Assembly: GCA_964390945.1 (NCBI GenBank)
Contig: CAYMIV010000002.1
Span: forward strand, 1,784 to 65,783
Direction of reading: 5' to 3'
DNA length: 64,000 nt
Source of the DNA: an uncultured Candidatus Saccharibacteria bacterium
GTDB taxonomy: Bacteria > Patescibacteriota > Minisyncoccia > Phycocordibacterales > UBA918
In this document: positions 1 through 64,000 of the stretch, piece after piece
Layout of the letters: every line of letters begins with the position of its first letter
Position numbering within the stretch: position 1 is the stretch's first letter
Made by a program: the position numbers and the translations under genes
Notes under the pieces: generated by a model
What the model was told of the DNA's origin: nothing
The model's input: only the letters and a program-made list of their open reading frames with translations
The model's database searches: none

Positions 1-98
1 ATGAAGAAACTTGAGAGCATCACGTAAGGCGAGTTGCTCTCGCGCTTCAGCCGCAGAGTTTTATTGTGGATTACGCAATTTCGAAGAGTGCCTTATAA

Positions 99-608
99 TT
101 GTTTTGTTCATTACAAATCACTAATTACACACAAAAAATGTACTCTTTCATTAGAACTCGCTTGGTGTTTTCACTTTTTGCGATTGTTTCGATAGTTTTT
201 TTCCTCGTTATTTTTCCAGCAATTTCAAGTGCGACAGAGACGAACTCGTCGCTTGGGCGCAGTGCCCGAGTTGACGCCACCTGCATGCAAACTGCGGTCG
301 GTACTCGCGAAGAAAGTCTTCTTACCGCGTGGGAAGAATATACGAGTGACATAACATCTGCGCTTAAACAGCGAAAGAGTGCGCTCTATGACGCGTGGGG
401 TGTTTCTGAAATTAAAGACCGAAACGCGGCGATTAAGAGCGCGTGGAAGTCGTGGAAAGAATCGTCGAGAAGTGCTCATGTACAACTGAAAAAAGACCGA
501 AAGGCCGCCTGGGAAACTTTCAAAAAAACGGTGAGAACGAGTTGTAAAATCAGTACCCCGAAGGATGAGAGTCTTGGAAAAGACAGTTCAGGAACAATCT
601 CTCTTTAA
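99..608 (+). CDS. hypothetical secreted/membrane-anchored protein
   Basis: ORF with an N-terminal hydrophobic segment (FSLFAIVSIVFFLVIFPAISSA) and a terminator hairpin just downstream; no recognisable domain. Confidence 0.4.
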   Translation: MFCSLQITNYTQKMYSFIRTRLVFSLFAIVSIVFFLVIFPAISSATETNSSLGRSARVDATCMQTAVGTREESLLTAWEEYTSDITSALKQRKSALYDAWGVSEIKDRNAAIKSAWKSWKESSRSAHVQLKKDRKAAWETFKKTVRTSCKISTPKDESLGKDSSGTISL

Positions 609-621
609 TCAAACCCGCATA

Positions 622-656
622 AAACCCGCCCCGAAATATCATGGGGGCGGGTTTTA
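622..656 (+). terminator. rho-independent terminator-like hairpin
   Basis: aaacccgcccc/ggggcgggttt stem followed by T residues. Confidence 0.6.
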
Positions 657-814
657 ACAACTCCACGTGTTGCTATCGAGAACGCGGGCCTGACCGTTCC
701 TTGACTAGCGCAAAAAAGCATTTTGTGGTACTATTCCGCGCATACTCGTCCTGTTAGGAATTCTTCGGAAAATAATGGGGCACAATATCAGGTATTAGTT
801 AAATTTCTAATAGA

Positions 815-1579
815 ATGGAAAAACAACACACTTCCCCGCGCAACTACCTTGTCCCCATGGTCATAGAAAAGACCCAGGGTGGCGAGCGCGCATTTGATAT
901 CTATTCACGACTTCTCAAAGAGCGCATCATTTTCGTAACCGGAGGCATTGATGACGAGATGGCAAACCTCGTCGTCGCACAACTCCTCTTCCTCGAGGCG
1001 GAAGACCCAAAAAAAGACATCTACATGTACATCAACTCTCCTGGCGGCTCGGTAAGCGCGGGACTCGGTATCGTCGACACGATGAATCACATCAAGCCTG
1101 ATGTGGCGACCGTGTGTGTCGGAATGGCAGCATCAATGGGTTCCATCATTCTTTCGCAGGGTGCGAGGGGGAAACGTGCGGTGCTTCCAAACGCAGAGGT
1201 AATGATCCACCAGCCATGGGGTGGGGCGCAGGGGCAAGCAACCGACATCGAAATTACTGCGCGACACATTCTCCGTACCCGCGAACAACTCAACAAGATG
1301 CTTGCAAAGGCAACGGGAAAACCGCTCTCGCAAATTGAAAAAGATACTGACCGCGACTTCTTCATGACGGCAGAGGAGGCTAAACGGTATGGAATAGTAG
1401 ATGATATTTTGAAAGAATTAGAACACTCACTTGAAACCCCCGCGCGGCGAAGCCGCGCGGGGGTTTTGTTTTTCATTTTTTACTTTTCCTTTTTTATTTT
1501 CTGTATTCTCTATTTTTCGTCCTCATACTCATACTTCTCCCCCATAATTCACCACGCTCTCAAAATTCGACACTCGTGA
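815..1579 (+). CDS. clpP: ATP-dependent Clp protease proteolytic subunit; the annotated ORF lacks a stop before the terminator and reads through it
   Basis: Full-length match to the ClpP fold with the catalytic region GGxxSAG...MIHQP. Homology ends near residue ~203 (codon TCA at 1427-1429); the C-terminal ~46 aa translate the terminator hairpin and a T-rich tract. Confidence 0.88.
1436..1476 (+). terminator. rho-independent terminator
   Basis: GC-rich perfect hairpin cccccgcgcggcgaagccgcgcggggg followed by ttttgttttt. Confidence 0.75.
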
Positions 1580-1712
1580 AAATCTTTGGTACTCTGATGA
1601 TGTCGATTATTGATTAGTGTTGTACCGTACGGCTCTGCACGCATTTCAGACACGCAGAATTCCTTCGACCTTCCGTTGTTTTATGTAGTGCACAGGCCGT
1701 ATACGAACAAGT

Positions 1713-3239
1713 ATGCCCACACAAGTTATTGTCGCGCTCTTATGCGCGGGCTTCGGTGGCATCGCTTTAGGATACTATCTTCGCTATGTTCATGCGCTCA
1801 GCAAGAAAGAATCACTCGAACTTTCCATTAAGGAGAGGGTGATTGAAGCCGAGGAAAAGGCAATCAAAATAGTGGAGAAGGCCGAAGCGAAAGCTGAAGC
1901 GCTCGAAAAGGAGATTAGGCAGGGACTCAAAGAGCAGGAGGAAAAATTGAATAAAACCGAAGAGCGACTCGTAAAAAAGGAGGAGCTTCTCGACAAACGC
2001 CAAATGGATGTTGATTCTGAGGTTGAGGCTGTGCGTCAAAAAATTGACCAGGTGAAGGAAATTAGGGCACAACTCGATGCTCGAAAGGAAGAAATAGATA
2101 CAAAAATAGAGGCGGTCGCACGCCTTACGCAAGAAGAGGCCTACGAACAGGTCGTTTCGAGCATGGAGAAGCGGTATGAGCAGGACATCATGAAGCGTAT
2201 ACAAAAAATGAGTATACGGGGTGACGAGCAGTACGATGAAAAAGCGCGTGAAATTATCACCTCTGCGATTCATCGCATTGGAAATTCTCTCCGCGTCGAC
2301 ATTATGAGTTCGACCATTGAACTTCCAAACGAGGAGATTAAGGGGAAAATCATTGGAAAAGAGGGACGTAATGTGCGCGCGTTTGAGCGTGCAACTGGCG
2401 TTGATGTGCTTATAGACGAAACGCCGGGTCACATAACCCTTTCTTCGTTTGACCCGGTTCGCCGCGAGATAGCTCGCGTCGCGCTTGAAATGCTTCTTTC
2501 AGACGGTCGTATTCAGCCGGCAAAAATTGAAGAGGTTGTTGAAAAAGCACGAAAAGAAGTTGGCACGATTGTAAAAAAGATGGGTGAAAAAGCCGCATAT
2601 GAAGCCGGCGTCACCAATCTGCACCCCGACCTTATGAAAATTCTCGGTCGTCTCCATTTTCGAACGAGTTATGGGCAAAATGTGCTCTGGCATTCTGTTG
2701 AAATGGCGCACATTGCCGCAATCATTGCAGAGGAGGTTGGCGCAGATGTCGCAATTGCACGAGCCGGCGCACTTCTCCACGATATCGGAAAAACCGTGAG
2801 TCAAGAGGTGCAGGGTACGCACGTTGAAATCGGTATCCGCATCCTCCAGAAGTACAATGTCGATGAGCGGGTTATTCTCGCAATGCGTGCACATCATGAG
2901 GAATATCCTTACGAAACTCCCGAGGCAATCATTGTGCAGGTTGCTGACGCAATTTCGGGCGGTCGTCCGGGTGCGCGACGTGATTCAATTGAAAACTACA
3001 TAAAGAGGCTCGCGGAGCTCGAAGAGATTGCCACATCAATGCCTGGCGTTGAAAAAGCGTTTGCTATTCAGGCTGGTCGCGAGGTGCGCGTAATCGTGAA
3101 CCCTGAACAAATCACCGATATCGAAGCGCACAATCTAGCACGCAGTATAGCCACGGATATTGAAGAGAAACTTCGTTATCCTGGAGAAATCAAAGTAAAC
3201 GTCATTCGAGAATCGCGCGCGATTGAATACGCTAAATAG
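1713..3239 (+). CDS. rny: ribonuclease Y
   Basis: N-terminal TM helix, coiled-coil, KH domain (GKIIGKEGRNVRAFE) and HD domain (LLHDIGK...HHE); 508 aa. Confidence 0.9.
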   Translation: MPTQVIVALLCAGFGGIALGYYLRYVHALSKKESLELSIKERVIEAEEKAIKIVEKAEAKAEALEKEIRQGLKEQEEKLNKTEERLVKKEELLDKRQMDVDSEVEAVRQKIDQVKEIRAQLDARKEEIDTKIEAVARLTQEEAYEQVVSSMEKRYEQDIMKRIQKMSIRGDEQYDEKAREIITSAIHRIGNSLRVDIMSSTIELPNEEIKGKIIGKEGRNVRAFERATGVDVLIDETPGHITLSSFDPVRREIARVALEMLLSDGRIQPAKIEEVVEKARKEVGTIVKKMGEKAAYEAGVTNLHPDLMKILGRLHFRTSYGQNVLWHSVEMAHIAAIIAEEVGADVAIARAGALLHDIGKTVSQEVQGTHVEIGIRILQKYNVDERVILAMRAHHEEYPYETPEAIIVQVADAISGGRPGARRDSIENYIKRLAELEEIATSMPGVEKAFAIQAGREVRVIVNPEQITDIEAHNLARSIATDIEEKLRYPGEIKVNVIRESRAIEYAK

Positions 3240-3250
3240 AAATTTACCCT

Positions 3251-3290
3251 AACACCGAGGCGCACGAAGTGCGCCTCGGTGTTTTCGTTT
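3251..3290 (+). terminator. rho-independent terminator
   Basis: aacaccgaggcgcac-gaag-gtgcgcctcggtgtt followed by ttcgtttt. Confidence 0.75.
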
Positions 3291-3440
3291 TATACTATTA
3301 AAAATAAGAACACAAAAATCTAATGAACGGTAGTATATTGCACAAGATATGGCGTACTATATAATTGTTTGTAGCCATAATCTTGGCACCATGTGCAGCG
3401 CACAAAAATTTACACGCCATAAGTACAATTTATACACAGT

Positions 3441-3713
3441 ATGAATAAGGCAGACATCATCAATAAGGTACACGAGGTCGTCGGTGGCACTCGTGCAGAT
3501 GCTGAACGTGCTGTTGAGACAGCAATCGATTGCATCGTTGACTCACTCAAGAGAGGCAAGGAAGTATCGGTCGCGGGGCTCGGTATTTTCTCGACAAAGA
3601 CTCGTAATTCACGCACAGGTCGCAATCCACGAACCGGCGAGACCATCGAGATTCCGGCGATGCGCGTACCGAAGTTCCGCGCTGCGAAGGCGCTCAAGGA
3701 CGCAGTTAAGTAA
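3441..3713 (+). CDS. hup: HU/IHF-family DNA-binding protein
   Basis: 90 aa with the HU signature (GLGIFSTKTRNSRTGRNPRTGETIEIPA...). Confidence 0.9.
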   Translation: MNKADIINKVHEVVGGTRADAERAVETAIDCIVDSLKRGKEVSVAGLGIFSTKTRNSRTGRNPRTGETIEIPAMRVPKFRAAKALKDAVK

Positions 3714-3725
3714 TAACCTCCTCCT

Positions 3726-3763
3726 AAAATCACCGCGGGCTCACGGCCCGCGGTGATTTTTTC
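3726..3763 (+). terminator. rho-independent terminator
   Basis: aaaatcaccgcgggc-tcac-ggcccgcggtgatttttt. Confidence 0.75.
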
Positions 3764-3909
3764 TCCGTGAGCATTGCGTAAAAAAATTTCATGGTATACT
3801 TATCGTGTAGCGGAGGTATTAATGAGTTTGGTTTCATGTACACCAAATTCACGCTATAGATACAACGTGGGGAACCACGGATATACGTCCGCTATTTCCC
3901 ATCACACAA

Positions 3910-3938
3910 AAAGCCCCTCTCGGGGCTTTTTGTTTTTG
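3910..3938. terminator. bidirectional terminator-like hairpin
   Basis: aaaaagcccctctcggggctttttgttttt lies downstream of the minus-strand gene 3995..4453. Confidence 0.55.
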
Positions 3939-3994
3939 TACTGAAAAATTAAAATCGCGCGTGTGCTTATACAGTACACGCGCGATTGCGCACT

Positions 3995-4453
3995 CTATTT
4001 CCGCCGAAACATGCTGGCAATTGTCTCCTCGATAACAAACACGAGCGGAATGAAGCCAGTGGCGGGAATAAGAAGGAATCGTGACAACCACTTCCAGGGC
4101 GCCGCGCCATAACTTTGAAACGGCGTTGCGAGGTACCCAAAAACGAAGGCGCAGCAAACGAACGTTCCCATTGCAACCCAGTACGTTTCCGGACGCAATA
4201 GATGCATTCGGTCCATGCGTTTTGCAAGAAGCACAACCGCCGCGCCAAACAGTATGATGCCGATCGCGCCAACACCGACAACGAGGAGCGCAATGTTGTC
4301 TGCGTCCCACCAGTCTATCGAACTGCGCTTAAATGTGAGGATTCCGGCGCCGTCACCAGCAAACGCCGCGGCATAGCCGACAGCGAGTGCAAGAATGATG
4401 AAAATAAATCCACGAGCAGGATGGACATCGAATTGTGTCATGTCTTCCTCCAT
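3995..4453 (-). CDS. hypothetical polytopic membrane protein
   Basis: 152 aa with about four hydrophobic helices; no recognisable domain. Confidence 0.45.
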   Translation of the reverse strand: MEEDMTQFDVHPARGFIFIILALAVGYAAAFAGDGAGILTFKRSSIDWWDADNIALLVVGVGAIGIILFGAAVVLLAKRMDRMHLLRPETYWVAMGTFVCCAFVFGYLATPFQSYGAAPWKWLSRFLLIPATGFIPLVFVIEETIASMFRRK

Positions 4454-4745
4454 GAATAGTTCAAGATTGGAGAACTTCTGATTCTAGTGTTACACGATGG
4501 GGTTTTAAGTCAATGTGCATGTGTTGCGTGACAGATTTTCCTTTAGAAAATCGAAGTGCTCTTGTGGCGAAAGGTGTACTGCTCCCGTAGGGAGAATCGA
4601 AACCTGACGGTCACTAAGATTTTCGCCGAATGGCGAATCTCTAAGTGCCGCGGGTCACGCCTCGCGTGTTCGTAAACTCACATCGCTCCGGCGGTTTCGA
4701 TTACCCCACACCGTGCGCAGGCACGGTGTTCCCACCCGCACACAA

Positions 4746-4770
4746 AAAGACCCTTTCGGGTCTTTTTGTC
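4746..4770. terminator. hairpin downstream of the minus-strand tRNA-Gly; also the centre of a longer inverted repeat
   Basis: aaaagaccctttcgggtcttttt; flanking sequences cccacccgcacac / gtgcgggcggggg extend the inverted repeat. Confidence 0.5.
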
Positions 4771-4773
4771 TTG

Positions 4774-4844
4774 TGCGGGCGGGGGTAATCGAAACCCCGA
4801 CTACTGCTTGGAAGGCAGTCGTTTTACCACTAAACCACGCCCGC
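4774..4844 (-). tRNA. tRNA-Gly(UCC)
   Basis: Manual cloverleaf: acceptor GCGGGCG/CGCCCGC, D-arm GTTT-AGTGGTA-AAAC, anticodon stem ACTGC/GCAGT with loop CTTCCAA (anticodon UCC), T-arm GGGGT-TTCGATT-ACCCC, discriminator A; no encoded CCA. Confidence 0.8.
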
Positions 4845-4967
4845 ATGTATTCTTTTGTAAATAATCGAAGTTCTTACAGAACCTGTACACCTTTTGGATA
4901 TTTTACTTCGTTTCCCTCGTAAAATTTCTCAAAAGGTCTTGCGGATTGGGTCCTGTCCCAATCCTCA

Positions 4968-5015
4968 CCCGACTACTGCTTCAGGGCAGTCGTTTTACCA
5001 CTAAACCACGCCCGC
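4968..5015 (-). pseudogene. truncated tRNA-like fragment (paralog of the tRNA-Gly 5' half)
   Basis: About 48 nt nearly identical to the tRNA-Gly acceptor, D-arm and anticodon stem, but with a 6-nt anticodon loop and no T-arm or 3' acceptor strand; followed by the hairpin ggattgggacaggacccaatcc. Confidence 0.5.
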
Positions 5016-5081
5016 GCGAGGTTCGGATGATTCTAACACAGGCGAATTAATGATTAAACCCCATGCTACAATTCTTGTGAC

Positions 5082-6254
5082 ATGATGTTTGTAGAATTAT
5101 TGAATGGCGCACTCGTGAGCGTGCTGGTTGCTTATCTTTCCTTCACAAATGCACTCGCGAATATGGTGATTTCGATTGTCCACGAAACGAGACCGGGGGT
5201 TACTGAAACAATCTCTATCAGTACTATTTCTAATTCTGTATCGCAACCATCGGCTTCTGCCGAACTTCGCGAGTTGAGTTCTCGTCTCGCGCACGCCATA
5301 GAAAACACTGTTCCTCGTGTTTTGCTTGAAAATACGGACTTTCAGCAAGCGGCTCTCGGTGCCGCAGATTTGACTGAAAATTTTTCACCACGTAGTGAAG
5401 TTCCTGTTCGAGAACGTATAGAATCTGCACTTGTAAATGTTTTTTGCCAGTATAAAACCGAACACTATATCCGCACGACAACGGGGACGGGGATTTTCAT
5501 AGACCCAAAGGGGGTTATTTTAACGAACGCGCATGTTGCACAATTTCTACTCCTCAAAGACAGTGATTCAAAAGTTATTGATGCCGGATGCATTATCCGT
5601 GTCGGAAATCCGGCGACGCCTACCTATAGAGCGGAACTTCTCTACATTTCACCGATGTGGATATACCAAAACGCCTCGCTCATTACGGAAGAAAGTCCGC
5701 GAGGCACCGGCGAGCGAGATTACGCGCTCCTTTATGTTTCCGATGCTGTCAATAAAAACTCAATTCCGGAATCATTCCCCTTCTTGTCGGTTGACACGGA
5801 ACTTCTCACTATTTATACGAAGGGTATCGGGGCAATCACCGCCGGATATCCTGCGGAAATCCTACAGCGTGAAGGGGCGCGAGCAAAACTCGTTCCCGTA
5901 GTTGCTTCTACGACCATTGAGGATTTATTCACGTTTGGTAGCAACTATGCGGACGTCATGACCATCAGCGAATCACCGGTTGGCGAACAGGGGGCGTCCG
6001 GGGGACCCATCGCGAGAGATGACGGCTCTGTGATTGGGCTCATTGTAACGAAAGGAGACCAGACGAGCGACGGGTCTCACAGCCTCCGCGCCATCACGCT
6101 CTCCTATATTGATCGCACCATAGAAGAGGAAACGGGTTATAGACTGGCACAAAACATGCGTGGCGACCTCGCCTATCGGAGCGGGGTGTTCAAAAAAGCA
6201 CTGGTTCCATTCCTCGCCAATTTGCTTGCGACTGAAATTTCACACTCGGAATGA
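5082..6254 (+). CDS. trypsin-like (S1/HtrA-type) serine protease, membrane-anchored
   Basis: N-terminal TM; catalytic motifs TNAHV (His), DYALLYV (Asp), GASGGPI (Ser). Confidence 0.7.
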   Translation: MMFVELLNGALVSVLVAYLSFTNALANMVISIVHETRPGVTETISISTISNSVSQPSASAELRELSSRLAHAIENTVPRVLLENTDFQQAALGAADLTENFSPRSEVPVRERIESALVNVFCQYKTEHYIRTTTGTGIFIDPKGVILTNAHVAQFLLLKDSDSKVIDAGCIIRVGNPATPTYRAELLYISPMWIYQNASLITEESPRGTGERDYALLYVSDAVNKNSIPESFPFLSVDTELLTIYTKGIGAITAGYPAEILQREGARAKLVPVVASTTIEDLFTFGSNYADVMTISESPVGEQGASGGPIARDDGSVIGLIVTKGDQTSDGSHSLRAITLSYIDRTIEEETGYRLAQNMRGDLAYRSGVFKKALVPFLANLLATEISHSE

Positions 6255-6260
6255 TTATAG

Positions 6261-6330
6261 AAAAACGCCTGGTTCCGCCCACGTAAGGACCCGTCAGCTT
6301 GCTGCGGGGATAGTGAGGCGGACGTTTTTA
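6261..6330. repeat. 70-bp direct repeat, copy 1 (intergenic)
   Basis: aaaaacgcctggttccgcccacgtaaggacccgtcagcttgctgcggggatagtgagg[c/a]ggacgttttta; second copy 161 bp downstream. Confidence 0.85.
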
Positions 6331-6421
6331 CTCGTTCGTCGCAGAATGCCTCGTGGGCGTGCCCCGAGGATGAATGCGACATAAAATTTTAGTATCGTCG
6401 GTGGACGATACTTCTGCGAGC

Positions 6422-6491
6422 AAAAACGCCTGGTTCCGCCCACGTAAGGACCCGTCAGCTTGCTGCGGGGATAGTGAGGAGGACGTTTTTA
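6422..6491. repeat. 70-bp direct repeat, copy 2 (supplies the last 12 codons and stop of the anti-sigma-like gene)
   Basis: Near-identical to 6261..6330 (1 mismatch); its reverse complement encodes ...KNVLLTIPAAS*. Confidence 0.85.
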
Positions 6492-7852
6492 TTTGTTGCA
6501 CCCTGTATTTCTTCTGTTGGCAGCATGGCGGAGTTCACCTCTTCTTCGGGCACTGCCTCTGTTGTCGTACCTGGTGTTTCGACATCTGCCGGGATGTCGT
6601 TCGGCAGTTGTGATTCAGAGAGTGGGGCGGTCTGCGTGAGTAGGTCAAGATCATGAGCAAGCGCCATTGCCTGCGCAATTGTTGCCTCTGCCCCATCGAT
6701 ATCATTGGCAGCGAAAGAGGTTGTTGCGCTGTTGATAAGCACTGAGAGTTCCGTCATGCCGAGCAAAACCTTTTCTGCAATTTCCACCCCCTCAAGAAGT
6801 GCGAGTCGCCCCGTGATAAGCGTACTTGTCGCAATAAGTGAGTCGAGGTTCATCTTTGCCGATGCGGCACGTTCTTCGATGGTAGGAATGATAGGAACGA
6901 GCGTTTCAAGTGCAACTGATTCACGAACATCGATATCAGTCATGAATACGATGAGTTTCTGAACAAGGCCGAGCGCACCCATAAGTTCTGACACAGCAGC
7001 GGATTCGTCGGTGGTGCGTGTATTTTCCGCTTCGAGAATAAGGCGGTCGATGTCTGCGAGGCGGCGAGTCATGTCGCCCTGCTCTTCTTGCGTAGCAATC
7101 TTTTTTACCACCTCGAGGAGTTCGTAGGCGCGCGTGGTCTCAAGTTCGATACGTGCCGAAAGACCATCATACGAAGGCGCAGTCGGGTCTTGGTTTTCAG
7201 CAACCCGTTCTCGGGCAGTGTTGACCACATCGATGATTTCGGCAACAGCCGCTTGAGATTCTTCTGTTGATCCGGTATCAAGTACCGCAGATTGTACTTC
7301 TAGCGCCGAACCGAGTGTGACCTGGGCAATTGCAGCCTCTTCCGCATTATTCGTCCGGAGCTCGGCGATACCATTCTGTGCGGCATCTGCGTGAATTTTA
7401 ACGGTTTCTGCAAGTTCGGCACTTACCTCTTTTGTGAGTTTTCCTTCTTCCGCAAGAAGTCGTGCCTCCGAAATTCGCCGTTCCATGAGTTTGGTTTCGA
7501 ACACAACTTTTTCATAGGGAGAATTTGCAAACTGGGATTGGATTTCTTCGTTCACACCAGTTTTTACGGCATAGAGAACGTCTCCCGGAACGGATTGTTC
7601 TGCGACAAAGGGAATGATGATGAAGACTATTGACGCGAGGACGCCGGCTGCAATGCGAACCGGGAGCGAATTGAATGGCAATATGAAAAAGTACGGTGAA
7701 TGAATCGATTCGGCGGGTATTGATTCCGCTTTTTTCGGAAGCGGATGATATTCCATATACGACAAAACGCGCTCACGAAGTTCACGCCGTTCAAGCGCCC
7801 GCAATCGGACTTTTTCTGCATATTTTTGTAAATCAGTTTCGAAAGATTTCAT
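6455..7852 (-). CDS. membrane-anchored anti-sigma-like protein (DUF5667-like helical ectodomain)
   Basis: Immediately downstream of the ECF sigma gene; cytoplasmic N-terminus, single TM (IAAGVLASIVFIIIPFV), long helical Ala/Glu-rich extracytoplasmic domain. Confidence 0.5.
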   Translation of the reverse strand: MKSFETDLQKYAEKVRLRALERRELRERVLSYMEYHPLPKKAESIPAESIHSPYFFILPFNSLPVRIAAGVLASIVFIIIPFVAEQSVPGDVLYAVKTGVNEEIQSQFANSPYEKVVFETKLMERRISEARLLAEEGKLTKEVSAELAETVKIHADAAQNGIAELRTNNAEEAAIAQVTLGSALEVQSAVLDTGSTEESQAAVAEIIDVVNTARERVAENQDPTAPSYDGLSARIELETTRAYELLEVVKKIATQEEQGDMTRRLADIDRLILEAENTRTTDESAAVSELMGALGLVQKLIVFMTDIDVRESVALETLVPIIPTIEERAASAKMNLDSLIATSTLITGRLALLEGVEIAEKVLLGMTELSVLINSATTSFAANDIDGAEATIAQAMALAHDLDLLTQTAPLSESQLPNDIPADVETPGTTTEAVPEEEVNSAMLPTEEIQGATNKNVLLTIPAAS

Positions 7853-7855
7853 GGT

Positions 7856-8500
7856 TTATGATTCGCGTTTGTCTCTTGCCTGTTCTTCGTGAAGCTCGAT
7901 GCGTTCCCGAAGAAGTCGGAGCGCTCGATGAATGCGAACGGAAACAACATTTTCCGTCTCCTCAATAAGGTCGCTTATCTCCTTTGGTCCGAGACCGTCA
8001 ACATAACGAAGCACGATGACTTCCCGGTACACATTCGGTAACTCATGAATGAGTTCTGACGCCTTCCGTGCATCAAGTGCGAACGTGAGCTCCTCAATGG
8101 AACCGCTTTTAAGTTCTTCGAAGGAACCTTCGTTTCTTCCCTCTTCAGCCAGAAGCGAGTCAAGCGAAACCTCTTTTCTCCTCCGGTACTCGTCAATGAT
8201 GAGATTGTTGAGCACTTTGTAGAGAAATGGCTTATATGAATCAATTTCGCGCCCGTCGCGCAGATACCCCCACGCCTTAGTGAAGGTGTCGTGAACCAAT
8301 TCTATTGAGCGCTCCCTGTCTGAGAGGCGATAGGCCGCATGACGAAAGAGTGCGTCAGCATATTCATCAAACGCTTTCAAAAAACGCTCCTCCGGACCCT
8401 CCGAAGGATTTTGACCTGTTTTCCTCCTAGCCTTTTTTGGTTGTACGGCCATGTGGAAACCATTATACGTGAAGACGGCTAAATTGCCGACTTCTTTCAT
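7856..8500 (-). CDS. ECF (sigma-70 family) RNA polymerase sigma factor
   Basis: Region 2 (ELVHDTFTKAWGYL) and region 4 (VIVLRYVDGLGPKEISDLIEETENVVSVRIHRALRLLRE) present; an alternative start at 8452 is possible. Confidence 0.8.
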   Translation of the reverse strand: MKEVGNLAVFTYNGFHMAVQPKKARRKTGQNPSEGPEERFLKAFDEYADALFRHAAYRLSDRERSIELVHDTFTKAWGYLRDGREIDSYKPFLYKVLNNLIIDEYRRRKEVSLDSLLAEEGRNEGSFEELKSGSIEELTFALDARKASELIHELPNVYREVIVLRYVDGLGPKEISDLIEETENVVSVRIHRALRLLRERIELHEEQARDKRES

Positions 8501-8518
8501 AGAATTTACTAAAAAGCG

Positions 8519-9442
8519 CTAAATCCAGCGGTTTGTGCGAAAGAAGTACGCGGTGAGTGAAACCGCGGTCACAATAAGGACAATGATGAGCCAGAACGCG
8601 TGAGGATGATTTTGAAGCGGCAAAGTGACATTCATACCAAAAAGTGAGGAAACGAGTGTCGGAATGGTAAGCACGATGGTAAATGCCGTGAGCATACGAA
8701 TGGTGTAATTGAGACTTTGGGTGAGGGTCGCCTCTGCGGCACTCCGAATATTTTGGATAGTCTTAAGGATTGACATCGCCGAATCAACGAGCTGACTTGC
8801 GTCAATGAGAAGGTCTTCGAGTACCTCCCTTTCTTCTGCGAACATGTGGATGTAGTTCCCTTTCGTGAGATGCTGGAGCCATGCATTTGTGGGAACAAGT
8901 GCGGAAATCGTCTCGTTGAGTTCCTGTTCCAAAAAAACAAGGCGCTGCATATCTCGGCCGCGAATACTGCGTACACGTCCGAGGTCGCGATACACCATAC
9001 GGCGAGTTTTCGTGAGTTTTCGCTCAAACGAAACGATGAGTGCTGACATGAAATCGAGGAAAAGTTTTGTTTTTTGAATCGTTGCAAATTCACTCTTCCC
9101 CCCTATAAAGGGCGACAGGAATGGAACGTCTTGTTCTGCAATGGTAATAAGAAATGATTCACCAAGAATGATGAGTATTGGTGCGGTATCTATGTCAAGA
9201 TCGGGAACATCACATGGATAACGAGTAAAAAAATACGAAACACTTCCCCATTGCTCAAAACGAGGAACCTCAAAAAAGTCCTTTATATCCTCAACAATTG
9301 TATGTTCAAGCGCATAAAGGTCGAAAATGCTCTTGAGTTCATTTTCAGTTGGTGCAACAACGTGGGTCCACACACCAGTGCGTGGTGCATCCAGCATTTC
9401 GAGTGCGCTATTCGATTGTGGTTTATAGTAATGGGCAATCAT
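8519..9442 (-). CDS. corA: CorA-family Mg2+/Co2+ transporter
   Basis: 307 aa with two C-terminal TM helices and the GMN signature (LFGMNV). Confidence 0.9.
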   Translation of the reverse strand: MIAHYYKPQSNSALEMLDAPRTGVWTHVVAPTENELKSIFDLYALEHTIVEDIKDFFEVPRFEQWGSVSYFFTRYPCDVPDLDIDTAPILIILGESFLITIAEQDVPFLSPFIGGKSEFATIQKTKLFLDFMSALIVSFERKLTKTRRMVYRDLGRVRSIRGRDMQRLVFLEQELNETISALVPTNAWLQHLTKGNYIHMFAEEREVLEDLLIDASQLVDSAMSILKTIQNIRSAAEATLTQSLNYTIRMLTAFTIVLTIPTLVSSLFGMNVTLPLQNHPHAFWLIIVLIVTAVSLTAYFFRTNRWI

Positions 9443-9493
9443 AATTAAACACTAGTCCCCCGCCAAGGTCGGGCCATTGGTTTTGCGAGGTTA

Positions 9494-9520
9494 ATATTTG
9501 GTGTTTGTCGGGGAGCCGGG
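9494..9520. repeat. partial duplicate of the tRNA-Pro 3' end plus downstream flank (direct repeat with 9648..9676)
   Basis: atatttggtgtttgtcggggagccggg versus atatttttggtgtttgtcggggagccggg at the real tRNA. Confidence 0.8.
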
Positions 9521-9647
9521 TGAGACAGTCCGCGCGGACTGTCGCAAGACCTTGAGCAGTTGCTGCGAAAGGTGTACAGCGACTGTAAGGCGGCGAACTT
9601 TGTTCGATTCCCTTTTCAAACATCAAAAACATTCAACGCGAGGCCGA
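9521..9647. repeat. 127-bp insert bracketed by the tRNA-Pro 3'-end direct repeats; shares the repeat module with 10726..10812 and 4564..4603
   Basis: Starts tgaga, then hairpin cagtccgcgcggactg, then cgcaagaccttgagca...gcgaaaggtgtac; the same blocks recur at the tRNA-Gly(GCC) locus. Confidence 0.5.
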
Positions 9648-9663
9648 ATATTTTTGGTGTTTG

Positions 9664-9734
9664 TCGGGGAGCCGGGAATCGAACCCGGACCTCATGGTCC
9701 CAAACCATGAACACTACCACTATGCTACACCCCG
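9664..9734 (-). tRNA. tRNA-Pro(UGG)
   Basis: Manual cloverleaf: acceptor CGGGGTG/CTCCCCG (one T-T mismatch at 6:67), anticodon stem CATGG/CCATG with loop TTTGGGA (anticodon UGG), T-arm CCGGG-TTCGATT-CCCGG. Confidence 0.72.
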
Positions 9735-9884
9735 AATTTTGCCAGAGCATATTAACACATAGCAGCATATTTCCATAAATATTATTCACAATAGTAAGAT
9801 TGCGTGGTTTGTGGTGACAAACTGTATAGAGAGAAGAACTATTCAAAAAATATATTGGGTTTGATTATGATGTTTCACATGAAA

Positions 9885-10283
9885 CTAATCAATAATAATA
9901 TTTTCAATAATTTTGACTCTTGCATACTTTTCACGTGAAACAATTTTTACAGCAATGACATCAATTTGAAATTTGCCATTATAATTGCTTGAAGTTAACC
10001 AGGTTTCAATAACCCTTGCAATTCGACACAGTTTATCATTTCGAACCTTGTCTTCAGGGCGCCACGTTTCATGTGAAACCGCATACTCAAGATCAGACAT
10101 CGTTTCATATGAAACAGATTTAACTTCAACAAAATGAACCACGTCGCCTAATAGCGAAATAATATCGATTTCACCCCATTTTTTGAAATAATTTCTTTCA
10201 ACTATTTTGTGCCTCCTTGAAACAAGCCATTTTGCAGCGATATCTTCACCAATTTTGCCGATAATTTTATTGTCGGTCATCAA
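9885..10283 (-). CDS. YraN/UPF0102-like endonuclease-fold protein (PD-(D/E)xK-like)
   Basis: Core GEDIAAKWLVSRRHKIVERNYFKKWGEIDIISL...VHFVEVKS resembles the UPF0102/YraN family; it carries an internal insertion with repeated VS[RHY]E[KT] motifs. Confidence 0.5.
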   Translation of the reverse strand: MMTDNKIIGKIGEDIAAKWLVSRRHKIVERNYFKKWGEIDIISLLGDVVHFVEVKSVSYETMSDLEYAVSHETWRPEDKVRNDKLCRIARVIETWLTSSNYNGKFQIDVIAVKIVSREKYARVKIIENIIID

Positions 10284-10707
10284 GATATTATATCATTCGA
10301 TTAAAATTACTGGCGTGGCGTTTCACGTGAAACGTTACTTTCCAAATATGACGTGTGCACAACTAATTTTTACCCATATTTTAAGCCGTATAGTTAAGGA
10401 CATTCAGTGTTTATGTCTATGTCCTTTATACACATATTAAGGTGTTTGTTCACAGTTCGATGGTGGTTTTGTGAATGTGCTATTTCGCCAAACTTTAGTT
10501 ATGGTTCAGGATATTGGACCAGGCGTACATTCCAGGAGAATTCTATTTAACTCCTTTTGAGGTTTAAATTCGCGTGAATTTTGTATTTGATGTGCATTTT
10601 GAATCTAAGGCTCACACAGCGATTTTGATGCTTTCGGCGTGGCGAAGGATGGGGCATCGCCCCGATTCACATAAGCGAAACGACCTGAAAACATGTTCAG
10701 GTCGTTT

Positions 10708-10812
10708 CGTTTTGTGCGGCCAGGGTGAGAAGCAATCAATATTGCTTCGCAAGACCTTGAGCATGAATATGCGAAAGGTGTACTGCTCCCGTAGGGAGAA
10801 TCGAAACTTACA
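10708..10812. repeat. partial tRNA-Gly(GCC) 3'-end copy plus the shared repeat module
   Basis: ttttgtgcggccaggg, then tgaga, hairpin agcaatcaatattgcttc, cgcaagaccttgagca, gcgaaaggtgtactgctcccgtagggagaatcgaaac (the last block is identical to 4564..4603). Confidence 0.55.
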
Positions 10813-10881
10813 GTTTCAGTGCAGGTTGTCGCTATTTTCTGCAAAATAGCTGTCAACCTTTTCGATTCTCCAGCCCAAAAG

Positions 10882-10917
10882 GAAAGTACCAGATGTAAAA
10901 ACTGGTACTTTCTTTTT
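10882..10917. terminator. terminator hairpin downstream of the minus-strand tRNA-Gly(GCC)
   Basis: gaaagtaccag-atgtaaaaa-ctggtactttc followed by ttttt. Confidence 0.65.
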
Positions 10918-10918
10918 G

Positions 10919-10989
10919 TGCGGCCAGGGAGAATCGAACTCCCGACTAATCCTTGGCAAGGACTCGTTATACCACTTAACCATGGCCGC
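10919..10989 (-). tRNA. tRNA-Gly(GCC)
   Basis: Acceptor GCGGCCA/TGGCCGC, anticodon stem AGTCC/GGATT with loop TTGCCAA (anticodon GCC), T-arm GGGAG-TTCGATT-CTCCC, discriminator A. Confidence 0.85.
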
Positions 10990-11057
10990 GAATTTATGGT
11001 TTATGGATTATAGTATGTTAGACAGAGGCATGCAATGGATTAATAGAAAACCCCGAA

Positions 11058-11345
11058 TTATTCGGGGCGATTGTGGTTCATGAGATCCTGGAGCGTGAAA
11101 ATGCCGGCAAAACTAAGGCACATTTGAATCGCAGCGAGATGGCGGTTCGCCTTCCCACACTGCGTTTCTACGTTGATATTCTTGAAGTTTTCAACAAGAT
11201 ACCTGGCGTGTGAAAGAATTTCCTGTTTAGTGCACGACTCAAATGTTCTTGACGGGTCTATTCGTCTTGGTTCAACGCCATATTCGATGAGGCTGAAGAA
11301 CTGCTCGTATTTCGCGAGAATTGACAATATTTTAGCCGATGTCAT
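11058..11345 (-). CDS. hypothetical protein
   Basis: 95-aa ORF between two tRNAs; no recognisable domain. Confidence 0.3.
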   Translation of the reverse strand: MTSAKILSILAKYEQFFSLIEYGVEPRRIDPSRTFESCTKQEILSHARYLVENFKNINVETQCGKANRHLAAIQMCLSFAGIFTLQDLMNHNRPE

Positions 11346-11617
11346 GGAAATCTCCTCGGTGTTCCACGTGCAACACTACTTGAAGGAGCGGGGAAGTGCA
11401 AGGTGCACATATCCAAATGTGGTCACAAATCACTAGGTATCTTTGTTCGCTTCACTCCAAACATACTAAGTGTTCTCGACCCCACCTCGACATTTTTCTT
11501 TCTTTATTGAAAGAAAAATAAGCCTGCGTTTGAACACGCGTACGCAAGTGAAGCATTTCACTTGCTAGACTCAAAAACCATGCTTTCTTAAAAGAAAGGT
11601 TTTTGAGTCTACGCGTG

Positions 11618-11689
11618 TGCACCCACCAGGACTCGAACCTGGCACGACGGTTCCGAAGACCGTAATGATATCCACTTCACCATGGGTGC
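11618..11689 (-). tRNA. tRNA-Arg(UCG)
   Basis: Acceptor GCACCCA/TGGGTGC, anticodon stem ACGGT/ACCGT with loop CTTCGGA (anticodon UCG), T-arm CCAGG-TTCGAGT-CCTGG. It overlaps the spurious 5' extension of the cca ORF. Confidence 0.8.
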
Positions 11690-11769
11690 GTATTGGCGGT
11701 TCGCCTATCATACGTTTGACAAAGCCAAATTGCAATGCAAAAAGGGCTTTGAACTGCTATAATCGTCGC

Positions 11770-13239
11770 ATGATAGTGCGAAACGACATCCCAAAAGAAG
11801 TCCAACATGTGGCTGATACCCTAGAAAACAGGGGATTTGAGGCGCATCTCGTTGGCGGTTGTGTGCGCGATATACTCCTTGGGAGAAAACCAAATGACTG
11901 GGATATTACAACCAATGCCCACCCTACGGAAATTGAGAGTCTTTTCCCGGAAACATTCATAAACAACGACTATGGTACCGTGGGGGTGGTTACGGAAAGC
12001 GAAGATTCCACCCTTAAAGTCATCGAGGTAACGCCGTACCGAACGGAATCAACATATTCTGATGCGCGACGACCCGACTCAGTTGAATTTGGTGTCTCGC
12101 TTGAAGAGGATCTTAAACGGCGAGATTTTACCGTAAATGCCATTGCGTATCGCCTGAGGGGTGAAGCAGTCGTTGATCCTTATGGGGGGCGTGAAGATAT
12201 TAAGGAAAAACGACTTCGGGCTGTGGGGAAGGCGACGGAGCGATTTTCTGAAGACGCGCTCCGCATGATGCGCGCGGTACGGCTCGCGGTTGAACTTGGT
12301 TTTGTCATCGATAATGAAACACTCGATGCAATTGTTCTAAATAGTGCTAATTTGAGCCGTATTTCAAAAGAACGAATCCGCGACGAATTTGTTCGAATAC
12401 TGGAATCAAAGCAACCGATGCAGGGTGTCATTTTCCTTGAAAAACTAAAATTGCTTCAGCACGTCGCCCCAGACCTTCTGCGTGGTATTGGGGTGGAACA
12501 AAATCAAGCACATGCATACGATGTGTATGAACACCTCCTCCGCACAATGCAGCACGCAGCCGATAAGGATTGGGTATTCGACGTGCGTCTGGCCGGTTTG
12601 TTTCACGATGTTTCAAAGCCCGAGACTCGCCGTTGGTCCAAGGAAAAGAACGATTGGACATTCCACGGTCACGAGGTTGTTGGGGCGAAAGTAACAAAAA
12701 AAGCCCTCCAGGAACTCAAATTTCCACGTGAAAAGATAGAAAAAATTGTAAAACTCGTGCGCTGGCATATGTTTTTCAGCGACCCAGACCAAGTGACACT
12801 TTCAGCGGTCAGGCGAACGATCGCAAATGTCGGGGAAGAGCATATTTGGGAACTCTTGCAGCTGAGGCGATGCGACCGTATCGGTACCGGGCGCCCGAAA
12901 GAACAGCCGTTTCGACTACGTAAATACACCGCAATGGTTGAGGAAGCGCTCCGTGACCCCATTTCGGTCAAGATGCTCAAGATTGATGGAACGCGCATTA
13001 TGGAAATAACAGGGGAGAGGCCAAGTAAAAAACTTGGAGATACACTCCACGCACTTCTTGAGGAAGTGCTCGATGAACCAGCAAAAAATACGGCTGATTA
13101 CCTCGAGGGTAGGGCACAAGTGCTTATGGCAATGAGCGAATCGGAACTTGCGGCTCTCGGTGAGGCGGGTAAGGCAAAGCGCGATGCTGAGGAAGCAGCC
13201 GCAATCAAAGATTTGGGCCGAAAACACCACGTTTGTTGA
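11770..13239 (+). CDS. cca: CCA-adding enzyme / tRNA nucleotidyltransferase with HD domain
   Basis: Pol-beta-like head motif (GGCVRDILLG...DWDITT) and HD domain; the start is reset to the ATG at 11770 because the upstream part of the ORF covers tRNA-Arg. Confidence 0.85.
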   Translation: MIVRNDIPKEVQHVADTLENRGFEAHLVGGCVRDILLGRKPNDWDITTNAHPTEIESLFPETFINNDYGTVGVVTESEDSTLKVIEVTPYRTESTYSDARRPDSVEFGVSLEEDLKRRDFTVNAIAYRLRGEAVVDPYGGREDIKEKRLRAVGKATERFSEDALRMMRAVRLAVELGFVIDNETLDAIVLNSANLSRISKERIRDEFVRILESKQPMQGVIFLEKLKLLQHVAPDLLRGIGVEQNQAHAYDVYEHLLRTMQHAADKDWVFDVRLAGLFHDVSKPETRRWSKEKNDWTFHGHEVVGAKVTKKALQELKFPREKIEKIVKLVRWHMFFSDPDQVTLSAVRRTIANVGEEHIWELLQLRRCDRIGTGRPKEQPFRLRKYTAMVEEALRDPISVKMLKIDGTRIMEITGERPSKKLGDTLHALLEEVLDEPAKNTADYLEGRAQVLMAMSESELAALGEAGKAKRDAEEAAAIKDLGRKHHVC

Positions 13240-13257
13240 AATAGCGCTGAAGAAAAT

Positions 13258-13316
13258 AAAAAGGCCCGAGGGATCGATTGCCGACTTTGCTCGGCGCCCG
13301 ATCCTTCGGGCCTTAT
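13258..13316. terminator. long imperfect hairpin after cca
   Basis: ggcccgagggatcg ... cgatccttcgggcc stem with a 22-nt loop. Confidence 0.45.
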
Positions 13317-13752
13317 GGGGTGGATTGAGTCGTTGTGGGACGGAGTCCCTAAGGGTGGAGCATAGTGGCTCCGTACCCAAGAGTTGCGACTCATAAAAAT
13401 GGTGATTTTCGTTCTACCCAAAAGATTTGATGTAGTCCGGTCCTCACCTGTGATGTACTTAGAGTTTTTTTGGAGGTATTAACTCAATTTTATAATGATC
13501 TCTTTAAGGTCCTAATCCCTCGCGGGACGGATGCTCGCCCTTTCTGGGCCTACCCATAGAGTATGTCTTATAGGTTTTCTTGTAAAGGACACATTGTGGA
13601 TAAGTGTGCATAATCAAGGACAGTGTGTCTTATACGCGAATGAAGGTTTTTGATGTGTGATTTTGTCCTTATTTATAGCCACCTTTTGAATAGCGTCTTG
13701 CGTTGTGTTGACAAAATTAAGTATCGTGTGTTTGTGATTTGTGTGTTTTCAC

Positions 13753-14547
13753 TCAATCGAGTGAAATATCGATTGAAACGGGGCAGTGGTCACTGCCGAT
13801 AACTTCGGGGTGGATATTTGCCCGCCTGATAAATGGGGCAAGGTTCGATGATGCAAATATGTAGTCGATTCTCCAGCCAACATTTCGCTCGCGAGCCGCT
13901 CCCCAATGCGACCACCAGGTATAGTGACCACTCCCCTTGGTAAAGAGTCGAAAGGTGTCAACAAATCCCGCATTGACAAAGCGATCGATGCCAAGACGCT
14001 CTTCCCGTGTAAATCCTTTGCCACCCTCATTTTCCTTCGGACGGGCGAGATCGTCTTCGGTGTGTGCAACATTGAGGTCGCCACAAAAAATGACCGGTTT
14101 TTGTTTTTCCAACTCGGAAACGAACTCAAGATATGCCGGGTCCCACTGCGTACGCATTGGAATCCTGGAGAGATCGTCTTTGGCGTTGGGCGTATAAACT
14201 GTACTCACAAAAAAGTTTTCAAATTCGAGAGTAATCACACGCCCTTCCTTAGTAGTGTTGCCGTACACGTCGGTGAGCGTGTATTTTTCCGCTATATGCT
14301 CGGGAATACCAAGAATAACGCTATCCGGAGCCATTTTTGTGAAAATGGCAGTGCCAGAATAGCCGCTTTTTTCTGCAGAATTCCAATATTCATCATAGTC
14401 GGGAAGGTCGATTTCCGACTGGTGCTCGTGCGCCTTTGTTTCCTGGAGACAGAGAATGTCCGGCTTGAATTTCTCAATAAATGGCTCAAAAAGACCCTTT
14501 TTATGGATCGCGCGTATGCCATTCACATTCCATGAAAAGATTTTCAT
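13753..14547 (-). CDS. xth: exodeoxyribonuclease III / AP endonuclease
   Basis: Starts MKIFSWNVNG and has the typical ExoIII motifs (CLQETK, GDLNVAH, SDHCPV); start reset to the ATG at 14547. Confidence 0.9.
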   Translation of the reverse strand: MKIFSWNVNGIRAIHKKGLFEPFIEKFKPDILCLQETKAHEHQSEIDLPDYDEYWNSAEKSGYSGTAIFTKMAPDSVILGIPEHIAEKYTLTDVYGNTTKEGRVITLEFENFFVSTVYTPNAKDDLSRIPMRTQWDPAYLEFVSELEKQKPVIFCGDLNVAHTEDDLARPKENEGGKGFTREERLGIDRFVNAGFVDTFRLFTKGSGHYTWWSHWGAARERNVGWRIDYIFASSNLAPFIRRANIHPEVIGSDHCPVSIDISLD

Positions 14548-14634
14548 TAAGTTAGTGTACCAATTCGTATAAAAACATCGAGTATTTACGAAAACGCGCG
14601 CCATTTAGGCGCGCGTTGAATTCAACCTTGCTTT

Positions 14635-14830
14635 GATTAGCAGGGGAGGGCTTCGGGCTCCCAATCCCGAGCCATTGGGAGGTGCCTGCTGCCGAACCAC
14701 GACTCGCTCTGAAGGAGGGCGGCAACTCCCGCCGGAAGATCTCCCTCCGAAACATGCGGGGAAACAGGGGTGGATTGAAATTCGTACTTCCGTGCCGCTT
14801 CGCCACAACGTGCGGGCATACGTGCTCCTT
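14635..14830. ncRNA. GC-rich, densely base-paired intergenic region: candidate structured RNA of unknown class
   Basis: Nested stems (tcccaat/attggga; ggcgg-caactc-ccgcc inside ggaggg/ccctcc; gcagg/cctgc) with only junk-like ORFs; no confident match to SRP, RNase P or tmRNA motifs. Confidence 0.3.
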
Positions 14831-15116
14831 TGGTTATGGTACGTGAAAAAACGAGCTCCTCGCCAACATCAATGTACTCAGAATCGGCGGAATGGTATCA
14901 CGGCCATCTCGCGGTACGCAACCGCTCTCCACTTTCTACACTGCAGAAAGTACTACGCGCACGACTGAGGGTGTAGTGTCCCCAGATTTTTTAACAAGTG
15001 ATTTTTTTGTGATGATAGTATGGAGATATTACAAGGTGTAAAATATGTCATATGGGAGAGAAGGTCACCCACAAAAAGGAGAAGAAGAAGCCGAAGAAAG
15101 ATAAGAAGAAATAACA

Positions 15117-15150
15117 AAATCGGTGCCCTTGCGGACACCGATTTTGTTAT
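15117..15150 (+). terminator. rho-independent terminator
   Basis: aaaatcggtg-cccttgcgga-caccgatttt followed by a T-rich tract. Confidence 0.6.
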
Positions 15151-15341
15151 TTCTTCTTATGATCGGAGCAGTGTGAGTGACTATTCCTAATGGCACGAAC
15201 CTGCGAGATCGGGCAGGAGGCACTTATGAGCGTCAGAAAATTAGTGACCTGGCGCAAGAAGAAATAGTCACGCGGTAATCGTGGGCGTCTTCGACGACTA
15301 CGATTTTCGTTTCCTGAATAAATATTGTAGTCTATGCCACT

Positions 15342-16796
15342 ATGACACGTACCGACGGACTCATAACGTTTCGAGATGTTTCCTTTGAATATACGCATAA
15401 CAAGCCCATTCTCATTGGTGCAAATTTTGTCATACGCCGCGGATCAAAAATAACTCTCATGGGTCAGAACGGTGCCGGAAAAAGCACCATTTTTGGCCTC
15501 ATCACCGGCACCCACTCTCCGAGCGAAGGAGATATCAATATATTACCAAGGACGACCATCGCGGTCTCGCGGCAGGTAATTCCACGCGACGAGCTGGATC
15601 TTACGGTGCGAGAATTTTTTGAAAAATGTTTCAAGGAGAAAATTTACGATATTGATCCGAAAATTGACGTGGTGCTTGAGGCGGTAAATTTCTCTGCGCC
15701 GCATGACCGACGCATTCGTTCATTTTCTGGAGGACAGCAGGCGCGCCTGCTCCTCGCGTCTGCACTCATACAAAAACCTGACCTTCTCCTTCTCGATGAG
15801 CCGACAAACAATCTTGATGTTGCGGGAATCGAGCACCTCACCGCGTTCCTCAAGACGTACTCAAAAACTGTTGTGGTTATTTCACATGATGCGGATTTTC
15901 TCAACGCATTTACGCATGGTGTGCTGTATCTCGACGTTCACACCCACCTCATTGAACAGTACGATGGAAATTATCATGATGTCGTTCACGATATCAAGGC
16001 TCGTATTGAAAAGGAAAATCGAAAAAACGCCCAGTATGCGAAGGAGATACAGGCAAACAAAGAGAAGGCGAATTTTTTTGCCATGAAGGGTGGGAAAATG
16101 CGCCTCGTTGCAAAAAAATTGCGCGAGGAAGCGGAGGAATACGAAGAGAACAAGGTTGATGTGCGAAGGGAGGACAAAACCATTCGACCATTTACAATCG
16201 GCATCCCAAAGGATTTACCACCCAAAATACTTACCATTCGTTCATATAAAGTTATAAAAAACCACAAGCCATCTGAACGAACCTGTAATATTACCCTCAC
16301 CCGCAACACGCACGTGCAACTCGTGGGGCCAAATGGGATTGGAAAAAGCACGCTCCTCGAATCTCTTGCGTCAGGTCACGCAAGGGGGGAGACGGTGGCA
16401 CCGCACGTAAAAATCGGGTATTACCGGCAGGATTTTTCGACGCTAAATTTTGATGATACGGTGTTTGAAGCACTGCTCTCGGTCATGGAGAAAAAAATTG
16501 AAGAGGAAATGCGCTCGTGCGCTGCTGGTTTTCTCCTCACGAGCGATGTCATGCGCACTAAAATCGGCAATCTTTCGGAGGGACAGAAGGGGCTCGTCGC
16601 GTTTGCTCAACTCGTACTCATGAAGCCGGGACTCCTTATTCTCGACGAGCCGACAAATCACATCAATTTTCGCCACCTCCCGATAATTGCGGATGCGCTC
16701 AATGCCTATCAGGGTGCAATGCTCCTCGTATCGCATGTACCTGAGTTTGTGGAAAAAATTCGCATCGATGAAATCCTCGACCTGGGGAACGGCTAA
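15342..16796 (+). CDS. ABC-F family ATPase (tandem ABC domains, no TMD; translation-associated)
   Basis: Two Walker A motifs (GQNGAGKST, GPNGIGKST), two signature motifs (LSGGQQ, LSEGQKG), Walker B (LLLDEPTN, LILDEPTN) and a charged linker. Confidence 0.85.
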   Translation: MTRTDGLITFRDVSFEYTHNKPILIGANFVIRRGSKITLMGQNGAGKSTIFGLITGTHSPSEGDINILPRTTIAVSRQVIPRDELDLTVREFFEKCFKEKIYDIDPKIDVVLEAVNFSAPHDRRIRSFSGGQQARLLLASALIQKPDLLLLDEPTNNLDVAGIEHLTAFLKTYSKTVVVISHDADFLNAFTHGVLYLDVHTHLIEQYDGNYHDVVHDIKARIEKENRKNAQYAKEIQANKEKANFFAMKGGKMRLVAKKLREEAEEYEENKVDVRREDKTIRPFTIGIPKDLPPKILTIRSYKVIKNHKPSERTCNITLTRNTHVQLVGPNGIGKSTLLESLASGHARGETVAPHVKIGYYRQDFSTLNFDDTVFEALLSVMEKKIEEEMRSCAAGFLLTSDVMRTKIGNLSEGQKGLVAFAQLVLMKPGLLILDEPTNHINFRHLPIIADALNAYQGAMLLVSHVPEFVEKIRIDEILDLGNG

Positions 16797-16807
16797 TTGG
16801 AATTTCT

Positions 16808-17332
16808 ATGGGAAACAAAAAAAAGAGCCGAAAAAGGATTGTGGTGAGTACCCCGCGTCAACAGCACTACGCGTACATTTTGAGCGAACCGGAAGGAAAA
16901 AACTTTGCGCCTGATTTCAAACCGCAACTCACTCCGGTGGAGATGCTCACCCTTGGTGTTTTCGGCGGTTTATATTTTGAAGACAGACCAAATGAATACC
17001 CGAAATCATGGTGGATAAACGCAAAACTTTCCGAAGATGGAAAAATGCATAAGGAGCTGAATTACTTTGGAGTATCTGCGAGCCAACCACTGTCGGTTTG
17101 GAAACAGAGGGGATGGATCCACAAGGACGACCCGCGCGGCTGGTTTGAGTGGTATTGCCGCTACTATCGTGGAAGACGCCACGAAGACGATGCGCGACAA
17201 ATTAAACGTTGGAGAGCATTTGCGCGCCACGCCGCCCAGGTGGCTCACCACTGCAGAAGCGGGGATTCTTTTTGTAGGAGGAGGCAACGGCAAGCACTCC
17301 TTCACTGGGCGTATGATTCGCGCGCACTCTGA
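16808..17332 (+). CDS. conserved hypothetical protein (W/Y-rich motif ...GWIHKDDPRGWFEWYCRYYRGRR...)
   Basis: 174-aa ORF; the C-terminal ~45 aa look compositionally odd, so a frameshift is possible. Confidence 0.35.
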   Translation: MGNKKKSRKRIVVSTPRQQHYAYILSEPEGKNFAPDFKPQLTPVEMLTLGVFGGLYFEDRPNEYPKSWWINAKLSEDGKMHKELNYFGVSASQPLSVWKQRGWIHKDDPRGWFEWYCRYYRGRRHEDDARQIKRWRAFARHAAQVAHHCRSGDSFCRRRQRQALLHWAYDSRAL

Positions 17333-17428
17333 TGGTTAGTTGCTGCCGCGCATCGGCTTTGCATGTCGGGTGCGCAACATGGTAATCTTACTGTCACATA
17401 TTATTCAGAATCATTAGATATTTGAGTC

Positions 17429-18181
17429 ATGGAAGAGACACAAGCACAGGTGGTGCGCGAGGCAGAGGTGGTAGAAACAGCGAGCGCGACGACGCCGGTA
17501 CAGAATACGAAACTCAAAATTGCCGCTGCGATTATCGTACTCGGTATTGTGGTGAGTGGAGGTGTGTACTACATGCTCAATGTGCGAGCGGATACGGTAG
17601 CAATAGTGAACGGCTTCAAGATAACGCGCGACGAGTTTGATAAGAATGTCAGCATGATTATGCAGAGCGCAACGCTTTCTGGCGCTGATGTGGCAGACCC
17701 GATTGTAGTAAAGCAAATCAATGATCAGGCCCTCGATATTCTCATCAACAATGCTCTCCTCATCGAGGGGGCGCGGGGGGCCGGTATTTCTGCCGATGGC
17801 GCGGAGGTACAAACTCAATACGACGCCATTGTCGCGAGCGTGGGTGGTGCAGAGGAATTGGCAAAGCGCATGGCGGAGGTCGGCCTCACCGAGGAACAGT
17901 TGCGAAGCAATATTGAGGACCGGATTCTTGCTGACGCATTTATTGAGGCGCAAACGGATATTAAAAATCTTTCCGTCAGTGATGAGGAGGTGCAATCCTA
18001 CTATGACACTGTCGCCTCCCAAATAACCGAGGGGACAGAAACTCCCTCGCTTGATGAAATCAAGCCGCAAATTGAAGCACAGATTCTCTCCCAGAAACAA
18101 CAAGAACTCGTTACTGCGTTTCTCAAAAAACTCCGCGACGAGGCAACGGTTGATATAAAACTGGAAGAGGCGGTGGAGTAA
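17429..18181 (+). CDS. SurA-N-domain-like periplasmic chaperone-type protein, membrane-anchored
   Basis: N-terminal TM followed by a helical SurA_N-like domain; no PPIase domain seen. Confidence 0.45.
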   Translation: MEETQAQVVREAEVVETASATTPVQNTKLKIAAAIIVLGIVVSGGVYYMLNVRADTVAIVNGFKITRDEFDKNVSMIMQSATLSGADVADPIVVKQINDQALDILINNALLIEGARGAGISADGAEVQTQYDAIVASVGGAEELAKRMAEVGLTEEQLRSNIEDRILADAFIEAQTDIKNLSVSDEEVQSYYDTVASQITEGTETPSLDEIKPQIEAQILSQKQQELVTAFLKKLRDEATVDIKLEEAVE

Positions 18182-18206
18182 TTCTGAAGCAATTTTCTGT
18201 CGCCCC

Positions 18207-18240
18207 GAAAAGCCCCGCCACTGGGGCTTTTCGTTGAATA
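18207..18240 (+). terminator. rho-independent terminator
   Basis: aaaagccccgcc-actg-gggcttttcg. Confidence 0.7.
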
Positions 18241-18269
18241 AGACAAAAGGTTTTGCTAGGCTACTTTGT

Positions 18270-18671
18270 ATGGAATCATCTCAATACTCCTGGTATGCGT
18301 CGCTCATTAAGCCGGAGTGGGCACCGCCGTCATGGCTCTTCGGTCCGGTGTGGACCGTGCTCTATATTATTATTTTCTCCACCTACGGATACGTTTTTTA
18401 TCAAGTCCTCACCGGGAAGTTACCAAAGACACTTGCCATTCCATTCATACTCAATCTTGTATTCAACTTCGCCTTTACCCCGATTCAATTCGGCCTCAAA
18501 AACAATCTTCTCGCTTCACTCGATATTTCGTTTGTTCTTGCAACCCTCGTGTGGGCGCTCATTGTTGTGTATCCACACGCAAAGTGGGTCGCGTTCGCAA
18601 ACATTCCGTACCTGCTGTGGGTATGTTTTGCTACGGTTCTCCAGTTCACCATTACATACCTTAATCTCTAA
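18270..18671 (+). CDS. tspO: TspO/MBR-family tryptophan-rich sensory protein
   Basis: Motifs PEWAPPSWLFGPVWTVLY and five TM helices; the upstream part of the ORF overlaps the terminator, so the ATG at 18270 is used. Confidence 0.8.
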   Translation: MESSQYSWYASLIKPEWAPPSWLFGPVWTVLYIIIFSTYGYVFYQVLTGKLPKTLAIPFILNLVFNFAFTPIQFGLKNNLLASLDISFVLATLVWALIVVYPHAKWVAFANIPYLLWVCFATVLQFTITYLNL

Positions 18672-18680
18672 TGCCTCTTT

Positions 18681-19157
18681 ATGCCAAAAGTAGGACAGCC
18701 TGCGCCGGACTTTTCTCTCCGCGACCAAAATGAGAATATGCACTCTCTTTCGCACCACAAGGGAAGGTGGGTACTCATATATTTTTATCCGAAGGATAGT
18801 ACTCCCGGGTGCACGCGACAGGCGTGCGACATACGCGATGTGTATGGTGATTTTTTAAAACACAACTGTGTTGTATTTGGCATATCGACCGACAGCGAAC
18901 AGAGTCATAAAAAATTTGTCGGGCGTTTTGCACTCCCATTCACCCTCCTTGCCGATGTCGAAAAGAGGGTGGTACGAGCATACGGAGTGTGGGCACCGAA
19001 AAAATTTATGGGGCGCGAGTTTCTCGGAACGCTCAGAACGTCGTTTCTTATTGACCCGAACGGAATGGTGGCAAAGGTGTACGAAAAAGTGAAGTCAACA
19101 CTCCACGCAGAGGAGGTTCTCTCCGACCTCAAAACCCTCTCGCGGAACAAGGCGTGA
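18681..19157 (+). CDS. bcp: peroxiredoxin Bcp (thiol peroxidase)
   Basis: FYPKDSTPGCT active-site motif; 158 aa. Confidence 0.85.
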   Translation: MPKVGQPAPDFSLRDQNENMHSLSHHKGRWVLIYFYPKDSTPGCTRQACDIRDVYGDFLKHNCVVFGISTDSEQSHKKFVGRFALPFTLLADVEKRVVRAYGVWAPKKFMGREFLGTLRTSFLIDPNGMVAKVYEKVKSTLHAEEVLSDLKTLSRNKA

Positions 19158-19952
19158 TTAATCCTTTGCGCTCATGATGATGCTCAAATCTTTTGAATCA
19201 ATTGAGCCATCAACGTTGAAATCATATCGCGGGTCGTCGCCGGTCATGTTGAGTATGAAGATGCTCACATCGACGAGGGAGTGTTTGCCATCGCCGCTCA
19301 GATCTGTGTCGGGCCGCTCATGGTGAATGGCAATTCTTGCGGTGGTCGGCCCGGGCAGCGCAACCGTCTCCTGTTCGACACGCGCATTTTCAACGGCAAA
19401 GATTGCATCAATCGATTCTTCGAGCGGGACGTCAGTGCCAAGTCCATCGTGTTTTAGAATGCGGGCTTCAGAAAAATGGATAGCGGCATCACCCGCAGAG
19501 AGTGATCGGAACGTTATTGTAATGAGTGTTCCATCTCCTATGAACCCGCCCCGACGAGTTGTTCCACCAATGAAGCCGAGCGTGCCATCTCCATTTTCAT
19601 ACCATGGGGCGCGCGCCCACAGGTCGGCGAGTGAGGTGTTATAGTCAATCGACTCGACCGATAGTTTCGTGTGGTCGAAGCCGATGTCTCCCTTGAATGC
19701 ATTCACCGGCACACCCGCAGCAATGCGTACCGAGACGGCGAATGTTTCACCAACCAACACCCCGCCGCGAAGCGGTTCAAGATACATGTCGGCAATCGGT
19801 TCCGTCGCAACGGGAACCACAAAGAGACCGATAAGGGAGAGGAAGGCAACGAGCGCACTCGCAATGAGCGCGCTTTGGGGAATCATTCCTCGGACATCAC
19901 GTCTCCATCTGTTCATCAGATAAGTATAGCGGATATCAGACCGACCAAACAC
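19158..19952 (-). CDS. secreted protein with a cohesin-like domain and a C-terminal dockerin-like repeat pair
   Basis: Signal/TM segment, then a beta-rich domain, then tandem calcium-binding dockerin-type repeats (DLSGDGKHSLVDVSIFI... / DFNVDGSIDSKDLSIIM). Confidence 0.5.
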   Translation of the reverse strand: MFGRSDIRYTYLMNRWRRDVRGMIPQSALIASALVAFLSLIGLFVVPVATEPIADMYLEPLRGGVLVGETFAVSVRIAAGVPVNAFKGDIGFDHTKLSVESIDYNTSLADLWARAPWYENGDGTLGFIGGTTRRGGFIGDGTLITITFRSLSAGDAAIHFSEARILKHDGLGTDVPLEESIDAIFAVENARVEQETVALPGPTTARIAIHHERPDTDLSGDGKHSLVDVSIFILNMTGDDPRYDFNVDGSIDSKDLSIIMSAKD

Positions 19953-19988
19953 TTAACCTTTCGGGCTATTGGTGCCATACTTGTCGAT

Positions 19989-20579
19989 ATGCAGGATGAT
20001 GAGTTTTACACGAACGAATGTGTTCACGGCAACACAGAGGCTTTCGGCACGCTCTATGATCGATATGCGGAAAAAATATATCGTTTTGTGTACTACAAAA
20101 CATTTTCGAAAGAACTTGCCGAAGATATCGTGAGCGAAGTCTTCGTAAAAGCGCTCGAAAAAATTTCTTCCTTTGATGCAGGGAAGGGTTCATTCCCAAC
20201 GTGGCTCTATCGAATCGCACGAAACGCAGTCATCGACCATTACCGCACACGAAAGGCGCTCGTTCCGATAGACGACGTGTTTGATGTTGCGTTCGATGAA
20301 CGAACTGTTGAGCAACTCGACGCACTCCGCTCGCTTGCGCGCGTCCAAGAATTTCTCGAATCGCTGAATCCCAAACAGCGCGAAATCATTGTGCTTCGCA
20401 TCTGGGAAGAACTCTCATATCGGGAAATTGCTGCTATTGTGGGCGGTACGGAAGATGGTGTGAAAATGGCATTCTCGCGGGGTATTCGCGAAGTTCGTGA
20501 AAAGTGCGGTCTGCTCGGGGTGGCGCTTCTCTATGCACTCTCAGCATCCGCAGCGTTACCTTTCAGCAAACTTTCGTAA
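19989..20579 (+). CDS. ECF sigma factor
   Basis: Region 2 (IVSEVFVKALEK...TWLYRIARNAVIDHYR) and region 4 (EIIVLRIWEELSYREIAAIVGGTEDGVKMAFSRG); start reset to the ATG at 19989. Confidence 0.8.
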   Translation: MQDDEFYTNECVHGNTEAFGTLYDRYAEKIYRFVYYKTFSKELAEDIVSEVFVKALEKISSFDAGKGSFPTWLYRIARNAVIDHYRTRKALVPIDDVFDVAFDERTVEQLDALRSLARVQEFLESLNPKQREIIVLRIWEELSYREIAAIVGGTEDGVKMAFSRGIREVREKCGLLGVALLYALSASAALPFSKLS

Positions 20580-20587
20580 TACATACT

Positions 20588-21361
20588 ATGAACACCTCAA
20601 ACGACACAATCATCCTCGACATCCTGTCACTCGATCCGGAACTTGCTTCGCGGGAAAGCGAGATTCGCGATATTGTGGCATTGTTTGTAGGTGCGAAACC
20701 GACTGTAGAAATTGACGGGGTATTTCTCAATCGCCTCCGGGCTCACATTGTGAAACGCCCAGTCGAAAGGTCGATTCCATCGCCTTGGTTTCAGGCATTT
20801 ATAATCCGCCTCGCTCCAGTTTCGGCAATTGCGCTCCTTGTGCTCATTCTTGCACCTTCGTTTCTTACCCGACCGAATGAAGTAGGCGATAGTTTAATGT
20901 CCGTACAAGAGGTCTCCCTTGAAACGTCTGCTCCACTAAGCGCGAAGCGTGCAGCCGAAGGACCGACTGCTGATATGTTTTCGATGACAAGCATTGAAAA
21001 TGAGAATGTGCAGGAAGAAAGTTTTGCGATAGGTCCACAGATGCCGGGCACCATTGTTCATGTTGATTTTGTTTCGCTCCATGAGTGGGGATTCATCGGT
21101 ATTCATGAGAATGCGGATGGGGTTTTGGGAATACTCGTCGGCACAAGTACCCTTCTCGCTCCGGGAGTCACCAAAGAAATTTCTGTTTCACTTACTCGAC
21201 CTTCGAGGGTGGGAGAAACCTATTTTGGAATTGCGTACAAAGATAACGGAGATGGTGTCTTTGATGTGTCGGGCGATGTTCCCATTACTGACGCATCAAA
21301 TGTTTCGCCCCTCACCACGCTCTTCTCGATTGAATCCTCGATTCCGCTGAACCGGCAATGA
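20588..21361 (+). CDS. membrane-anchored anti-sigma-like protein
   Basis: Starts 9 nt after the sigma stop; N-terminal cytoplasmic segment, one TM helix, extracytoplasmic beta-rich domain. Confidence 0.45.
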   Translation: MNTSNDTIILDILSLDPELASRESEIRDIVALFVGAKPTVEIDGVFLNRLRAHIVKRPVERSIPSPWFQAFIIRLAPVSAIALLVLILAPSFLTRPNEVGDSLMSVQEVSLETSAPLSAKRAAEGPTADMFSMTSIENENVQEESFAIGPQMPGTIVHVDFVSLHEWGFIGIHENADGVLGILVGTSTLLAPGVTKEISVSLTRPSRVGETYFGIAYKDNGDGVFDVSGDVPITDASNVSPLTTLFSIESSIPLNRQ

Positions 21362-21429
21362 TGCGAAGCGTTACCGTTTCCAGATGATTTCGTATACAAA
21401 AGAATAGACGATTTATTATTTTAATTCGA

Positions 21430-22446
21430 TTGATTATGGAATTCTTTAAGACGATGACACAAAATCCGATGCGTTTTTTGAAGAGTGCGGGGGTCATTTT
21501 CATTGGACTCGCGGTGGTTGTCGTAGCACTCAACGTCATGGTCACAACCAGAGGCGGACTCGATGACCTCACGGTCGGTACTCAAAAAACTTCGGAAATG
21601 CGCCTCGACGAATCGATGGGTGTTCCGTCTCTCTCGATGCGAAACGTCATCGAGGATGAAATGCTGCTACAATCGCCGGATGGTGGATACACGCCGGGCG
21701 ACACTGCGGAAGCGTTCGAGGTCAAAGAATACAACGTACGCATTGAGACGCGAAACCTCGACAGGGACTGCGGTGTAGTTCGAGCGCTCAGGGAGCGAGA
21801 CGATGTTATTTTTGAAAACACCTCCGAATATGAGCGCGGGTGCGCGTATGCGTTCAAGGTTCGGCGGGGGAGTGTCGAGGATGTGCTCGGGGTGATTGCA
21901 TCACTCGACCCACGCGAGCTCTCCGAGAATGCGTATACTATCAAGCGCGAAATCGATGACTTTACGAGCGAGGTACAAATTCTTGAAAATAAACTGGCGT
22001 CGCTCGACGCCACACTGAAAGATGCAGCAACATCGTATGGAAATATCACCGCGCTTGCGACAAGCCGTGGCGACGTCGAGAGTCTCGCAAAAATTATTGA
22101 GAGCAAACTCATTATTCTCGAACGTCTCACGTCCTCAAAAATCGAAACAGTGAATCAGCTCGAGCGGGTAAACCGCGCGAAGGCGGAAGCGCTCGACCGG
22201 CTCGAGTACACGCACATGACTGTTTCAGTGTACGAGACTGTATTCGCGGATATCGAGAACATTAAGGATTCCTGGAAATCAACCGTGCGGGAATTCGTAC
22301 TTGAAGCAAACTCGCTCGCGCAGGATGTGAGCGTCGGGCTCGTGGTGCTCATACTTACGCTCGCAAAGTTTGCACTATATTTCTTCGTACTCCTCTTTGT
22401 CGCAAAGTTTGGATGGGCATTCACGCGTAAAAATTGGAACGATTGA
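21430..22446 (+). CDS. DUF4349-like membrane protein with coiled-coil
   Basis: N-terminal and C-terminal TM helices flank a coiled-coil region; the architecture resembles DUF4349. Confidence 0.4.
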   Translation: MIMEFFKTMTQNPMRFLKSAGVIFIGLAVVVVALNVMVTTRGGLDDLTVGTQKTSEMRLDESMGVPSLSMRNVIEDEMLLQSPDGGYTPGDTAEAFEVKEYNVRIETRNLDRDCGVVRALRERDDVIFENTSEYERGCAYAFKVRRGSVEDVLGVIASLDPRELSENAYTIKREIDDFTSEVQILENKLASLDATLKDAATSYGNITALATSRGDVESLAKIIESKLIILERLTSSKIETVNQLERVNRAKAEALDRLEYTHMTVSVYETVFADIENIKDSWKSTVREFVLEANSLAQDVSVGLVVLILTLAKFALYFFVLLFVAKFGWAFTRKNWND

Positions 22447-23045
22447 GTCGTGTAAAGAAAAAACCGGGGACTTCCCCGGTTTGTCATGAAGAACGGTGCT
22501 GTTGTTCTGGGCTCCGAATATTCCTTGATGATGAGTGCGATGACCTCGGGCTCCCTGCTCTCGAAGGCGGTGTATGCCGAAACCTCACCAGTCCTTCCGC
22601 ACGCACCGCGGAGCAACGGTTGGTCTTCGCGTGTCGCGGGGTATACCTCGCACTTGTACCATAAGGTGCCTTCTCGTTTCTTGAGTATGCTTTCGTAGTC
22701 CGAAAGTGAAACGCGCACCCCGCCCGCCGCCACAAGTGCGTTTACCGTGCGTGTGCGTGCGAGACGCTCGGATTTGTTGGTTGGCTTTCCGTGAATCTCA
22801 ACAACGACGGCGCCGAGCTCCACAACAGCAACTCGATCTGATGTTCCGTACCATCGGTCTAAGAGGGTAAGACCGTAAAGTGACACCAGAGCAATGCCGA
22901 CAGCAACGAGCGCGACGGCACACCCCATGACAAATACCGCGATTGGACTTAGTGTCGGGTATAATGCGTTGCGTTGTGAAGACACATCAACCTCCCCTAT
23001 CACGTTTGACGACACGACTGTGCTCGGCGGGTATGATACCGCCAA
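22155..23045 (-). CDS. hypothetical membrane-anchored protein (3' extent uncertain)
   Basis: N-terminal TM and a plausible globular domain up to about residue 200; the C-terminal ~95 aa overlap the 3' end of the convergent DUF4349 gene and look like non-coding translation. Confidence 0.3.
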   Translation of the reverse strand: MAVSYPPSTVVSSNVIGEVDVSSQRNALYPTLSPIAVFVMGCAVALVAVGIALVSLYGLTLLDRWYGTSDRVAVVELGAVVVEIHGKPTNKSERLARTRTVNALVAAGGVRVSLSDYESILKKREGTLWYKCEVYPATREDQPLLRGACGRTGEVSAYTAFESREPEVIALIIKEYSEPRTTAPFFMTNRGSPRFFLYTTQSFQFLRVNAHPNFATKRSTKKYSANFASVSMSTTSPTLTSCASEFASSTNSRTVDFQESLMFSISANTVSYTETVMCVYSSRSSASAFARFTRSS

Positions 23046-23538
23046 GCTCGCAATCCTTGCGATAAAAATCTTCGAGTACCTTCACGACCTTTTGGTGCGG
23101 TACCTTTTCGACGTTGCGTACGCAAGAGCCGCCGAACTTTCCCTCCATGAAACATGATGCCGTCGCACCCTCTTTTGAGAGATTGAGTGCGCAATCAAAG
23201 ACGAGCAACTCTCCCACTCCAACTTGTTCAAGTCCGGCGTGCTCGAGAGCTGTGATGATGTGCTCGGCATCCTGCGCGCTTCCGGACGAGTGAATGGCAA
23301 TCCGAACAGATGGGAGTTTGAGTCCCGCTCGCGAAGGTGCGAGTAACGCCACTCTGCTTTTGGCGGGGGGCACTGGGTTAGTCGGCGCCTCAAACATCGC
23401 CACGAGACAAACAAGGAGCAGAATGACGAACAAAACTGTTCGTGTCGCCCGCCCCACATGCCCGCCCCGACGCACAACTCCGCGACCGTTACAAAACGCG
23501 CGTTTTGCAGACATTTTTCCTCCGATGAGTGAGTACAA
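22987..23538 (-). CDS. LytR_C-domain protein, membrane-anchored
   Basis: TM helix, then VRIAIHSSGSAQDAEHIITALEHAGLEQV, which is characteristic of the LytR/CpsA/Psr C-terminal domain. Confidence 0.45.
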   Translation of the reverse strand: MYSLIGGKMSAKRAFCNGRGVVRRGGHVGRATRTVLFVILLLVCLVAMFEAPTNPVPPAKSRVALLAPSRAGLKLPSVRIAIHSSGSAQDAEHIITALEHAGLEQVGVGELLVFDCALNLSKEGATASCFMEGKFGGSCVRNVEKVPHQKVVKVLEDFYRKDCELGGIIPAEHSRVVKRDRGG

Positions 23539-23638
23539 AGTGCAGTTATCTTTGCGGATTATGCATTAATTATCCATGGGAGTCAAACTTTTCTTGTAAC
23601 GCTCTGCGGGCTCGTCTGCATTGGTGTAAAGTAGAGAC

Positions 23639-24178
23639 ATGGAAATGGCGAACGAAAGACTCCGTGCGTGCATAGCGGCAAGTGCGGGGGGCGACCAGGA
23701 ACATTACCGAGAACTCTATGAACATCTCGTCGATCGGGTCTTTGCATACGTGCGTTCACGCACTAACACACGTGAGCAGGCGACCGATACAACACAGGAT
23801 GTTTTCATAGAACTTTGGAAATCCCTTCCACGGTTTACGTATCACTCGCGTGAGCAGTTTTACTCATACGTATACGTAATCGCCAAGCGACGCCTCGCGG
23901 CACTCTATGGAGCAAAACAAACCGAGGCGCTTCCCGAAGAAGAAATCCTTGAGGGCGAGGAAGCGCGTCCAGGTGACGAGACGAGTGATGCGATCATGCG
24001 CGCACTTGCAACACTCGACGAGGAAACGAGAGAAATAATAACTCTCCACCACTGGCTTCGGTACACGTTTAAAGAAATTGGGGACTTCATCGGGATGGGT
24101 GAAACTGCCGTACGAGTGCGCCACCACCGAGCACTCAAGTTGTTACAAGCACGCTTATCAAATGCATCGTATGAATAA
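23639..24178 (+). CDS. ECF sigma factor
   Basis: Region 2 (TQDVFIELWKSLPRF) and region 4 (EIITLHHWLRYTFKEIGDFIGMGETAVRVRHHRALKLL). Confidence 0.8.
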   Translation: MEMANERLRACIAASAGGDQEHYRELYEHLVDRVFAYVRSRTNTREQATDTTQDVFIELWKSLPRFTYHSREQFYSYVYVIAKRRLAALYGAKQTEALPEEEILEGEEARPGDETSDAIMRALATLDEETREIITLHHWLRYTFKEIGDFIGMGETAVRVRHHRALKLLQARLSNASYE

Positions 24179-25172
24179 TCATAACGATATCGAAAAAGTA
24201 CTTGCGGGGAGTGTTCCGACCCTCCTTCCTTCCGAGCGTGCACTGCTATGGGCGTCTCTTTCTTCAAAATTGGAAAAACGCACCTCGGTTCCATCCCCAT
24301 TTACATTTTACGCACGCCATACATATATGGTTGTTTCCGCTGCACTCGTGGTCGCCCTCGTTCTTGGGGGTGGAGGAACTGCCCTTGCGTCAAATGCGGC
24401 CCGTCCCGGGGATTTGTTATTTCCCATTGACCGGGTAATCGAAAACACCCACCTCTCCCTCTTGCGCGACGAAAATTCAAGAAATATCCTCCGTGCGCAG
24501 TTGTCAGAAGAGCGTATTATCGAGCTTCGTGAAATTCTCGACGAGGAATCTGTCTCAGTGGAGGTGGTCGCTCCCGCGAGCGAAGGTGTTGCTACTGGAA
24601 CTTTGTGGGGGGAGCGGGGTGGGAAAAAATTGAGAGAGAGCGGGGAGGGGAGGGTCGGGTTGGCTGTAAATGAAATCTTGTCCTTCCTTGACGAAACGCA
24701 CGCCGACGACGATTCGAGGGTTCGCGTCTTTGAGAAGGTTTTTGGTGAAATCGAAGAACTCTCCCTTTCCGTAGACGTGGACGATTCGCGCCCGAAATTG
24801 GAAGATGGTGGGCGTGTCGAGATACGACGCGACGAGAGTCGAGGCAGTTCGCTTCGCGTCATGTATCGTGGAGACCAAATCCGCTTTGAAAAGAAGAATG
24901 ATGAAATTCGTTTCCGGAACGAGGTTGAACGTACCACAAAAGAGAAAATATCCGACCAGAGGCTCTCTGACGACACGCGTGAAGAATTCGAGGTGGAGGT
25001 GGAGGGCGACGAAGACGGGGGTATTTCTTCGGAAAATGGGAGCATGGATCTTCGCTGGAACGATGATGATAGTGACGGTGGAGAAAAGGGGGATGATAGG
25101 GATGAGGATGAGGATGAGGATGAGGATGGTGGTGGTGATGATGATTCTGACGAGAGAGAAGATGATGATTAG
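24162..25172 (+). CDS. anti-sigma-like membrane protein with an extremely acidic C-terminal tail
   Basis: Overlaps the sigma stop by 17 nt; one TM helix, a helical ectodomain and a tail ...DDDSDGGEKGDDRDEDEDEDEDGGGDDDSDEREDDD. Confidence 0.5.
   Translation: MHRMNNHNDIEKVLAGSVPTLLPSERALLWASLSSKLEKRTSVPSPFTFYARHTYMVVSAALVVALVLGGGGTALASNAARPGDLLFPIDRVIENTHLSLLRDENSRNILRAQLSEERIIELREILDEESVSVEVVAPASEGVATGTLWGERGGKKLRESGEGRVGLAVNEILSFLDETHADDDSRVRVFEKVFGEIEELSLSVDVDDSRPKLEDGGRVEIRRDESRGSSLRVMYRGDQIRFEKKNDEIRFRNEVERTTKEKISDQRLSDDTREEFEVEVEGDEDGGISSENGSMDLRWNDDDSDGGEKGDDRDEDEDEDEDGGGDDDSDEREDDD
25101..25127 (+). repeat. tandem hexanucleotide (GATGAG)x4 plus GAT/GGT triplets encoding the poly-Asp/Glu tail
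   Basis: gatgaggatgaggatgaggatgaggat, a candidate slippage site. Confidence 0.8.
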
Positions 25173-25256
25173 CATTTCTCGTGATAGGCATATGCCCATT
25201 AATCTCATTAATGCGTCGAGTATTGCATTTTGAGAAGAGGGGGGCATAATTTCAAC

Positions 25257-25802
25257 ATGAAACGTATCGCAGTGATTTGTATCTCTATTGCGATTGCATT
25301 CGGTTTCGCTTTTCTTGTTTCGATTCAAAGCGCCCGCACTCCGACCCCCTGCTCCACAGACGCACTGCTTTGTCCCGACGGAACGGCCGTTGGTCGCATT
25401 GGTCCTCGCTGCGAGTTCGCGCCGTGTCTCACCCCAACTGCCTATGAGACCACGGAGCAGATTGATGCGAAGAGAGACCTCATTGTTCTTGAATCTCCCC
25501 CGCGCGACAGCGTCATTTCCTCTCCTGTCACCATAACAGGCAAAGCCCGCGGTTACTGGTATTTTGAAGCGAGCTTTCCCATCACCATCGTCAATTGGGA
25601 CGGCCTCATCATCGGAGAGGGAATTGCGCGGGCGCAGAGCGATTGGATGACCGAGGATTTTGTGCCCTTTGTGGCAACCGTAACTTTTCACATTCCTCCT
25701 GACACACCGTATCATCGTGGAGCAATTATTTTGAAAAAAGACAACCCATCCGGGCTTCCACAAAATGATGACGCACTCGAGGTGCCCGTATTATTCAAAT
25801 AA
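25257..25802 (+). CDS. secreted protein with a Gmad2-type immunoglobulin-like domain
   Basis: Signal peptide, then ITGKARGYWYFEASFPITIVNWDGLIIGEG...FVATVTF, typical of the Gmad2 Ig-like fold; the reported ORF start is TTG, so the ATG at 25257 is used. Confidence 0.45.
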   Translation: MKRIAVICISIAIAFGFAFLVSIQSARTPTPCSTDALLCPDGTAVGRIGPRCEFAPCLTPTAYETTEQIDAKRDLIVLESPPRDSVISSPVTITGKARGYWYFEASFPITIVNWDGLIIGEGIARAQSDWMTEDFVPFVATVTFHIPPDTPYHRGAIILKKDNPSGLPQNDDALEVPVLFK

Positions 25803-27040
25803 TGCAATGTTCAATGTCATTCAAGTGGTGCTCGGCTATGCTCATAATCGCATCAGTACTCTTTCCGTTTTCAGATGTTCGCGCCGCACAATCAACCGAC
25901 ACGACTATGATTGAGCGCCTCTCTGCAATCAGTTCGTATCTTTCACGAACGTACGGCGAGCGTAAAGACCTTGCCCCAAGTGAGCTCATTGCTTCTATTC
26001 GCGCAGGAATAGGGTGGCTTAAAAACGCACAAGAAGAGTCGGGTCGCTTCAAGTATGAATACCTCCCATTTGAGGGAACGTATCGCGCCGACGATAATAT
26101 CGTGCGTCAGGCGGGGGCACTGTATGCGCTCGGGGAGGTGGCGCGCCGAATCGACAACGACGAGTTGGGGGTGCGCAAAACGATGGAGCGTTCGATTCAC
26201 TATTTTGAATCACTCGCGCGCCAGAGCGACGGGGGCGGATCTTGTATCGCCCCAACAAAAAAGAGCGTTCGCTGTCAGCTCGGCGCAACAGCGCTCGCAC
26301 TCATCGGGACAATTTCATTTGTTGAATCCTTTCCCGATTCGAACGATGAGTACCAGCCGCTCATAGAATCGTTTGTTGCGCATCTCCTTGCATCGCAAAA
26401 AGCGAACGGCGGTTTTCGAAATTTATACATGGGAGGAAACACAAAAATCTCTGACGAAGAGTCGGCTTTTTCGAACGGGGAAGCGCTTCTCGCGCTTGTG
26501 CGCTATTACCGGCACGAAAATGACGACGCTGTGCGAGTAGCGATTGATCGAGCGTTCGCCCACTTGAGCGCCGAGCCCCTCGACAGCAATCTCTATCTCT
26601 GGATGATGGCGTCGCTCAAAGATATGCATGCACTGTGGCCGAAAAGTGCATATACGGATTACGCGAGTTCATTTACTTCGTGGCGCATGCAGAAAGCGAA
26701 AAATCTCACCGACCGCACCCGCAATTACTGCGCCTACGCGGAAGGTCTTGCGAGTGCTACGAGTGTTGTGAGAAAGGAAAACGATACGTATGCACCGCTC
26801 ATCGCTGAACTCAATCTGCGGAACGCACGTAATTATTCGCTCCAAATAACAGAGAAAGACCGTTATCGTATTCTCACGGAAGGCGGTTTGCCAAAACTCA
26901 AAACACTCGCTGATGCAAAACGCGCACTCGGGGGATTTCTTACGGGAGATGGGGAGCCCTCACAGCGTATCGACTTCACCCAACACTGCATCGGGGCGTA
27001 CGTACAGACGCTGGTCGATATTCTGGGAGAAAAACTATAA
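25802..27040 (+). CDS. secreted protein with an alpha/alpha-toroid (prenyltransferase/terpene-cyclase-like repeat) fold
   Basis: Signal peptide; repeated Q..NGGF / aromatic-rich helical repeats; overlaps the upstream gene by 1 nt. Confidence 0.35.
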   Translation: MQCSMSFKWCSAMLIIASVLFPFSDVRAAQSTDTTMIERLSAISSYLSRTYGERKDLAPSELIASIRAGIGWLKNAQEESGRFKYEYLPFEGTYRADDNIVRQAGALYALGEVARRIDNDELGVRKTMERSIHYFESLARQSDGGGSCIAPTKKSVRCQLGATALALIGTISFVESFPDSNDEYQPLIESFVAHLLASQKANGGFRNLYMGGNTKISDEESAFSNGEALLALVRYYRHENDDAVRVAIDRAFAHLSAEPLDSNLYLWMMASLKDMHALWPKSAYTDYASSFTSWRMQKAKNLTDRTRNYCAYAEGLASATSVVRKENDTYAPLIAELNLRNARNYSLQITEKDRYRILTEGGLPKLKTLADAKRALGGFLTGDGEPSQRIDFTQHCIGAYVQTLVDILGEKL

Positions 27041-27051
27041 TCGATTGAATT

Positions 27052-27648
27052 TTGACACGCAAAGAGCATAATGACACCATGACTCACCTCAATAAAATCC
27101 TCATACTCTGTATTCTTCTTCTCGTCGGCGTGATTGTCGCACTTTCCATACGAACGCCCATTGCCGTCGCCCCATCACCATCACAGGAGGTGCCCGAAAC
27201 CACAAAAGAAGAGCGGGGACAGGACGGAACCCCGTCGTCCCCAAAAAATGATGCGGGCACCGGCGCGGGTGGCACGGTAACGCGTGACATGCGCAATCAA
27301 AACCTCAATGAGGTACCTCGCTCTCTCTTTGATTCGACCAACATCGAGGTGCTCGACCTTTCGGAAAACTCCCTCAACTCTGTACAGGCGGAAATACGAC
27401 ACTTGCAAAATTTGCGCGTGCTTAATCTTTCGAACAACAAACTGACGAATATTCCCGCGGAGTTGGGTCAATTAACCGCACTTGAGGTGCTCAATCTGTC
27501 GAACAACAAACTCACCGGGCTCCCCCACGAACTCGGTAACTTACAAAATCTCAAAACACTCGATCTTCGAGGAAACAACTATGCCAAATTTGATTTGGAT
27601 ATCATTAAAAAATCTCTTTCATCCGAAACGGTTATTCTGACTGACTAA
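27052..27648 (+). CDS. leucine-rich-repeat protein, membrane-anchored
   Basis: TM helix plus about five tandem LRRs (LxxLxxLxLSNNKLTxxP). Confidence 0.75.
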   Translation: MTRKEHNDTMTHLNKILILCILLLVGVIVALSIRTPIAVAPSPSQEVPETTKEERGQDGTPSSPKNDAGTGAGGTVTRDMRNQNLNEVPRSLFDSTNIEVLDLSENSLNSVQAEIRHLQNLRVLNLSNNKLTNIPAELGQLTALEVLNLSNNKLTGLPHELGNLQNLKTLDLRGNNYAKFDLDIIKKSLSSETVILTD

Positions 27649-27692
27649 CGTTCAGCGGTGAATGTGTGGGGGTGCAACACCCAGTCCTCGCC

Positions 27693-28619
27693 CTAACCAC
27701 GCGAATGAAATTTTTTATGAATATCGCGGAGGTGCTTATCAGTTACGTGCGTATACACCTGTGTTGTCGCAATGTTTGCATGCCCGAGGAGCGCTTGTAC
27801 GGAGCGGAGGTCGGCGCCGTTGCTTAAGAGGTCGGTTGCAAAACTGTGACGAATCACGTGCGGCGTCACCTTCCGCGTAATACCCGCAATCGTTGCGTAT
27901 CGTTTGATGATGCGCTGTACGCTTCTTGGTGTGAGTCGCAAATCTTTATTTTTCACCGTATCTGCTCGTGCTGTCTTGCCATATTGAATGAAGAGCGCAT
28001 CGTCCATATCTTTTCGCTCTTTGAGATACTCACGTATCGCGGAGCGGGCGGTATCGGAGAGAAACACGACGCGCACTTTATCACCCTTGCCGCGGACCGA
28101 AAATTCGTCACGAGAGAGGTCAACATCTTCAACTGAAAGTCCGCACAGCTCAGAAACACGCAGGCCAGTCGAAAATAGAAGTTCGAGTATTGCACGATCG
28201 CGGAGACCCTGGAGCGTCGAGGCGTCAGGTGCTTCCATAAGCCGATTCAATTCCTGCGGTGAAATGAGGTCGAGCGAGCGTTCCGGAACCTTTGCAAGCT
28301 CGATGCGTTCCGGGTTCAGCGATTCGATGCCGCGTTTGCGCAAAAATTTAAGAAATGCTCGCAGTGCAATGAGATAATAATTTTGCGTTCTGCGCTTCAG
28401 CGTGTCCCGCTGTCTGCCGATTCGTGTTCCAGGTTGGCGGTTGAGCCAGAGCCTATATTCTCGGACCATATCCTCTGTGAGTTTTTGGGGGGAATCAACC
28501 TTTGCATACTCGAAGAAACGCGAGAGGTAGTGATCATAATTTGCGACTGTATGGATGCTTCGACCCTTTTCAATTTCAAGATATTCCAAAAATTGTCGCT
28601 TGAGTTCCTGGAGTGACAT
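27693..28619 (-). CDS. tyrosine site-specific recombinase, XerC/XerD type
   Basis: Catalytic motifs RHSFAT...LLGHANIATTQVYTHV; N-terminal SAM-like core-binding domain; start reset to the ATG at 28619. Confidence 0.85.
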   Translation of the reverse strand: MSLQELKRQFLEYLEIEKGRSIHTVANYDHYLSRFFEYAKVDSPQKLTEDMVREYRLWLNRQPGTRIGRQRDTLKRRTQNYYLIALRAFLKFLRKRGIESLNPERIELAKVPERSLDLISPQELNRLMEAPDASTLQGLRDRAILELLFSTGLRVSELCGLSVEDVDLSRDEFSVRGKGDKVRVVFLSDTARSAIREYLKERKDMDDALFIQYGKTARADTVKNKDLRLTPRSVQRIIKRYATIAGITRKVTPHVIRHSFATDLLSNGADLRSVQALLGHANIATTQVYTHVTDKHLRDIHKKFHSRG

Positions 28620-28698
28620 ATATATGTATGTGTGGTGGATATATTGTACCGCAAAACAAAGCCGCCTCGCGTGGGCGGGGCGGCAAGCGTGTACGAGA

Positions 28699-28998
28699 CT
28701 ACAGCTCGTCAGGATCAATGAGGAGCGGGCGTCTTTTGATGTCTTCCCTCATGTGCGGCACCGAAACGATAAGCATCATGTGGAGAAACCCAACCGCGTA
28801 GCAGAGAACGCGGACAAGACCGCCGCCGTACGCCTTGAGTTGGTTGTGCCCCCTCATGCGGTCGACGTTTTTTTGGCGCACAAACTCCTTGAGCATTGCC
28901 TGGAAAACGACGAGGACTGCGTCATACCGCAGTTTCGCGATTTTTGTGCCAAGTTCTTCGAGGTTTTTTGCAGTCGGTACTTCGATTGGGTGTTTCAT
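28699..28998 (-). CDS. hypothetical protein
   Basis: 99 aa; no recognisable domain. Confidence 0.3.
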   Translation of the reverse strand: MKHPIEVPTAKNLEELGTKIAKLRYDAVLVVFQAMLKEFVRQKNVDRMRGHNQLKAYGGGLVRVLCYAVGFLHMMLIVSVPHMREDIKRRPLLIDPDEL

Positions 28999-29154
28999 CG
29001 CACCTCCGGGAAGATTCCGCTGCGGAGTTTAACACACCAGATAAGGGGTTGCAATTAATGTCAATTTATGGTAAAGTAGCAACAACCTTCGCAGGTTAAC
29101 GACTAACGGCGTCCGTGCGCACATCTACCGCACGAAGACGCATTTTTAATCACT

Positions 29155-29418
29155 ATGCTTACGAAACGAAAGAAAGAGAACGCAATAAAGGAAGTGCGTC
29201 GTCACGATAGCGATACAGGTTCACCGGAATCACAGGTTGCGCTCCTCACAAAGCAAATTGATGAGCTCTCAAAGCACCTTAAGAAGCACCGGAATGACTT
29301 TCATTCGCGTCGTGGCCTCTTGCAGATGGTCGCAAACCGTCGCAAACACCTCAAGTACATCGAGCGCAAAGATGGGAAGACGTACAAGTCACTCATAAAG
29401 AAGCTCGGGCTCAAATAG
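29155..29418 (+). CDS. rpsO: 30S ribosomal protein S15
   Basis: 87-aa S15 signature ([48 protein letters not shown]). Confidence 0.9.
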
Positions 29419-29426
29419 ATGGCGGT

Positions 29427-29451
29427 GCCGCGCGGACAAAGGTCCGCGCGG
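29427..29451 (+). terminator. hairpin after rpsO (attenuator/terminator-like; weak T-tract)
   Basis: ccgcgcggac-aaag-gtccgcgcgg. Confidence 0.45.
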
Positions 29452-29549
29452 TGTTCGTCAGTGAATTCTCCTCTGGTATACTACGGGGAGCGTTCTTTTT
29501 AAGAAATGTGAGGTTTTTAAAGTCTTTTTTTAAATTTTTTTAAGTTTTT

Positions 29550-30119
29550 ATGTCAATCATTAAACACAAGGAGCAGCGCGTTGCAATTTTTATCGACACG
29601 CAAAACCTTTATCACAGTGCAAAAAATATATACAAATCAAAGGTCAACTTTGATGCCGTCGTGCGCGCCGCCTTAGGCGACCGCAAACTGGTGCGCGCTA
29701 TTTCTTATGTCGTTACTACAGAGAGCGGGGAGGAGCAGTCGTTTTTCGAAGCGCTCGAAAAAGTTGGTATCGAGGTCAAAACAAAGGATCTCCAAATATT
29801 TTATGGCGGGGCAAAAAAAGCGGACTGGGACGTCGGCATGGCAATCGATGCCATTAAACTTTCCCAAAAAGTCGATGCAATTATTCTCGCGACCGGGGAC
29901 GGGGACTTCGTCCCGCTTGCTGAATACATTCGGTCACACGGCTGCCAGGTTGAAGTTATCGCATTCGGGCGTTCGAGCTCATCAAGACTCCGTGAATCCG
30001 TTGATGATTTCATCGACATGGATGACAATCCACGTGAATTTCTCATTGGCTACAAGAACGGCAGCCGTTTCAAGAGACAAATGAGACATGTTGTCGGGAC
30101 CGATACCGACGAATTGTGA
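29550..30119 (+). CDS. NYN/LabA-like PIN-fold domain protein
   Basis: VAIFIDTQNL...GDGDFVPL, the NYN signature; lies between rpsO and pnp. Confidence 0.7.
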   Translation: MSIIKHKEQRVAIFIDTQNLYHSAKNIYKSKVNFDAVVRAALGDRKLVRAISYVVTTESGEEQSFFEALEKVGIEVKTKDLQIFYGGAKKADWDVGMAIDAIKLSQKVDAIILATGDGDFVPLAEYIRSHGCQVEVIAFGRSSSSRLRESVDDFIDMDDNPREFLIGYKNGSRFKRQMRHVVGTDTDEL

Positions 30120-30280
30120 TTTTGGGTTGGTGGGCGCGGCCATATGGTCGCGCCCATTTTCATTTCTATTTCCCGCGGCTTCTGTTAGACTGTCCCCATT
30201 ACAAGCGGGCGGGCCCGATAGGTAGGTTTCAAGCGCGACGGTTTGAAATCTGAAATCGGAGCCGCCACATATAAGTAGGT

Positions 30281-32437
30281 ATGGAAAAGAAGGTATATAC
30301 GCACATCGTGGGCGGTAAAACACTTTCCGCAGAATTTACCAATCTCACCAACCAGGCGCACGGTTCCGTTCTGGTTCGCCTCGGCGAAACGGTCGTACTC
30401 GTAACGGCGGTGATGAGTGATCGTGAAAATCCGGGACTTTCGTACTTCCCGCTCTCGGTCGAGTTTGAGGAAAAATTCTATGCGAGCGGACAAATTCTTG
30501 GGAGCCGTTTCATGCGGCGAGAGGGTCGGCCGTCAGACGGCGCGGTTCTTTCGGCGCGTATTGTTGATAGGACTATTCGCCCTCTCTTCAACCACGCAAT
30601 CCGCAACGAGGTGCAGGTAATCGTCACTGTACTTGCAATGGGTGATGATGATCCGGACACGCTCGGGGTTATCGGTGCCTCTCTCGCACTTGGTACATCA
30701 GATATTCCCTGGGATGGTCCCGTTGGTGCTGTGCGTATTGGGAAGCGAAACGATTCGGGTGAAATCATCATCAATCCCACCTATGCCGAACGTGAAGCGG
30801 GCGTGCTCGCATACGAAGTGCTCGCGTGCGGGAAAGACGGACACATCAACATGATTGAAACTGCTGGCAATGAAATCTCCGAGGCGGTGGTGGTGCACGC
30901 GCTCGAAGAGGCGGTTGCCATCAACACCGGCCTTGAGGAGTTCCAGAAAACAATTATGCGCGAAATCGGCAAAGAGAAACGGGGCGTTGTCATACACGAG
31001 GCGGCAGACAACCTCCGCTCGCTCTTTGATTCGACTATGCGAAGTCGGCTTTCTGAAGCACTCTTCTCAAACCGCTCTGGGAAGTCTCACCTCTATGAAC
31101 TCAAGGAGGTGTGGCTCGATGAGGTCAAGACAGCGCTTCCGGAAGCAAGCGAAGCCGACGCTGGTGACCTTTTCGAACACGGTGTCGATGAGGAACTGCA
31201 CAGGGGAGTCATCGAGCGTGGGAAGCGCCCGGATGGGAGGGGAATGGATGAGGTGCGCGAACTATACGCACAAGCGGGAGGTTTGTCTCCTGTTCTCCAT
31301 GGATCGGGAATATTCTATCGCGGTGAAACGCACATCCTCACCGCACTCACCCTGGGCGGTCCAGACGATTCCCAAATTCTCGACACCATTGAAGAAAATG
31401 GCACAAAAAAACACTTCATGCACCACTACAATTTTCCTCCGTTTTCCGTCGGCGAAACTGGTCGCGTCGGGGGGCAAAACCGTCGCATGATCGGTCATGG
31501 CGCTCTCGCGGAAAAGGCGCTCGTTCCCGTAATTCCGAAGAAGGAGATTTTTCCGTATACTATTCGTCTCGTTTCTGAAACGCTCGCCTCAAACGGCTCA
31601 AGCTCAATGGGTTCAGTCTGCGCTTCGACCCTCGCGCTCATGGATGGCGGCGTACCGATTCTTCGACCAGTTGCTGGTATTGCATCGGGACTCATGATGG
31701 AAAATGATACAACTTATACTCTCCTCACCGATATCCAGGGGCCGGAAGATGAACATGGCGACATGGACTTTAAGGTTGCGGGAACGCGCGAAGGTATCAC
31801 CGCAATCCAGATGGACGTAAAAGTTGCCGGTATTCCGGTTCCAGTTCTCGCCGAGGCGCTTGAAAAGGCTCGACTGGCGCGCCTCACCATTCTCGATGTC
31901 ATTGAAAAAGAATTGGGTGCTCCTCGTGCGGACATAAGCCCCCGCGCCCCAAAGATACTCGTACTCTCCATACTTCCCGACCAAATCGGCCTCGTTATCG
32001 GTTCGGGAGGAAAAACCATCAACGGTATAAAAGAGGAAACTGGTGTTGATGAAATCACCATCGAGGATGACGGAACCGTGTTCATCACAGGGAAGAACGG
32101 GACTGCCGAATCTGCCCTCGCACGAATACAGGCACTGACTCGGGTATTTGAGATTGGCGAACGACTTGATGCAACAATAACCCGTATCGCAACCTTCGGC
32201 GCGTTTGCAAAAATGAATGAGCAGAACGAGGGACTCATCCACATATCTGAAATTGCACCGTTCCGACTTGAGACGCTTGACGGCATTCTCAAGGTCGGCG
32301 ACGTAGTTCCGGTGATTGTCTCCAAGATAGAAGAAGGAAAGATCGGCCTCTCAATCAAGCGGGCGGATCCTGATTTTGCGCAAAAAAAAGGAATTAAACC
32401 GCCTGAGCGGAAACCTTTCCCCGAAAAGCGGGGATAG
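30281..32437 (+). CDS. pnp: polynucleotide phosphorylase
   Basis: 718 aa; two RNase PH domains, a KH domain and an S1 domain. Confidence 0.95.
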   Translation: MEKKVYTHIVGGKTLSAEFTNLTNQAHGSVLVRLGETVVLVTAVMSDRENPGLSYFPLSVEFEEKFYASGQILGSRFMRREGRPSDGAVLSARIVDRTIRPLFNHAIRNEVQVIVTVLAMGDDDPDTLGVIGASLALGTSDIPWDGPVGAVRIGKRNDSGEIIINPTYAEREAGVLAYEVLACGKDGHINMIETAGNEISEAVVVHALEEAVAINTGLEEFQKTIMREIGKEKRGVVIHEAADNLRSLFDSTMRSRLSEALFSNRSGKSHLYELKEVWLDEVKTALPEASEADAGDLFEHGVDEELHRGVIERGKRPDGRGMDEVRELYAQAGGLSPVLHGSGIFYRGETHILTALTLGGPDDSQILDTIEENGTKKHFMHHYNFPPFSVGETGRVGGQNRRMIGHGALAEKALVPVIPKKEIFPYTIRLVSETLASNGSSSMGSVCASTLALMDGGVPILRPVAGIASGLMMENDTTYTLLTDIQGPEDEHGDMDFKVAGTREGITAIQMDVKVAGIPVPVLAEALEKARLARLTILDVIEKELGAPRADISPRAPKILVLSILPDQIGLVIGSGGKTINGIKEETGVDEITIEDDGTVFITGKNGTAESALARIQALTRVFEIGERLDATITRIATFGAFAKMNEQNEGLIHISEIAPFRLETLDGILKVGDVVPVIVSKIEEGKIGLSIKRADPDFAQKKGIKPPERKPFPEKRG

Positions 32438-32442
32438 CCACA

Positions 32443-32478
32443 ATCGCGCCCCAAACCGGGGCGCGATTTTGTTTTTTC
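32443..32478 (+). terminator. rho-independent terminator
   Basis: atcgcgcccc-aaac-cggggcgcgat followed by tttgtttttt. Confidence 0.75.
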
Positions 32479-32495
32479 GTGCGATACTTATAGGG

Positions 32496-34454
32496 ATGGA
32501 TGACCGCAAAAAGAACGACGACACGCTTGGCGTGGTGTTCAAAGATAAAAACGGGGAAAAACATCAGAAACTCGACATGGAAACTCCGCTTAAGGGCGGC
32601 GGGAGTGTGAGGGGCGCTTCGCTCCTCTCGACTGGTGAGGGAGTGTTTGATGTCGGTCACGCGTTCGGAAGCACCGATGATGTAGAGCGTGGAACAATAG
32701 TGACCGACAAGCGGCACGTGCACGTCAGCATCGGCGAAACACTCCGGAGCGCGTTTTCTGAGTGGTATGAAAAGACAGCGGCATCACTCCGTCGTGTTGA
32801 AGTTCTGCAAAAGAACCCGCCCGTGACCGTCGCGGCGCCGGAAACACGCAGGGAAGTAATCAAAGAGGCGTCTGGCTTCACCAAACAAGTTCCGAAAGAT
32901 GATCACACCATCATCGTCGAAAAACTGAAAACACTCAACAGAGATGCTGCGCGCGTAACCGGCCGCCCGTTCTCGCTCAAGAGTGCGGGAGAAAATTCGC
33001 CCCCGCCCCAGTCCACCCCAGTCGGCACCCCGGAAAAAAGCACTCCCGATGCGGATTTCACGAAAAACAAAAGCACGCTGGATTTGCGCGCGCACGCAAT
33101 CGCGCCGACTGTTGAGAAAAAATTCTCAGCACCCTCGCATGAACATCCTCATCGGGAAGAAATTCCCGCGTCAGGAATACCGCTCTTCAAAACAATTCCA
33201 CGCGATGCGCTACCGCACCATGAGGACCGGGGAGCAACGCCGCCGCAGCCGATTCTCAATGGACACCCAAATCAGGTTCCCGAAATTGTGCACAGAGACC
33301 CGGCCTCTTTCAAAAAGGAGGGGAGTGAACCGGGCTGGTCATTCCTCCTTAACGAGACGGAGGACTCGCCGAAATTGGCGAATGTGAGTTTCCCAGAGTG
33401 GGATGTCGAGAAGCACATAACAGAAGTGCTCTCAAATCCGGCTCCCGACCCCAAAGACGTGGAGCGTATTGGGAGTAAACGAAAGGAGGTGGAGAGCGCA
33501 CAAAAAGAAGCGGCACTCCGCGTGCTTAAAGAACGTGCCGCAGAGGAAGTGGCTCGACAGGAAGAGGCTGCGCGCGTGCGCAAAGAAGAAGCGGAACGTG
33601 CGCGAAAAGAAGAACTGGCACGCGTACAGCGTATTGAAGCGGAGTCGCGCGCAGCCCGTGAAGCCGAGATTCAAAAGCAGAAACACGCAGAGGAACCCGC
33701 GGCTCTGGCGCTGCGCCAACAACGTGCCGATGTCGAAACCATTCAACACACAAGTATTCGTACCGCCACCATTCCTCGGGAGAAGGCAGGAAAGTTTCCC
33801 TTCGCAACCGCCATCATTATTGCTCTGGTTATTGTTGGTACTGTTGCGGGAGTTGGTGCCGCCTTCATGGTGACAAAAGAGTCTCCCCAAGAAGCCGCAG
33901 TGCCGACCCCCACGCTTGTTTCTGCTGATGCAACTGTGGAGGCGCAGTTCAGTGCGGACCGCACGACCCTTATCGCCTCACTTGAGCGCGCGGTGGGTGA
34001 TTCACTGGGTGAAATCACGCACATCGCAATCCGCGACGAGTCGGGGCTCCTCGTTAATCCGGAGACATTCTTTTCGTCGCTTGGTGCAGGCGTACCGGGT
34101 TCTTTTGTCCGCTCTCTTCGTGACACCATGATGGTGGGTTCCGTTTCACTCACCAAACACGAACTGTTTATCATATTCCAAACAAACTCGTTTGAATCTG
34201 CTTTTGCGGGCATGCTTGCGTGGGAACCTCGTATGCGCTCTGATTTCGCTCCATTGTTTGGAAAAACGTCAGATATGATTACTGACAGCATCGAATCGCG
34301 TTTTGCGGACGCAACAACGGCGGGAGACTCCATCAGAATTCTTCGGGGAACCGACGGTCAGGAAGTTCTCCTCTATGCGTTTGTGAATCGCACAACGCTC
34401 ATCATAACGTCATCGACCGAAGCGCTTGCAATGATTCTTCCAAAACTCAAATAA
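32496..34454 (+). CDS. hypothetical membrane protein with Glu/Arg/Ala-rich coiled-coil
   Basis: 652 aa from the ATG at 32496 (the upstream ORF portion covers the pnp terminator); charged repeat EEAARVRKEEAERARKEELARVQRIEAE, one TM helix, then a C-terminal globular domain. Confidence 0.4.
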   Translation: MDDRKKNDDTLGVVFKDKNGEKHQKLDMETPLKGGGSVRGASLLSTGEGVFDVGHAFGSTDDVERGTIVTDKRHVHVSIGETLRSAFSEWYEKTAASLRRVEVLQKNPPVTVAAPETRREVIKEASGFTKQVPKDDHTIIVEKLKTLNRDAARVTGRPFSLKSAGENSPPPQSTPVGTPEKSTPDADFTKNKSTLDLRAHAIAPTVEKKFSAPSHEHPHREEIPASGIPLFKTIPRDALPHHEDRGATPPQPILNGHPNQVPEIVHRDPASFKKEGSEPGWSFLLNETEDSPKLANVSFPEWDVEKHITEVLSNPAPDPKDVERIGSKRKEVESAQKEAALRVLKERAAEEVARQEEAARVRKEEAERARKEELARVQRIEAESRAAREAEIQKQKHAEEPAALALRQQRADVETIQHTSIRTATIPREKAGKFPFATAIIIALVIVGTVAGVGAAFMVTKESPQEAAVPTPTLVSADATVEAQFSADRTTLIASLERAVGDSLGEITHIAIRDESGLLVNPETFFSSLGAGVPGSFVRSLRDTMMVGSVSLTKHELFIIFQTNSFESAFAGMLAWEPRMRSDFAPLFGKTSDMITDSIESRFADATTAGDSIRILRGTDGQEVLLYAFVNRTTLIITSSTEALAMILPKLK

Positions 34455-34457
34455 TGA

Positions 34458-34856
34458 ATGCGTGGTATACTGTCCGCCATGATAGACACATCACACTATA
34501 AGGCGCTTCTTGATTCGGCGCTCGAAGAACTCACCGAAGAGCTCAAGACCGTTGGTATACACGACCCGCACAACCCGCAAAACTGGGTCGCAATTCCCGA
34601 TACGACCGATGCGGATAATGCCGATATCGACCTTGTTGCCGATGCTGTCGAAGATGCCGATGAGCGTCAGGCGCTCGTTGCGGCTTTTGAAACCCGCTAT
34701 AACAGTATTATGCGCGCCCTCAAAAAAATTGACGAAGGAACCTATGGAGCGTGCGAGGTGTGTGGTGCCCCGATAGAAACCGAGAGACTTGAGGTAAGCC
34801 CGGAAGCTCGAACCGACAAAGCGCATATGGGGGAAGAAGAAACCCTCGAACTATAG
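34458..34856 (+). CDS. DksA/TraR-family C4-type zinc-finger protein
   Basis: C-terminal CEVCGAPIETERLEVSPEARTDKAH zinc-ribbon motif; 132 aa. Confidence 0.7.
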   Translation: MRGILSAMIDTSHYKALLDSALEELTEELKTVGIHDPHNPQNWVAIPDTTDADNADIDLVADAVEDADERQALVAAFETRYNSIMRALKKIDEGTYGACEVCGAPIETERLEVSPEARTDKAHMGEEETLEL

Positions 34857-34858
34857 GT

Positions 34859-36385
34859 ATGGCCATCGCCCGTGTTCACGCCGCTCAACCATCCGTACTC
34901 GGTGGAGATATCGTCACAATTGAAGCAGACCTCTCGCGAGGTCTGTATTCGTTTGCGGTTGTCGGTCTTCCGGGGAAGGCGGTCGAAGAGGCGAAGGATC
35001 GTGTCTCGAGTGCAATTAAAAATTCCGGATTCAATTCACCGAAAAGTGAAAATCAGAGGGTTGTCATCTCGCTCGCACCCGCAGACTTGAAAAAAGAGGG
35101 ACCGCTCTTCGACCTTCCAATCGCTCTGTCGTATCTTCTTGCAAAAGGAGAAGTTCATGGAAAAACGGAAAATCGAGTCTTCGTCGGAGAGCTTGCGCTT
35201 GATGGAACGCTTCGCCCAGTGCGGGGAATTCTTCCTGTTGTGCAAGAGGCGGCACGTCGTGGATTTGAGGAAGTTATAGTTCCCCTCGAGAACGCAGAGG
35301 AGTCGGCACTCATTCCAAACATCATTTCGATTCCAGCGCGCTCTCTCATGGAGGTTGTGAAACACATTGATTCCTCGCGAGACGATCACCAAACCATCCC
35401 GGCACAACCGCCAACCCAAATCGCAACCGTCTGGAGCGAGGAGGGTGTGAGATTTGAAGATATTCGCGGGCAAGAAACTGCAAAGCGCGGTCTCATGATT
35501 GCAGCGGCGGGGAGACACAACCTCATCATGGTTGGTCCTCCGGGGACCGGAAAAACAATGCTCGCGCGGGCATTCCAAAGCATCCTACCGCCGCTTTCCA
35601 CAAAAGAGGCGCTCGAGGTGACGGCGATACACTCGGTTGCAGGAACGGGTGAGGGTATTACGAGTAGGCCGCCATTTCGAGCGCCGCATCACACCGCATC
35701 ACATACCTCACTCGTGGGTGGCGGTACACACCCAAAACCCGGCGAGGTTACCCTCGCACATCGTGGTGTGTTGTTTCTCGATGAGTTTCCGGAATTTGAG
35801 AGAAGAAGTATTGATGCACTGCGGCAACCTCTCGAGGATAAGGTAGTTTCAATTTCCCGCGTACATTCTTCGGCGCTCTTTCCTGCAGATTTTGTGCTCG
35901 TCGCCGCAATGAATCCAACGCGCGGAGGAGATGATGGTGGCGACTATGCTTCCCAGATGCTCACAACATACAAACAGAAAATATCAGGCCCAATTCTTGA
36001 CCGGATTGATCTATGGCTTCCTGTTCCGCACATTGATTTCGAAACGCTCACGCGCCTTCGTGAGTCGACTGTTACCGGTCGAAAAACCGAAACGACTGTG
36101 GTGCGCGAACGAATTCTTGAAGCGAGGGAACGACAGCGCGAGCGCCTCAAGGGTCTCGGTATTCAAACGAACGGGGAAATGTCAGCTCGTGACATTGAAG
36201 AACGCATCGAATTATCAGAGTACGTTCGGTCACTGCTCAAAAATTCCGCTGAAAAATTGCACCTCTCGCCGAGAAGTTATCATCGGCTCATCAAGGTTGC
36301 ACGTACGATTGCCGATCTCGATGAATCAGCAGAGATGACGACCGACCACGTACTTGAGGCACTCCAGTACCGAGTGAAGATGTAG
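34859..36385 (+). CDS. comM: YifB/ComM-family Mg-chelatase-like AAA+ ATPase
   Basis: Lon-protease-like N-terminal domain and AAA+ core with Walker A GPPGTGKTMLA and Walker B LFLDEFPEF. Confidence 0.85.
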   Translation: MAIARVHAAQPSVLGGDIVTIEADLSRGLYSFAVVGLPGKAVEEAKDRVSSAIKNSGFNSPKSENQRVVISLAPADLKKEGPLFDLPIALSYLLAKGEVHGKTENRVFVGELALDGTLRPVRGILPVVQEAARRGFEEVIVPLENAEESALIPNIISIPARSLMEVVKHIDSSRDDHQTIPAQPPTQIATVWSEEGVRFEDIRGQETAKRGLMIAAAGRHNLIMVGPPGTGKTMLARAFQSILPPLSTKEALEVTAIHSVAGTGEGITSRPPFRAPHHTASHTSLVGGGTHPKPGEVTLAHRGVLFLDEFPEFERRSIDALRQPLEDKVVSISRVHSSALFPADFVLVAAMNPTRGGDDGGDYASQMLTTYKQKISGPILDRIDLWLPVPHIDFETLTRLRESTVTGRKTETTVVRERILEARERQRERLKGLGIQTNGEMSARDIEERIELSEYVRSLLKNSAEKLHLSPRSYHRLIKVARTIADLDESAEMTTDHVLEALQYRVKM

Positions 36386-36416
36386 AGTTGGTGCTCTACC
36401 TCTTTTCTACACGACC

Positions 36417-37439
36417 CTAAAATGGATTCCGTGCGCCTCGAACCTCAAAGTGCAGGTGCGGGCCTGTTGAGCGTCCGGTATTTCCCATTCCTCCGATTGC
36501 CGCACCCGTACTGACTTTTTGTCCTACCACAACATACACGCTCGAGAGGTGGGCGTAGAGGGTCTGTGTTCCGTTTCCGTGTTTGATGACGACGTATGCT
36601 CCATATCCCCCATTCCAGCCGGTCGCTTTCGCCACAATGACTTCGCCTGAAGCTGCGGCAAGTACTGACGAGCCGACAGGTACGCCCGCGAGGTCAACGC
36701 CGTTGTAACCGTGAATGCCTTGTGTCTTTGACGCGCCAGGGAGCGGGTTTGCAAAACTGCCGCTTGCCGAAACAGAACCGCTCGTCTTCGACGGTGATAC
36801 GCTCCGTGCAATTGCGGGTGCGGCAATTGTTCCGTCGGGAACAACAATGGTGTCGCCCACCCGGATGTCGCTTGCGGAAGCGAGCTGATTGAAGTCGAGA
36901 ATGTCGTCAACATCGCCCTTGTATTTTTTCGCGATAGACGCAATGGTGTCCCCTTGTTTTACGACATGACGCACGCCGGTAATGGGCAAGATGACGAGTG
37001 TGTCCCCGGGACGAATAAGGCTTGGAGAATCAATATCGTTTGCCCAAAGCACGGTCTTCGCGCTCACACCGAACATCTCTGCAATCTGTGAGAGGGTGTC
37101 GCCCTCGCGCACGATATAAACGCTAATTTCACCGTTCGGGGATTTATTTTCCACCCCGTCATCCCGAATATCAAAAATACCCTGCGGTACCAGAGCCCCG
37201 TCTTCGATAAGGATGTCACCGCCGCCTTTTGCCGGATTCGGGTCCGCGTGAAGGGCGGCGCGGAGAAGGGGAACGGTCTGCGCATTGTAGGATTGTGTGA
37301 CTATCTCGTTTGCGCGCGCTTCGCTCCGAATGCTATAAGTCGCCGTGTATATCGCAGAATGTACAAGAACGGCAACGAGGAGGGGGACTGACAAAGAAAC
37401 CGGTGCGTGCGATACGCGCCGTAGCATACGGTATGTCAT
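36417..37439 (-). CDS. LysM-domain M23-family metallopeptidase
   Basis: TM helix, two LysM repeats (GDTLSQIAEMFGVSAKTV; GDTIASIAKKYKGDV) and M23 motifs (HxxxD region GVDLAG, HLHFE). Confidence 0.8.
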   Translation of the reverse strand: MTYRMLRRVSHAPVSLSVPLLVAVLVHSAIYTATYSIRSEARANEIVTQSYNAQTVPLLRAALHADPNPAKGGGDILIEDGALVPQGIFDIRDDGVENKSPNGEISVYIVREGDTLSQIAEMFGVSAKTVLWANDIDSPSLIRPGDTLVILPITGVRHVVKQGDTIASIAKKYKGDVDDILDFNQLASASDIRVGDTIVVPDGTIAAPAIARSVSPSKTSGSVSASGSFANPLPGASKTQGIHGYNGVDLAGVPVGSSVLAAASGEVIVAKATGWNGGYGAYVVIKHGNGTQTLYAHLSSVYVVVGQKVSTGAAIGGMGNTGRSTGPHLHFEVRGARNPF

Positions 37440-37805
37440 CTGTCCCCGATATTTCCATTCAGAATGGAGGGGTTCAGAATTCGTAAGTTTGGATTTTATA
37501 CGCAGTTGTTATGGTCTCGCCGCCGGTCTTCCATTACGGAAATTGAATGAAACAAAAAGAGCGATACTTGTGAGAACGCTCCAAATCGTATCCAACGCTT
37601 CAGGATACGTTACTTATGATAGCGGAGGAGGTGGTTGGGTCAACCTTGCCAGATTTTGTTGTCCACAGCATAGTGCGAAACGCTCATAATTGGCAAAGAT
37701 AAGCCACAAAAGTGATATGGTCTTGTTCGTTTTTTTGTGGTCTAGTGTATTCTTTTGTTCTACCTTTAGTTTCTGCGGGATATTTGTTTTTCTCGTGCTA
37801 TAGTT

Positions 37806-39755
37806 GTGTTCTTAGTGTCCATGAACCACCTTGAAGGTCTCAATCCAGCGCAGAAAGAAGCCGTTTTATACACGGACGGGCCGCTTCTCGTGCTCGCGGG
37901 CGCGGGGTCGGGGAAAACGCGGGTTATTACGCACCGCATTATCCACCTCATAGAACAGGGAATTGCCCCACAGAACATTCTCGCGGTCACCTTCACCAAT
38001 AAGGCAGCTCGTGAGATGCGGGAACGTGTTTTTTCGCTTATGAAGTCGTCCTTCCCTGCATTGCGCGCAAGTATTGATTCAACACCCACAATTGCAACTT
38101 TTCACTCGCTCGGCGTCCGTATGCTCCGAGATCACCATGAGACCCTGGGCCTACGCCGGCACTTCGTCATCTACGATAGGAGCGATTCGGTGCGTGCAAT
38201 GAAAAAGGCCCTTGAGGCAGGGGGGTACACCGATAAACAATTCGAACCAAGAAAAATCCTCGGCATGATATCGCGTGCAAAGGGAGATGCACAATCACCC
38301 GAGGATTACCGGACGAATGCACGCTCATATCCGGAGAGGGTTGCCGCCGATGCGTGGGGGCGGTATGACGCCGCGCTGAGGGGGGAGCACGCCCTCGATT
38401 TTGATGACCTGCTTATTAAAACGCTCACTATGTTAAGGAGCCATCCTCACATCCTTGCGGAGTATCGCGACCATTTCCGCTACATCCATATTGACGAGTA
38501 CCAAGACACCAATAAGGTGCAGTACGAAATCGCTCGACTTCTTGCGGGAGATTCGGAGAACCTCTGTGTTGTCGGCGACGTCGACCAGAATATCTATTCG
38601 TGGCGCGGCGCCGACATAGCAAACATCATGCAGTTCGAGCGTCATTTCCCGAACGCAAAAATAATCATGCTCGAAGAAAACTACCGCTCGACACAAACCA
38701 TCATTGCCGCATCAAACGACATCATCGAAAAAAATGTTAACCGCCCGCCAAAGAAAGTCTTCACACACAATCATGAGGGCGAGCCGATTGCGCTCTATGT
38801 TGCCATGAGCGCGGAAGAAGAAGCGGAGCATGTCGCGCTCACCGCAAAAAACATCATCAGGGACGGAGCGTCTCCTTCGGGTATCGCTGTTTTGTTCCGT
38901 ACCAATTTCCAATCCCGTGCGCTCGAAGAGGCGTTTATAAACTTCGGGGTTCCCTACCAAGTCCTCGGAACTAGGTTTTTTGAACGAAAGGAAGTGAAAG
39001 ATGTGCTTTCGTATCTCCGCCTTGCGCTCAATCCGGAGAGTGTCGCCGATCTTGCGCGCGTGATAAACAATCCGCCGCGCGGTATCGGCAAAGTGACGCT
39101 CCTAAAAATTGTCGAGGGGAGACGGGGAGAACTTACCGGTTCGGCATCGGAAAAGGTTGCCCAGTTCGAGCGAATGATGGATGAGATTCGCGCCGTCGCG
39201 CTCGAGAAGCCTGTCGATGAAACGCTGAAGTTTATTCTGAAACGAACAAAAATCGAGGAGGAGCTTGTAAGCGGAGGGGAAGAGGGTTTGGAGCGTCTTG
39301 AAAATCTCCGCGAGCTTGTCACCCTGGGGACCAGATATCAAGAACTTGAGCCACATGAGGCGGTTGAATGTCTTCTTGAGGACGCCGCACTCCAAAGTGA
39401 TCAAGACGAACTCCGCGCAAAGGAGGAGCAGGACGCCGTTCGTCTCATGACCATTCATGCCTCGAAAGGTCTTGAGTTTCCCTACGTGTTCATTACCGGT
39501 CTTGAGGAGGGGCTTTTTCCGCATGAGCGGCTCTCGGACGAAAAAATTGATGAGGAAGAGGAGCGTCGACTCTTTTACGTTGCGCTCACGCGGGCGCAAA
39601 AAAAGGTATACCTGTCGTTTGCGCACCTGCGCACCATTTTTGGAAGCCAGCGAGTCAACGTACCTTCCTCATTCCTCACCGACATAAGCGAGCATCTCCT
39701 TGAGAGCAAAAACCCGAATGAGTCGGGATATGAGACAACCGTTTACCTCGATTGA
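37806..39755 (+). CDS. pcrA: ATP-dependent DNA helicase PcrA/UvrD (superfamily 1)
   Basis: Walker A AGAGSGKT; motifs DEYQDTN, TIHASKGLEF and VALTRA. Confidence 0.9.
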   Translation: MFLVSMNHLEGLNPAQKEAVLYTDGPLLVLAGAGSGKTRVITHRIIHLIEQGIAPQNILAVTFTNKAAREMRERVFSLMKSSFPALRASIDSTPTIATFHSLGVRMLRDHHETLGLRRHFVIYDRSDSVRAMKKALEAGGYTDKQFEPRKILGMISRAKGDAQSPEDYRTNARSYPERVAADAWGRYDAALRGEHALDFDDLLIKTLTMLRSHPHILAEYRDHFRYIHIDEYQDTNKVQYEIARLLAGDSENLCVVGDVDQNIYSWRGADIANIMQFERHFPNAKIIMLEENYRSTQTIIAASNDIIEKNVNRPPKKVFTHNHEGEPIALYVAMSAEEEAEHVALTAKNIIRDGASPSGIAVLFRTNFQSRALEEAFINFGVPYQVLGTRFFERKEVKDVLSYLRLALNPESVADLARVINNPPRGIGKVTLLKIVEGRRGELTGSASEKVAQFERMMDEIRAVALEKPVDETLKFILKRTKIEEELVSGGEEGLERLENLRELVTLGTRYQELEPHEAVECLLEDAALQSDQDELRAKEEQDAVRLMTIHASKGLEFPYVFITGLEEGLFPHERLSDEKIDEEEERRLFYVALTRAQKKVYLSFAHLRTIFGSQRVNVPSSFLTDISEHLLESKNPNESGYETTVYLD

Positions 39756-39785
39756 GTTTTTTGCCGAACGCGATAGTCTATCGTT

Positions 39786-40604
39786 ATGCGCATACCGCCC
39801 AAAAAATCCCTCGGCCAGCATTTTTTGAATAATCAAACCATTCCGAAACTCATGGCTGATGCCGCGTCGGTTGGGTCGGGGGATGTTGTCTTTGAAATAG
39901 GCCCCGGAACGGGCGTACTCACCGCAGAGTTGCTTCGGCGCGGTACAAAGGTTATCGCTGTTGAGGCAGACGACCGCGCTATTCAGGCACTCCGGAACAC
40001 CTTTTCACAAGAAATACAAGAGGCCCGCCTCGAACTTGTTCATGCCGACATGCGTACCGCTCCGATTTCTTCTTTTGGAGTTTATGAACATGCGTACAAG
40101 GTGGTTGCGAACATTCCCTACTATCTTTCCGGCAAACTCTTTCGGGCGCTCCTCGAAACAGAATGCCAGCCATCGCACATTGTCTTTCTTGTACAGAAGG
40201 AGGTGGCGGAGCGCATTGCACGCGACAAAAAAGAATCACTCCTATCCTTGAGTGTGAAGGTGTTTGGCAACCCTCGCTATGTCAAAACGGTGGGGCGTGG
40301 TAATTTCACTCCACAACCCCGCGTTGATTCAGCAGTCATTTCCATATCAGACATTTCACACGACCGACTCCGTGGTGTGGATGCGCGTTTCTTTTTTGAG
40401 TTACTCCACGCTGGCTTTGGCTCAAAACGAAAGCAACTTCTCGGAAATCTCGCCACCCTGTTCCCGCGCAATATTCTCCAACACACATTTGAGGACGTGG
40501 GTGTTCCACCCGACATCCGTGCGGAGGACGTGGGTCTTGCGACATGGCTTGTGCTCGCGAATGCACTGATTGTCCACAGATCCTCCACAGGTAGTACAGT
40601 CTAG
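39786..40604 (+). CDS. rsmA: 16S rRNA (adenine1518/1519-N6)-dimethyltransferase
   Basis: LGQHFL and EIGPGTGVLT SAM-binding motifs (KsgA/RsmA). Confidence 0.9.
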   Translation: MRIPPKKSLGQHFLNNQTIPKLMADAASVGSGDVVFEIGPGTGVLTAELLRRGTKVIAVEADDRAIQALRNTFSQEIQEARLELVHADMRTAPISSFGVYEHAYKVVANIPYYLSGKLFRALLETECQPSHIVFLVQKEVAERIARDKKESLLSLSVKVFGNPRYVKTVGRGNFTPQPRVDSAVISISDISHDRLRGVDARFFFELLHAGFGSKRKQLLGNLATLFPRNILQHTFEDVGVPPDIRAEDVGLATWLVLANALIVHRSSTGSTV

Positions 40605-40627
40605 GGACACTTACTCTCAACAGATGT

Positions 40628-41569
40628 ATGCACGCCCCGCATACCGCTGAGTCCTGGTATACTACGATGATGGTTTCGATTCTCAAACAATATGCCTATG
40701 TTGTGGGGGCGCTCCTCTGCGCGTTTTTTATCATTGGTCTGGCTCTCTATGTTCGTTCCCACGAAGACGGCGGCGCAGAGGGTGGGGTTATTGCTTTGCC
40801 CGCCCCTGACCGCACCTCGCTTGCGGTGCCCGATTCAGATGGTGACGGAATTCCGGACTGGCAAAACGAACTGGTAAAGAACATCATCGCTTCGGTGAGC
40901 ACAACGAGCGCGCTCTATGACACGAACGCAACATATACGCCGCCAACAACATTTACGGGGCGTTTTGCGGAGGAGTTTTTCAAAGATTATCTCGTACGGA
41001 AGGGTTCGGGGGAAACCTTTGAAGACCCGAGCGCTCTGGTTGAAAATGCGGTGAATAGTATTGAAGCGAGCACGGGCGCTTCGAAACACTCTCGTCTCGA
41101 TATCAATCTGATTTCCGACAGCGAAACCGAGGTGCGGGAGTACGCCAATGCCCTCGGGGCGATTATACTCGCTCACCCGACAGGAAGTACTGCTAACGAG
41201 GCGGTGATATTTTCAAAGGCTCTTCAGGAACAAAACCCCGGTGGTCTTGATGCTCTAAAACCGCGCAAAGAGGCGTATGAAGCGATTCTTCGGGAAACAC
41301 TCCTTGTTCCAGTGCCCGAACCGCTCATTAGCACACACCTCGATATTTTGAATGCATATGAGGCTATTATTCTCGATATCGAGGCAATGGAATTGGCATT
41401 TGATGACCCGCTCCTTGCTCTTGCGCGCCTCAAGAAATACCCGGATGATGCCGAGGCATTTGTCCGAGCATTTAAAGAACTGTCTTCATACGTTACCTCG
41501 CGAGGCATTGTATACACTAAAGATGAGCCGGGGGCGATGCTTTACATTTTTGATGCGCTGAATATTTGA
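40628..41569 (+). CDS. hypothetical membrane-anchored protein
   Basis: TM helix near the N-terminus and a helical C-terminal domain; it precedes the T4SS-like locus. Confidence 0.35.
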   Translation: MHAPHTAESWYTTMMVSILKQYAYVVGALLCAFFIIGLALYVRSHEDGGAEGGVIALPAPDRTSLAVPDSDGDGIPDWQNELVKNIIASVSTTSALYDTNATYTPPTTFTGRFAEEFFKDYLVRKGSGETFEDPSALVENAVNSIEASTGASKHSRLDINLISDSETEVREYANALGAIILAHPTGSTANEAVIFSKALQEQNPGGLDALKPRKEAYEAILRETLLVPVPEPLISTHLDILNAYEAIILDIEAMELAFDDPLLALARLKKYPDDAEAFVRAFKELSSYVTSRGIVYTKDEPGAMLYIFDALNI

Positions 41570-41724
41570 GTTTTGCGGGCACGCACTCTCAACACCGACA
41601 CAATGTTCTCTGGGTCGGTGCTTGCTATACTTATTGTATAGAGTATGCGAACGCATATGGTTTTCTACGGAGTGCCTTGTCGTGAGTTTTTGCGTACCCG
41701 TCAACCGAACGAATCTTTTCTATA

Positions 41725-44058
41725 ATGTCTCTGGCGCAATATAAAACCTTTGGAAAATTGTTCATTACAGGCATTCTTTCGTGTATTCTTTTACTTTCCG
41801 CATATACGCCTTTTCTCTTTCCGACACAGGTTGCTCATGCAATCCCCGTTGAAATAACAACCGATTTTTCCCTTGCGGGTCTCGGGACGTGGGCGGAGTC
41901 GATACTCACTACCGCAAACACGCTCATGCTTCGCTTCAAGGAAATGATACTCGACCCCGGCGTCTGGTTGTTAACCACAATCATCCTACAAAAACTATCG
42001 CAACAGATTATCAGTTGGATAAATTCCGGCTTTAATGGAAGTCCCGCGTTCGTCAGTGATTTTGGCGGATTTCTTCGCGACATTGCTGACAGAACCGCTG
42101 GTGAATTCATATTCGGTGGTGATTTAGGTTTTCTCTGCTCCCCGTTCAAACTCAACGTACAGTTGGCGCTCGATATCCAATATCAGCGGAGCCGGAATAC
42201 GGATTTTAAATTTGATTCCCAGTGTACGCTTTCCGGTGTTGTGTCGAATATTCAAAACTTCATGGATGGTGATTTCTTTGCGGGGGGTTGGGATGGCTGG
42301 TTTGAGATGACCCAACGCGCACAGAATAATCCGTATGGTGCGCTCGTCCTTGCGCAGGAGCAACTCGCACTGCGGGTTGCAAACACCAAGCAACGGGAGA
42401 CCAAACTGCTTGATTTCAGCAAGGGATTTTTCAGCCAGCGGCACTGTGAGAGCGGGGGGCCAGGCGACCCCCCCACATGCTGGACGGTCACACCGGGAAG
42501 TGCGATTGAGAATCAACTTAATAGCGCCCTCGATATTCCTATGGGACGACTGACTATTGCAGACGAGTTTGATGAGATTCTTGCAGCGCTGTTTGCCTAT
42601 CTTGTTCCAACCATGCTTAACGGCGCAGGCGGTCTTCTTGGACTCACGAATGGTTCGTATGGGGGAAGCAGCGGGACATACTACACACAGCTTGCAAACG
42701 CTTCGACAACTTCCTCTGCACAGTGCGGAGCGGCATCAATTGGAAGTTACACAAGTGCACCAACCACCGACCTTTGCACCTATGGGGCTCCGTCGCCCGT
42801 GTCAGGATCGGGTCCGTGGACATGGACCTGCACCACTCCGCAGGGATCTGTTTCATGTACTGCAAACACCCAGTCTGGAGTACTGCCTCCGGGTGGAGGC
42901 GGTGGGGGGGGAGGGGCACAAGATTTTTGTTCACAATACAGCGATGTTATGGAGAACACCGCCACATGGGGAGACTATTCACGTCAACTTACCGGGCCAT
43001 GGCGTACTGGTATTCTCGTATATGAATTCACTGTGCCGCAAACATTCGCAACATACTCGGGGGTCGGTTACACATCAATGGCGGAGTACCAGGGTCCGCC
43101 CCAATTGCGCCGCATGACACTTTCTCGGAGTAAGTGTGACTTCAGACCAACAGATCCGACTGGTGTAAACGGACCGTTTGAGGTCAGCACTGGGATGCAA
43201 ACGACCATATACTGGAACGTTGGAGTTGCACCGCACTCGCTTATACCAGGAGAAACCTACTACATGAATTTTGCCAACGTCGACCCGGCTACCTCGGGAA
43301 TAAGTGACTGTCCACAAAGTGCCTGCAATGCCGGATATAGCACCATATGGCCAAGCGGAGGTAGTGGTAGTGGAGGAGGCGGGGGGGGAGGTGGGGGAAC
43401 GCCGGGAAACGGTGTGTGTGGTACAGCTCAGGGTGGTTTGTACTCAAGCGCACCAACAACAAATCTCTGTTTGTCGGGCACCGCATCTCTGCCGGTACTT
43501 AACTCCACAAGCCAGTGGTTGTGGTCGTGTGGATCCGGAACCAACATAGTTACCTGCACAGCAAACAATCCCGCAGGAACCCCTTCGATATCTACAAACA
43601 TCACTTCATACGTCGCAAATCATCTTCCAATCACCTATAACAATGTGAATCCTGCAACCATGTCGTTACGAACATGGAATATCACAACCGGCGGAGTCCA
43701 CACCACAGCTCTTCCGGGGTGGTCAGGAACCAATTTTGACGTCACATACCCCTCGGGTTTCTTTGTTGCAGGAAACAGTGTCGAGATCTCCATTATAAAT
43801 ACTTCAAGTAGTGCGCGGGTCGGTAACCTTGTGAGTTTCATTATACCAAGTGGCGGTGGCGGGGGGGGAGGTGGGGGTGGCGGTGGAAGTCCTGCAATCC
43901 CCGCGTTTCCGTGGACGGTGATGGGAGTACAGTACGCCTCACAGGCACAATTTGATGCTGCGGTTGTTGCAAACACCTTCATGGGGCAGGCTGTCAGAAT
44001 AAACGGCGTCACGGTACTCTCGGGATTCGGACCGGGAATTGACGGGACATCACCATAA
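41725..44058 (+). CDS. large secreted surface protein with Gly-runs and duplicated 4-Cys modules
   Basis: Signal peptide. Two copies of the module CG.A..G.Y[ST]SAPTT[DN]LC...W.W.C....V.CTAN, each after a poly-Gly linker (GGGGGGGG, GGSGSGGGGGGGGG, GGGGGGGGGGGGG). Three poly-G(8) nucleotide tracts lie in the coding sequence. Confidence 0.5.
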   Translation: MSLAQYKTFGKLFITGILSCILLLSAYTPFLFPTQVAHAIPVEITTDFSLAGLGTWAESILTTANTLMLRFKEMILDPGVWLLTTIILQKLSQQIISWINSGFNGSPAFVSDFGGFLRDIADRTAGEFIFGGDLGFLCSPFKLNVQLALDIQYQRSRNTDFKFDSQCTLSGVVSNIQNFMDGDFFAGGWDGWFEMTQRAQNNPYGALVLAQEQLALRVANTKQRETKLLDFSKGFFSQRHCESGGPGDPPTCWTVTPGSAIENQLNSALDIPMGRLTIADEFDEILAALFAYLVPTMLNGAGGLLGLTNGSYGGSSGTYYTQLANASTTSSAQCGAASIGSYTSAPTTDLCTYGAPSPVSGSGPWTWTCTTPQGSVSCTANTQSGVLPPGGGGGGGGAQDFCSQYSDVMENTATWGDYSRQLTGPWRTGILVYEFTVPQTFATYSGVGYTSMAEYQGPPQLRRMTLSRSKCDFRPTDPTGVNGPFEVSTGMQTTIYWNVGVAPHSLIPGETYYMNFANVDPATSGISDCPQSACNAGYSTIWPSGGSGSGGGGGGGGGTPGNGVCGTAQGGLYSSAPTTNLCLSGTASLPVLNSTSQWLWSCGSGTNIVTCTANNPAGTPSISTNITSYVANHLPITYNNVNPATMSLRTWNITTGGVHTTALPGWSGTNFDVTYPSGFFVAGNSVEISIINTSSSARVGNLVSFIIPSGGGGGGGGGGGGSPAIPAFPWTVMGVQYASQAQFDAAVVANTFMGQAVRINGVTVLSGFGPGIDGTSP
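42904..42911 (+). repeat. poly-G(8) homopolymer inside the surface-protein CDS
   Basis: gggggggg encodes part of a Gly run; candidate slipped-strand site. Confidence 0.8.
43381..43388 (+). repeat. poly-G(8) homopolymer inside the surface-protein CDS
   Basis: gggggggg. Confidence 0.8.
43861..43868 (+). repeat. poly-G(8) homopolymer inside the surface-protein CDS
   Basis: gggggggg. Confidence 0.8.
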
Positions 44059-44063
44059 AAACC

Positions 44064-46028
44064 ATGCGACGCCCCTTTGACAACAAAATACAAATTGGAT
44101 TGCGGAATGCGGTTTTGGCGTTTCTTCTTGTTGGGGGCGTGCTGATCTCTCTGGGCGCAGCACAATCAGCCTGGGCAGATACTGTCGGTGATGCAGACAT
44201 AAAACCACCCACAAACGGGGTATCAAACACAACCTCATACGGCAACCTCATTGGCTACGTATTACTCACACCCGCCGCCGGCATCACCTGGCTTGGCGGG
44301 AAGGCGCTCGAGGTGAGCGTGGAGAAGTTGGTGCTTGGGATGAAAAATATATACGACGGGGGGCTTGGTTACACAGTGGAAACGGTTTGGAAAATCGTCC
44401 GCGACCTCTGCAATCTTGCATTTATATTCGGCTTCATCTATCTCGGCATTCGCACCATCTTTGATTCTGAGAGCGCCAACGTGAAGCGTATGCTCGCCTC
44501 CATCATTATCGGGGCACTCCTTATCAACTTCAGTCTCTTCTTTGCGAAGTTCATCATTGACGTCGGGAACGTATTTGCGGTCAACATCATGACCACCCTG
44601 AGCATTGACGGGTCGAGCTTGACCTACCAGATTGCTGACACGCTTGGTCTCACCACGATTTATAATCCGAAGCAGAGCGGTGCAATCCTGGGGAATCTAA
44701 CTGCCGGTGCCAATATCACGTTCTTTGTGATGGCGGCGATATTTCTTCTCGTTGCCGCATTTGTGATGTTTGCGGGGGCATTTCTCCTCATGATACGGTT
44801 TGTTGCGCTCGTTTTTATTATGATTTTTTCGCCTGTTCTTTTTGGGGCGACGGTGTTTCCACAAACCCAGCGCTACGCGAGTATGCTTTGGTCTAAACTC
44901 ATCAGTTACTCGTTCTTCGCGCCGGCCTACCTCTTTTTGCTCTATGTATCGCTCGCCGTTTTAAACGGCATCATGACATCCTTTGGTAAAGGCAAGCTGG
45001 CGGATGCACTGCAGGGAACCGCAGGCAGCGCACCGACATCGGGGATGTTTGATGTGGTTCTTCTCTTTGTCATCTGTATTCTATTCCTCATCTACTCGCT
45101 CAAGATTGCACAGCAGCTGAGCGTCTTTGGTGCCGACAGGGCGATATCACTCACAAAACAATGGAGCGGAAGAGCGACAGCAGGACTTGCGGCTGCGGCG
45201 GGGCGCGCAACCATTGGAAAATATGCGCACTCTATGTCCGAGGATGAACGTCTGAAAGATCGCGCGAGCCAAAAGGGCGTACGTGGTTTTGTTGCTCGAC
45301 AACAACTTAAGGCGAGCCGCGTTGTAGGTGATAGTTCGTTTGATGCCCGGAACACCGCCGCCGGCAAAGCATTGGGTTTTGAGGGCAGAAAGGGCGGATA
45401 TACAACGATGAAAAAGGAAGTTGAGGAGAGGGAAACTAAATTTGCTCGATCGCTAGGTGAAATAAAGGATGATGATGTTGAGGTACAGGCACGAAAGAAG
45501 GAGTTTTCTTTCGAACAATCTCGTCTTCGAACACTGGAAGAGGAATTGAATAGAATTGATAAAAATGACGTTGGGGCTCGTGTGGCAAAACGTGATGAAA
45601 TTGAGAAGCAAAAAGAGTTAATACAGAACTCACAGGTTGCGTTCGAAAGAGAAAAGCAGCGAAGAATCGTCGGGAGCACGTATTCAAAACCAAATCCCGG
45701 TGATGCTGCACTAATAAAAAAACAAAAGGACGATATTAAAACACTGATGAATGATATTAAAACGGAGTGGGATGTATACGTTCGGTTGCCTGATGTGGCA
45801 AAGGAGGGCCATCGCTCTGTGATACAAACCTTAAAAACCCAACTCGACAATCTCCAGTCAAAGCACGCTGAACTCCTCAAGAATCAGCCAGACCGTGGCT
45901 ATGCTGGTGTGCTTGAGAGTAGTAAGCGCATAACTGCTTGGCCAAAGGGTCGTATGGTAACACACGAAAGGGAGGCGGGCAGGGCGATACGAAAAACTGC
46001 CGAGAAGGGATTACCGAAAGAAAAATAA
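44064..46028 (+). CDS. VirB6/TrbL-like polytopic membrane protein with a C-terminal coiled-coil (T4SS-like)
   Basis: Signal-like N-terminus, about six TM helices in the TrbL/VirB6 arrangement, long charged coiled-coil tail. Confidence 0.5.
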   Translation: MRRPFDNKIQIGLRNAVLAFLLVGGVLISLGAAQSAWADTVGDADIKPPTNGVSNTTSYGNLIGYVLLTPAAGITWLGGKALEVSVEKLVLGMKNIYDGGLGYTVETVWKIVRDLCNLAFIFGFIYLGIRTIFDSESANVKRMLASIIIGALLINFSLFFAKFIIDVGNVFAVNIMTTLSIDGSSLTYQIADTLGLTTIYNPKQSGAILGNLTAGANITFFVMAAIFLLVAAFVMFAGAFLLMIRFVALVFIMIFSPVLFGATVFPQTQRYASMLWSKLISYSFFAPAYLFLLYVSLAVLNGIMTSFGKGKLADALQGTAGSAPTSGMFDVVLLFVICILFLIYSLKIAQQLSVFGADRAISLTKQWSGRATAGLAAAAGRATIGKYAHSMSEDERLKDRASQKGVRGFVARQQLKASRVVGDSSFDARNTAAGKALGFEGRKGGYTTMKKEVEERETKFARSLGEIKDDDVEVQARKKEFSFEQSRLRTLEEELNRIDKNDVGARVAKRDEIEKQKELIQNSQVAFEREKQRRIVGSTYSKPNPGDAALIKKQKDDIKTLMNDIKTEWDVYVRLPDVAKEGHRSVIQTLKTQLDNLQSKHAELLKNQPDRGYAGVLESSKRITAWPKGRMVTHEREAGRAIRKTAEKGLPKEK

Positions 46029-46047
46029 TTCACATTAGGCAATTTCT

Positions 46048-46635
46048 ATGGAAATAACACGTGAAGAGGCACAGAAGATGTTGGCAATGCGACTTGATCA
46101 GTATCCTGAAACAAAGGCGCTCGTCAACTCACCCTCTTTTAAGAACAATCTTGCGCAGATTGCTGAGTTTTTTCAGGTTGATTCTGCCCTTTTGCCAATT
46201 ATTGAAAACGAGGTGCTGGTCGTTTTGTGTTTCTACGCTCCACTTACGGAGCTCGCACAAAATATCAGCGAGAGTACCGGGTTGCCGGTGAACCTTTGCG
46301 AAAACATCGCAACAATGCTTAATGCTCTTGTTTTTTCTCCTGTGCATGACGACCTCGCTGCCTTTGAATTATTGTGGGAGGAGGAACTTAAGAAAACCAC
46401 AACCGTCCCCGATGCAAATTCCGACCTCAAAGAGCGGCTCGATTTGAGACCCCAGAACGCTTCCGCTCCGTGGGGAGCATCACAACCCCCCAAACCCCTC
46501 ACCCGTGAAGAACTCATGAGCGCCCTTGCGCCGAAGCGCACCATGACAAGCGACATTGAAGCGATGCGTGCAAAGACCGGGGGTGCAAGTATTGTCGAAC
46601 CGCCGCCGCCACCCGCATCGCCCTCACCACAGTGA
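46048..46635 (+). CDS. hypothetical protein (Pro-rich C-terminus)
   Basis: 195 aa ending PPPPASPSPQ; no domain recognised. Confidence 0.3.
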   Translation: MEITREEAQKMLAMRLDQYPETKALVNSPSFKNNLAQIAEFFQVDSALLPIIENEVLVVLCFYAPLTELAQNISESTGLPVNLCENIATMLNALVFSPVHDDLAAFELLWEEELKKTTTVPDANSDLKERLDLRPQNASAPWGASQPPKPLTREELMSALAPKRTMTSDIEAMRAKTGGASIVEPPPPPASPSPQ

Positions 46636-46718
46636 CATGAGCCGCCCGAGAAGGTGGCTCGTGTGTTTTCCGCACGGGGAAGCGGCTCGTATGTGTTGTT
46701 GGTGTACAATAGCGTTAT

Positions 46719-47117
46719 ATGCGCTTTGAGGTGCCGCAATTTATTGAAGTTGAAGATAAAATCGTCGGTCCTTTGACATGGCGTCAATTTGTGTATCTTG
46801 CAGGCGGTGCCGGAACTGTCATCATCCTGTTCTTTTTACTGCCTTTTTTAATCGCGGCAGTTCTCTCAATTCCGTTTGTCGCCCTCGCGGGATTTCTCGC
46901 CTTCCACCAGGTGAACAACAGACCGTTTTCGTTTTTTCTTGAGGCGTTTTTTAATTATTTCACGAAAAGCCGCCTCTATCTCTGGAAGAAAGATGTCGCA
47001 CAAACAATCGTGACAAAGCGCGAGGCGCCCGTGTCTGTGGCACCGAAAGTCATTCCCGGGAAAACAAACCTTTCTGCACTCTCGACGAGGTTGGAACTTA
47101 ACAACATTCAAAAATAG
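46719..47117 (+). CDS. VirB3/PrgI-like small two-TM protein
   Basis: 132 aa with two adjacent TM helices immediately upstream of VirB4, the typical VirB3 position and topology. Confidence 0.4.
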   Translation: MRFEVPQFIEVEDKIVGPLTWRQFVYLAGGAGTVIILFFLLPFLIAAVLSIPFVALAGFLAFHQVNNRPFSFFLEAFFNYFTKSRLYLWKKDVAQTIVTKREAPVSVAPKVIPGKTNLSALSTRLELNNIQK

Positions 47118-47118
47118 C

Positions 47119-47748
47119 ATGGATACGAACGTACCTTCCCAACAATTTCTTCCCATTCAGGATGTCCGCGACGGTATTGCGGTGCTTGAGAACGGGCAAA
47201 TGTGCATCGTGCTCCTTGCCACCTCCATCAACTTTGCGCTCAAGTCGACTGATGAGCAGGAGGCGATACTCTCCCAATTTCAGACATTTCTGAATACGCT
47301 CGATTTCTCGCTTCAGTTTTATATTCAATCCAGACGGCTCGATATCCGACCCTACATGGAAATCCTCCGCGCGCAGGAAGTCCACCAATATAATGACCTC
47401 ATGAAAGTCCAGCTCCGCGAGTACATGGAGTTTATTCGCGCGTTCACCGAAGAAGTCGACATTATGTCGAAAAATTTCTTTGTGGTAATCCCTTATACGC
47501 CCACCGCTTCCGTTGATACCTCGCAGCTCAAGAAGGTGCTCAATTTCGGAGAAAAGAAACAGAGTCCCGAGATTGACCCGGCGAAGTTTGTCGAACACAG
47601 AAGCCAACTTGAACAGCGAGTCACGGTTGTCGAGCAGGGGCTCGCGCGCATCGGTATTCGCACCGCGCCGCTCGGCACTGATGAGCTCATCGAACTCTAT
47701 TATCACATCTTTAATCCGCAGGACATGTCGTCTGCACCGAAGCGATAG
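47119..47748 (+). CDS. VirB4/TrbE/CagE-family ATPase, N-terminal domain (upstream of an in-frame TAG)
   Basis: The 209 aa resemble the VirB4 N-terminal domain; the ORF ends at TAG 47746-47748 and the same frame continues at 47752. Confidence 0.6.
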   Translation: MDTNVPSQQFLPIQDVRDGIAVLENGQMCIVLLATSINFALKSTDEQEAILSQFQTFLNTLDFSLQFYIQSRRLDIRPYMEILRAQEVHQYNDLMKVQLREYMEFIRAFTEEVDIMSKNFFVVIPYTPTASVDTSQLKKVLNFGEKKQSPEIDPAKFVEHRSQLEQRVTVVEQGLARIGIRTAPLGTDELIELYYHIFNPQDMSSAPKR

Positions 47749-47751
47749 CGT

Positions 47752-49551
47752 ATGGGAATATTTGATTTCATTGCAAAAAACATGCAGAGCAGGGGAGAGC
47801 CGGACAATCGCGCCGACGCGGACACCCCCCTCACGACGCGCGATGTTATCGCTCCGTCAGCCATCAGTGTCGGTCCGCGCAACATCAATGTGAGCGGAAA
47901 ATTCGCCCGCGTCTTCTTTGCGGTTTCATACCCTCGATATCTCAACGATGGTTGGATGGAGCCGATTCTCAACATTGAACGCGAAATAGACATCACCATT
48001 GTCGTTCATCCCATCAACACAGCGGAAACCTTGAAGAAATTTCAAAAAAAGGTTGCCGAGGTGCAGAGCCAAATCAACCTCCGCGCGGAGCAGGGTATGG
48101 TGCGCGACCCACAACTTGATGCCGCGTATCGGAACCTTGAGGAGCTCCGCGACAAACTCCAGCAAGCGGAGGAGAAACTGTTCAATGTCGGTTTGTACAT
48201 TGCGCTCTATGGAGACTCCGAGGCGGAGCTCAACAAGAGTGAGGCGGAAATTAAAAGTTCGCTCGATGCCCGCCTCATTTACATCAAACCCGCACTTTTC
48301 CAACAAGAGCAGGGTTTCCGCAGCATCATACCGACTGTTTCAGATGAACTCTTGGTGCACAGCAAATTCAACTCTTCGCCACTTTCCAGTTTTTTTCCAT
48401 TCACTTCGTTTGACCTCACCTCAAACAACGGTATTCTCTACGGGATAAACCGCCACAACTCATCGCTTATTCTTTTCGACCGCTTTTCGCTCCCCAACTA
48501 CAACTCGGTCACCTTTGCAACGTCCGGCGCAGGAAAGTCATACGCGATAAAGTTGGAAATACTCCGCTCCCTCATGTTCGGGACCGAAATTATTGTCATC
48601 GACCCGGAGCGGGAATATGAGTATTTGGCAGAGTCGGCGGGCGGCCGCTTCTTCAACATTTCACTCTCTTCGTCCCACCACATCAATCCGTTCGACCTGC
48701 CGATACCGCAACCCGATGAGAGTCCGGATGATTTGCTCCGCTCTCACATCATTGAACTTGTCGGTCTCTTTAAACTCATGCTTTCCGGTCTTACTCCGGA
48801 AGAGGACGCGATTATTGACCAGGCGCTCCGGGAGACGTACGCACTCAAAGACATCACTGGGAACACCGACTTCACCAACATGAGCCCGCCCCTTCTTTCC
48901 GATTTCGAAATGGTACTTGCGGGCATGGAGGGAAGCGAGTCGTTGGTGCAGCGCCTCTCAAAATACACAACAGGCACGTGGGCTGGGTTTGTGAATCAGC
49001 CAACCAACGTTGATATCAATCAAAAATTCATTGTCTTTTCTCTCCGTGATATGGAGGAGGAGCTGAAGACAATTGCAATGTATATCGTGACGAACCATAT
49101 CTGGGGCGCAATTCGCCGCGAACTTAAAAAACGTCTTCTCGTCATTGATGAGGCGTGGTGGATGCTCAAGTCGCCCGACACAGCGTCGTTTCTCCACAAC
49201 CTCGCCAAGCGCGGACGCAAGTACTATCTTGGACTTGCCACCATAACCCAAGATGTGGACGATTTTCTCCGTTCACCGTATGGCGTACCAATGATCACCA
49301 ACTCTTCAATGCAACTTCTCATGAAGCAATCCCCGACAGCAGTCGATACGCTCCAGAGCGTATTCAACCTCACCGACGAGGAAAAGTTTCTTCTTCTTGA
49401 ATCTGGTGTTGGTGAAGGTATTTTCTTTGCGGGCATGAAGCATGTTGCCATTAAAACAATTGCTTCGTATACAGAAGACCAGATTATCACATCAGACCCG
49501 TCTCAGCTCCTTCAGATACGGAACGCTCGGCTTGAGCTTCAAGGAAAATAA
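47752..49551 (+). CDS. VirB4/TrbE/CagE-family ATPase, ATPase domain (downstream of the in-frame TAG)
   Basis: Walker A ATSGAGKS, Walker B LLVIDEAW and other VirB4 C-terminal motifs. Combined with 47119..47748 the length is ~810 aa, typical for VirB4. Confidence 0.8.
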   Translation: MGIFDFIAKNMQSRGEPDNRADADTPLTTRDVIAPSAISVGPRNINVSGKFARVFFAVSYPRYLNDGWMEPILNIEREIDITIVVHPINTAETLKKFQKKVAEVQSQINLRAEQGMVRDPQLDAAYRNLEELRDKLQQAEEKLFNVGLYIALYGDSEAELNKSEAEIKSSLDARLIYIKPALFQQEQGFRSIIPTVSDELLVHSKFNSSPLSSFFPFTSFDLTSNNGILYGINRHNSSLILFDRFSLPNYNSVTFATSGAGKSYAIKLEILRSLMFGTEIIVIDPEREYEYLAESAGGRFFNISLSSSHHINPFDLPIPQPDESPDDLLRSHIIELVGLFKLMLSGLTPEEDAIIDQALRETYALKDITGNTDFTNMSPPLLSDFEMVLAGMEGSESLVQRLSKYTTGTWAGFVNQPTNVDINQKFIVFSLRDMEEELKTIAMYIVTNHIWGAIRRELKKRLLVIDEAWWMLKSPDTASFLHNLAKRGRKYYLGLATITQDVDDFLRSPYGVPMITNSSMQLLMKQSPTAVDTLQSVFNLTDEEKFLLLESGVGEGIFFAGMKHVAIKTIASYTEDQIITSDPSQLLQIRNARLELQGK

Positions 49552-49569
49552 TCATCTCAACACTACGCT

Positions 49570-50427
49570 ATGCGGGAGCGTGAAAATGACGAATACACAG
49601 ACGAGGAAGGGGTGCGAAATGCTGCCGAATATTCGGATTTTACCAGTGTGCCAGAGGACGGACCGGACTTGCCCGCGAATGAATCAACCATTGAACGCAT
49701 CGATGCCACATACCGCTCACTCAACCGAGGCGCGTCTGGGAGAAGGAGCAACAGATATCGTTCTCCAGCAGCACGAAGGTTGGATGAGCGACCGGGGGTT
49801 GCAAAAGACGCCTACCGAAGGGTGCGCACGGTCCGCAATAACGCCAAAACAGAGGCTTCTCGCGTCTCTACATCAACCAATGTTCGTGACGCGGCACACA
49901 AACAATTCGCCACTCCACTGTCAAAATCCTCCGCCTTTCCTGGGGGTGGTTCGGCGGCTATAAAAACCACCGGGCGTGCCGCCGCTCGTTTTCTCATTAT
50001 GCCCGCCGTGTTTGCGTATGGTGCCCAACTCGTACTTGGACTTATAGCGTTTGGTTTGGTTGGGGTTCATGTGGTTATTCAAGAAATGACGAGCGGGGGA
50101 GGTGTTGTGGCAACGGTGACTGGTTGGTTGCTCGAGGCGGGGAAGACCGTCGTCGGTTGGTTTGCTGACATTCCCGGATTTGATGAGATGGGGATGTTTT
50201 TTTGGTTTTTCGCCTTTCTTGTTGCGCTTTGTGTATTTCTCGGATACATTCTCTTTTTTCATTTTATAGGAATTTCCTTTATGGATTCTGTGACCGCAAC
50301 AATCATTCTTTTTGTTTGTATTGTGCTCTGCTACGTGATTCCGATATTCCCCGGAGCCCTTATCTGGGTGGTATATGTTGTGGCGAAAGACACAGTGAAA
50401 AGTGCGCGGGAGATTGCGGGTGTGTGA
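49570..50427 (+). CDS. hypothetical polytopic membrane protein
   Basis: Arg/Ser-rich cytoplasmic N-terminus followed by about five TM helices. Confidence 0.35.
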   Translation: MRERENDEYTDEEGVRNAAEYSDFTSVPEDGPDLPANESTIERIDATYRSLNRGASGRRSNRYRSPAARRLDERPGVAKDAYRRVRTVRNNAKTEASRVSTSTNVRDAAHKQFATPLSKSSAFPGGGSAAIKTTGRAAARFLIMPAVFAYGAQLVLGLIAFGLVGVHVVIQEMTSGGGVVATVTGWLLEAGKTVVGWFADIPGFDEMGMFFWFFAFLVALCVFLGYILFFHFIGISFMDSVTATIILFVCIVLCYVIPIFPGALIWVVYVVAKDTVKSAREIAGV

Positions 50428-50441
50428 TAAACTTTACCTAT

Positions 50442-51449
50442 ATGGGCATTTGTTCATATGCGCGCATACGGTTGTTTGTTTCTATATTCATTGTAGGTGT
50501 TTTTGTTGCGTTCTTTTCTTCTTCCGCACAAGCACAGAGTTTTACAAGCCTCTTGTCGGGGGGTGGAATTTCTCTTTCTTCACAGCCATCTTTTCCTCTT
50601 CCGCTCTATCCCGTTTCTGTTTCGCTCGAGACTCCAGGGCTAAATTTGGCGGGTTCGAATATTGCATGGTACGTTGATGGTGTTGAGTTTTCGGAAGGAA
50701 AAAATATGCGCTCAATCACCTTTACCACCGGCGAGGTGGGAACGAAGCACACAGTGCGCGCACAAATCACAAACAATGGTGGTGTATCACAGGAAACAAG
50801 CCATTCATTTGTGACAACCAAGGTTGATGTTGTGCTCGAGGCCGACACTGTGGTTCCGCTCTTGTATAAAGGGAAGCCGCTTCCCACGCCGCAAGGGAGC
50901 GTTCGCGCCATTGCGCTGCTCCATGGTTTTAATGGTGACGCAACCACTTATGGGTATGATTGGCGCCTCGATAATAATTCACTGTATGGGGGTCCGGTCC
51001 AGGGTAAGCCGTTTATGGAGTTTGAGGTGCCGCCTTTTGGGAGACACAGACTTTCGGTGCAGGTGTATGATCGCCGCGGAACGTTGGTGGGTGGGGGCGG
51101 TGTGGAAGTTGCCCCAGTACAGCCAGAACTGTATTTTTATGAGGAACATGCCCTTAGTGGGATGAATATGCGGGCGCTTACCGCAGACTTTATTCTCGAG
51201 GGTGACGAAACAACTATTGTTGCATCTCCTTATTACACCGATAATACTAATGGGGGCGCGGCGGTTCACTCCTACATGTGGTCGCTTAATGGTGATTTGG
51301 TTTCAGCAACCGGTGACCGCCCCAACACACTGACGCTTCGTCCGGTTGGAGAAGGGGAGGGTTCGGCAAGGGTTGATTGCCGTCTTTCGGTCGATCGTAC
51401 GATACCGCAACAGGTTTCGAACTCGTTTACAATTTACTACAAAAAATAA
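50442..51449 (+). CDS. hypothetical secreted protein (beta-rich)
   Basis: Signal peptide (ARIRLFVSIFIVGVFVAFFSSSAQA); start reset to the ATG at 50442. Confidence 0.35.
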   Translation: MGICSYARIRLFVSIFIVGVFVAFFSSSAQAQSFTSLLSGGGISLSSQPSFPLPLYPVSVSLETPGLNLAGSNIAWYVDGVEFSEGKNMRSITFTTGEVGTKHTVRAQITNNGGVSQETSHSFVTTKVDVVLEADTVVPLLYKGKPLPTPQGSVRAIALLHGFNGDATTYGYDWRLDNNSLYGGPVQGKPFMEFEVPPFGRHRLSVQVYDRRGTLVGGGGVEVAPVQPELYFYEEHALSGMNMRALTADFILEGDETTIVASPYYTDNTNGGAAVHSYMWSLNGDLVSATGDRPNTLTLRPVGEGEGSARVDCRLSVDRTIPQQVSNSFTIYYKK

Positions 51450-51450
51450 C

Positions 51451-52050
51451 GTGTTTTTGGGAAATTGGTGTCGAATTGTTTATGTGAGTGTGTATTTTTG
51501 GATATGTTTTGGTGTGTGTTTCTTTGTCTTTACCCTCTCTGCATTTGCCGCCGATTACATCCCCCTCACCACCCTCCCTGGTTTGTCACCAAATACGCCT
51601 GTCACGAGCATTCCTGATTTTCTCAACAGAATCTACATCAGCATTATCGGGATTGGCGCCATGTTTGGAGTGGTAAAAATCGCCATCGCGGGTTTCAAGT
51701 GGGCGTTTTCAGACATCATTACCGATAAAGCGTCGGCAAAAAAAGACATTCAGGGTGTTTTACTCGGTCTTGCAATCCTTCTTATTCCTTGGGTTGTGTT
51801 GTACACCATTAACCCTGACTTGGTTAAACTGGATGTTTTAAATTCACTAAAGAACGCCCCCTCAATGGGCACCGGTTCTGGATCTGGGTCGGGTTCGGGG
51901 TCGGGTTCAACTCAAGTAACTGCCCTTTGCTCAACTCAAACTTTTGACTCGGGTGCGTCGTGCCAAACATGGTGTAGTGCATTGTGGAATGGTTCGTATA
52001 ATGCGGGACCTCCGGCGTCTTGTACATATACAATATCTGTCACCCCTTGA
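51451..52050 (+). CDS. candidate VirB2/TrbC-like pilin (start uncertain: GTG at 51451 or 51484)
   Basis: Signal peptide, two hydrophobic helices separated by a short loop (IYISIIGIGAMFGVVKIAIAGF / VLLGLAILLIPWVVLYTI), a (GS)6 linker and a Cys-containing C-terminus. Confidence 0.35.
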   Translation: MFLGNWCRIVYVSVYFWICFGVCFFVFTLSAFAADYIPLTTLPGLSPNTPVTSIPDFLNRIYISIIGIGAMFGVVKIAIAGFKWAFSDIITDKASAKKDIQGVLLGLAILLIPWVVLYTINPDLVKLDVLNSLKNAPSMGTGSGSGSGSGSGSTQVTALCSTQTFDSGASCQTWCSALWNGSYNAGPPASCTYTISVTP

Positions 52051-52064
52051 AGTATTAAGATTTT

Positions 52065-53231
52065 ATGAAAAAATCCCTTATCATCCTCGGCGCACTCCTC
52101 ATTGTGGTGGTTCTTGTTGTGTGGGGATACCTCATGGTATTTGGAGCACCACAGAGCACGGCCGACATTTTTACCTCTTTTGGTATTCGTGGGGAAACAC
52201 AAACAGATTCTTACAACACCCCACCTCCCGACACAATCTCACCAGTAACAGACAATGAGGTTTCAGTATCGGCGCTCCGCCAAGTTGTTGTCGGTATCGA
52301 GGTTGTTGGCGCGGTATTTGTGGGAGATGTGTTGCGTTTTGTTGAGCGAGGAACCGGTCACATATATGATTTGAATATTGTTTCCGGAGAAGTTAAAAAA
52401 GTAAGCGGCACTACCATACCAAAAACAAGCAGTGCTGTGTTTTCAAAAAACGGTTCCCGCGTTGCGATTACACACGAGGATGGCGGTGCATTTCTTACCA
52501 CAATCGGGACGATTGATGGGGGTGGTGTTTTACTCAATATGGTTGGTTTGCAGCCAAATTCGGTTGAGGTTGTGTTTATTTCCGACTCTGTTGTGCGCTA
52601 CCTTGAAACACTTGCTGATGGCACGGTGGGGGTTGAACTTAATCTCGACACGGAGAAAAAAACAAAACTATTCACCACACCTCTCAAACAGTTGCGGCTT
52701 GCGGTAGCGAGCACAACCACCTATGCGTACACAACCCCTTCATCGAAACTGCTTGGTTTTGTATATACGGTTGATGGTGGTTTGCATTATGTATCAAACG
52801 GCGGATTTGGCCTTCTTCCGGTCCCATATGGTGAGGGTGTGGTCCTTTCCACACTAACTGAAAATGGTGTTTTTACTTCGAGTGTTGTGGGTGCACAAAA
52901 CACACCACTCCCTATATCCCTATTTCCGGAGAAGTGCGTCGGGAATCCGAAAACAAACACACTGACGCTTTATTGTTCTGCTCCCGCGCTCGCGCTTTCG
53001 GGTGATTATCCCGATATGTGGTACAAGGGGTTGGTTTCTCTCAAAGACAGTTTCTGGGAGGTTGACCCGGGTACAAACCAATCATTTCTTTTGAGTGATA
53101 TGTTTTTTGAGGGTGGGCGCGAGATTGATGTTTCAAGTATTGGTGTAAGTGTGGACGGATCCTTCGTCTATATGATAAATAAAAACGACAACTCCTTGTG
53201 GTTGTATGATACAACCACACGATCCGAGTAG
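52065..53231 (+). CDS. hypothetical secreted/membrane-anchored beta-rich protein
   Basis: N-terminal TM/signal segment; repetitive beta-strand-like sequence. Confidence 0.35.
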   Translation: MKKSLIILGALLIVVVLVVWGYLMVFGAPQSTADIFTSFGIRGETQTDSYNTPPPDTISPVTDNEVSVSALRQVVVGIEVVGAVFVGDVLRFVERGTGHIYDLNIVSGEVKKVSGTTIPKTSSAVFSKNGSRVAITHEDGGAFLTTIGTIDGGGVLLNMVGLQPNSVEVVFISDSVVRYLETLADGTVGVELNLDTEKKTKLFTTPLKQLRLAVASTTTYAYTTPSSKLLGFVYTVDGGLHYVSNGGFGLLPVPYGEGVVLSTLTENGVFTSSVVGAQNTPLPISLFPEKCVGNPKTNTLTLYCSAPALALSGDYPDMWYKGLVSLKDSFWEVDPGTNQSFLLSDMFFEGGREIDVSSIGVSVDGSFVYMINKNDNSLWLYDTTTRSE

Positions 53232-53233
53232 TT

Positions 53234-53983
53234 TTATTGGTGGGATGTTTGTTTGAGGCCTTTATGCCGAACCACATATTCCTGCAAAATTGCCATGATG
53301 TTGCTCACAAAGAAGTAAAGTGCAATGGCGCTTGAGATTGAGTATGCGAAGAATGTAATAAGAATTGGCATCATGTATCTCATCTGCATGTTCATACTTC
53401 TTGATATATCTTCTTTGAAGTTTGGTGCTGCTTTGGGGTCGCGTGGCTCTGTTTTTGGTATTGAGAGGTGTCCATGGAGGTACTGTGTTGCGCCTGCAAG
53501 GAGCGCGAGTGGTAAACTTTTTGCGGTGATGTCGAGAATCCCAAAGAAAAGCATTGTAATTTTTTCCGGGTTTGGAACAAACCCATAGAGTAGGGCTGTG
53601 TTTATATTGGGGAGCGGAACCCCTCCTCCATTTGAAACAGCGAGATAGAGCGCAATGATGATGGGAATTTGAATAAAGAGGAGAAGGATGCTCAAGAATG
53701 GATTTACTCCCGCGTTTTGATAGAGCTCCATTGTTTTAAGAGCGAGCTCCTCCTTTTTTTCCTTATATTTTTCTTTGAGGTCTTTGAGTTTTGGTTCAAG
53801 ATCCCTCATTGCAATTTGTGTTTTTGCCGCCTTAAGAGAGATGGGGAGGAGAATGAGTTTTACCAACACCACAGTGAGGATAATGGCAATCCCGACGTCG
53901 CCTTTTGGAACGGCGTCAATAAAGAAAACGAGTGTGTTGTATACCGGGTCAAAGAATATGGTATGCCAAATTGTTCCAAACAT
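53234..53983 (-). CDS. yidC: membrane protein insertase YidC/Oxa1 (short form)
   Basis: Conserved YidC core helices; lies in the rpmH-rnpA-yidC operon context. Confidence 0.85.
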   Translation of the reverse strand: MFGTIWHTIFFDPVYNTLVFFIDAVPKGDVGIAIILTVVLVKLILLPISLKAAKTQIAMRDLEPKLKDLKEKYKEKKEELALKTMELYQNAGVNPFLSILLLFIQIPIIIALYLAVSNGGGVPLPNINTALLYGFVPNPEKITMLFFGILDITAKSLPLALLAGATQYLHGHLSIPKTEPRDPKAAPNFKEDISRSMNMQMRYMMPILITFFAYSISSAIALYFFVSNIMAILQEYVVRHKGLKQTSHQ

Positions 53984-53993
53984 AGTGGTGATT

Positions 53994-54305
53994 TTATGAT
54001 TGTGAGACGAGGTTGGTAATGTGGGCGCGCAGTTCCGGTGGGGTAAGTGTGTTGATTGGTTTTTTCAGTATAAAAATATATACGCCGTTTTTTATTCCTG
54101 TTGTTCGTATTGTGTTGTATATTCGCCGGCGTGCTCTGTTTCGTTCAGCCGCAAGTTTTACGATTTTTTTTGGTATTACCACAGCGCAATGCAGTTTTGG
54201 GTGTTGTGAGTAAACACAATAGAGGTGTGGTGCGTGCGTGCGTCTCCCTGACGAAAAAAAACGATTGAACACCTCTCTCGTCAATCGTTCTTTTTTCTTC
54301 ATCAT
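53994..54305 (-). CDS. rnpA: RNase P protein component
   Basis: Basic ~103-aa protein with the RnpA-like motif, sitting between rpmH and yidC. Confidence 0.75.
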   Translation of the reverse strand: MMKKKERLTREVFNRFFSSGRRTHAPHLYCVYSQHPKLHCAVVIPKKIVKLAAERNRARRRIYNTIRTTGIKNGVYIFILKKPINTLTPPELRAHITNLVSQS

Positions 54306-54320
54306 GGGTATAGTCTACGA

Positions 54321-54458
54321 CTATACACTAAGTTTTGCACGGCCTTTTTTGCGCCGCGCTTTGAGAACTTTTTTTCCTTTTTTTGTTGCGGAGCGCACAA
54401 GATACCCGTGTGTTGTCGCTCGCTTCTTCTTTTTTGGTTGGTATGTTTGTTTGGACAT
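54321..54458 (-). CDS. rpmH: 50S ribosomal protein L34
   Basis: [45 protein letters not shown], 45 aa. The reported ORF is a spurious 5' extension, so the start is reset to the ATG at 54458. Confidence 0.9.
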
Positions 54459-54635
54459 GTTGTTTGTCTGATTTCGCCACTCTACACTACATGGAAAACA
54501 AAAGCAATCTTTTTTTGTTCTCCACACGTTGTACACAGTGGTTGTGCAGGTTTGTTTTTTATATGGCGAATAATCAACTATATTTACACTTTTCCACAGG
54601 TCGGTATAATGTCTGTCATTACATTTGTTTTTCAG

Positions 54636-56024
54636 ATGAACACTATGAGTTATCTCCCAAACACATCGACAAGTATTGTTCAAACGGAACAAATTGATGT
54701 TAAAAAACTTTGGGATGATGCGCTTGTTAATATCGAACTCTCGATAACACCAGCAAACTTTAAGACGTGGTTTCGGGACACCTATATTCTCTCCCTTGAA
54801 GACGGCACTGTTTCACTTGCTGTTCCGAGTGTTTTTGTCCGGGATTGGGTCAGTGATAAGTTTCAGGCCCTTATTTTAAAGACGCTTCGTGATTTAACCC
54901 CGCATGTAAGGAGTATTGAGTATGCGGTTGTGCAGAGAAGCGATAGAAAAATAGAATCCTCAAAAAAACAAACAGTGAATGCGGCTCTTCCTCTCGAAGA
55001 GTATTACATAAACAAGAGCGACAATTTGAACCCAAAGTATGTATTTGAAACTTTTGTTGTCGGTCCTTTTAATGAGTTGTCTCATGCGGCGGCAAAAACT
55101 GTTGTTCTAAAGCCGGGTATTGCATACAACCCCCTCTTTATATATGGAAAGACTGGGCATGGAAAAACCCACCTTATTCAAGCGGTTGGGAATCAGTTGA
55201 AACGCGTTGGGAAGAAGGTATTCTATGTGACGAGTGAGCGTTTTGCGGTTGATTATATGAATTCTCTCCAGAGTGGAACGGCGAATAATTTTAAGGATAA
55301 ATATCGCCAATATGATGTTTTGATTATGGACGACGTACAGTTTCTTGCAAATAAAGAAAAAACACAAGAAGAACTCTTCCATCTTTTTAATGCAATGCAC
55401 GACAACAACAAACAAATTGTTTTCTCGAGCGATGTACATCCTGCGCTTATGTTAAATATGGAAGAGCGCCTGCGTTCTCGTTTTTCACAAGGAATGATCG
55501 TTGATATCCCGTCCCCTGATACGGAGTCGCGTGGGGCTATTTTAAAGTCAAAAGCCGCCCAAAACGGCATAACCTTATCAAATGATGTTGTTGACCATCT
55601 TTCTGGAGTAATAGAGGGAAATATTCGAGAGCTTGAGGGTGCTTTAAATACCATTCTCTGTCAATCACAACTCCTTGGTAGGACACTCACACTCGATGAG
55701 GTGAAGGTTCTTATTAAAAATAGTACACGGCCGAGAAAATCTCTCGCTGTTTCCGATGTTGTTGACAAAATCGCCCGTTTTTATGATGTTGAACCAGCGA
55801 GTATTTATGAAAAAACAAGGAGGAAGGAGGTTGTAAAACCCCGTCAGCTCATTATGTACATTCTCCGTGAAGATTTTCAAGTTTCATACCCTGCTATCGG
55901 TCAAAAATTGGGTGGTCGTGACCACACTACAGTTATTCACTCGTGTGAAAAAATAAAGCGGGAACTTATTGGCGACACAGACCTCGAGGATGAGGTTTCC
56001 CAAATACGCACACTCCTTAAGTAA
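54636..56024 (+). CDS. dnaA: chromosomal replication initiator DnaA
   Basis: AAA+ Walker [11 protein letters not shown] and the C-terminal DNA-binding domain. The start is reset to the ATG at 54636; a TATAAT box at 54604-54609 argues against the upstream in-frame ATG at 54609. Confidence 0.9.
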
Positions 56025-56275
56025 GGTGTGGAAAATGTGTGTTTTGTTCTTTACAGATTGTGGTTTTCCTGTGTTCTTTCGTTTCACTCTATAAAAATAA
56101 ATTATTTATAGGGCGTTACTCACATTATTATTATTCCTTTGTTTATAAAATACACATATTTATACAAAATTGTTTTAAAAAATATGTTGTATTTATTGTA
56201 TAAAATCCACAATCCACACATCCACACAACTAATAATAAAATTGTTTTTTAAAAAAAGAAAAATAAAAACACACT
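56025..56275. promoter_or_regulatory. candidate oriC (DnaA boxes plus AT-rich unwinding region) between dnaA and dnaN
   Basis: TTTTCCACA on the reverse strand at 56027-56035; tandem aaTCCACAa x3 at 56203-56228; the surrounding AT content is above 80%. More DnaA-box-like 9-mers lie upstream of dnaA (TTCTCCACA ~54527, TTTTCCACA ~54588). Confidence 0.55.
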
Positions 56276-57364
56276 ATGCACATCACTTTAGACACACAAG
56301 AATTTAAAAATGCCCTTGATGTTGTTGCTCGTGTGAGTACAAAGCACATTACTCTCCCCGTTCTCCAATGCGTTCTCCTTGAAGCAACAAAAGATACGCT
56401 GTTTTTTAAATCAACAAACCTTGAAATTCATATTGAGGTGGAGATACCGATAAAAAACACCACACCGGGAACTATTGCAGTTCCCGCCGTAACACTTCTT
56501 CAAATAATAAACCTCATTAACCAAAAAACAATTTCAATCTCAATTGAAGGTGAAAACCTTGTTATTGAATCACAAAACTCAAAAACAGAAATACGGAGCC
56601 TCCCACCAGAAGACTTCCCAAAAATACCAAAAATAGAGGAGAAACCAAAAAAAATAAAAGGCTCTCAATTTGCTCTTGGTATAAAAACAACAGCCTTCAC
56701 AGCATCACAATCATCAATAAAACCGGAACTTGGGAGCGTATACATATATCAAAAAAAAGAGAACACACTCACCTTTGTTGCGACCGACTCTTTCCGTCTT
56801 ATGGAAAAAACTGTCGCTCAACCTCATGTTGTGTTGGATCATCACCTCCTTATACCATTTAAAAACGCACTCGAGATGGCGCGTGTCGCGGAGATGTCTG
56901 ACGAGATTGATTTATATGTTACTGAAAACCAATGTGCTCTCCGGGTAAAAAACATATACATAACAACACGCCTCATAAACGGGACTTTCCCTGACTATGA
57001 ACAAATAATTCCAAAAGAATATGTTTCACATGCAACTATACACACAGTTGATTTTATTAATTCCTTAAAGAAAACAAACATATTTCTTAATAAATTTTTA
57101 CAGGTATCACTTATACTTTCAGGAAAATATCTCACTCTCTCATCCCAAAACACCGAAAGCGGCTCAACAACAGAATCAATTCACGCGGCAATAGAAGGTC
57201 AAGAAATTACACTTAACTTCAACCAAAGATATTTAAGCGAAATAACCCAATATTTAACTGATGAGAGTGTATGTTTTCACTGTGCTGGCATAGGAAGGCC
57301 AATGGTTATTGAAAACCTACATGACCGCTCGCTTCGATATTTAGTGATGCCTATGAACAAATAA
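56276..57364 (+). CDS. dnaN: DNA polymerase III beta sliding clamp
   Basis: 362 aa with three-domain beta-clamp organisation, immediately after dnaA. Confidence 0.9.
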   Translation: MHITLDTQEFKNALDVVARVSTKHITLPVLQCVLLEATKDTLFFKSTNLEIHIEVEIPIKNTTPGTIAVPAVTLLQIINLINQKTISISIEGENLVIESQNSKTEIRSLPPEDFPKIPKIEEKPKKIKGSQFALGIKTTAFTASQSSIKPELGSVYIYQKKENTLTFVATDSFRLMEKTVAQPHVVLDHHLLIPFKNALEMARVAEMSDEIDLYVTENQCALRVKNIYITTRLINGTFPDYEQIIPKEYVSHATIHTVDFINSLKKTNIFLNKFLQVSLILSGKYLTLSSQNTESGSTTESIHAAIEGQEITLNFNQRYLSEITQYLTDESVCFHCAGIGRPMVIENLHDRSLRYLVMPMNK

Positions 57365-57366
57365 TA

Positions 57367-57660
57367 ATGAGAATAAAAAAAGAAGGAGGACCCATTAAAA
57401 TAAACAACCTCCTGGATGTTTATAAAAAAAGACTCAAGGCGCCGGAGAGAACAGTAATACAAACATTCCAAGAGGTGGTTTCTGATATTTTAAAAATATC
57501 TATTCCCGACGCACAGTGTTCCTATTCACCAAACACAAAAACACTCACTATTCGAAACAACGGTCAAGTTCGGAGCGAAATACTCATGCATAAAAAGGAA
57601 ATACTCACACACCTTAAAGGGAGATTAGGGGAAAAAAACACTCCAAAAGAGGTGTTATAG
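57367..57660 (+). CDS. small protein immediately downstream of dnaN (possibly DUF721/DciA-like)
   Basis: The position right after dnaN and the ~97-aa size fit DUF721-family proteins; the sequence-level match is not verified. Confidence 0.3.
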   Translation: MRIKKEGGPIKINNLLDVYKKRLKAPERTVIQTFQEVVSDILKISIPDAQCSYSPNTKTLTIRNNGQVRSEILMHKKEILTHLKGRLGEKNTPKEVL

Positions 57661-57663
57661 GAA

Positions 57664-59832
57664 TTACTCGCTCTTTTTTTCGCTCAAAACCCCAAGAAGT
57701 TGTTTTTTCCAAAGATCCACAGCATATTCCCATCGGGAATATTGCGGGTCGGATTCCGGGTTTTCAGGTATAAGGCCATTTGGGTCGTCCCTTTTAACAT
57801 AATAGAGAATTGAGTGTGCCCCGGTAATAGAGTCTGTAATATTTGCATCACCAACACCATTGTTTCTTTCTGAATCAAACCAAACTCCACGAAGCACAGG
57901 TTTTACTGTACCTGGTGTTGGGATTGGTTCCGTAAAAGTTTCTTTTGGTATTTTTGAGAGAGCAACATCCATAAAAGCCCTCCACATAGGCGTAATAATA
58001 AGGCCTGAAATTTCACTCATAGACCTATTATCATTGTTTCCTGCCCACGCACCAACCGCGAGGTTAGGGGTATACCCTATTATCCACGCATCCCGCTTAT
58101 CATTTGTGGTGCCTGTTTTTGCCGCAACATCACGGTTTGGGAAGTATAGAAGGGAATTTGGACCATAAAGAGGGGTTCGTGCGACGTTGTCAGAGAGAAT
58201 ATCTGATATCTTGCGTGTTATTTCCTCATCCATAACTCGGGTTGGTTCACCGGAATATTCTTTAATAACAGAACCTGTATTATCCTCAATACGGAGAATA
58301 GAGTGTTGCTCATTTTTCACACCCTCGTTTGCAAAAACACCATACGCCCCAACCATATCGATAAGGCGAACCTCACCACCCCCGAGAACCAGTGTTAAAC
58401 CGTACTGGTTTGGATTTGTGAGCGTGGAAACCCCCAAATCACGCGCTGTTTTAATTGAGGGAGCAATTCCCGCCAAATAAAGTGTTTTTACAGCAGGAAC
58501 GTTTAATGATTGAGCAAGCGCGTTTCGCAGCGACACTGGCCCACGAAACTTTTCATCATAGTTTTTTGGGGAGTAACAATTATCCTGTGAAGTAAAATTA
58601 TCCATCGGGCAAGCGGTAGAAAATTGTGTTTCCAAATCAAATACAACAGTTTCCGGAGTATAGCCCTTACCAAACGCGGTAGCATACACAAACGGTTTAA
58701 ATGCGGAACCTGGTTGCCGAAGCGCAACAGCAATATTGTAGTTGCCGTCAATTTTAGTATCAAAATAATCACGAGAACCGACCAAAACAAGAACTTCTCC
58801 GGACTTCGGATCGACAGCTACCAACGCACCATTTTCCGCATTAAATGTTTTTTCATTATAGAGGGATTTCTCACGCACAATCTCCTCCGCAGCCTCCTGG
58901 AGTTCCCAATCGAGGGTTGTAATTACACGAAGACCGCGCTCCGCAAGTGATTCTTCCCCATAGAGTGCAGCAAGTTGTTCCCTAACATACATAACAAAGT
59001 GAGGAGCACGAATTCCTGTTGCGGACTGCGGCTTAAACTCAACTTTTTCAGCAACCGCACTTATATACTCCTCCTCAGAAATAAAACCCAACAACTTCAT
59101 TCTTTCTAAAACAAGGTTTTTTCTTTTCTCAAGCTCATCAACATGGTTCCCATACGGAGAGTAATATGTCGGGAGTTGCGGAAGGGAGGCAAGATACGCA
59201 GCTTCAGCAAGAGTCACGTCCGCCGCCTGTTTTCCAAAAAACGAAAGGCTGGCTTCTTCAACTCCATAAATAGTTCCACCATACGGCGACTCGTTTAAAT
59301 AGTGGGAGAGAATTTCTTCTTTTGTGAGTATTTGTTCAAGGCGGACTGCGAGTATAGCCTCTTTAATCTTTCGAGTAAGCGACTTCTCTTGTTGGAGGAT
59401 TGAGTTTTTTATTACCTGCTGAGTAATAGTAGAACCACCAGCACCACTAAAAGGACCACCACCATTCTTAATGTTAGTAACCATTGAACGGAGAATTGCG
59501 AGTGGGCGCACCCCACTATGTTCAAAAAACGTATCATCTTCAATTGCAACAGATGCATTTTTTATATGCCTCGATATTTTTTCATACGGAACAATCGTTC
59601 TCCGCACATCTTGATGAAGGTCATAGAGTAGAACCTCACCAGTTCGATCAAAAATCTTTGTTGACTGGAGAACCCGGCGTTCTTCAAAAGAGGAGAGATC
59701 CGGTATATCGAGTGTTGAAATCCATAAAAAAACACCGCCTGCGACAACAAAACCACACGCAACAAGCACCACAAAAACATCAACAAGAAACTCTTTCAGG
59801 TTATGTTTGGTGCGCCCAAAAAGGTGCAACAT
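57664..59832 (-). CDS. class A penicillin-binding protein (transglycosylase plus transpeptidase)
   Basis: GT51 motifs (EDxxFxxHxG, GGSTITQQ) and the transpeptidase motifs SAFKP, SxN and KTGTT. Confidence 0.9.
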   Translation of the reverse strand: MLHLFGRTKHNLKEFLVDVFVVLVACGFVVAGGVFLWISTLDIPDLSSFEERRVLQSTKIFDRTGEVLLYDLHQDVRRTIVPYEKISRHIKNASVAIEDDTFFEHSGVRPLAILRSMVTNIKNGGGPFSGAGGSTITQQVIKNSILQQEKSLTRKIKEAILAVRLEQILTKEEILSHYLNESPYGGTIYGVEEASLSFFGKQAADVTLAEAAYLASLPQLPTYYSPYGNHVDELEKRKNLVLERMKLLGFISEEEYISAVAEKVEFKPQSATGIRAPHFVMYVREQLAALYGEESLAERGLRVITTLDWELQEAAEEIVREKSLYNEKTFNAENGALVAVDPKSGEVLVLVGSRDYFDTKIDGNYNIAVALRQPGSAFKPFVYATAFGKGYTPETVVFDLETQFSTACPMDNFTSQDNCYSPKNYDEKFRGPVSLRNALAQSLNVPAVKTLYLAGIAPSIKTARDLGVSTLTNPNQYGLTLVLGGGEVRLIDMVGAYGVFANEGVKNEQHSILRIEDNTGSVIKEYSGEPTRVMDEEITRKISDILSDNVARTPLYGPNSLLYFPNRDVAAKTGTTNDKRDAWIIGYTPNLAVGAWAGNNDNRSMSEISGLIITPMWRAFMDVALSKIPKETFTEPIPTPGTVKPVLRGVWFDSERNNGVGDANITDSITGAHSILYYVKRDDPNGLIPENPESDPQYSRWEYAVDLWKKQLLGVLSEKKSE

Positions 59833-59946
59833 ATTGCAGATAGTAACATCCTATTGCACAAACAAACAGTGCTTTGTTTTTAGAAAAACCACCAAAACAA
59901 AACTTGTGCAAACCACAGCAGGGCGGGGAAAGAGGTTTGGATGTTT

Positions 59947-60276
59947 TTATAAATCATCCTCATCGTCAAACGAGTCGTAGTCATCCACATCACCCTCTTC
60001 TTCCTCAAGCGGCAAATCACCATCCTTCGCATCACCATCAAAGACTTCAAGCGACTTCTCGCTTTCCGGGGCGGCCATCAAACCATGATCTTCAACTTCT
60101 TCATCCACCAAATCATCACCCTCAAGTTCATCAAGAACCGAATCATCCAATTCGTCCTTCTCCTCTTCCTCCTCAAACGAGTTCGCCTGCGCAATATCAA
60201 ACATCATACATGTACTCATTAATAATTCGTTTGGTATTTTTATCAAAACTTTTCGGGTTATGCAACCCAAAAACAA
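59947..60276 (-). CDS. small highly acidic protein
   Basis: About 50% Asp/Glu (EEEEKDELDDSVLDELEGDDLVDEEVEDH...); no domain recognised. Confidence 0.35.
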   Translation of the reverse strand: MFLGCITRKVLIKIPNELLMSTCMMFDIAQANSFEEEEEKDELDDSVLDELEGDDLVDEEVEDHGLMAAPESEKSLEVFDGDAKDGDLPLEEEEGDVDDYDSFDDEDDL

Positions 60277-60279
60277 ACA

Positions 60280-60762
60280 TCAACTCCGCTCATGAGCCAA
60301 ACAAGTAATCCCGACAGCAATCGCATCATACTCATCATCAAGCGCACCCTTTGGAACGCCGGAGATAAGCCGATTTACCATATCATATACGGATTGTTTA
60401 TCACTCTTTCCATATCCGGTCACAGCAACCTTAATCTCTTGCGGACCAAATTCACGAACAACACAACCAAAACAACGCGCCACATATACAACAACACCAC
60501 GCGCCTGCGCAACACCAATAGCAGTCCTGGTGTTTTTGTTAAAAAAAAGCGTTTCTATCCCGAGTATTGTTGGTTTATACTCGCTTAAAATTGAGGAAAT
60601 AGCGTTTCCGACAACAAAAATACGTTCTGTAAGCGAGTCAGAGCGGTTGGTGGTGATACATGAAGAATAGAGGAGCGTCTCCACACCGTTTTTTTGTTCT
60701 AAAACAGCAACACCAACCCTGTCATAACCAGGGTCCACTCCAAGAACACGAACAGATTCCAT
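60280..60762 (-). CDS. ruvC: crossover junction endodeoxyribonuclease RuvC
   Basis: VLGVDPGYDRVGVAV RNase-H-fold start and catalytic acidic residues. Confidence 0.85.
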   Translation of the reverse strand: MESVRVLGVDPGYDRVGVAVLEQKNGVETLLYSSCITTNRSDSLTERIFVVGNAISSILSEYKPTILGIETLFFNKNTRTAIGVAQARGVVVYVARCFGCVVREFGPQEIKVAVTGYGKSDKQSVYDMVNRLISGVPKGALDDEYDAIAVGITCLAHERS

Positions 60763-60764
60763 AC

Positions 60765-61319
60765 TTATTCAAAACCAACCTCCGGCGCGGAGTCTGCTGT
60801 TGTGAATATGTCCTGCACGTCCTCATGTTCCTCAAGGGCTTCAATGAGTTCAGCAAGTTTCTCACCATCAGCATCCGAGAGTTCAAGGGGAGAGGAAGGT
60901 ATATACCCCTGGGGTGTTTTCATAAACGCCCACAAAGCAGATCCAGCACCACCAAGTTGATAGCCGTGCTTACTGAGCGCGTGCCTGATTTCCGGTGTGG
61001 TGCGGTTTGGGTTGTTTGTGACCGCAGTTATGAGCACAGCAGCACCACCAGGACCGTATGTTTCATAAAGCACCTCAACCAAAGACGCTCCCTCTGCCGC
61101 CTTACCCTTCATTACAGCACGGTCTATATTTTCTTTCGGCATGGAATCTCTTTTTGCGCGGTCAATAGCCGCCAAAAGCCCCGGGGCGGCAAGGTCACCA
61201 TGCGCCTTTCGTGACTCAACAGCAATGAGACTGGCGTGTTTTGAAAAAATCTTACTCTTCTGTGAATCGGACGCCGCCTTTTTGTGTTTGATTTTACTCC
61301 ACTTGTTATGTCCTGACAT
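60765..61319 (-). CDS. yebC: YebC/PmpR-family transcriptional regulator (short)
   Basis: MSGHNKWSKIKHKK... is the family-defining N-terminus. Confidence 0.85.
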   Translation of the reverse strand: MSGHNKWSKIKHKKAASDSQKSKIFSKHASLIAVESRKAHGDLAAPGLLAAIDRAKRDSMPKENIDRAVMKGKAAEGASLVEVLYETYGPGGAAVLITAVTNNPNRTTPEIRHALSKHGYQLGGAGSALWAFMKTPQGYIPSSPLELSDADGEKLAELIEALEEHEDVQDIFTTADSAPEVGFE

Positions 61320-61425
61320 AAAATATAATTACTCAGCAAACTCTAAAACAACCGCCTTTTGCCCCGAAACCAGACTGACAAAACACTGCAATACAACAGT
61401 TGCCGTAGTGTAACGTCTCTTTCCG

Positions 61426-62427
61426 CTAATGGGAAGAGTTTTTCAAATGCTCGTATGCCGCAGCAGACGCGGTGCGACCGCGGGGGGTTCTCTCAATGAG
61501 GCCGAGACGAATAAGGTACGGCTCAATAACATCTTCAATTGTTGACATTTCTTCACCAGTTGCCGCGGCGATGGTGTTAAGCCCCACGGGTCCACCACTA
61601 AACATTCTCACTACAACATCCAATACAGCCCGATCCGGAGACCCAAGACCAAGCGAATCGATTTCAAGGAGGGCAAATGTTTTTTCAACCACAGCAGCGT
61701 CAAGATTTTTCTTTTCGAGTTGTGCCAAATCCCGGCACCGCTTCAAGAGGTAGTTTGCGGTTCGTGGTGTTGCGCGACAACGGCGCGCTACACAAGAAAG
61801 AATTTCATAACTTGCAGAAACAGCAAGAATTTCGGAAGACCGACGGAGGATTTCTGTTATTTCTTCTTCAGAATAAAACTCAAGCCGAAACGTACCACCA
61901 GAAAATCTCGATCGGAGCGGAGCAGAAAGGAGCGAAATTCTTGTTGTTGCCGCAACAAGTGTAAAGGGTGGCAATTCAAGCTGAACTGTTCGGGCGGAAG
62001 GACCCTTGCCGATAATAATATCGAGAACCCCCGACTCCATCGCAGGATATAACACCTCTTCAATTGTCTTCGAGAGACGGTGAATTTCATCAATAAAAAG
62101 CACATCACCAGGAGCGAGGTTGGTGAGAATTGCGGCGAGGTCACCAACACGTTCAATAGCGGGTCCCGAGGTCGTCCGCATATTTGTGCCGAGTGTTTTT
62201 GATACAAGATGAGCGAGGGTGGTTTTCCCCAACCCAGGCGGACCATAGAGGAGGATGTGTTCAGCAGCATGACCACGCTCGCGTGCCGCAGTAAGAAGAA
62301 TTCGCAGATTCTCCTTTATTTTTGTTTGCCCAACATACTCATCCCAGTGTTGAGGGCGAAGTGTTTGATCGAGGTTTCCCACAGAATCGCGCCCAAGACC
62401 CCTTTTTTCAGAAAATTCTTGCCCCAT
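61426..62427 (-). CDS. ruvB: Holliday junction branch-migration ATPase RuvB
   Basis: Walker A GPPGLGKTTLA, RuvB sensor motifs and a winged-helix C-terminus. Confidence 0.9.
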   Translation of the reverse strand: MGQEFSEKRGLGRDSVGNLDQTLRPQHWDEYVGQTKIKENLRILLTAARERGHAAEHILLYGPPGLGKTTLAHLVSKTLGTNMRTTSGPAIERVGDLAAILTNLAPGDVLFIDEIHRLSKTIEEVLYPAMESGVLDIIIGKGPSARTVQLELPPFTLVAATTRISLLSAPLRSRFSGGTFRLEFYSEEEITEILRRSSEILAVSASYEILSCVARRCRATPRTANYLLKRCRDLAQLEKKNLDAAVVEKTFALLEIDSLGLGSPDRAVLDVVVRMFSGGPVGLNTIAAATGEEMSTIEDVIEPYLIRLGLIERTPRGRTASAAAYEHLKNSSH

Positions 62428-62576
62428 AGACGCTTATTGTATAGAAAAAAACACTAAAAAGAAGCCCAAAAAAGTCTTGACAAAAACCCATACTATGCTA
62501 GAATAGCCCGCAAATGTTCATTCATCACTGCGTTTCTGCGCAGCGATGTTCTCTCTTCAAAAGGTCACATAATATC

Positions 62577-62716
62577 CAGAGGATAACCCTCTAAGTAAAC
62601 TTGGTATTTCGAACGAGGGTAGTTTGGTGCTCGCCTTGAGCGTGACCACTGAGCTATTCCTTAGTCCCAAATGCCACTTTCATACGGAAGCATTTGCTTA
62701 GAGGGTTATCGGCTGG
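62577..62716. repeat. 20-bp imperfect inverted repeats bracketing ~100 bp that contains a tRNA D-arm-like fragment
   Basis: ccagaggataaccctctaag ... cttagagggttatcggctgg; the interior contains ggaatagctcagtggt on the minus strand but no complete cloverleaf. Confidence 0.4.
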
Positions 62717-62838
62717 ATGTTCTCAACGTGCACAACCGGAAGAAGGAATTTCTCATCGGAATATAGCACACAAAATAAAAACAACCCCCTTGACCCAAAA
62801 AGAAAACCCATTTCTAACGGGCGAGACGCCTTTTGATA

Positions 62839-64000
62839 TTAAAACCCCTCACCCAACTCGTTTTTGATTCCATAGAGATCAACAACGCGAGCGAGTTCAT
62901 CAAGTGATGTAAATCCCGCGAGCGCTTTCATAACGCCGTCCTGCTGCAATGTGGGTATCCCTTGTGGTTTTGCCGCCATGCGAATATTTTCTTCCCGCGA
63001 ATCGCTGACAATCGCTTCCTCAACAGCCTTATCAACCATAACCGCTTCGTAGATTCCCATTCGTCCCTTATAACCACTGTGTCCGCACGCATCGCACCCC
63101 GCGGCTTCATACACTGTTTGGAGCGCAACTGGTTGTTCCATAATTCTCGCAATAAGTTTTTGTTCCTCCGTATTCGCATCGCGTGAAACACGACACGCCT
63201 CGCAAAGTTTTCGCACAAGGCGCTGACCCAATATGAGGTTGAAGGCGCTTCCAATCATTCGCGAATCAACACCGAGGTTGATGAGGCGTGGAAACGCACC
63301 TACGGCGCTATTGGTGTGGAGTGTTGAGAACACAAGGTGACCGGTGAGGGCTGCATGAACCACGGTTTCCGCAACCTCGCGATCGCGGATTTCGCCAACC
63401 ATAATAACATCCGGGTCCTGACGGAGGACGGCGCGGAGCCCGGCCGCAAACGAATAATTATCACTGACTTGGGTCTGCACAATGCCGGGAAGTTTGTATT
63501 CGACTGGGTCCTCAATTGTGATGATTTTCACTTCCGGTGTGTGCACTGCTTGGAGGAATGCGTACAGCGCGGTTGTTTTTCCCGACCCGGTCGGTCCTGT
63601 TGTCACAATCGCGCCGTTGGGGCGCTTTAATTCTTCCGCAACAACTTCTCGAAGCCGCGACCCGAAATTCAAATACTCGAGTTTGAAACTTCTCGCACCC
63701 GGGTCGAGGAGACGCATAACAATAGACTCTCCATACCCCCCGGGAATGACCGATGTGCGAACTTCAATTTTCCTATCCCCGATATCGAATGTAAAACGAC
63801 CGTCTTGCGCCTCGTTTCGTATATTGAGTTTGAGCCCCGAGAGAAGTTTGAAGCGCGAAACAATGAGCGCGGAAAGGCTCTTCGGAATCTCAACCGTATC
63901 CCAAAGCACCCCGTCGAGGCGAAAGCGAATGCGTGTTGCGAGAGATTCCGGCTCAATATGAACATCGGATGCGTTGAGCGCGAGCGCACCGCCGAAAAGT
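62839..64000 (-). CDS. GspE/PilB-family type II/IV secretion ATPase (5' end runs off the window)
   Basis: Walker A GPTGSGKTT and the tetracysteine motif CEAC...CDAC. The frame stays open upstream of the reported GTG through to position 64000 (…ASDVHIEPESLATRIRFRLDGV…). Confidence 0.8.
   Translation of the reverse strand, partial: LFGGALALNASDVHIEPESLATRIRFRLDGVLWDTVEIPKSLSALIVSRFKLLSGLKLNIRNEAQDGRFTFDIGDRKIEVRTSVIPGGYGESIVMRLLDPGARSFKLEYLNFGSRLREVVAEELKRPNGAIVTTGPTGSGKTTALYAFLQAVHTPEVKIITIEDPVEYKLPGIVQTQVSDNYSFAAGLRAVLRQDPDVIMVGEIRDREVAETVVHAALTGHLVFSTLHTNSAVGAFPRLINLGVDSRMIGSAFNLILGQRLVRKLCEACRVSRDANTEEQKLIARIMEQPVALQTVYEAAGCDACGHSGYKGRMGIYEAVMVDKAVEEAIVSDSREENIRMAAKPQGIPTLQQDGVMKALAGFTSLDELARVVDLYGIKNELGEGF

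What the first reader, a model, noticed from the sequence alone, without database searches (positions are those of the whole stretch)
9866..10340. Five copies of a 14-bp palindrome GTTTCA(C/T)(A/G)TGAAAC within and around a YraN-like nuclease gene
The palindrome occurs at 10320-10333 (37 bp upstream of the start, an operator-like position), at 10102-10115, 10066-10079 and 9928-9941 inside the coding sequence, and at 9872-9885 abutting the stop codon. The three internal copies each encode a VS[YHR]E[TK] pentapeptide within an insertion that canonical YraN/UPF0102 proteins lack. Five copies of a 14-mer palindrome in 470 bp is far beyond chance. Candidate explanations are autoregulatory operator sites, recognition sites for the encoded PD-(D/E)xK-like nuclease, or recombination hotspots. 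The gene sits between tRNA-Pro and tRNA-Gly in a scarred tRNA cluster.
Basis: seen in the sequence. Interest (0 to 1): 0.6.

Follow-up and report, generated by a model that had tools for sequence, protein, structure and literature searches.

The report
parS centromere array inside yraN
The repeated palindrome is the standard bacterial chromosome "centromere" sequence (parS, the loading site for the segregation protein ParB), here packed as an array into and around one small nuclease gene, an arrangement conserved across many Patescibacteria.

Summary
There are four exact GTTTCAYRTGAAAC copies and one copy with a single mismatch within 9872-10333, against 0.01 expected. They lie in and around a 131-aa YraN/UPF0102 gene between tRNA-Pro and tRNA-Gly.

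The 14-mer is the core of the canonical chromosomal parS site, tGTTNCACGTGAAACa.

In 78 related Patescibacteria loci the same array surrounds the orthologous gene:
- Each locus has 3-10 sites within about 0.8 kb, and almost none beyond 1.5 kb.
- VSYET is encoded by exactly GTTTCATATGAAAC in 71 of 74 loci (2.6% expected). VPRE uses CCA 48/49 and CGT 54/54. Equally conserved residues elsewhere in the gene use all synonymous codons.
- Non-coding copies give the logo tGTT(T/C)CA(C/t)(G/a)TG(A/G)AACa. The two half-sites vary independently, which indicates protein binding rather than a hairpin.

The array lies 44 kb from yidC-dnaA-dnaN. comM, the gene for YraN's helicase partner, carries no site.

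The main gap is that no ParB gene was found in the DNA available. ParA and ParB are reported in one cultivated Saccharibacteria species.

Verdict: a new member of a known kind, with an unusual dual-coding layout.

The parts
10320..10333 (.). parS site 1. GTTTCACGTGAAAC is a perfect match to the 14-bp parS core. It is non-coding and lies 36-39 nt upstream of the yraN start.
   Evidence: The consensus comes from PMC7022226 Table 1 and 10.1101/724823. An upstream site is present in 72 of 78 related loci.
10102..10115 (.). parS site 2. GTTTCATATGAAAC has a TA centre and is read as V-S-Y-E-T of YraN.
   Evidence: A site is present at this position in 78 of 78 loci. The exact 14-mer occurs in 71 of 74 VSYET loci against 2.6% expected.
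10066..10079 (.). parS site 3. GTTTCACATGAAAC on the gene strand is read as V-S-H-E-T, 36 bp from site 2.
   Evidence: A site is present at this position in 67 of 78 loci. Codons there are constrained: GTT 28 of 29 Val codons, CAT 30/30, GAA 21/21.
9928..9941 (.). parS site 4, with one mismatch. GTTTCACGTGAAAA on the gene strand is read as V-S-R-E-K. Most orthologs have GTTCCACGTGAAAA (V-P-R-E-K).
   Evidence: A site is present at this position in 58 of 78 loci. Codons: CCA 48/49, CGT 54/54, GAA 53/55.
9872..9885 (.). parS site 5. In GTTTCACATGAAAC the last base, 9885, is part of the TAG stop codon of yraN.
   Evidence: A site overlaps or abuts the stop codon in 28 of 78 loci, and a further downstream site is present in 53 of 78.
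11361..11374 (.). Possible outlying degenerate site. GTTCCACGTGCAAC lies 1 kb away, beyond tRNA-Gly and 16 bp upstream of a 95-aa ORF with no Pfam family.
   Evidence: It matches the relaxed pattern GTTNCAYRTGNAAC. Pfam found no family for the ORF. Its membership of the array is uncertain.
9885..10283 (-). yraN-like gene (UPF0102, PD-(D/E)xK nuclease), 131 aa from the ATG at 10280. It hosts three in-frame parS sites.
   Evidence: The AlphaFold model has pLDDT 81.
9663..9734 (-). tRNA-Pro (tgg), the conserved flank of the array.
   Evidence: The synteny tRNA-Gly(gcc) - yraN - tRNA-Pro(tgg) is seen in 13 of the 20 related loci scanned; tRNA-Pro is present in 18 of them.
10918..10989 (-). tRNA-Gly (gcc), the conserved flank of the array.
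54408..56024 (+). Context: dnaA, with divergent yidC (53234-53983, minus strand) and dnaN (56276-57364). This is the presumed origin region, 44 kb from the array.
   Evidence: Bac_DnaA at 206 bits, three DNA_pol3_beta domains, and 60KD_IMP.
34859..36385 (+). Context: comM-type helicase gene (Mg_chelatase/ChlI), the known partner of YraN. No parS-like site lies near it.

Best explanation
The five palindromes are chromosomal parS sites. parS is the centromere-like sequence on which ParB dimers load as CTP-dependent clamps. From there ParB spreads, recruits SMC and, with ParA, segregates the origin region.

In this Patescibacteria lineage the sites form one compact array of 5-6 sites in 0.5-1.5 kb (3-10 in relatives), built into and around the small yraN gene. 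Three sites sit inside the coding sequence in the only frame that yields V-[S/P/T]-x-[E/G]-T/K. The centromere sequence therefore fixes both the codons and the amino acids of three YraN motifs. In many relatives it also contains the start or stop codon.

Shown here: sequence identity to parS, clustering, DNA-level purifying selection across about 78 genomes, and proximity to dnaA.

Inferred, not shown: ParB binding and centromere function. YraN itself is most likely the ordinary ComM-partnered transformation D-loop nuclease, and only a passive host of the sites.
For: 1. Sequence identity. GTTTCACGTGAAAC (10320-10333) equals the 14-bp parS core used in the Caulobacter ParB-DNA co-crystal (10.1101/724823). 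It also equals the consensus TGTTNCACGTGAAACA, and GTTTCACGTGAAAC for M. smegmatis (PMC7022226 Table 1).

2. Logo. 276 non-coding copies from 78 loci give tGTT(T62/C26)CA(C67/T33)(G67/A33)TG(A62/G26)AACa. The outer T and A are each at 53%, and the variable position 4 shows T or C, as in known parS sites.

3. Clustering. The relaxed pattern with at most 1 mismatch gives 697 sites in 78 loci against 6 in shuffled sequence. Density is 1.6-1.9 sites per 200 bp across the gene and close to 0 beyond 1.5 kb. The same holds in a 20-kb related locus.

4. Selection on DNA rather than protein. VSYET is encoded by the exact 14-mer in 71 of 74 loci against 2.6% expected (binomial 8e-109). VPRE uses CCA 48/49, CGT 54/54 and GAA 53/55. 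The equally conserved WRPE and GEIDI motifs in the same gene use 6 Arg codons, 4 Pro codons and both Glu codons.

5. Amino-acid variation follows parS degeneracy. S/P/T (TCA/CCA/ACA) varies at parS position 4, and E/G (GAA/GGA) at position 11.

6. Independent half-sites. Positions 4 and 11 vary independently (TA 105, CA 62, TG 32, CG 18). This fits protein recognition of two half-sites, not a hairpin.

7. Location. The array is 44 kb from yidC-dnaA-dnaN.

8. ParB in the phylum. ParA and ParB exist and are scored growth-defective/essential in a cultivated member of the phylum, S. epibionticum (SEML1_0183/0184).

9. Precedent. B. subtilis Spo0J carries the peptide VPRET. My recalled sequence matched PDB chains 6sdk (identical over residues 21-218) and 5noc (residues 216-282, 129 bits). 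That the parS site known inside spo0J encodes this peptide is from memory, not tested.
Against: - No ParB or Soj homolog was found in the 64-kb window or in about 508 kb of related loci, about 572 kb in all. I searched by phmmer with a verified B. subtilis Spo0J and a Soj sequence recalled from memory (not verified), and with motif regexes. ParB in this class was therefore not shown.
- The most conserved site has a TA centre instead of the canonical CG, and two sites have CA. ParB binding to those variants is untested.
- oriC itself was not mapped. Cumulative GC skew peaks at dnaA rather than troughing, and DnaA boxes do not cluster there.
- parS arrays are usually linked to parAB. Exclusive linkage to yraN across this large group of Patescibacteria is unusual and could hide a functional tie to YraN.
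- The loci were retrieved through the peptide patterns EVK[TS]VSYET and H[EG]TWRPE[ED]. The amino-acid motif was therefore pre-selected, although the codons were not.
Confidence: 0.8

Rival explanations
1. The palindromes are cis elements of YraN itself. They would be autoregulatory operators bound by YraN, or recognition or cleavage sites of this subfamily's nuclease.
For: The array is linked to yraN in all 78 loci. One site sits just upstream of the promoter region, and others overlap the start or stop codon. The subfamily has its own motifs. No ParB gene was seen in the DNA at hand.
Against: - The sequence is identical to the ParB site, including its known degeneracy.
- Characterised YraN proteins cut ssDNA with little sequence or structure specificity (10.1101/2024.02.06.579203).
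- Sites also lie in neighbouring ATP-citrate-lyase, deformylase and CCA-enzyme genes.
- The subfamily motifs are explained by the DNA constraint itself. In the model they fall at strand ends and turns, not on an obvious extra DNA-binding module.
Confidence: 0.07
2. The palindromes are operators of another transcription factor, for example a competence or DNA-repair regulon that includes yraN.
For: YraN is a natural-transformation gene, and Patescibacteria are naturally competent (PMC10633639). A palindrome near a promoter is typical of an operator.
Against: - comM, the gene for YraN's helicase partner (34859-36385), has no site, and neither does any other part of the window between 11.4 and 57 kb.
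- 5-9 sites per gene, most of them inside or downstream of the coding sequence, is not operator-like.
- The identity to parS is a simpler explanation.
Confidence: 0.05
3. The palindromes act as nucleic-acid hairpins. They could be terminators, RNA-processing signals, or cruciform or recombination hotspots responsible for the rearranged tRNA neighbourhood.
For: The sites are palindromes. One abuts the stop codon. The orientation of tRNA-Pro relative to yraN differs among loci.
Against: - The hairpin has only a 5-bp stem and -2.3 kcal/mol, and no terminator-like site was found.
- Positions 4 and 11 do not covary: the mismatching CA and TG combinations (94) outnumber the compensated CG combination (18).
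- Sites lie upstream of the promoter and on either strand of neighbouring genes.
Confidence: 0.03
4. The palindromes are DNA uptake sequences of a naturally competent lineage, enriched in a genome-maintenance gene.
For: The phylum is competent. In Neisseria, uptake sequences are biased towards genome-maintenance genes (from memory).
Against: Uptake sequences occur about once per kb across the whole genome. Here all the good copies in 64 kb lie within 0.5 kb, and density falls to zero within 1.5 kb in 78 loci.
Confidence: 0.02

Closest known systems
Chromosomal parS/ParB (Spo0J) centromere sites, consensus TGTTNCACGTGAAACA (B. subtilis, Caulobacter, M. smegmatis and others)
   Same: - The same 14-16-bp palindrome, including the T/C tolerance at position 4.
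- Several copies clustered near dnaA.
- Copies tolerated inside coding sequences.
   Different: - The array is centred on yraN between tRNA genes, not on parAB.
- It is very dense, with 5-9 sites in under 1 kb.
- Three sites lie in one frame of one small gene, and in relatives the start or stop codon lies inside a site.
- TA and CA centres are common.
- The cognate ParB was not identified here.
Multi-site parS arrays of Myxococcus xanthus (22 sites) and Streptomyces coelicolor (21 sites) (PMC7022226 Table 1)
   Same: Many parS copies are concentrated in one origin-proximal zone.
   Different: As far as I recall, those arrays spread over several kb or more (from memory). They are not embedded as dual-coding elements in a single conserved gene.
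The parS site inside B. subtilis spo0J (Lin and Grossman 1998, from memory)
   Same: A parS site read in the same frame as V-P-R-E-T. The peptide is present in Spo0J, which makes it a direct precedent for V[SP]xE[TK].
   Different: It is a single site in the gene of the binding protein itself. Here there are three sites in an unrelated nuclease gene, conserved across a wide range of Patescibacteria.
YraN/UPF0102-ComM transformation D-loop resolution system (Hardy et al., bioRxiv 10.1101/2024.02.06.579203)
   Same: The host gene is a UPF0102 protein with the D...E-x-K motif, and a comM-type gene lies 25 kb away.
   Different: That work concerns the protein. It reports little sequence specificity for YraN and does not involve parS.

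Membership tests
Chromosomal parS (ParB loading site) | A 14-16-bp palindrome matching tGTTNCACGTGAAACa | tested here: met
   10320-10333 is a 14/14 match. The other four copies differ only at the centre (Y/R) or by one outer base. The logo of 276 non-coding copies reproduces the consensus, including the flanking T and A.
Chromosomal parS (ParB loading site) | Few copies per genome, clustered and rare elsewhere | tested here: met
   In the window, 5 copies lie in 462 bp. In the other 63.5 kb there are three more matches to the relaxed pattern with at most 1 mismatch (6903, 11361, 57023). Across 78 loci the sites are confined to about 1.5 kb either side of the gene. Whole genomes were not available.
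Chromosomal parS (ParB loading site) | Origin-proximal location | tested here: inconclusive
   The array is 44 kb from yidC-dnaA-dnaN, which is 4-7% of a 0.6-1.0 Mb genome. However, oriC was not mapped, GC skew peaks there, and DnaA boxes do not cluster.
Chromosomal parS (ParB loading site) | A cognate ParB (PF02195 plus HTH) encoded in the genome | tested here: inconclusive
   None was found in the window or in the related loci (about 572 kb in all; the probe was verified). The rest of these genomes could not be read. ParA and ParB are present and important in S. epibionticum.
Chromosomal parS (ParB loading site) | Sequence conserved at the DNA level independently of coding | tested here: met
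   71 of 74 exact palindromes at VSYET against 2.6% expected. CGT 54/54 and CCA 48/49. Control motifs in the same gene use all synonymous codons.
Chromosomal parS (ParB loading site) | ParB binding and spreading in vitro or in vivo | not testable with these tools
   This needs EMSA, ChIP-seq or a CTP-dependent clamp assay.
YraN / UPF0102 | Pfam PF02021 above the gathering score, with the PD-(D/E)xK catalytic residues | tested here: met
   63.9 bits against 23.6. D40, E53 and K55 are invariant in 25 sequences. The model has the layout of helices and strands expected for this fold, at pLDDT 81.
YraN / UPF0102 | Co-occurrence with the ComM helicase | tested here: met
   34859-36385 carries ChlI, Mg_chelatase and Mg_chelatase_C. 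The partnership comes from Hardy et al..
Promoter operator of an autoregulator | Sites confined to the promoter region of the regulated gene | tested here: not met
   Most sites are intragenic, downstream or in neighbouring genes.
DNA uptake sequence | High, genome-wide density of about one site per kb | tested here: not met
Intrinsic terminator or structured RNA | A stable hairpin with compensatory changes | tested here: not met
   The hairpin is only -2.3 kcal/mol. There are no terminator-like sites, no covariation between positions 4 and 11, and no Rfam family.

The most novel reading that the evidence does not exclude
The strict linkage, across a wide range of Patescibacteria, between the parS array and yraN may not be a historical accident. 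It may reflect functional coupling. Examples would be ParB occupancy gating expression of the transformation nuclease (in many relatives the start codon lies inside a site), YraN acting at the ParB/SMC loading zone, or, in lineages without ParB, the YraN-like protein itself being the site-binding factor.
Probability: 0.12. Interest if true: 0.75.

Novelty: new member of a known kind. Interest (0 to 1): 0.4.

Why it matters
- It locates the probable chromosome centromere of a large, mostly uncultivated bacterial radiation. I found no paper in the searched library that mentions parS or ParB in this context.
- The array is a compact marker conserved in all 78 related loci examined, flanked by tRNA-Gly and tRNA-Pro in most loci checked. 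It could help orient and check MAG assemblies, guide Hi-C or ChIP work, and supply a native partition cassette for genetic tools in Patescibacteria.
- It is a clean natural example of a DNA-binding site dictating protein sequence. Three peptide motifs of a nuclease, and their permitted substitutions (S/P/T and E/G), track the degeneracy of the centromere site.
- As a caution for annotation, 'family-specific motifs' such as VSYET may be imposed by overlapping DNA signals rather than by protein function.

Tried and rejected
- **ParB/ParA search.** I used motif regexes and phmmer with B. subtilis Spo0J and a Soj sequence recalled from memory against all ORFs of at least 60 aa in the window plus 84 loci. 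Nothing was found. The Spo0J probe was later verified against PDB 6sdk and 5noc.
- **Pfam scan of window ORFs.** About 30 ORFs were scanned, and none contained a ParB domain.
- **Extending the source contig.** I tried look-up of encoding contigs with DnaN, ClpP and P0001. Only short Logan contigs came back, or no record at all.
- **Literature.** Searches for parS or ParB in Patescibacteria or Parcubacteria found no relevant paper. The only support was a supplement row for S. epibionticum ParA/ParB. Livny et al. 2007 is not held.
- **RNA-based readings.** Rfam at gathering and at E-value thresholds found no family at the sites. The terminator scan found none. The hairpin energy is negligible.
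- **DnaA boxes.** A scan for boxes to map oriC showed no convincing cluster at dnaA.
- **ParB protein-database search.** I ran no further search on this. Only the best 120 hits are listed, and they would be close relatives of whatever non-Patescibacteria query I could supply.
- **Rejected readings.** DNA uptake sequence, restriction site, CRISPR-like repeat and REP element were all rejected on distribution and sequence.

Full report
**1. Observation**

The pattern GTTTCAYRTGAAAC occurs exactly four times in the 64-kb window, at 9872, 10066, 10102 and 10320. The expectation is 0.01, and none of 100 shuffles reached 4. The copy at 9928-9941 has one mismatch; on the gene strand it reads GTTTCACGTGAAAA.

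The copies surround and fill an ORF at 9885..10283 on the minus strand. The gene caller's product is 131 aa and starts at the ATG at 10280 (P0001). It is a YraN/UPF0102 protein: PF02021 at 63.9 bits against a cutoff of 23.6, with weaker YraN NCBIfam matches and a match to PDB 3FOV.

The three internal copies share one reading frame and encode VSYET, VSHET and VSREK. The 9872 copy shares its last base with the TAG stop codon. tRNA-Pro(tgg) at 9663-9734 and tRNA-Gly(gcc) at 10918-10989 flank the gene.

**2. The motifs are not specific to this genome**

The protein has more than 1300 relatives of about 131 aa, named where named as YraN of Kaiserbacteria or Patescibacteria. In an alignment of 25 of them (51-63% identity to the query), V57, S58, Y59 and T61 are invariant. 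E60, V69, H71 and T73 are nearly so, and most have V-P-R-E-K at the third position. The alignment to 3FOV shows only a 2-residue gap at VSYET, so 'an insertion that canonical YraN lacks' is only partly right.

**3. The decisive comparison**

I fetched 80 genomic loci encoding relatives. They come from Kaiserbacteria, Paceibacteria, Nomurabacteria, Parcubacteria and Minisyncoccia MAGs, with GC content of 34-54%.

- The exact 14-mer sits at the VSYET codons in almost every locus, with further copies upstream and downstream.
- Codon counts show that this is selection on DNA. Of 74 loci encoding VSYET, 71 use exactly GTT TCA TAT GAA AC. Background codon usage predicts 2.6% (binomial 8e-109).
- The adjacent E-V-K codons vary freely: GAG 49 and GAA 29, with four Val codons in use.
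- At the third motif, Pro is CCA in 48 of 49 loci, Arg is CGT in 54 of 54, and Glu is GAA in 53 of 55.
- The equally conserved WRPE and GEIDI motifs of the same gene use six Arg codons, four Pro codons and both Glu codons.

One caveat applies. The loci were retrieved through degenerate back-translations of EVK[TS]VSYET and H[EG]TWRPE[ED]. The peptide was therefore pre-selected, but the codons were not.

**4. Identity of the site**

GTTTCACGTGAAAC is the 14-bp core of the chromosomal parS site. A review gives the general consensus as TGTTNCACGTGAAACA and lists GTTTCACGTGAAAC for M. smegmatis (PMC7022226). The 20-mer GATGTTTCACGTGAAACATC, with 'the 14-bp parS site' underlined, was used for the Caulobacter ParB co-crystal (bioRxiv 10.1101/724823).

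I scanned with the relaxed pattern GTTNCAYRTGNAAC, allowing at most one mismatch.

- The 78 loci hold 697 sites, against 6 in shuffled sequence.
- Density is 1.6-1.9 sites per 200 bp across the gene and its immediate flanks, and essentially zero beyond 1.5 kb.
- Each locus has 3-10 sites, with a mode of 7-9.
- The logo of the 276 copies outside the yraN coding sequence is tGTT(T62/C26)CA(C67/T33)(G67/A33)TG(A62/G26)AACa. The flanking T and A are each at 53%. This is the parS consensus, including its known variable position.
- Positions 4 and 11 vary independently (TA 105, CA 62, TG 32, CG 18). This is expected for a dimer reading two half-sites and not for a hairpin.
- The RNA hairpin is worth only -2.3 kcal/mol, and no terminator-like site is present.

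**5. Anatomy across genomes**

| Position of site | Loci with a site (of 78) |
|---|---|
| Upstream of the gene | 72 |
| Overlapping the start codon (CAT ATG AAA C read as M-K) | 40 |
| VSYET | 78 |
| VSHET, 36 bp further | 67 |
| V[PS]RE[KT] | 58 |
| Overlapping or abutting the stop codon | 28 |
| Further downstream | 53 |

- In some genomes the array extends into neighbouring genes, at orthologous positions. These are ATP-citrate-lyase subunits and peptide deformylase and the CCA-adding enzyme.
- Only two reading frames of the palindrome are free of stop codons. Both are used: VSxET and F-H/L-V-K.
- Amino-acid variation in the motifs follows the degeneracy of parS. S/P/T (TCA/CCA/ACA) varies at parS position 4, and E/G (GAA/GGA) at position 11.
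- In the AlphaFold model (pLDDT 81) the motifs fall at the end of the catalytic strand, at a helix end followed by a loop, and at a hairpin turn. These are places likely to tolerate an imposed sequence.

**6. Context in the window**

- yidC (minus strand), dnaA and dnaN lie at 53.2-57.4 kb, 44 kb from the array.
- A comM-type helicase gene lies at 34859-36385. YraN has recently been shown to be the ComM-partnered endonuclease that resolves the transformation D-loop. [quoted passage not shown]
- No parS-like site lies near comM or anywhere between 11.4 and 57 kb. This argues against a competence operator and against YraN recognising the sites.
- The synteny tRNA-Arg(tcg) - tRNA-Gly(gcc) - yraN - tRNA-Pro(tgg), with the CCA-adding enzyme, CorA and a sigma factor nearby, recurs in relatives. 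The array is therefore chromosomal and ancient.

**7. Mechanism**

Best supported, at a confidence of about 0.8: ParB dimers nucleate on these sites, close as CTP-dependent clamps, slide onto flanking DNA, load SMC and engage ParA to segregate the origin-proximal region. That mechanism is established knowledge of ParABS (PMC7022226). A dense array gives a high-capacity loading zone.

Shown here are sequence identity, clustering, DNA-level selection and proximity to dnaA. ParB binding and centromere function are inferred.

**8. Weak points**

- I found no ParB or Soj gene in the window or in the related loci, about 572 kb in all. The Spo0J probe was verified.
- The only direct support for ParAB in the phylum is the annotation and Tn-seq table for S. 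epibionticum (SEML1_0183/0184).
- The best-conserved site has a TA centre, and binding to that variant is untested.
- oriC is not mapped. GC skew peaks at dnaA rather than troughing, and DnaA boxes do not cluster there.

**9. Comparison with what is known, and novelty**

This is parS, a known kind of element. What is new is where it lies and how it is packaged. It is a compact array built into a nuclease gene between tRNA genes, conserved across a wide range of Patescibacteria, rather than at parAB. The centromere sequence dictates three peptide motifs, and often the start or stop codon.

A precedent for the frame exists. B. subtilis Spo0J contains VPRET (sequence verified against PDB chains). 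That its internal parS encodes this peptide is from memory. I found no paper in the library linking parS or ParB to Patescibacteria or to yraN.

I rate it a new member of a known kind, with interest 0.4. The residual novel reading is functional coupling between the array and YraN, or YraN itself as the binder where ParB is absent. I put that at about 0.12.

Noticed in passing
window 9480-9662, 10690-10917, 4560-4772 (minus strand, just 3' of tRNA-Pro, tRNA-Gly(gcc) and tRNA-Gly(tcc)): A shared element of about 150-210 nt follows three tRNA genes. It contains GGAGAATCGAAA...TTTCGATTCTCCC, then a conserved core GTACACCTTTCGCA-loop-TGCTCAAGGTCTTGCGA-hairpin-TCTCA. After tRNA-Pro and tRNA-Gly(gcc) it ends with a copy of that tRNA's own 3' acceptor strand (9500-9520 equals 9657-9677; 10712-10724 equals 10917-10929). 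It looks like a duplicated tRNA 3' half interrupted by a structured insert. No Rfam family matches, even at E<=1.
   Followed up: partly
window 34859-36385 (+): A comM-type helicase gene (ChlI, Mg_chelatase and Mg_chelatase_C). ComM is the reported partner of YraN in transformation D-loop processing. It lies 25 kb from yraN and carries no parS-like site.
   Followed up: partly
window 53234-57364, and composition across 1-64000: yidC (minus strand), dnaA and dnaN are arranged as at a typical origin. Even so, cumulative GC skew peaks rather than troughs at about 56 kb, gene orientation converges there, GC content drops to 35% at 56-58 kb, and DnaA boxes do not cluster. The position of the origin is therefore uncertain.
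   Followed up: partly
window 57023-57036 (inside dnaN) and 6903-6916: Isolated degenerate parS-like sequences: GTTTCACATGCAAC and GTTTCAAGTGCAAC. They may be weak sites, half-sites or chance matches.
   Followed up: no
window 41725-50427 (+): A run of large genes on the + strand includes a TrbL/VirB6-like gene (44064-46028) and a TraG/VirB4-like ATPase gene (47752-49551). This is consistent with the type IV secretion system described for Patescibacteria. Several neighbouring ORFs have no Pfam family.
   Followed up: no
L043 3-2710, L042 1-2653, L053 2-2088, L073 2-2772: In some relatives, ATP-citrate-lyase-like subunit genes lie upstream of yraN (Pfam run on L043 only; the others by similar ORFs). 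They carry parS-like sites at orthologous positions, read as VS[RH]ET or F-[HL]-V-K. In these genomes the array spills over several kb.
   Followed up: partly
L001, L038, L043, L053 compared with L008, L013, L014, L028 and others: tRNA-Pro(tgg) downstream of yraN is on the same strand as yraN in some genomes and on the opposite strand in others. This implies repeated small inversions next to the palindrome array.
   Followed up: no
related loci, for example L029 2976-2989 and L005: In 40 of 78 loci a parS-like site is centred on the annotated start codon (GTTTCAT ATG AAA C, read as M-K-). ParB occupancy could therefore directly occlude translation or transcription initiation of yraN. In some loci my choice of start codon may have been drawn to the ATG inside the palindrome.
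   Followed up: partly
window 11058-11345 (-): A 95-aa ORF with no Pfam family lies between tRNA-Gly and tRNA-Arg, with a parS-like GTTCCACGTGCAAC 16 bp upstream of its ATG.
   Followed up: no

Follow-up and report, generated by a model that had tools for sequence, protein, structure and literature searches.

The window analysed here (the whole stretch of DNA, 64,000 nucleotides) contains, at 41725-53231 on the + strand, a gene cluster that resembles a T4SS and adjoins the genes of the replication origin. The question it raises is whether such a cluster is a mobilisable element, the remnant of one or an apparatus fixed in the chromosome, and what that apparatus would do. A first-pass annotation had described nine co-directional genes; the shared direction stood, while the ORF listing of the window gave ten tightly packed ORFs, at coordinates matching those described before:

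41725..44058 (+), secreted/surface protein of 777 aa (signal peptide; N-terminal domain conserved)
44064..46028 (+), VirB6/TrbL-like polytopic membrane protein of 654 aa (TrbL, 25.1 bits; curated cut-off 25.9)
46048..46635 (+), soluble, fast-evolving protein of 195 aa with a Pro-rich tail
46719..47117 (+), PrgI/VirB3-like small membrane protein of 132 aa (PF12666 PrgI, 46.1 bits; cut-off 27)
47119..47748 (+), TrsD-like protein of 209 aa (NCBIfam matches)
47752..49551 (+), VirB4-type ATPase of 599 aa (P-loop_TraG, 83 bits; also AAA_10, DUF87 and CagE_TrbE_VirB)
49570..50427 (+), fast-evolving membrane protein of 285 aa with 3-4 TM segments
50442..51449 (+), secreted protein of 335 aa with three Ig-like domains and a signal-peptide-like N-terminus
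51451..52050 (+), VirB2/TrbC-like T4SS pilin of 199 aa with a GTG start (T4SS_pilin, 23.9 bits; cut-off 26.6; also TrbC)
52065..53231 (+), TolB-like beta-propeller protein of 388 aa, anchored by an N-terminal TM segment

All of these ORFs were intact, the true start of the 335-aa ORF being the ATG at 50442. The intergenic gaps measured 5, 19, 83, 1, 3, 18, 14, 1 and 14 bp, in keeping with the gaps of mostly 2-20 bp reported previously. The terminators that had been proposed at both ends were not upheld: 20 terminator-like hairpins were found against 18.2 expected from shuffled sequence, none of them in the 155-bp gap upstream of the locus, and the convergent yidC lies only 2 bp from the 3' end. 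A promoter scan gave no signal above chance. The surroundings of the locus comprise the following features:

27693-28718, XerC/D-like tyrosine recombinase, 13 kb upstream of the locus
36417..37439 (-), peptidoglycan hydrolase with LysM (x2) and Peptidase_M23 domains
40628..41569 (+), TM-anchored protein of 313 aa with a DxDxDG Ca-loop motif, conserved in 47 loci, where ksgA and the 777-aa gene flank it
53234..57364 (mixed strands), origin-region core, comprising the five genes below
53234-53983 (-), yidC (Pfam 60KD_IMP)
53994-54305 (-), rnpA (Pfam Ribonuclease_P)
54321-54458 (-), rpmH (L34 sequence)
about 54636-56024 (+), dnaA (DnaA sequence)
56276-57364 (+), dnaN (DnaN sequence)

The locus directly adjoins yidC-rnpA-rpmH, and dnaA starts approximately 1.4 kb beyond its end, which agrees with the proximity to the origin core noted at first pass. 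This proximity is claimed from gene synteny and not from a mapped oriC; the DnaA boxes near dnaA were scattered and each had one mismatch. The GC content of the locus was similar to that of the upstream chromosome. Neither a flanking tRNA gene nor an att-like direct repeat was found around it, and the only Rfam matches were four tRNAs, every one far upstream.

Pfam scans for mobility genes, covering all ORFs of at least 130 aa and a few smaller ones in the 64-kb window, identified no relaxase, T4CP, VirB11 or Rep, so that the reported absence of a relaxase, coupling protein, VirB11 and plasmid replication gene near the locus extends across the window. The accompanying statement that no integrase was nearby needs qualifying, given the XerC/D-like gene, which is the sole recombinase. 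One candidate for VirB11, at 62839-63909, was rejected, as it scored 365-395 bits as PilB/GspE and 54 bits as VirB11; it encodes a type IV pilus ATPase of the PilB/GspE type, the only PF00437 ATPase in the window. Domains of the outer-membrane core (VirB7, VirB9, VirB10) were likewise absent from the window. Pfam, NCBIfam and PDB profiles revealed no VirB8-like (NTF2-fold) protein, and within the locus nothing was clearly VirB1-like. The LysM/M23 gene, approximately 4 kb upstream on the opposite strand, is syntenic wherever related loci extend that far and is a candidate for the VirB1-like wall opener, its membership of the system being uncertain; VirB1-type matches with LysM/M23 domains have been linked to virB4 in Paceibacteria (PMC12102498). 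The 313-aa gene, across the 155-bp gap, is also syntenic and is possibly an accessory gene of the locus. Its product appeared helical when the sequence was judged by eye, and its family matched nothing in Pfam, NCBIfam or PDB sequences beyond a calmodulin-like Ca-binding loop.

The 599-aa protein matched the solved VirB4 C-terminal domain (4AG5, E = 4e-42), and Walker A (ATSGAGKS) and Walker B (LLVIDEAW) motifs were kept in 78 and 77 of 79 orthologues, respectively. More than 8000 relatives were found, the best 120 of which were almost all 593-608 aa in length; among the matches listed, the closest were 80-88% identical and all given source names were Paceibacteria/Minisyncoccia. By these similarities, it appears to group with Patescibacteria VirB4 proteins. 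The first-pass annotation had described VirB4 as split, and an in-frame TAG at 47746-47748 does separate the 209-aa and 599-aa ORFs. The resulting pseudogene reading, in which the TAG resembled a nonsense mutation, was ruled out by the same two-gene arrangement in relatives: in 78/78 loci, TrsD, of about 210 aa, and VirB4, of about 600 aa, were encoded by separate ORFs, in all three frame offsets and mostly with a gap of 1-10 nt. What had been called a split gene is a conserved pair. The 209-aa ORF matched NCBIfam models for VirB4_plasma (positions 112-235 of 894, E = 8e-9), CD1110 VirB4 (positions 2-105 of 752, E = 4e-6) and TrsD (NF041427, E = 3e-4), and one orthologue (locus L001) contained PF26593 TraC-like; as a single sequence it produced no matches among PDB sequences. 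It represents the initial portion of the N-terminal domain of a canonical VirB4, present here as a gene of its own.

HMM searches with the locus proteins and their orthologues agreed with the initial VirB6, VirB3, VirB2 and VirB4 calls, and similarity was present for all three proteins (VirB6, VirB3 and VirB2) on which the first reading had been made to depend. In this genome, the VirB6-like and pilin scores fell just under curated cut-offs. However, TrbL was matched by 13/49 orthologues of the 654-aa protein (best E = 2e-8) and PF18895 (T4SS_pilin) by 33/37 orthologues of the pilin (best E = 7e-11), which also showed weak similarity to the NCBIfam Mbov_0395 pilin-like ICE protein (E = 1.5e-3). 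Residues 110-355 of the VirB6-like protein include at least five hydrophobic segments, and its C-terminus is a long, charged cytoplasmic tail that is probably coiled-coil. The PrgI/VirB3-like gene, presumed to encode the membrane anchor of VirB4, was found in 81/82 loci. Alignment of the pilins showed a signal peptide, a hydrophobic helix, a basic loop (AKKDI), a second hydrophobic helix and a variable, Cys-containing C-terminal extension, total length among orthologues ranging from 112 to 461 aa.

The remaining five genes encode envelope proteins or occupy fast-evolving slots. In the 777-aa protein, the conserved N-terminal domain (about 310 aa) belongs to no known family and has no structural match, and the variable C-terminal part contains two Cys-rich motifs of ~45 aa and three poly-Gly linkers. 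Its orthologues carry swappable lectin or Ig-like C-terminal modules, domain content that makes it a candidate adhesin. The gene also holds three G8 tracts. Weak BiPBP_C and PKD matches were obtained for the 335-aa protein, the orthologue profile of which resembled phage Hoc Ig-like domains (E = 3e-5), while the profile of the 388-aa protein matched TolB chains in PDB (E = 4e-6); these genes were found in 77/82 and 69/82 loci, respectively. The order of the TolB-like and pilin genes flips between loci (38 vs 17), both being kept. Neither the 195-aa nor the 285-aa protein had a family match in Pfam or NCBIfam. Similarity to the former was detectable in only 6/82 fetched loci, yet its slot held an ORF of ~200 aa without TM segments in 63/63 related loci. 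The latter, with a basic and probably disordered N-terminal half preceding its TM segments, had a counterpart with at least two TM-like segments in 86% of 73 related loci.

Comparison with relatives bears on whether the locus is fixed. The order uvrD-ksgA-...-T4SS-...-yidC-rnpA-dnaA-dnaN recurred in ~80 species-level Paceibacteria genomes, which answers the call for a synteny comparison made at first pass, and the same near-dnaA context was observed in about 55 related loci. VirB4 was the best-conserved gene in the neighbourhood, with a mean identity of 73%, against 68% for DnaA and 45% for DnaN. VirB4 identity tracked that of DnaA, DnaN, UvrD, YidC and KsgA (Spearman rho 0.75-0.82); VirB4 has diverged in step with housekeeping genes and is therefore vertically inherited, under strong purifying selection. 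Synteny, this correlation, the lack of att sites and tRNA genes and the matching GC content all sustain the original view of a chromosomally fixed apparatus as opposed to a mobilisable ICE.

Encoded in the locus are a platform in the cytoplasmic membrane (VirB6 and PrgI/VirB3), an energising ATPase composed of two polypeptides (TrsD and VirB4), a VirB2-like pilin and conserved envelope or surface proteins. VirB4 with adjacent TrsD, PrgI/VirB3 with VirB6, a pilin and no relaxase nearby are the features of the T4SS of the Patescibacteria clade. Within the window there were no relaxase, coupling protein and element boundaries, as a conjugative MPF-FATA T4SS or ICE has, and no VirB7/VirB9/VirB10 and VirB11, as in MPF-T systems (Agrobacterium VirB/VirD4-type). 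The locus is very probably a Patescibacteria-clade T4SS/pilus system derived from MPF-FATA, the conjugation machinery of single-membrane bacteria, from which it would descend.

Known systems differ in how closely they correspond. The Paceibacteria T4SS, described with its gene set, missing relaxase and dnaA/ksgA/rnpA/rpmH neighbourhood (Quinonero-Coronel et al. 2025, PMC12102498), shares VirB4, TrsD, PrgI/VirB3, VirB6 and a VirB2-like pilin, the absence of a relaxase, dnaA/dnaN/rnpA/rpmH/ksgA as neighbours and a linked LysM/M23 hydrolase; nothing essential is different. In Southlakia, which belongs to the class Saccharimonadia and not to Paceibacteria, epibiotic growth requires the genes for the T4SS and pilins (Wang et al. 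2023, PMC10633639). The Southlakia epibionticum cluster (SEML1_0006-0019) is likewise a Gram-positive-like T4SS with pilin genes and without a relaxase or coupling protein, and is positioned at the chromosome start, comparable to the origin-proximal locus here. However, it encodes six divergent pilins in an array, against one in this window, and, unlike here, has a peptidase and a lysozyme directly downstream of virB4. In the Trs/Tra systems of pGO1/pIP501 (MPF-FATA subclass, with TrsD/TraD and TrsE/TraE), the N-terminal piece of VirB4 is also a separate small protein beside VirB4, and the single-membrane cell architecture is held in common; in contrast to this locus, these plasmids have a relaxase, coupling protein, VirB1 hydrolase and VirB8-like proteins, and lack a VirB2-like pilin. 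With regard to the Mycoplasma ICE, the TrsD-like protein resembles the N-terminal region of Mbov_0397 (VirB4; E = 8e-9), although its score and that of the pilin were far under equivalog cut-offs, and those transfer genes are carried by mobile ICEs, which supply integration and transfer functions themselves.

In F-type systems, VirB4/TraC alone powers pilus assembly. The likeness of the F system to this locus is a functional analogy, consisting of a VirB4-family ATPase, no VirB11 nearby and a VirB2-family pilin; no homology is known beyond VirB4, the pilin, VirB3 and VirB6, and the F system, unlike this locus, crosses two membranes and depends on a much larger number of Tra proteins. Pilus assembly is favoured, with some reserve, as the core activity. 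VirB4 would dock on PrgI and VirB6, with TrsD providing its missing N-terminal piece, and would spend ATP extracting pilin from the membrane, such that a thin pilus is polymerised through the cell wall. Contact with the host cell would be made by two outward-facing parts, the variable tail of the pilin and the 777-aa protein with its swappable lectin/Ig modules, while the Ig-like protein and TolB-like propeller would be envelope accessories. The apparatus would serve an epibiotic lifestyle, through host contact and possibly macromolecule exchange, rather than self-transfer of DNA.

Other readings can be weighed against this. Decay of an integrated conjugative element, with this locus as what is left of it, might be suspected from the TAG and from the many canonical T4SS parts that are absent, but this is effectively refuted by the universality of the two-gene arrangement with differing frame offsets, by intact ORFs and ATPase motifs, by conservation of VirB4 exceeding that of DnaA and by the lack of element boundaries. 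A working conjugation or mobilisation system, with relaxase, oriT and coupling protein elsewhere in the genome, is very unlikely. In its favour, the machinery has homologues in Gram-positive conjugation systems, most Patescibacteria genomes are reported to contain VirD4-like genes, generally at a distance from virB4 (PMC12102498), and the part of the genome examined was 64 kb. Against this, relaxase and T4CP are absent from that window, relaxases were found in only 103/3,035 Patescibacteria genomes, the Southlakia T4CP is non-essential while the T4SS is essential (PMC12102498, PMC10633639), and the locus is inherited vertically at a fixed chromosomal site.

Two further readings accept the same identity and differ in the main task assigned to it. 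Import of host DNA, nucleotides or other macromolecules, comparable to ComB/Ced, is a possible if minority explanation and the one preferred by the authors of PMC12102498. The coupling protein normally needed by export systems is absent from the window, and Patescibacteria do not synthesise nucleotides and can grow without comEC. However, the locus encodes no DNA-binding or DNA-processing component, and the accessory sets of ComB and Ced differ. The other possible task is export, with effector proteins delivered into or onto the host cell. This was put forward for the Southlakia T4SS on the grounds that a relaxase and a coupling protein are missing from it (PMC10633639), and exporters without T4CP exist, such as Bordetella Ptl and Brucella VirB (PMC12102498, PMC12857230); export is rather doubtful here, given that neither a candidate effector nor a secretion signal was identified in the locus and that a coupling protein is absent nearby. 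The best overall explanation is likely to be a fixed, intact and inherited MPF-FATA-derived T4SS that serves an epibiotic lifestyle.

The initial interpretation was right, and it is not new, because the gene set, MPF-FATA descent, missing relaxase and near-dnaA position had already been published (PMC12102498, PMC10633639, and a Christie-type review of the topic in 2025, PMC12857230); for the same reason, the window adds no new principle. The additions made here are small: a candidate adhesin, a TolB-like propeller, a triple Ig-like protein and pilins with variable C-terminal extensions. While adhesins such as PrgB were undetected in PMC12102498, tentative roles are given here to the 777-aa, TolB-like and Ig-like proteins. 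It is conceivable, though on balance improbable, that these form a host-recognition module specific to the Paceibacteria T4SS, so far undescribed, which sets the host that is attached. Such a module may consist of the 777-aa family, the structurally novel N-terminal domain of which may tether swappable lectin/Ig modules, the pilin, the variable tail of which may decorate the pilus, and the TolB-like propeller with the Ig-like protein; the three G8 tracts in the gene of the candidate adhesin could make it phase-variable as well. Almost all Patescibacteria, which are ultra-small and host-dependent, have a chromosomal T4SS/pilus cluster beside the replication origin, and few other conserved machines are as likely to account for their life on other cells. 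The window provides a clean and complete example from Paceibacteria, together with linked, unannotated envelope proteins as candidates.

The locus between 41725 and 53231 comprised ten co-directional ORFs on the + strand, with products of 777, 654, 195, 132, 209, 599, 285, 335, 199 and 388 aa in order; the first-pass annotation had described the genes as co-directional, which was correct, but had counted nine. The eighth ORF began with ATG at 50442 and the pilin ORF with GTG at 51451. The ten ORFs were separated by gaps of 5, 19, 83, 1, 3, 18, 14, 1 and 14 bp, and this tight spacing (1–83 bp) showed that the operon-like packing proposed earlier was real. The terminators proposed for both ends were not borne out. 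Terminator-like hairpins were no commoner than chance (20 found against 18.2 expected from shuffled sequence), the hairpin scan identified none within the 155-bp gap that precedes 41725, and the last gene and yidC converged at the 3' end with their stop codons only 2 bp apart. The following components of a type IV secretion system (T4SS) were recognised within the array.

44064-46028, + strand, VirB6/TrbL: TrbL 25.1 bits (cut-off 25.9), with matches in 13 of 49 orthologues (best E 2e-8)
46719-47117, + strand, PrgI/VirB3: 46.1 bits (cut-off 27)
47752-49551, + strand, VirB4: P-loop_TraG 83 bits, AAA_10, DUF87 and CagE_TrbE_VirB; 4AG5 at E 4e-42
51451-52050, + strand, VirB2-like pilin: T4SS_pilin 23.9 bits (cut-off 26.6), and TrbC

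The borderline scores of VirB6 and the pilin were secured at the family level by the number of orthologues that matched, which for the pilin was 33 of 37 against PF18895 (best E 7e-11). The pilin alignment had the classical layout of signal peptide, hydrophobic helix, basic loop (AKKDI) and second hydrophobic helix. Matches were obtained, then, for all three of VirB6, VirB3 and VirB2, the similarities on which the first-pass annotation had made its reading depend. Among VirB4 orthologues, the Walker A motif (ATSGAGKS) was kept in 78 of 79 and Walker B (LLVIDEAW) in 77 of 79; a sequence 100% identical to the VirB4 of the window was present in NCBI (homologue P0001).

Between the 209-aa and 599-aa ORFs there was an in-frame TAG (47746-47748), followed by a single codon and then ATG. 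A nonsense mutation in one longer gene was rejected as the reading of this codon, since relatives have the same two separate ORFs. Across 78 related loci, the ~210-aa gene and virB4 were always distinct, usually 1–10 nt apart, and fell into three classes of frame offset (37, 24 and 17 loci), so that the earlier description of VirB4 as 'split' does not hold. The closest listed VirB4 homologues (80–88% identical) were almost all 593–608 aa in length. The 209-aa protein matched the TrsD/TraD family and the N-terminal regions of two full-length VirB4 families, NF045975 (E 8e-9, positions 112–235 of 894) and CD1110 (E 4e-6, positions 2–105 of 752), while its orthologue in one related locus (L001) bore PF26593 TraC-like. 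By sequence comparison, the 209-aa and 599-aa products were therefore assigned as a TrsD + VirB4 pair, an arrangement shared with the pGO1 subclass of Gram-positive systems. According to PMC12102498, no T4SS component is more abundant in Patescibacteria than this pair.

For comparison, one genome per species was scanned, which yielded 568 relatives; the best 80 loci came from Paceibacteria/Kaiserbacteria-type MAGs. Using tblastn of the window proteins, the shared order was uvrD - ksgA - 313-aa gene - 777-aa gene - virB6 - (slot) - prgI - trsD - virB4, followed by (slot) - Ig-like gene - pilin / TolB-like gene - yidC(-) - rnpA(-) - dnaA - dnaN. Both slots hold fast-evolving genes: the one between virB6 and prgI contained a TM-free ORF of ~200 aa in 63 of 63 loci, and the one after virB4 an ORF of ~220 aa with at least two TM-like segments in 86% of 73 loci. 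Although the pilin and TolB-like genes changed places between loci (38 versus 17), both were retained.

VirB4 was the best-conserved gene of this neighbourhood, with a mean best-HSP identity of 73%, against 68% for DnaA, 60% for UvrD, 51% for YidC and 45% for DnaN, and its identity was correlated with that of DnaA, DnaN, UvrD, YidC and KsgA (Spearman rho 0.75–0.82, p < 1e-9). Such a pattern marks VirB4 as a core gene passed on vertically and kept under strong purifying selection, and is not what an integrative conjugative element (ICE), or a remnant of one, would show. No flanking tRNA gene or att-like repeat was found beside the locus, and its GC content was that of the upstream DNA. Pfam scans across the 64 kb covered all ORFs of at least 130 aa and a few smaller ones, among which no relaxase, VirD4/TcpA, VirB11 or Rep was detected; the earlier claim that relaxase, coupling protein and VirB11 are missing stood for the window, to which the absence of VirD4 applies. 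The larger ORFs included housekeeping genes (ClpP, RNase Y, CorA, CCA-adding enzyme, PNPase, ComM-like, UvrD, KsgA, YidC, RnpA, DnaA, DnaN, RuvB and a PBP), an XerC/D-like tyrosine recombinase at 27693-28718, and several without a family match.

The accessory proteins were characterized by family. The 777-aa protein carried a signal peptide; its N-terminal domain (~310 aa) was conserved and matched nothing in Pfam or NCBIfam, and its C-terminal part varied in length and content; orthologues spanned 161 to 816 aa, F5/8-type-C lectin domains occurring in 5 of 46 and Ig-like or fn3 domains in others. The architecture would fit a domain that serves as a tether for interchangeable binding modules, which makes the protein a candidate adhesin. 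Two listed homologues had a short N-terminal match to PF13605 (DUF4141; P0172, 31.5 bits; P0159, 28 bits; cut-off 30), a family that is presumably found in Bacteroidetes conjugative transposon proteins; these matches hint weakly that the domain may be conjugation-related in origin. The only three G8 runs in the window (42904-42911, 43381-43388 and 43861-43868) all lay within poly-Gly linkers of the 777-aa gene; they could let the candidate adhesin vary in phase by slipped-strand events, or could be hotspots of assembly error. The 388-aa family, whose profile matched TolB in the PDB (E 4e-6), was a TolB-like beta-propeller anchored in the membrane, and the 335-aa family was secreted with three Ig-like domains (Hoc match, E 3e-5). 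Pilin orthologues had widely varying C-terminal tails, often with Cys, and total lengths of 112 to 461 aa; since the C-terminus of F-family pilins faces outward, such tails would by analogy be displayed on the outside of the pilus. A LysM+M23 hydrolase (36417-37439), 4 kb upstream of the locus, was syntenic in relatives, and is of the type counted as a VirB1-type partner in the Paceibacteria literature. No VirB8-like protein was recognised.

Several other features of the window were recorded. GC dropped from ~0.50 to 0.36–0.41 across rpmH-dnaA-dnaN (54000-58000), where only scattered 1-mismatch DnaA boxes were seen around dnaA (54518, 54590, 56027). At 13595-13613 (-), a perfect DnaA box (TTATCCACA) lay directly beside a 1-mismatch box, between the genes for the CCA-adding enzyme and an ExoIII-like protein and ~41 kb from dnaA. 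Near 56 kb the GC skew, positive until then, became negative, which makes this point a cumulative-skew maximum; an origin is usually expected at the minimum. A T2SSE ATPase of the PilB/GspE type (62839-63909, -; 334 bits), its N-terminus probably cut by the window end, indicated a second, unrelated pilus system for type IV pilus assembly ~10 kb from the T4SS; identity as VirB11 was ruled out (PilB/GspE 365–395 bits versus VirB11 54 bits). A stretch of 16 kb encoded three ECF-type sigma-70 family factors (7856-8500, -; 19671-20579, +; 23639-24178, +), a high number for a small genome; a DUF5667 protein followed one of them. At 24555-27648, two large ORFs without Pfam match (402 aa, -; 412 aa, +), followed by a leucine-rich-repeat protein (27052-27648), possibly form a surface or host-interaction cluster beside the XerC/D-like gene. 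The tRNA-Arg(tcg) gene (11617-11689, -) overlapped the start assigned by mechanical ORF calling to the CCA-adding enzyme gene (11617-13239, +), so that this gene must really start further downstream. A 692-aa ORF without Pfam match (32376-34454, +) directly followed the PNPase gene, its mechanical start overlapping the end of that gene by 62 bp, and preceded genes for a DksA/TraR-type zinc-finger protein and a ComM-like protein.

For an intact and conserved set of parts with no mobility genes nearby, a mechanism may be proposed in which TrsD would complete VirB4, and VirB4 would dock on PrgI and VirB6, pull pilin from the membrane and build a pilus through the wall, whereupon the surface modules would touch the host. 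Since VirB4/TraC is the sole ATPase required in F-pilus assembly, while export normally requires a coupling protein as well, this analogy gives moderate confidence that pilus assembly is the minimal function supportable by the gene set.

The chromosomal T4SS/pilus interpretation agreed point by point with the Paceibacteria system described by Quinonero-Coronel et al. 2025 (PMC12102498). Their survey of 3,035 Patescibacteria genomes found VirB4 in 2,417, in a clade nested in MPF-FATA, with TrsD, PrgI/VirB3, VirB6 and VirB2-like pilins near virB4, relaxases in only 103 genomes, and no adhesins such as PrgB detected; in Paceibacteria, virB4 neighboured dnaA, dnaN, rnpA, ksgA and rpmH, for which the authors suggested a gene-dosage benefit. 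The finding is already known, and the first-pass interpretation was correct once amended on three points: the 'split' VirB4, the terminators, and how far the absence of VirD4 extends. As for any cargo, PMC12102498 favours its import and PMC10633639 suggests its export; Southlakia (Saccharimonadia) cannot grow epibiotically without its T4SS and pilin genes but can dispense with comEC (PMC10633639, PMC12857230). The description of accessory proteins goes slightly beyond the published account, and it is in these unannotated proteins, and in the question of function, that the residual value of the locus lies.

What the first reader, a model, noticed from the sequence alone, without database searches (positions are those of the whole stretch)
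47119..49551. VirB4 ATPase interrupted by a single in-frame TAG codon
ORFs 47119..47748 and 47752..49551 are in the same frame and are separated only by TAG (47746-47748) plus one codon (...APKR * R MGIF...). Together they make ~810 aa, the normal VirB4 length. The first part matches the VirB4 N-terminal domain and the second carries the Walker motifs. Possible explanations are a recent pseudogenising nonsense mutation, a sequencing error, a genuine two-polypeptide VirB4, or programmed readthrough. The rest of the locus looks intact, which makes the case interesting. TAG is used as an ordinary stop elsewhere in the window (for example pnp), so a reassigned amber codon is unlikely.
Basis: seen in the sequence. 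Interest (0 to 1): 0.62.

Follow-up and report, generated by a model that had tools for sequence, protein, structure and literature searches.

The report
Conserved two-gene VirB4 (TrsD plus ATPase)
The "interrupted" VirB4 gene is two intact neighbouring genes: a small TrsD-like protein equivalent to the VirB4 N-terminus, then the VirB4 ATPase. This arrangement is conserved in thousands of Patescibacteria and in Gram-positive conjugative plasmids and is already published, so the shared reading frame is a coincidence.

Summary
ORF1 (47119..47748, 209 aa) ends in TAG. One codon later, ORF2 (47752..49551, 599 aa) starts in the same frame. The "interruption" reading is wrong.

- ORF1 has 4,776 homologues. 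The best 120 (63-82% identity) are all stand-alone proteins of 203-216 aa.
- All 40 related Patescibacteria loci that could be scored have the same two genes. The frame relation is 10 / 13 / 17 (in frame / +1 / +2). Stops are TAA 29, TAG 7, TGA 4. Spacers run from -4 to 496 nt.
- The closest relatives (81% and 76% identity) are out of frame.
- Both genes are under strong purifying selection (pN 0.08-0.24, pS about 0.8).
- TAG ends 10 of 44 long ORFs in the window.
- pSK41 has the same order (small membrane protein, TrsD, 672-aa ATPase) and the same ATPase N-terminal boundary. Bacillota plasmids show the same gene order.
- The ORF1 model (pLDDT 88.8) matches only R388 TrwK/VirB4 chains in the PDB.
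- A 2025 paper (PMC12102498) already reports TrsD next to virB4 in 1,664 Patescibacteria cases, near dnaA, as seen here.

Verdict: an ordinary, already known split VirB4. It is not a pseudogene, a sequencing error or recoding.

The parts
44064..46028 (+). VirB6/TrbL-like polytopic membrane protein (654 aa), part of the same T4SS cluster and given as context
   Evidence: Pfam PF04610 TrbL, E 1.8e-5, 25.1 bits, just under the 25.9-bit cutoff
46719..47117 (+). PrgI family (VirB3-like) small membrane protein, 132 aa. Its stop lies 1 nt before the ORF1 start codon.
   Evidence: Pfam PF12666 PrgI, E 7e-12, 46 bits against a 27-bit cutoff. The same gene sits upstream of ORF1 homologues in L043, L044, L045 and L047.
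47119..47748 (+). ORF1: stand-alone TrsD-like / 'TraC-like' protein (209 aa), equivalent to the first ~200 residues of a full-length VirB4
   Evidence: 4,776 homologues, with the best 120 all 203-216 aa. Matches the N-terminal positions of VirB4 models and the TrsD/TraD model. The AF2 model (pLDDT 88.8) hits only R388 TrwK/VirB4 chains. Colinear with residues 8-209 of the fused homologue P0183. pN 0.12-0.24 against pS ~0.8.
47746..47751 (+). Junction: genuine TAG stop of ORF1 plus a 3-nt spacer (CGT) before the ORF2 ATG
   Evidence: In 40 orthologous loci the spacer is -4 to 496 nt, all three frame relations occur, and all three stop codons are used.
47752..49551 (+). ORF2: VirB4-family T4SS ATPase (599 aa). 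It comprises the second half of the N-terminal region plus the Walker A/B ATPase domain, and begins with the conserved peptide MGIFDF.
   Evidence: NF045971 CD1110-family VirB4, 366 bits against a 325-bit cutoff, model positions 182-734 of 752. 4AG5 VirB4 C-terminal domain, E 4e-42. Aligns 31-568 to residues 36-616 of the pSK41 672-aa ATPase, E 3e-36. Orthologues are 596-600 aa.
51346..52050 (+). Possible VirB2-like T4SS pilin (weak), given as context
   Evidence: Pfam PF18895 T4SS_pilin, E 6e-5, 23.5 bits, below the 26.6-bit cutoff

Best explanation
The region holds two separate, intact, co-transcribed genes of a chromosomal Patescibacteria (Paceibacteria/Kaiserbacteria-like) type IV secretion system. 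They lie in the order prgI (VirB3-like), trsD-like (ORF1), virB4 (ORF2). ORF1 is the first ~200 residues of a canonical VirB4 made as its own polypeptide. ORF2 is the rest of VirB4: the second half of the N-terminal region plus the ATPase domain. The TAG is the real stop of ORF1, and the ATG three bases later is the real start of ORF2. Their shared frame is a one-in-three coincidence. By inference from homology, ORF1 binds ORF2 non-covalently to rebuild a complete VirB4 protomer. By analogy with the VirB4 N-terminal domain in the R388 structure (my own background knowledge, not tested here), it would help anchor the ATPase hexamer to PrgI/VirB3 at the membrane. The tight spacing (1 nt, then 3 nt) suggests coupled translation of the three genes. 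This genome shows no Shine-Dalgarno motifs before any gene inspected, so ORF2's start context is normal for it.
For: - Shown: the best 120 of 4,776 ORF1 homologues are 203-216 aa stand-alone proteins at 63-82% identity.
- Shown: 148 of the best 150 representatives at 50% clustering are stand-alone proteins of 161-443 aa.
- Shown: all 40 related GTDB loci that could be scored (36-81% identity) have ORF1 followed by ORF2. Frame relations are 10 / 13 / 17, stops are TAA 29 / TAG 7 / TGA 4, and spacers run from -4 (ATGA overlap) to 496 nt. The two nearest relatives, L025 (81%) and L001 (76%), have 5-nt and 2-nt spacers and so are out of frame.
- Shown: the ORF2 start peptide MG[IL][FL]D is conserved at the start codon.
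- Shown: ORF1 has pN 0.12-0.24 and ORF2 has pN 0.08-0.12, against saturated pS of ~0.8.
- Shown: ORF1 and ORF2 match positions 2-105 and 182-734 of the same 752-position VirB4 model. They are colinear with residues 8-209 and 212-791 of a naturally fused 797-aa homologue.
- Shown: the 14 best PDB matches of the ORF1 model are all R388 TrwK/VirB4 chains (E 1e-4 to 7e-3, prob 1.00). The next hit is noise at E 0.18.
- Shown: pSK41 carries a 135-aa protein, then trsD (227 aa), then a 672-aa DUF87 ATPase, and ORF2 residue 31 aligns to residue 36 of that ATPase, giving the same N-terminal boundary. Geobacillus and B. thuringiensis plasmids carry PrgI, then an ORF1 homologue, then a DUF87 ATPase, with a 14-nt overlap.
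- Published: PMC12102498 reports TrsD, with remote homology to the VirB4 N-terminus, as the most abundant T4SS component in Patescibacteria. It was associated with virB4 in 1,664 cases, near dnaA and ksgA, and is listed as essential in Ca. S. epibionticum ML1. The window has ksgA at 39786, yidC at 53234, dnaA at 54408 and dnaN at 56276.
Against: - No protein-level data exist for this genome, so the physical ORF1-ORF2 and ORF1-PrgI interactions are inferred from homology and synteny only.
- ORF1 scores far below the curated cutoff of the NCBIfam TrsD/TraD model (20.6 against 200 bits). Its profile alignment to pSK41 TrsD is only moderate (hhalign E 9.5e-5, probability 59%). Common descent of the Patescibacteria protein and staphylococcal TrsD is therefore likely but not proven here.
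- Rare fused forms exist (2 of 150 representatives), so the split is not obligatory.
Confidence: 0.93

Rival explanations
1. A recent nonsense mutation has pseudogenised a once full-length VirB4.
For: Fused full-length homologues exist in a few relatives (P0183 at 797 aa and P0252 at 898 aa), and the two ORFs here share a frame.
Against: The stop is present in 40 of 40 related loci down to 36% identity and in the best 120 database homologues. Both halves are under strong purifying selection. A conserved ATG with the MG[IL][FL]D peptide follows the stop. The nearest relatives are out of frame, so the stop cannot be a new point mutation in a fused gene.
Confidence: 0.01
2. A sequencing or assembly error created the TAG.
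For: The window comes from a metagenome-type assembly, and read-level data could not be inspected.
Against: A second assembly of run SRR16481182 is identical over 1,412 bases spanning the junction, though possibly from the same reads. A stop at this exact protein position is the rule in independent genomes from many studies.
Confidence: 0.01
3. Programmed TAG readthrough produces a fused ~810-aa VirB4 in addition to the two separate proteins.
For: In this genome the ORFs share a frame with only one intervening codon. Natural fusions show that a fused protein is tolerated.
Against: The in-frame arrangement is not conserved. It occurs in 10 of 40 loci, below the 1/3 chance expectation, and three of those have further stops in the spacer. 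Stop identity and context vary, and some loci have ATGA overlaps or spacers of 100-500 nt. No Rfam element occurs at the junction. Any readthrough here would be incidental, not programmed.
Confidence: 0.03
4. TAG is reassigned to an amino acid in this organism.
For: None found.
Against: TAG terminates 10 of 44 long ORFs at the positions expected from homology, for example pnp, ksgA and the M23 peptidase. Orthologues use TAA or TGA at the same position. No suppressor tRNA is among the 4 tRNAs in the window.
Confidence: 0.005

Closest known systems
TrsD-VirB4 pair of the Patescibacteria T4SS (PMC12102498, Microb Genom 2025)
   Same: A stand-alone ~200-aa protein with remote homology to the VirB4 N-terminus sits directly next to virB4, together with PrgI/VirB3, VirB6 and a VirB2-like gene. 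The cluster is chromosomal and lies near dnaA and ksgA.
   Different: Nothing substantive. The only local peculiarity is that the two genes happen to share a frame with a 3-nt spacer.
trsC-trsD-trsE (traC-traD-traE) of the staphylococcal conjugative plasmids pGO1/pSK41 (MPF_FATA, pGO1 subclass)
   Same: The order is the same: small membrane protein, then a ~200-230-aa TrsD, then a 600-670-aa DUF87/VirB4 ATPase lacking the first ~200 residues of canonical VirB4. ORF2 aligns almost end to end with the pSK41 ATPase and shares its N-terminal boundary.
   Different: Sequence similarity of ORF1 to TrsD is remote (NF041427 at 20.6 bits against a 200-bit cutoff; hhalign E 9.5e-5). The pSK41 system is plasmid-borne and conjugative, with a relaxase and a coupling protein nearby. 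None was seen among the window ORFs scanned.
Full-length (fused) monoderm VirB4 ATPases, e.g. the CD1110 family (NF045971) and Mbov_0397 family (NF045975); R388 TrwK structure
   Same: ORF1 plus ORF2 together cover the model colinearly (positions 2-105 and 182-734 of 752). ORF2 passes the family cutoff. The ORF1 fold matches TrwK chains.
   Different: Here the protein is made as two polypeptides. Rare Patescibacteria relatives (L047) are fused.

Membership tests
VirB4-like conjugal transfer ATPase, CD1110 family (NCBIfam NF045971) | Whole-protein score at or above the curated cutoff (325 bits) | tested here: met
   ORF2 scores 366.4 bits, E 3e-109
VirB4-like conjugal transfer ATPase, CD1110 family (NCBIfam NF045971) | Walker A and Walker B nucleotide-binding motifs and a VirB4 C-terminal domain | tested here: met
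   ATSGAGKS and LLVIDEAW in the translation. Residues 222-580 match the 4AG5 VirB4 C-terminal domain at E 4e-42.
VirB4-like conjugal transfer ATPase, CD1110 family (NCBIfam NF045971) | One polypeptide covering the whole model, including the first ~180 positions | tested here: not met
   ORF2 covers model positions 182-734 only. Positions 2-105 are matched by the separate ORF1.
TrsD/TraD family conjugative transfer protein (NCBIfam NF041427) | Score at or above the curated cutoff (200 bits) | tested here: not met
   ORF1 scores 20.6 bits, E 3.2e-4, over model positions 26-142 of 201. This is a remote relative, not a member in the NCBIfam sense.
TrsD/TraD family conjugative transfer protein (NCBIfam NF041427) | Stand-alone ~200-aa protein encoded between a VirB3-like gene and an N-terminally short VirB4-like ATPase | tested here: met
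   Window order is PrgI, ORF1, ORF2. pSK41 order is a 135-aa protein, trsD (227 aa), then a 672-aa ATPase, with the same ATPase boundary.
TrsD/TraD family conjugative transfer protein (NCBIfam NF041427) | Detectable homology to authentic TrsD of pSK41 | tested here: inconclusive
   hhalign of the 75-sequence ORF1 profile against pSK41 TrsD gives E 9.5e-5 and probability 58.6% over 168 columns
Pfam PF26593 'TraC-like' | Match to the family model | tested here: inconclusive
   The precomputed annotation of the identical protein and of all 120 best homologues lists PF26593. My own scan of the local Pfam copy did not report it and gave only PF11130 TraC_F_IV at E 0.009.
Patescibacteria chromosomal T4SS (PMC12102498) | VirB4 clustered with TrsD, PrgI/VirB3, VirB6 and a VirB2-like gene, near dnaA/ksgA, in a Patescibacteria genome | tested here: met
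   Components found, with dnaA, dnaN, yidC and ksgA. The closest loci are all Paceibacteria, Kaiserbacteria or Patescibacteria MAGs. The VirB6 and pilin hits are just under their Pfam cutoffs.
Pseudogene by nonsense mutation | Orthologues carry an uninterrupted gene, and constraint is relaxed on the fragments | tested here: not met
   40 of 40 orthologous loci are split. pN is far below pS in both parts.
Programmed stop-codon readthrough | Conserved in-frame arrangement and conserved stop context across orthologues | tested here: not met
   Only 10 of 40 loci share a frame, stops and spacers vary, and overlaps occur

The most novel reading that the evidence does not exclude
Splitting VirB4 may be functionally exploited rather than neutral. 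The free TrsD-like module could be a separately dosed adaptor between PrgI/VirB3 and the ATPase hexamer. The strictly conserved MG[IL][FL]D peptide at the very N-terminus of the ATPase could be its docking motif, giving Patescibacteria a regulated assembly step for a T4SS that is essential for their epibiotic life. A weaker variant is that, in this genome only, incidental TAG readthrough yields a minor fused VirB4.
Probability: 0.12. Interest if true: 0.4.

Novelty: already known. Interest (0 to 1): 0.08.

Why it matters
It matters mainly as a caution for annotation. A VirB4 that looks truncated or interrupted in Patescibacteria or Gram-positive elements is normally the conserved TrsD plus VirB4 pair and should not be flagged as a pseudogene or a recoding event. 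Biologically the pair belongs to a T4SS reported as essential for the epibiotic lifestyle of Saccharibacteria. No function has yet been assigned to TrsD. The clean colinearity with fused VirB4 and the VirB4 N-terminal fold shown here support the simple idea that TrsD is the detached N-terminal module of VirB4.

Tried and rejected
- Sequence search of ORF1 against PDB chains found nothing even at E 10. The fold had to be reached through an AF2 model and Foldseek.
- The local Pfam scan did not recover PF26593 for ORF1.
- Foldseek output gives no target residue ranges. The claim that ORF1 corresponds to the N-terminal part of TrwK therefore rests on HMM model coordinates and colinearity with the fused P0183, not on the structural alignment itself.
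- I suspected the rare fused homologue P0183 might be an artefact of a TGA=Gly gene call. Its DNA shows GGG and no stop in standard code, so that idea was rejected.
- I looked for a Shine-Dalgarno motif before ORF2 to argue for or against independent initiation. None of 19 gene starts in the window has one, so the test is uninformative.
- Rfam found only 4 tRNAs in the window and nothing at the junction.
- One related locus (L026) ended before ORF2, and one (L038) had no start codon in the scanned range. Both were left out of the tally.
- I did not search homologues of ORF2 in the large protein database, because the 40 loci already answered the question.

Full report
**1. Observation.**
- ORF1 runs from ATG 47119 to TAG 47746-47748 (209 aa).
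- A single CGT codon follows, and ORF2 runs from ATG 47752 to the stop at 49549-49551 (599 aa) in the same frame.
- The translation reads ...SSAPKR*RMGIFDF...
- TAG is an ordinary stop in this window. It ends 10 of 44 long non-overlapping ORFs, including pnp at 30281..32437.
- A second assembly of run SRR16481182 (L043) is identical to window 46692-48103 across the junction, though it may come from the same reads.

**2. What the two ORFs are.**
- ORF2 passes the curated cutoff of the CD1110-family VirB4 model (366 bits against 325) but matches only positions 182-734 of 752.
- ORF1 matches positions 2-105 of that same model (E 4e-6) and positions 112-235 of the Mbov_0397 VirB4 model (E 8e-9).
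- ORF1 also matches the 201-position TrsD/TraD model weakly (E 3e-4).
- ORF2 residues 222-580 match the crystal structure of a VirB4 C-terminal domain (4AG5, E 4e-42). Residues 59-195 match PF03135. ORF2 therefore holds the second half of the classical N-terminal region as well as the ATPase domain.
- An AlphaFold2 model of ORF1 from a 75-sequence alignment is confident (pLDDT 88.8, pTM 0.76).
- Its 14 best PDB matches are all TrwK/VirB4 chains of the R388 T4SS (E 1e-4 to 7e-3). The next hit is noise at E 0.18.

**3. The decisive comparison.**
- ORF1 has 4,776 database homologues. The best 120, at 63-82% identity, are all 203-216 aa.
- In a library of 50%-identity representatives, 148 of the best 150 are stand-alone proteins of 161-443 aa. 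Only two are fused to an ATPase (797 and 898 aa).
- I fetched 42 related loci from GTDB species genomes. All are Patescibacteria MAGs: Paceibacteria, Kaiserbacteria, Moranbacteria, Uhrbacteria and a few with odd labels.
- In all 40 loci that could be scored, ORF1 ends in a stop and a separate ORF2 follows.

| Feature across the 40 related loci | Result |
|---|---|
| Frame of ORF2 relative to ORF1 (in frame / +1 / +2) | 10 / 13 / 17 |
| ORF1 stop codon | TAA 29, TAG 7, TGA 4 |
| Spacer length | -4 nt (ATGA overlap) to 496 nt |
| In-frame loci with further stops in the spacer | 3 of 10 |
| Nearest relatives | L025 (81%) 5-nt spacer; L001 (76%) 2-nt spacer; both out of frame |

- ORF2 begins with a conserved MG[IL][FL]D peptide in the closer lineages.
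- Against four relatives, non-synonymous differences are 0.12-0.24 per site for ORF1 and 0.08-0.12 for ORF2. Synonymous sites are saturated at about 0.8.
- These results rule out a recent nonsense mutation, a sequencing error as the cause of the split, and any conserved readthrough. The shared frame in this window is the expected one-in-three coincidence.

**4. Beyond Patescibacteria.**
- tblastn of ORF1 against plasmids finds 400 records, mostly Bacillus, Clostridium, Geobacillus and Paenibacillus.
- In Geobacillus pGspE55-1 and B. thuringiensis BTB_502p the order is PrgI, then a ~320-aa hypothetical protein (the ORF1 homologue), then a 636-661-aa DUF87 ATPase. The last two genes overlap by 14 nt.
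- In the conjugative plasmid pSK41 the order is a 135-aa protein, trsD (227 aa), then a 672-aa DUF87 ATPase.
- ORF2 aligns residues 31-568 to residues 36-616 of that ATPase (E 3e-36), so the N-terminal boundary is the same.
- The ORF1 profile aligns to pSK41 TrsD over 168 columns, but only moderately (hhalign E 9.5e-5, probability 59%).

**5. Fused relatives.**
- P0183 (797 aa) is colinear with ORF1 (residues 8-209) and ORF2 (residues 212-791).
- Its DNA (L047, GCA_964615945.1) reads ...CGC CAA GGG ATG GGC... with no stop in standard code. It keeps the relic MG start and sits in the same PrgI ... yidC-rnpA-dnaA neighbourhood.
- P0252 (898 aa) has a P/A-rich linker of about 110 aa at the junction.
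- The break therefore lies in a flexible linker, and fusion and fission are both tolerated.

**6. Literature.**
- PMC12102498 (Microb Genom 2025) describes exactly this arrangement. [quoted passage not shown]
- It is the most abundant T4SS component found in Patescibacteria, with 2,272 homologues, 1,664 of them associated with virB4.
- It is listed as essential in Ca. [quoted passage not shown]
- The clusters often lie near dnaA, dnaN, ksgA and rnpA.
- The window fits this description: ksgA at 39786-40604, VirB6-like at 44064-46028, PrgI at 46719-47117, a weak pilin hit at 51346-52050, yidC at 53234-53983 (-), dnaA at 54408-56024 and dnaN at 56276-57364.

**7. Mechanism.**
- Shown: there are two conserved genes under selection, which together are colinear with VirB4, and ORF1 has a VirB4-chain fold.
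- Inferred: ORF1 associates non-covalently with ORF2 to complete the VirB4 protomer.
- Inferred by analogy with the VirB4 N-terminal domain in R388 (my own background knowledge): ORF1 links the ATPase to PrgI/VirB3 at the membrane.
- Inferred: the 1-nt and 3-nt gene spacings suggest coupled translation.
- No Shine-Dalgarno motif precedes any of 19 gene starts inspected, so its absence before ORF2 says nothing.

**8. Verdict.** It is the conserved TrsD-like plus VirB4 gene pair of the Patescibacteria/monoderm T4SS. Interest is low. The residual novelty lies only in the unassigned role of TrsD and the conserved N-terminal peptide of the ATPase.

Noticed in passing
window 47752-47772, and the ORF2 starts in L001-L025: The VirB4 ATPase begins with a short conserved peptide, M-G-[IL]-[FL]-D-[FL]-[LI], directly at the start codon in about 25 Paceibacteria/Kaiserbacteria loci. 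A variable K/N/P-rich stretch follows. It could be a docking or membrane-contact motif, but its function is unknown.
   Followed up: partly
L047 544-2937 (junction near 1195-1215); P0252: Rare natural re-fusions of the two genes exist. P0183 (797 aa) has GGG where relatives have the stop and keeps the relic MG start. P0252 (898 aa) carries a P/A-rich linker of about 110 aa at the junction.
   Followed up: yes
window, 19 gene starts (e.g. 815, 30281, 44064, 47752, 56276): No Shine-Dalgarno-like motif appears in the 25 nt upstream of any gene start inspected. Translation initiation in this genome appears to be SD-independent.
   Followed up: partly
window 39786-40604 and 53234-57364: The T4SS cluster lies about 5 kb from yidC (-), dnaA and dnaN, with ksgA just upstream. 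It is therefore next to the probable replication origin, the neighbourhood reported for Patescibacteria T4SS in PMC12102498.
   Followed up: partly
window 41725-44058, 46048-46635, 49570-50427, 52065-53231: Four ORFs inside the T4SS cluster (777, 195, 285 and 388 aa) have no Pfam or NCBIfam match. They are candidates for lineage-specific T4SS components such as VirB8- or VirB1-like roles or surface proteins.
   Followed up: no
window 47119-47748: The precomputed annotation gives PF26593 'TraC-like' for the identical protein and all close homologues. The local Pfam-A scan did not report that family, which probably reflects a library version difference.
   Followed up: no
P0157-P0262; L044 4875-5831; L045 4869-5855: Many ORF1 homologues are 300-450 aa with a C-terminal extension. 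These include the ~320-aa versions on Bacillota plasmids, which overlap the ATPase gene by 14 nt. The extension was not characterised.
   Followed up: no
window 36417-37439 (-) and 62839-63909 (-): A LysM + M23 peptidase lies upstream of the cluster. The paper discusses this type as a possible VirB1 substitute. A PilT/T2SSE-type ATPase sits at the window's end.
   Followed up: no
window 11617-11689: tRNA-Arg(tcg) on the minus strand overlaps the first 73 nt of the mechanically listed GTG start of the CCA-adding enzyme/poly(A) polymerase ORF (11617-13239, +). The true start of that gene is probably further downstream.
   Followed up: no
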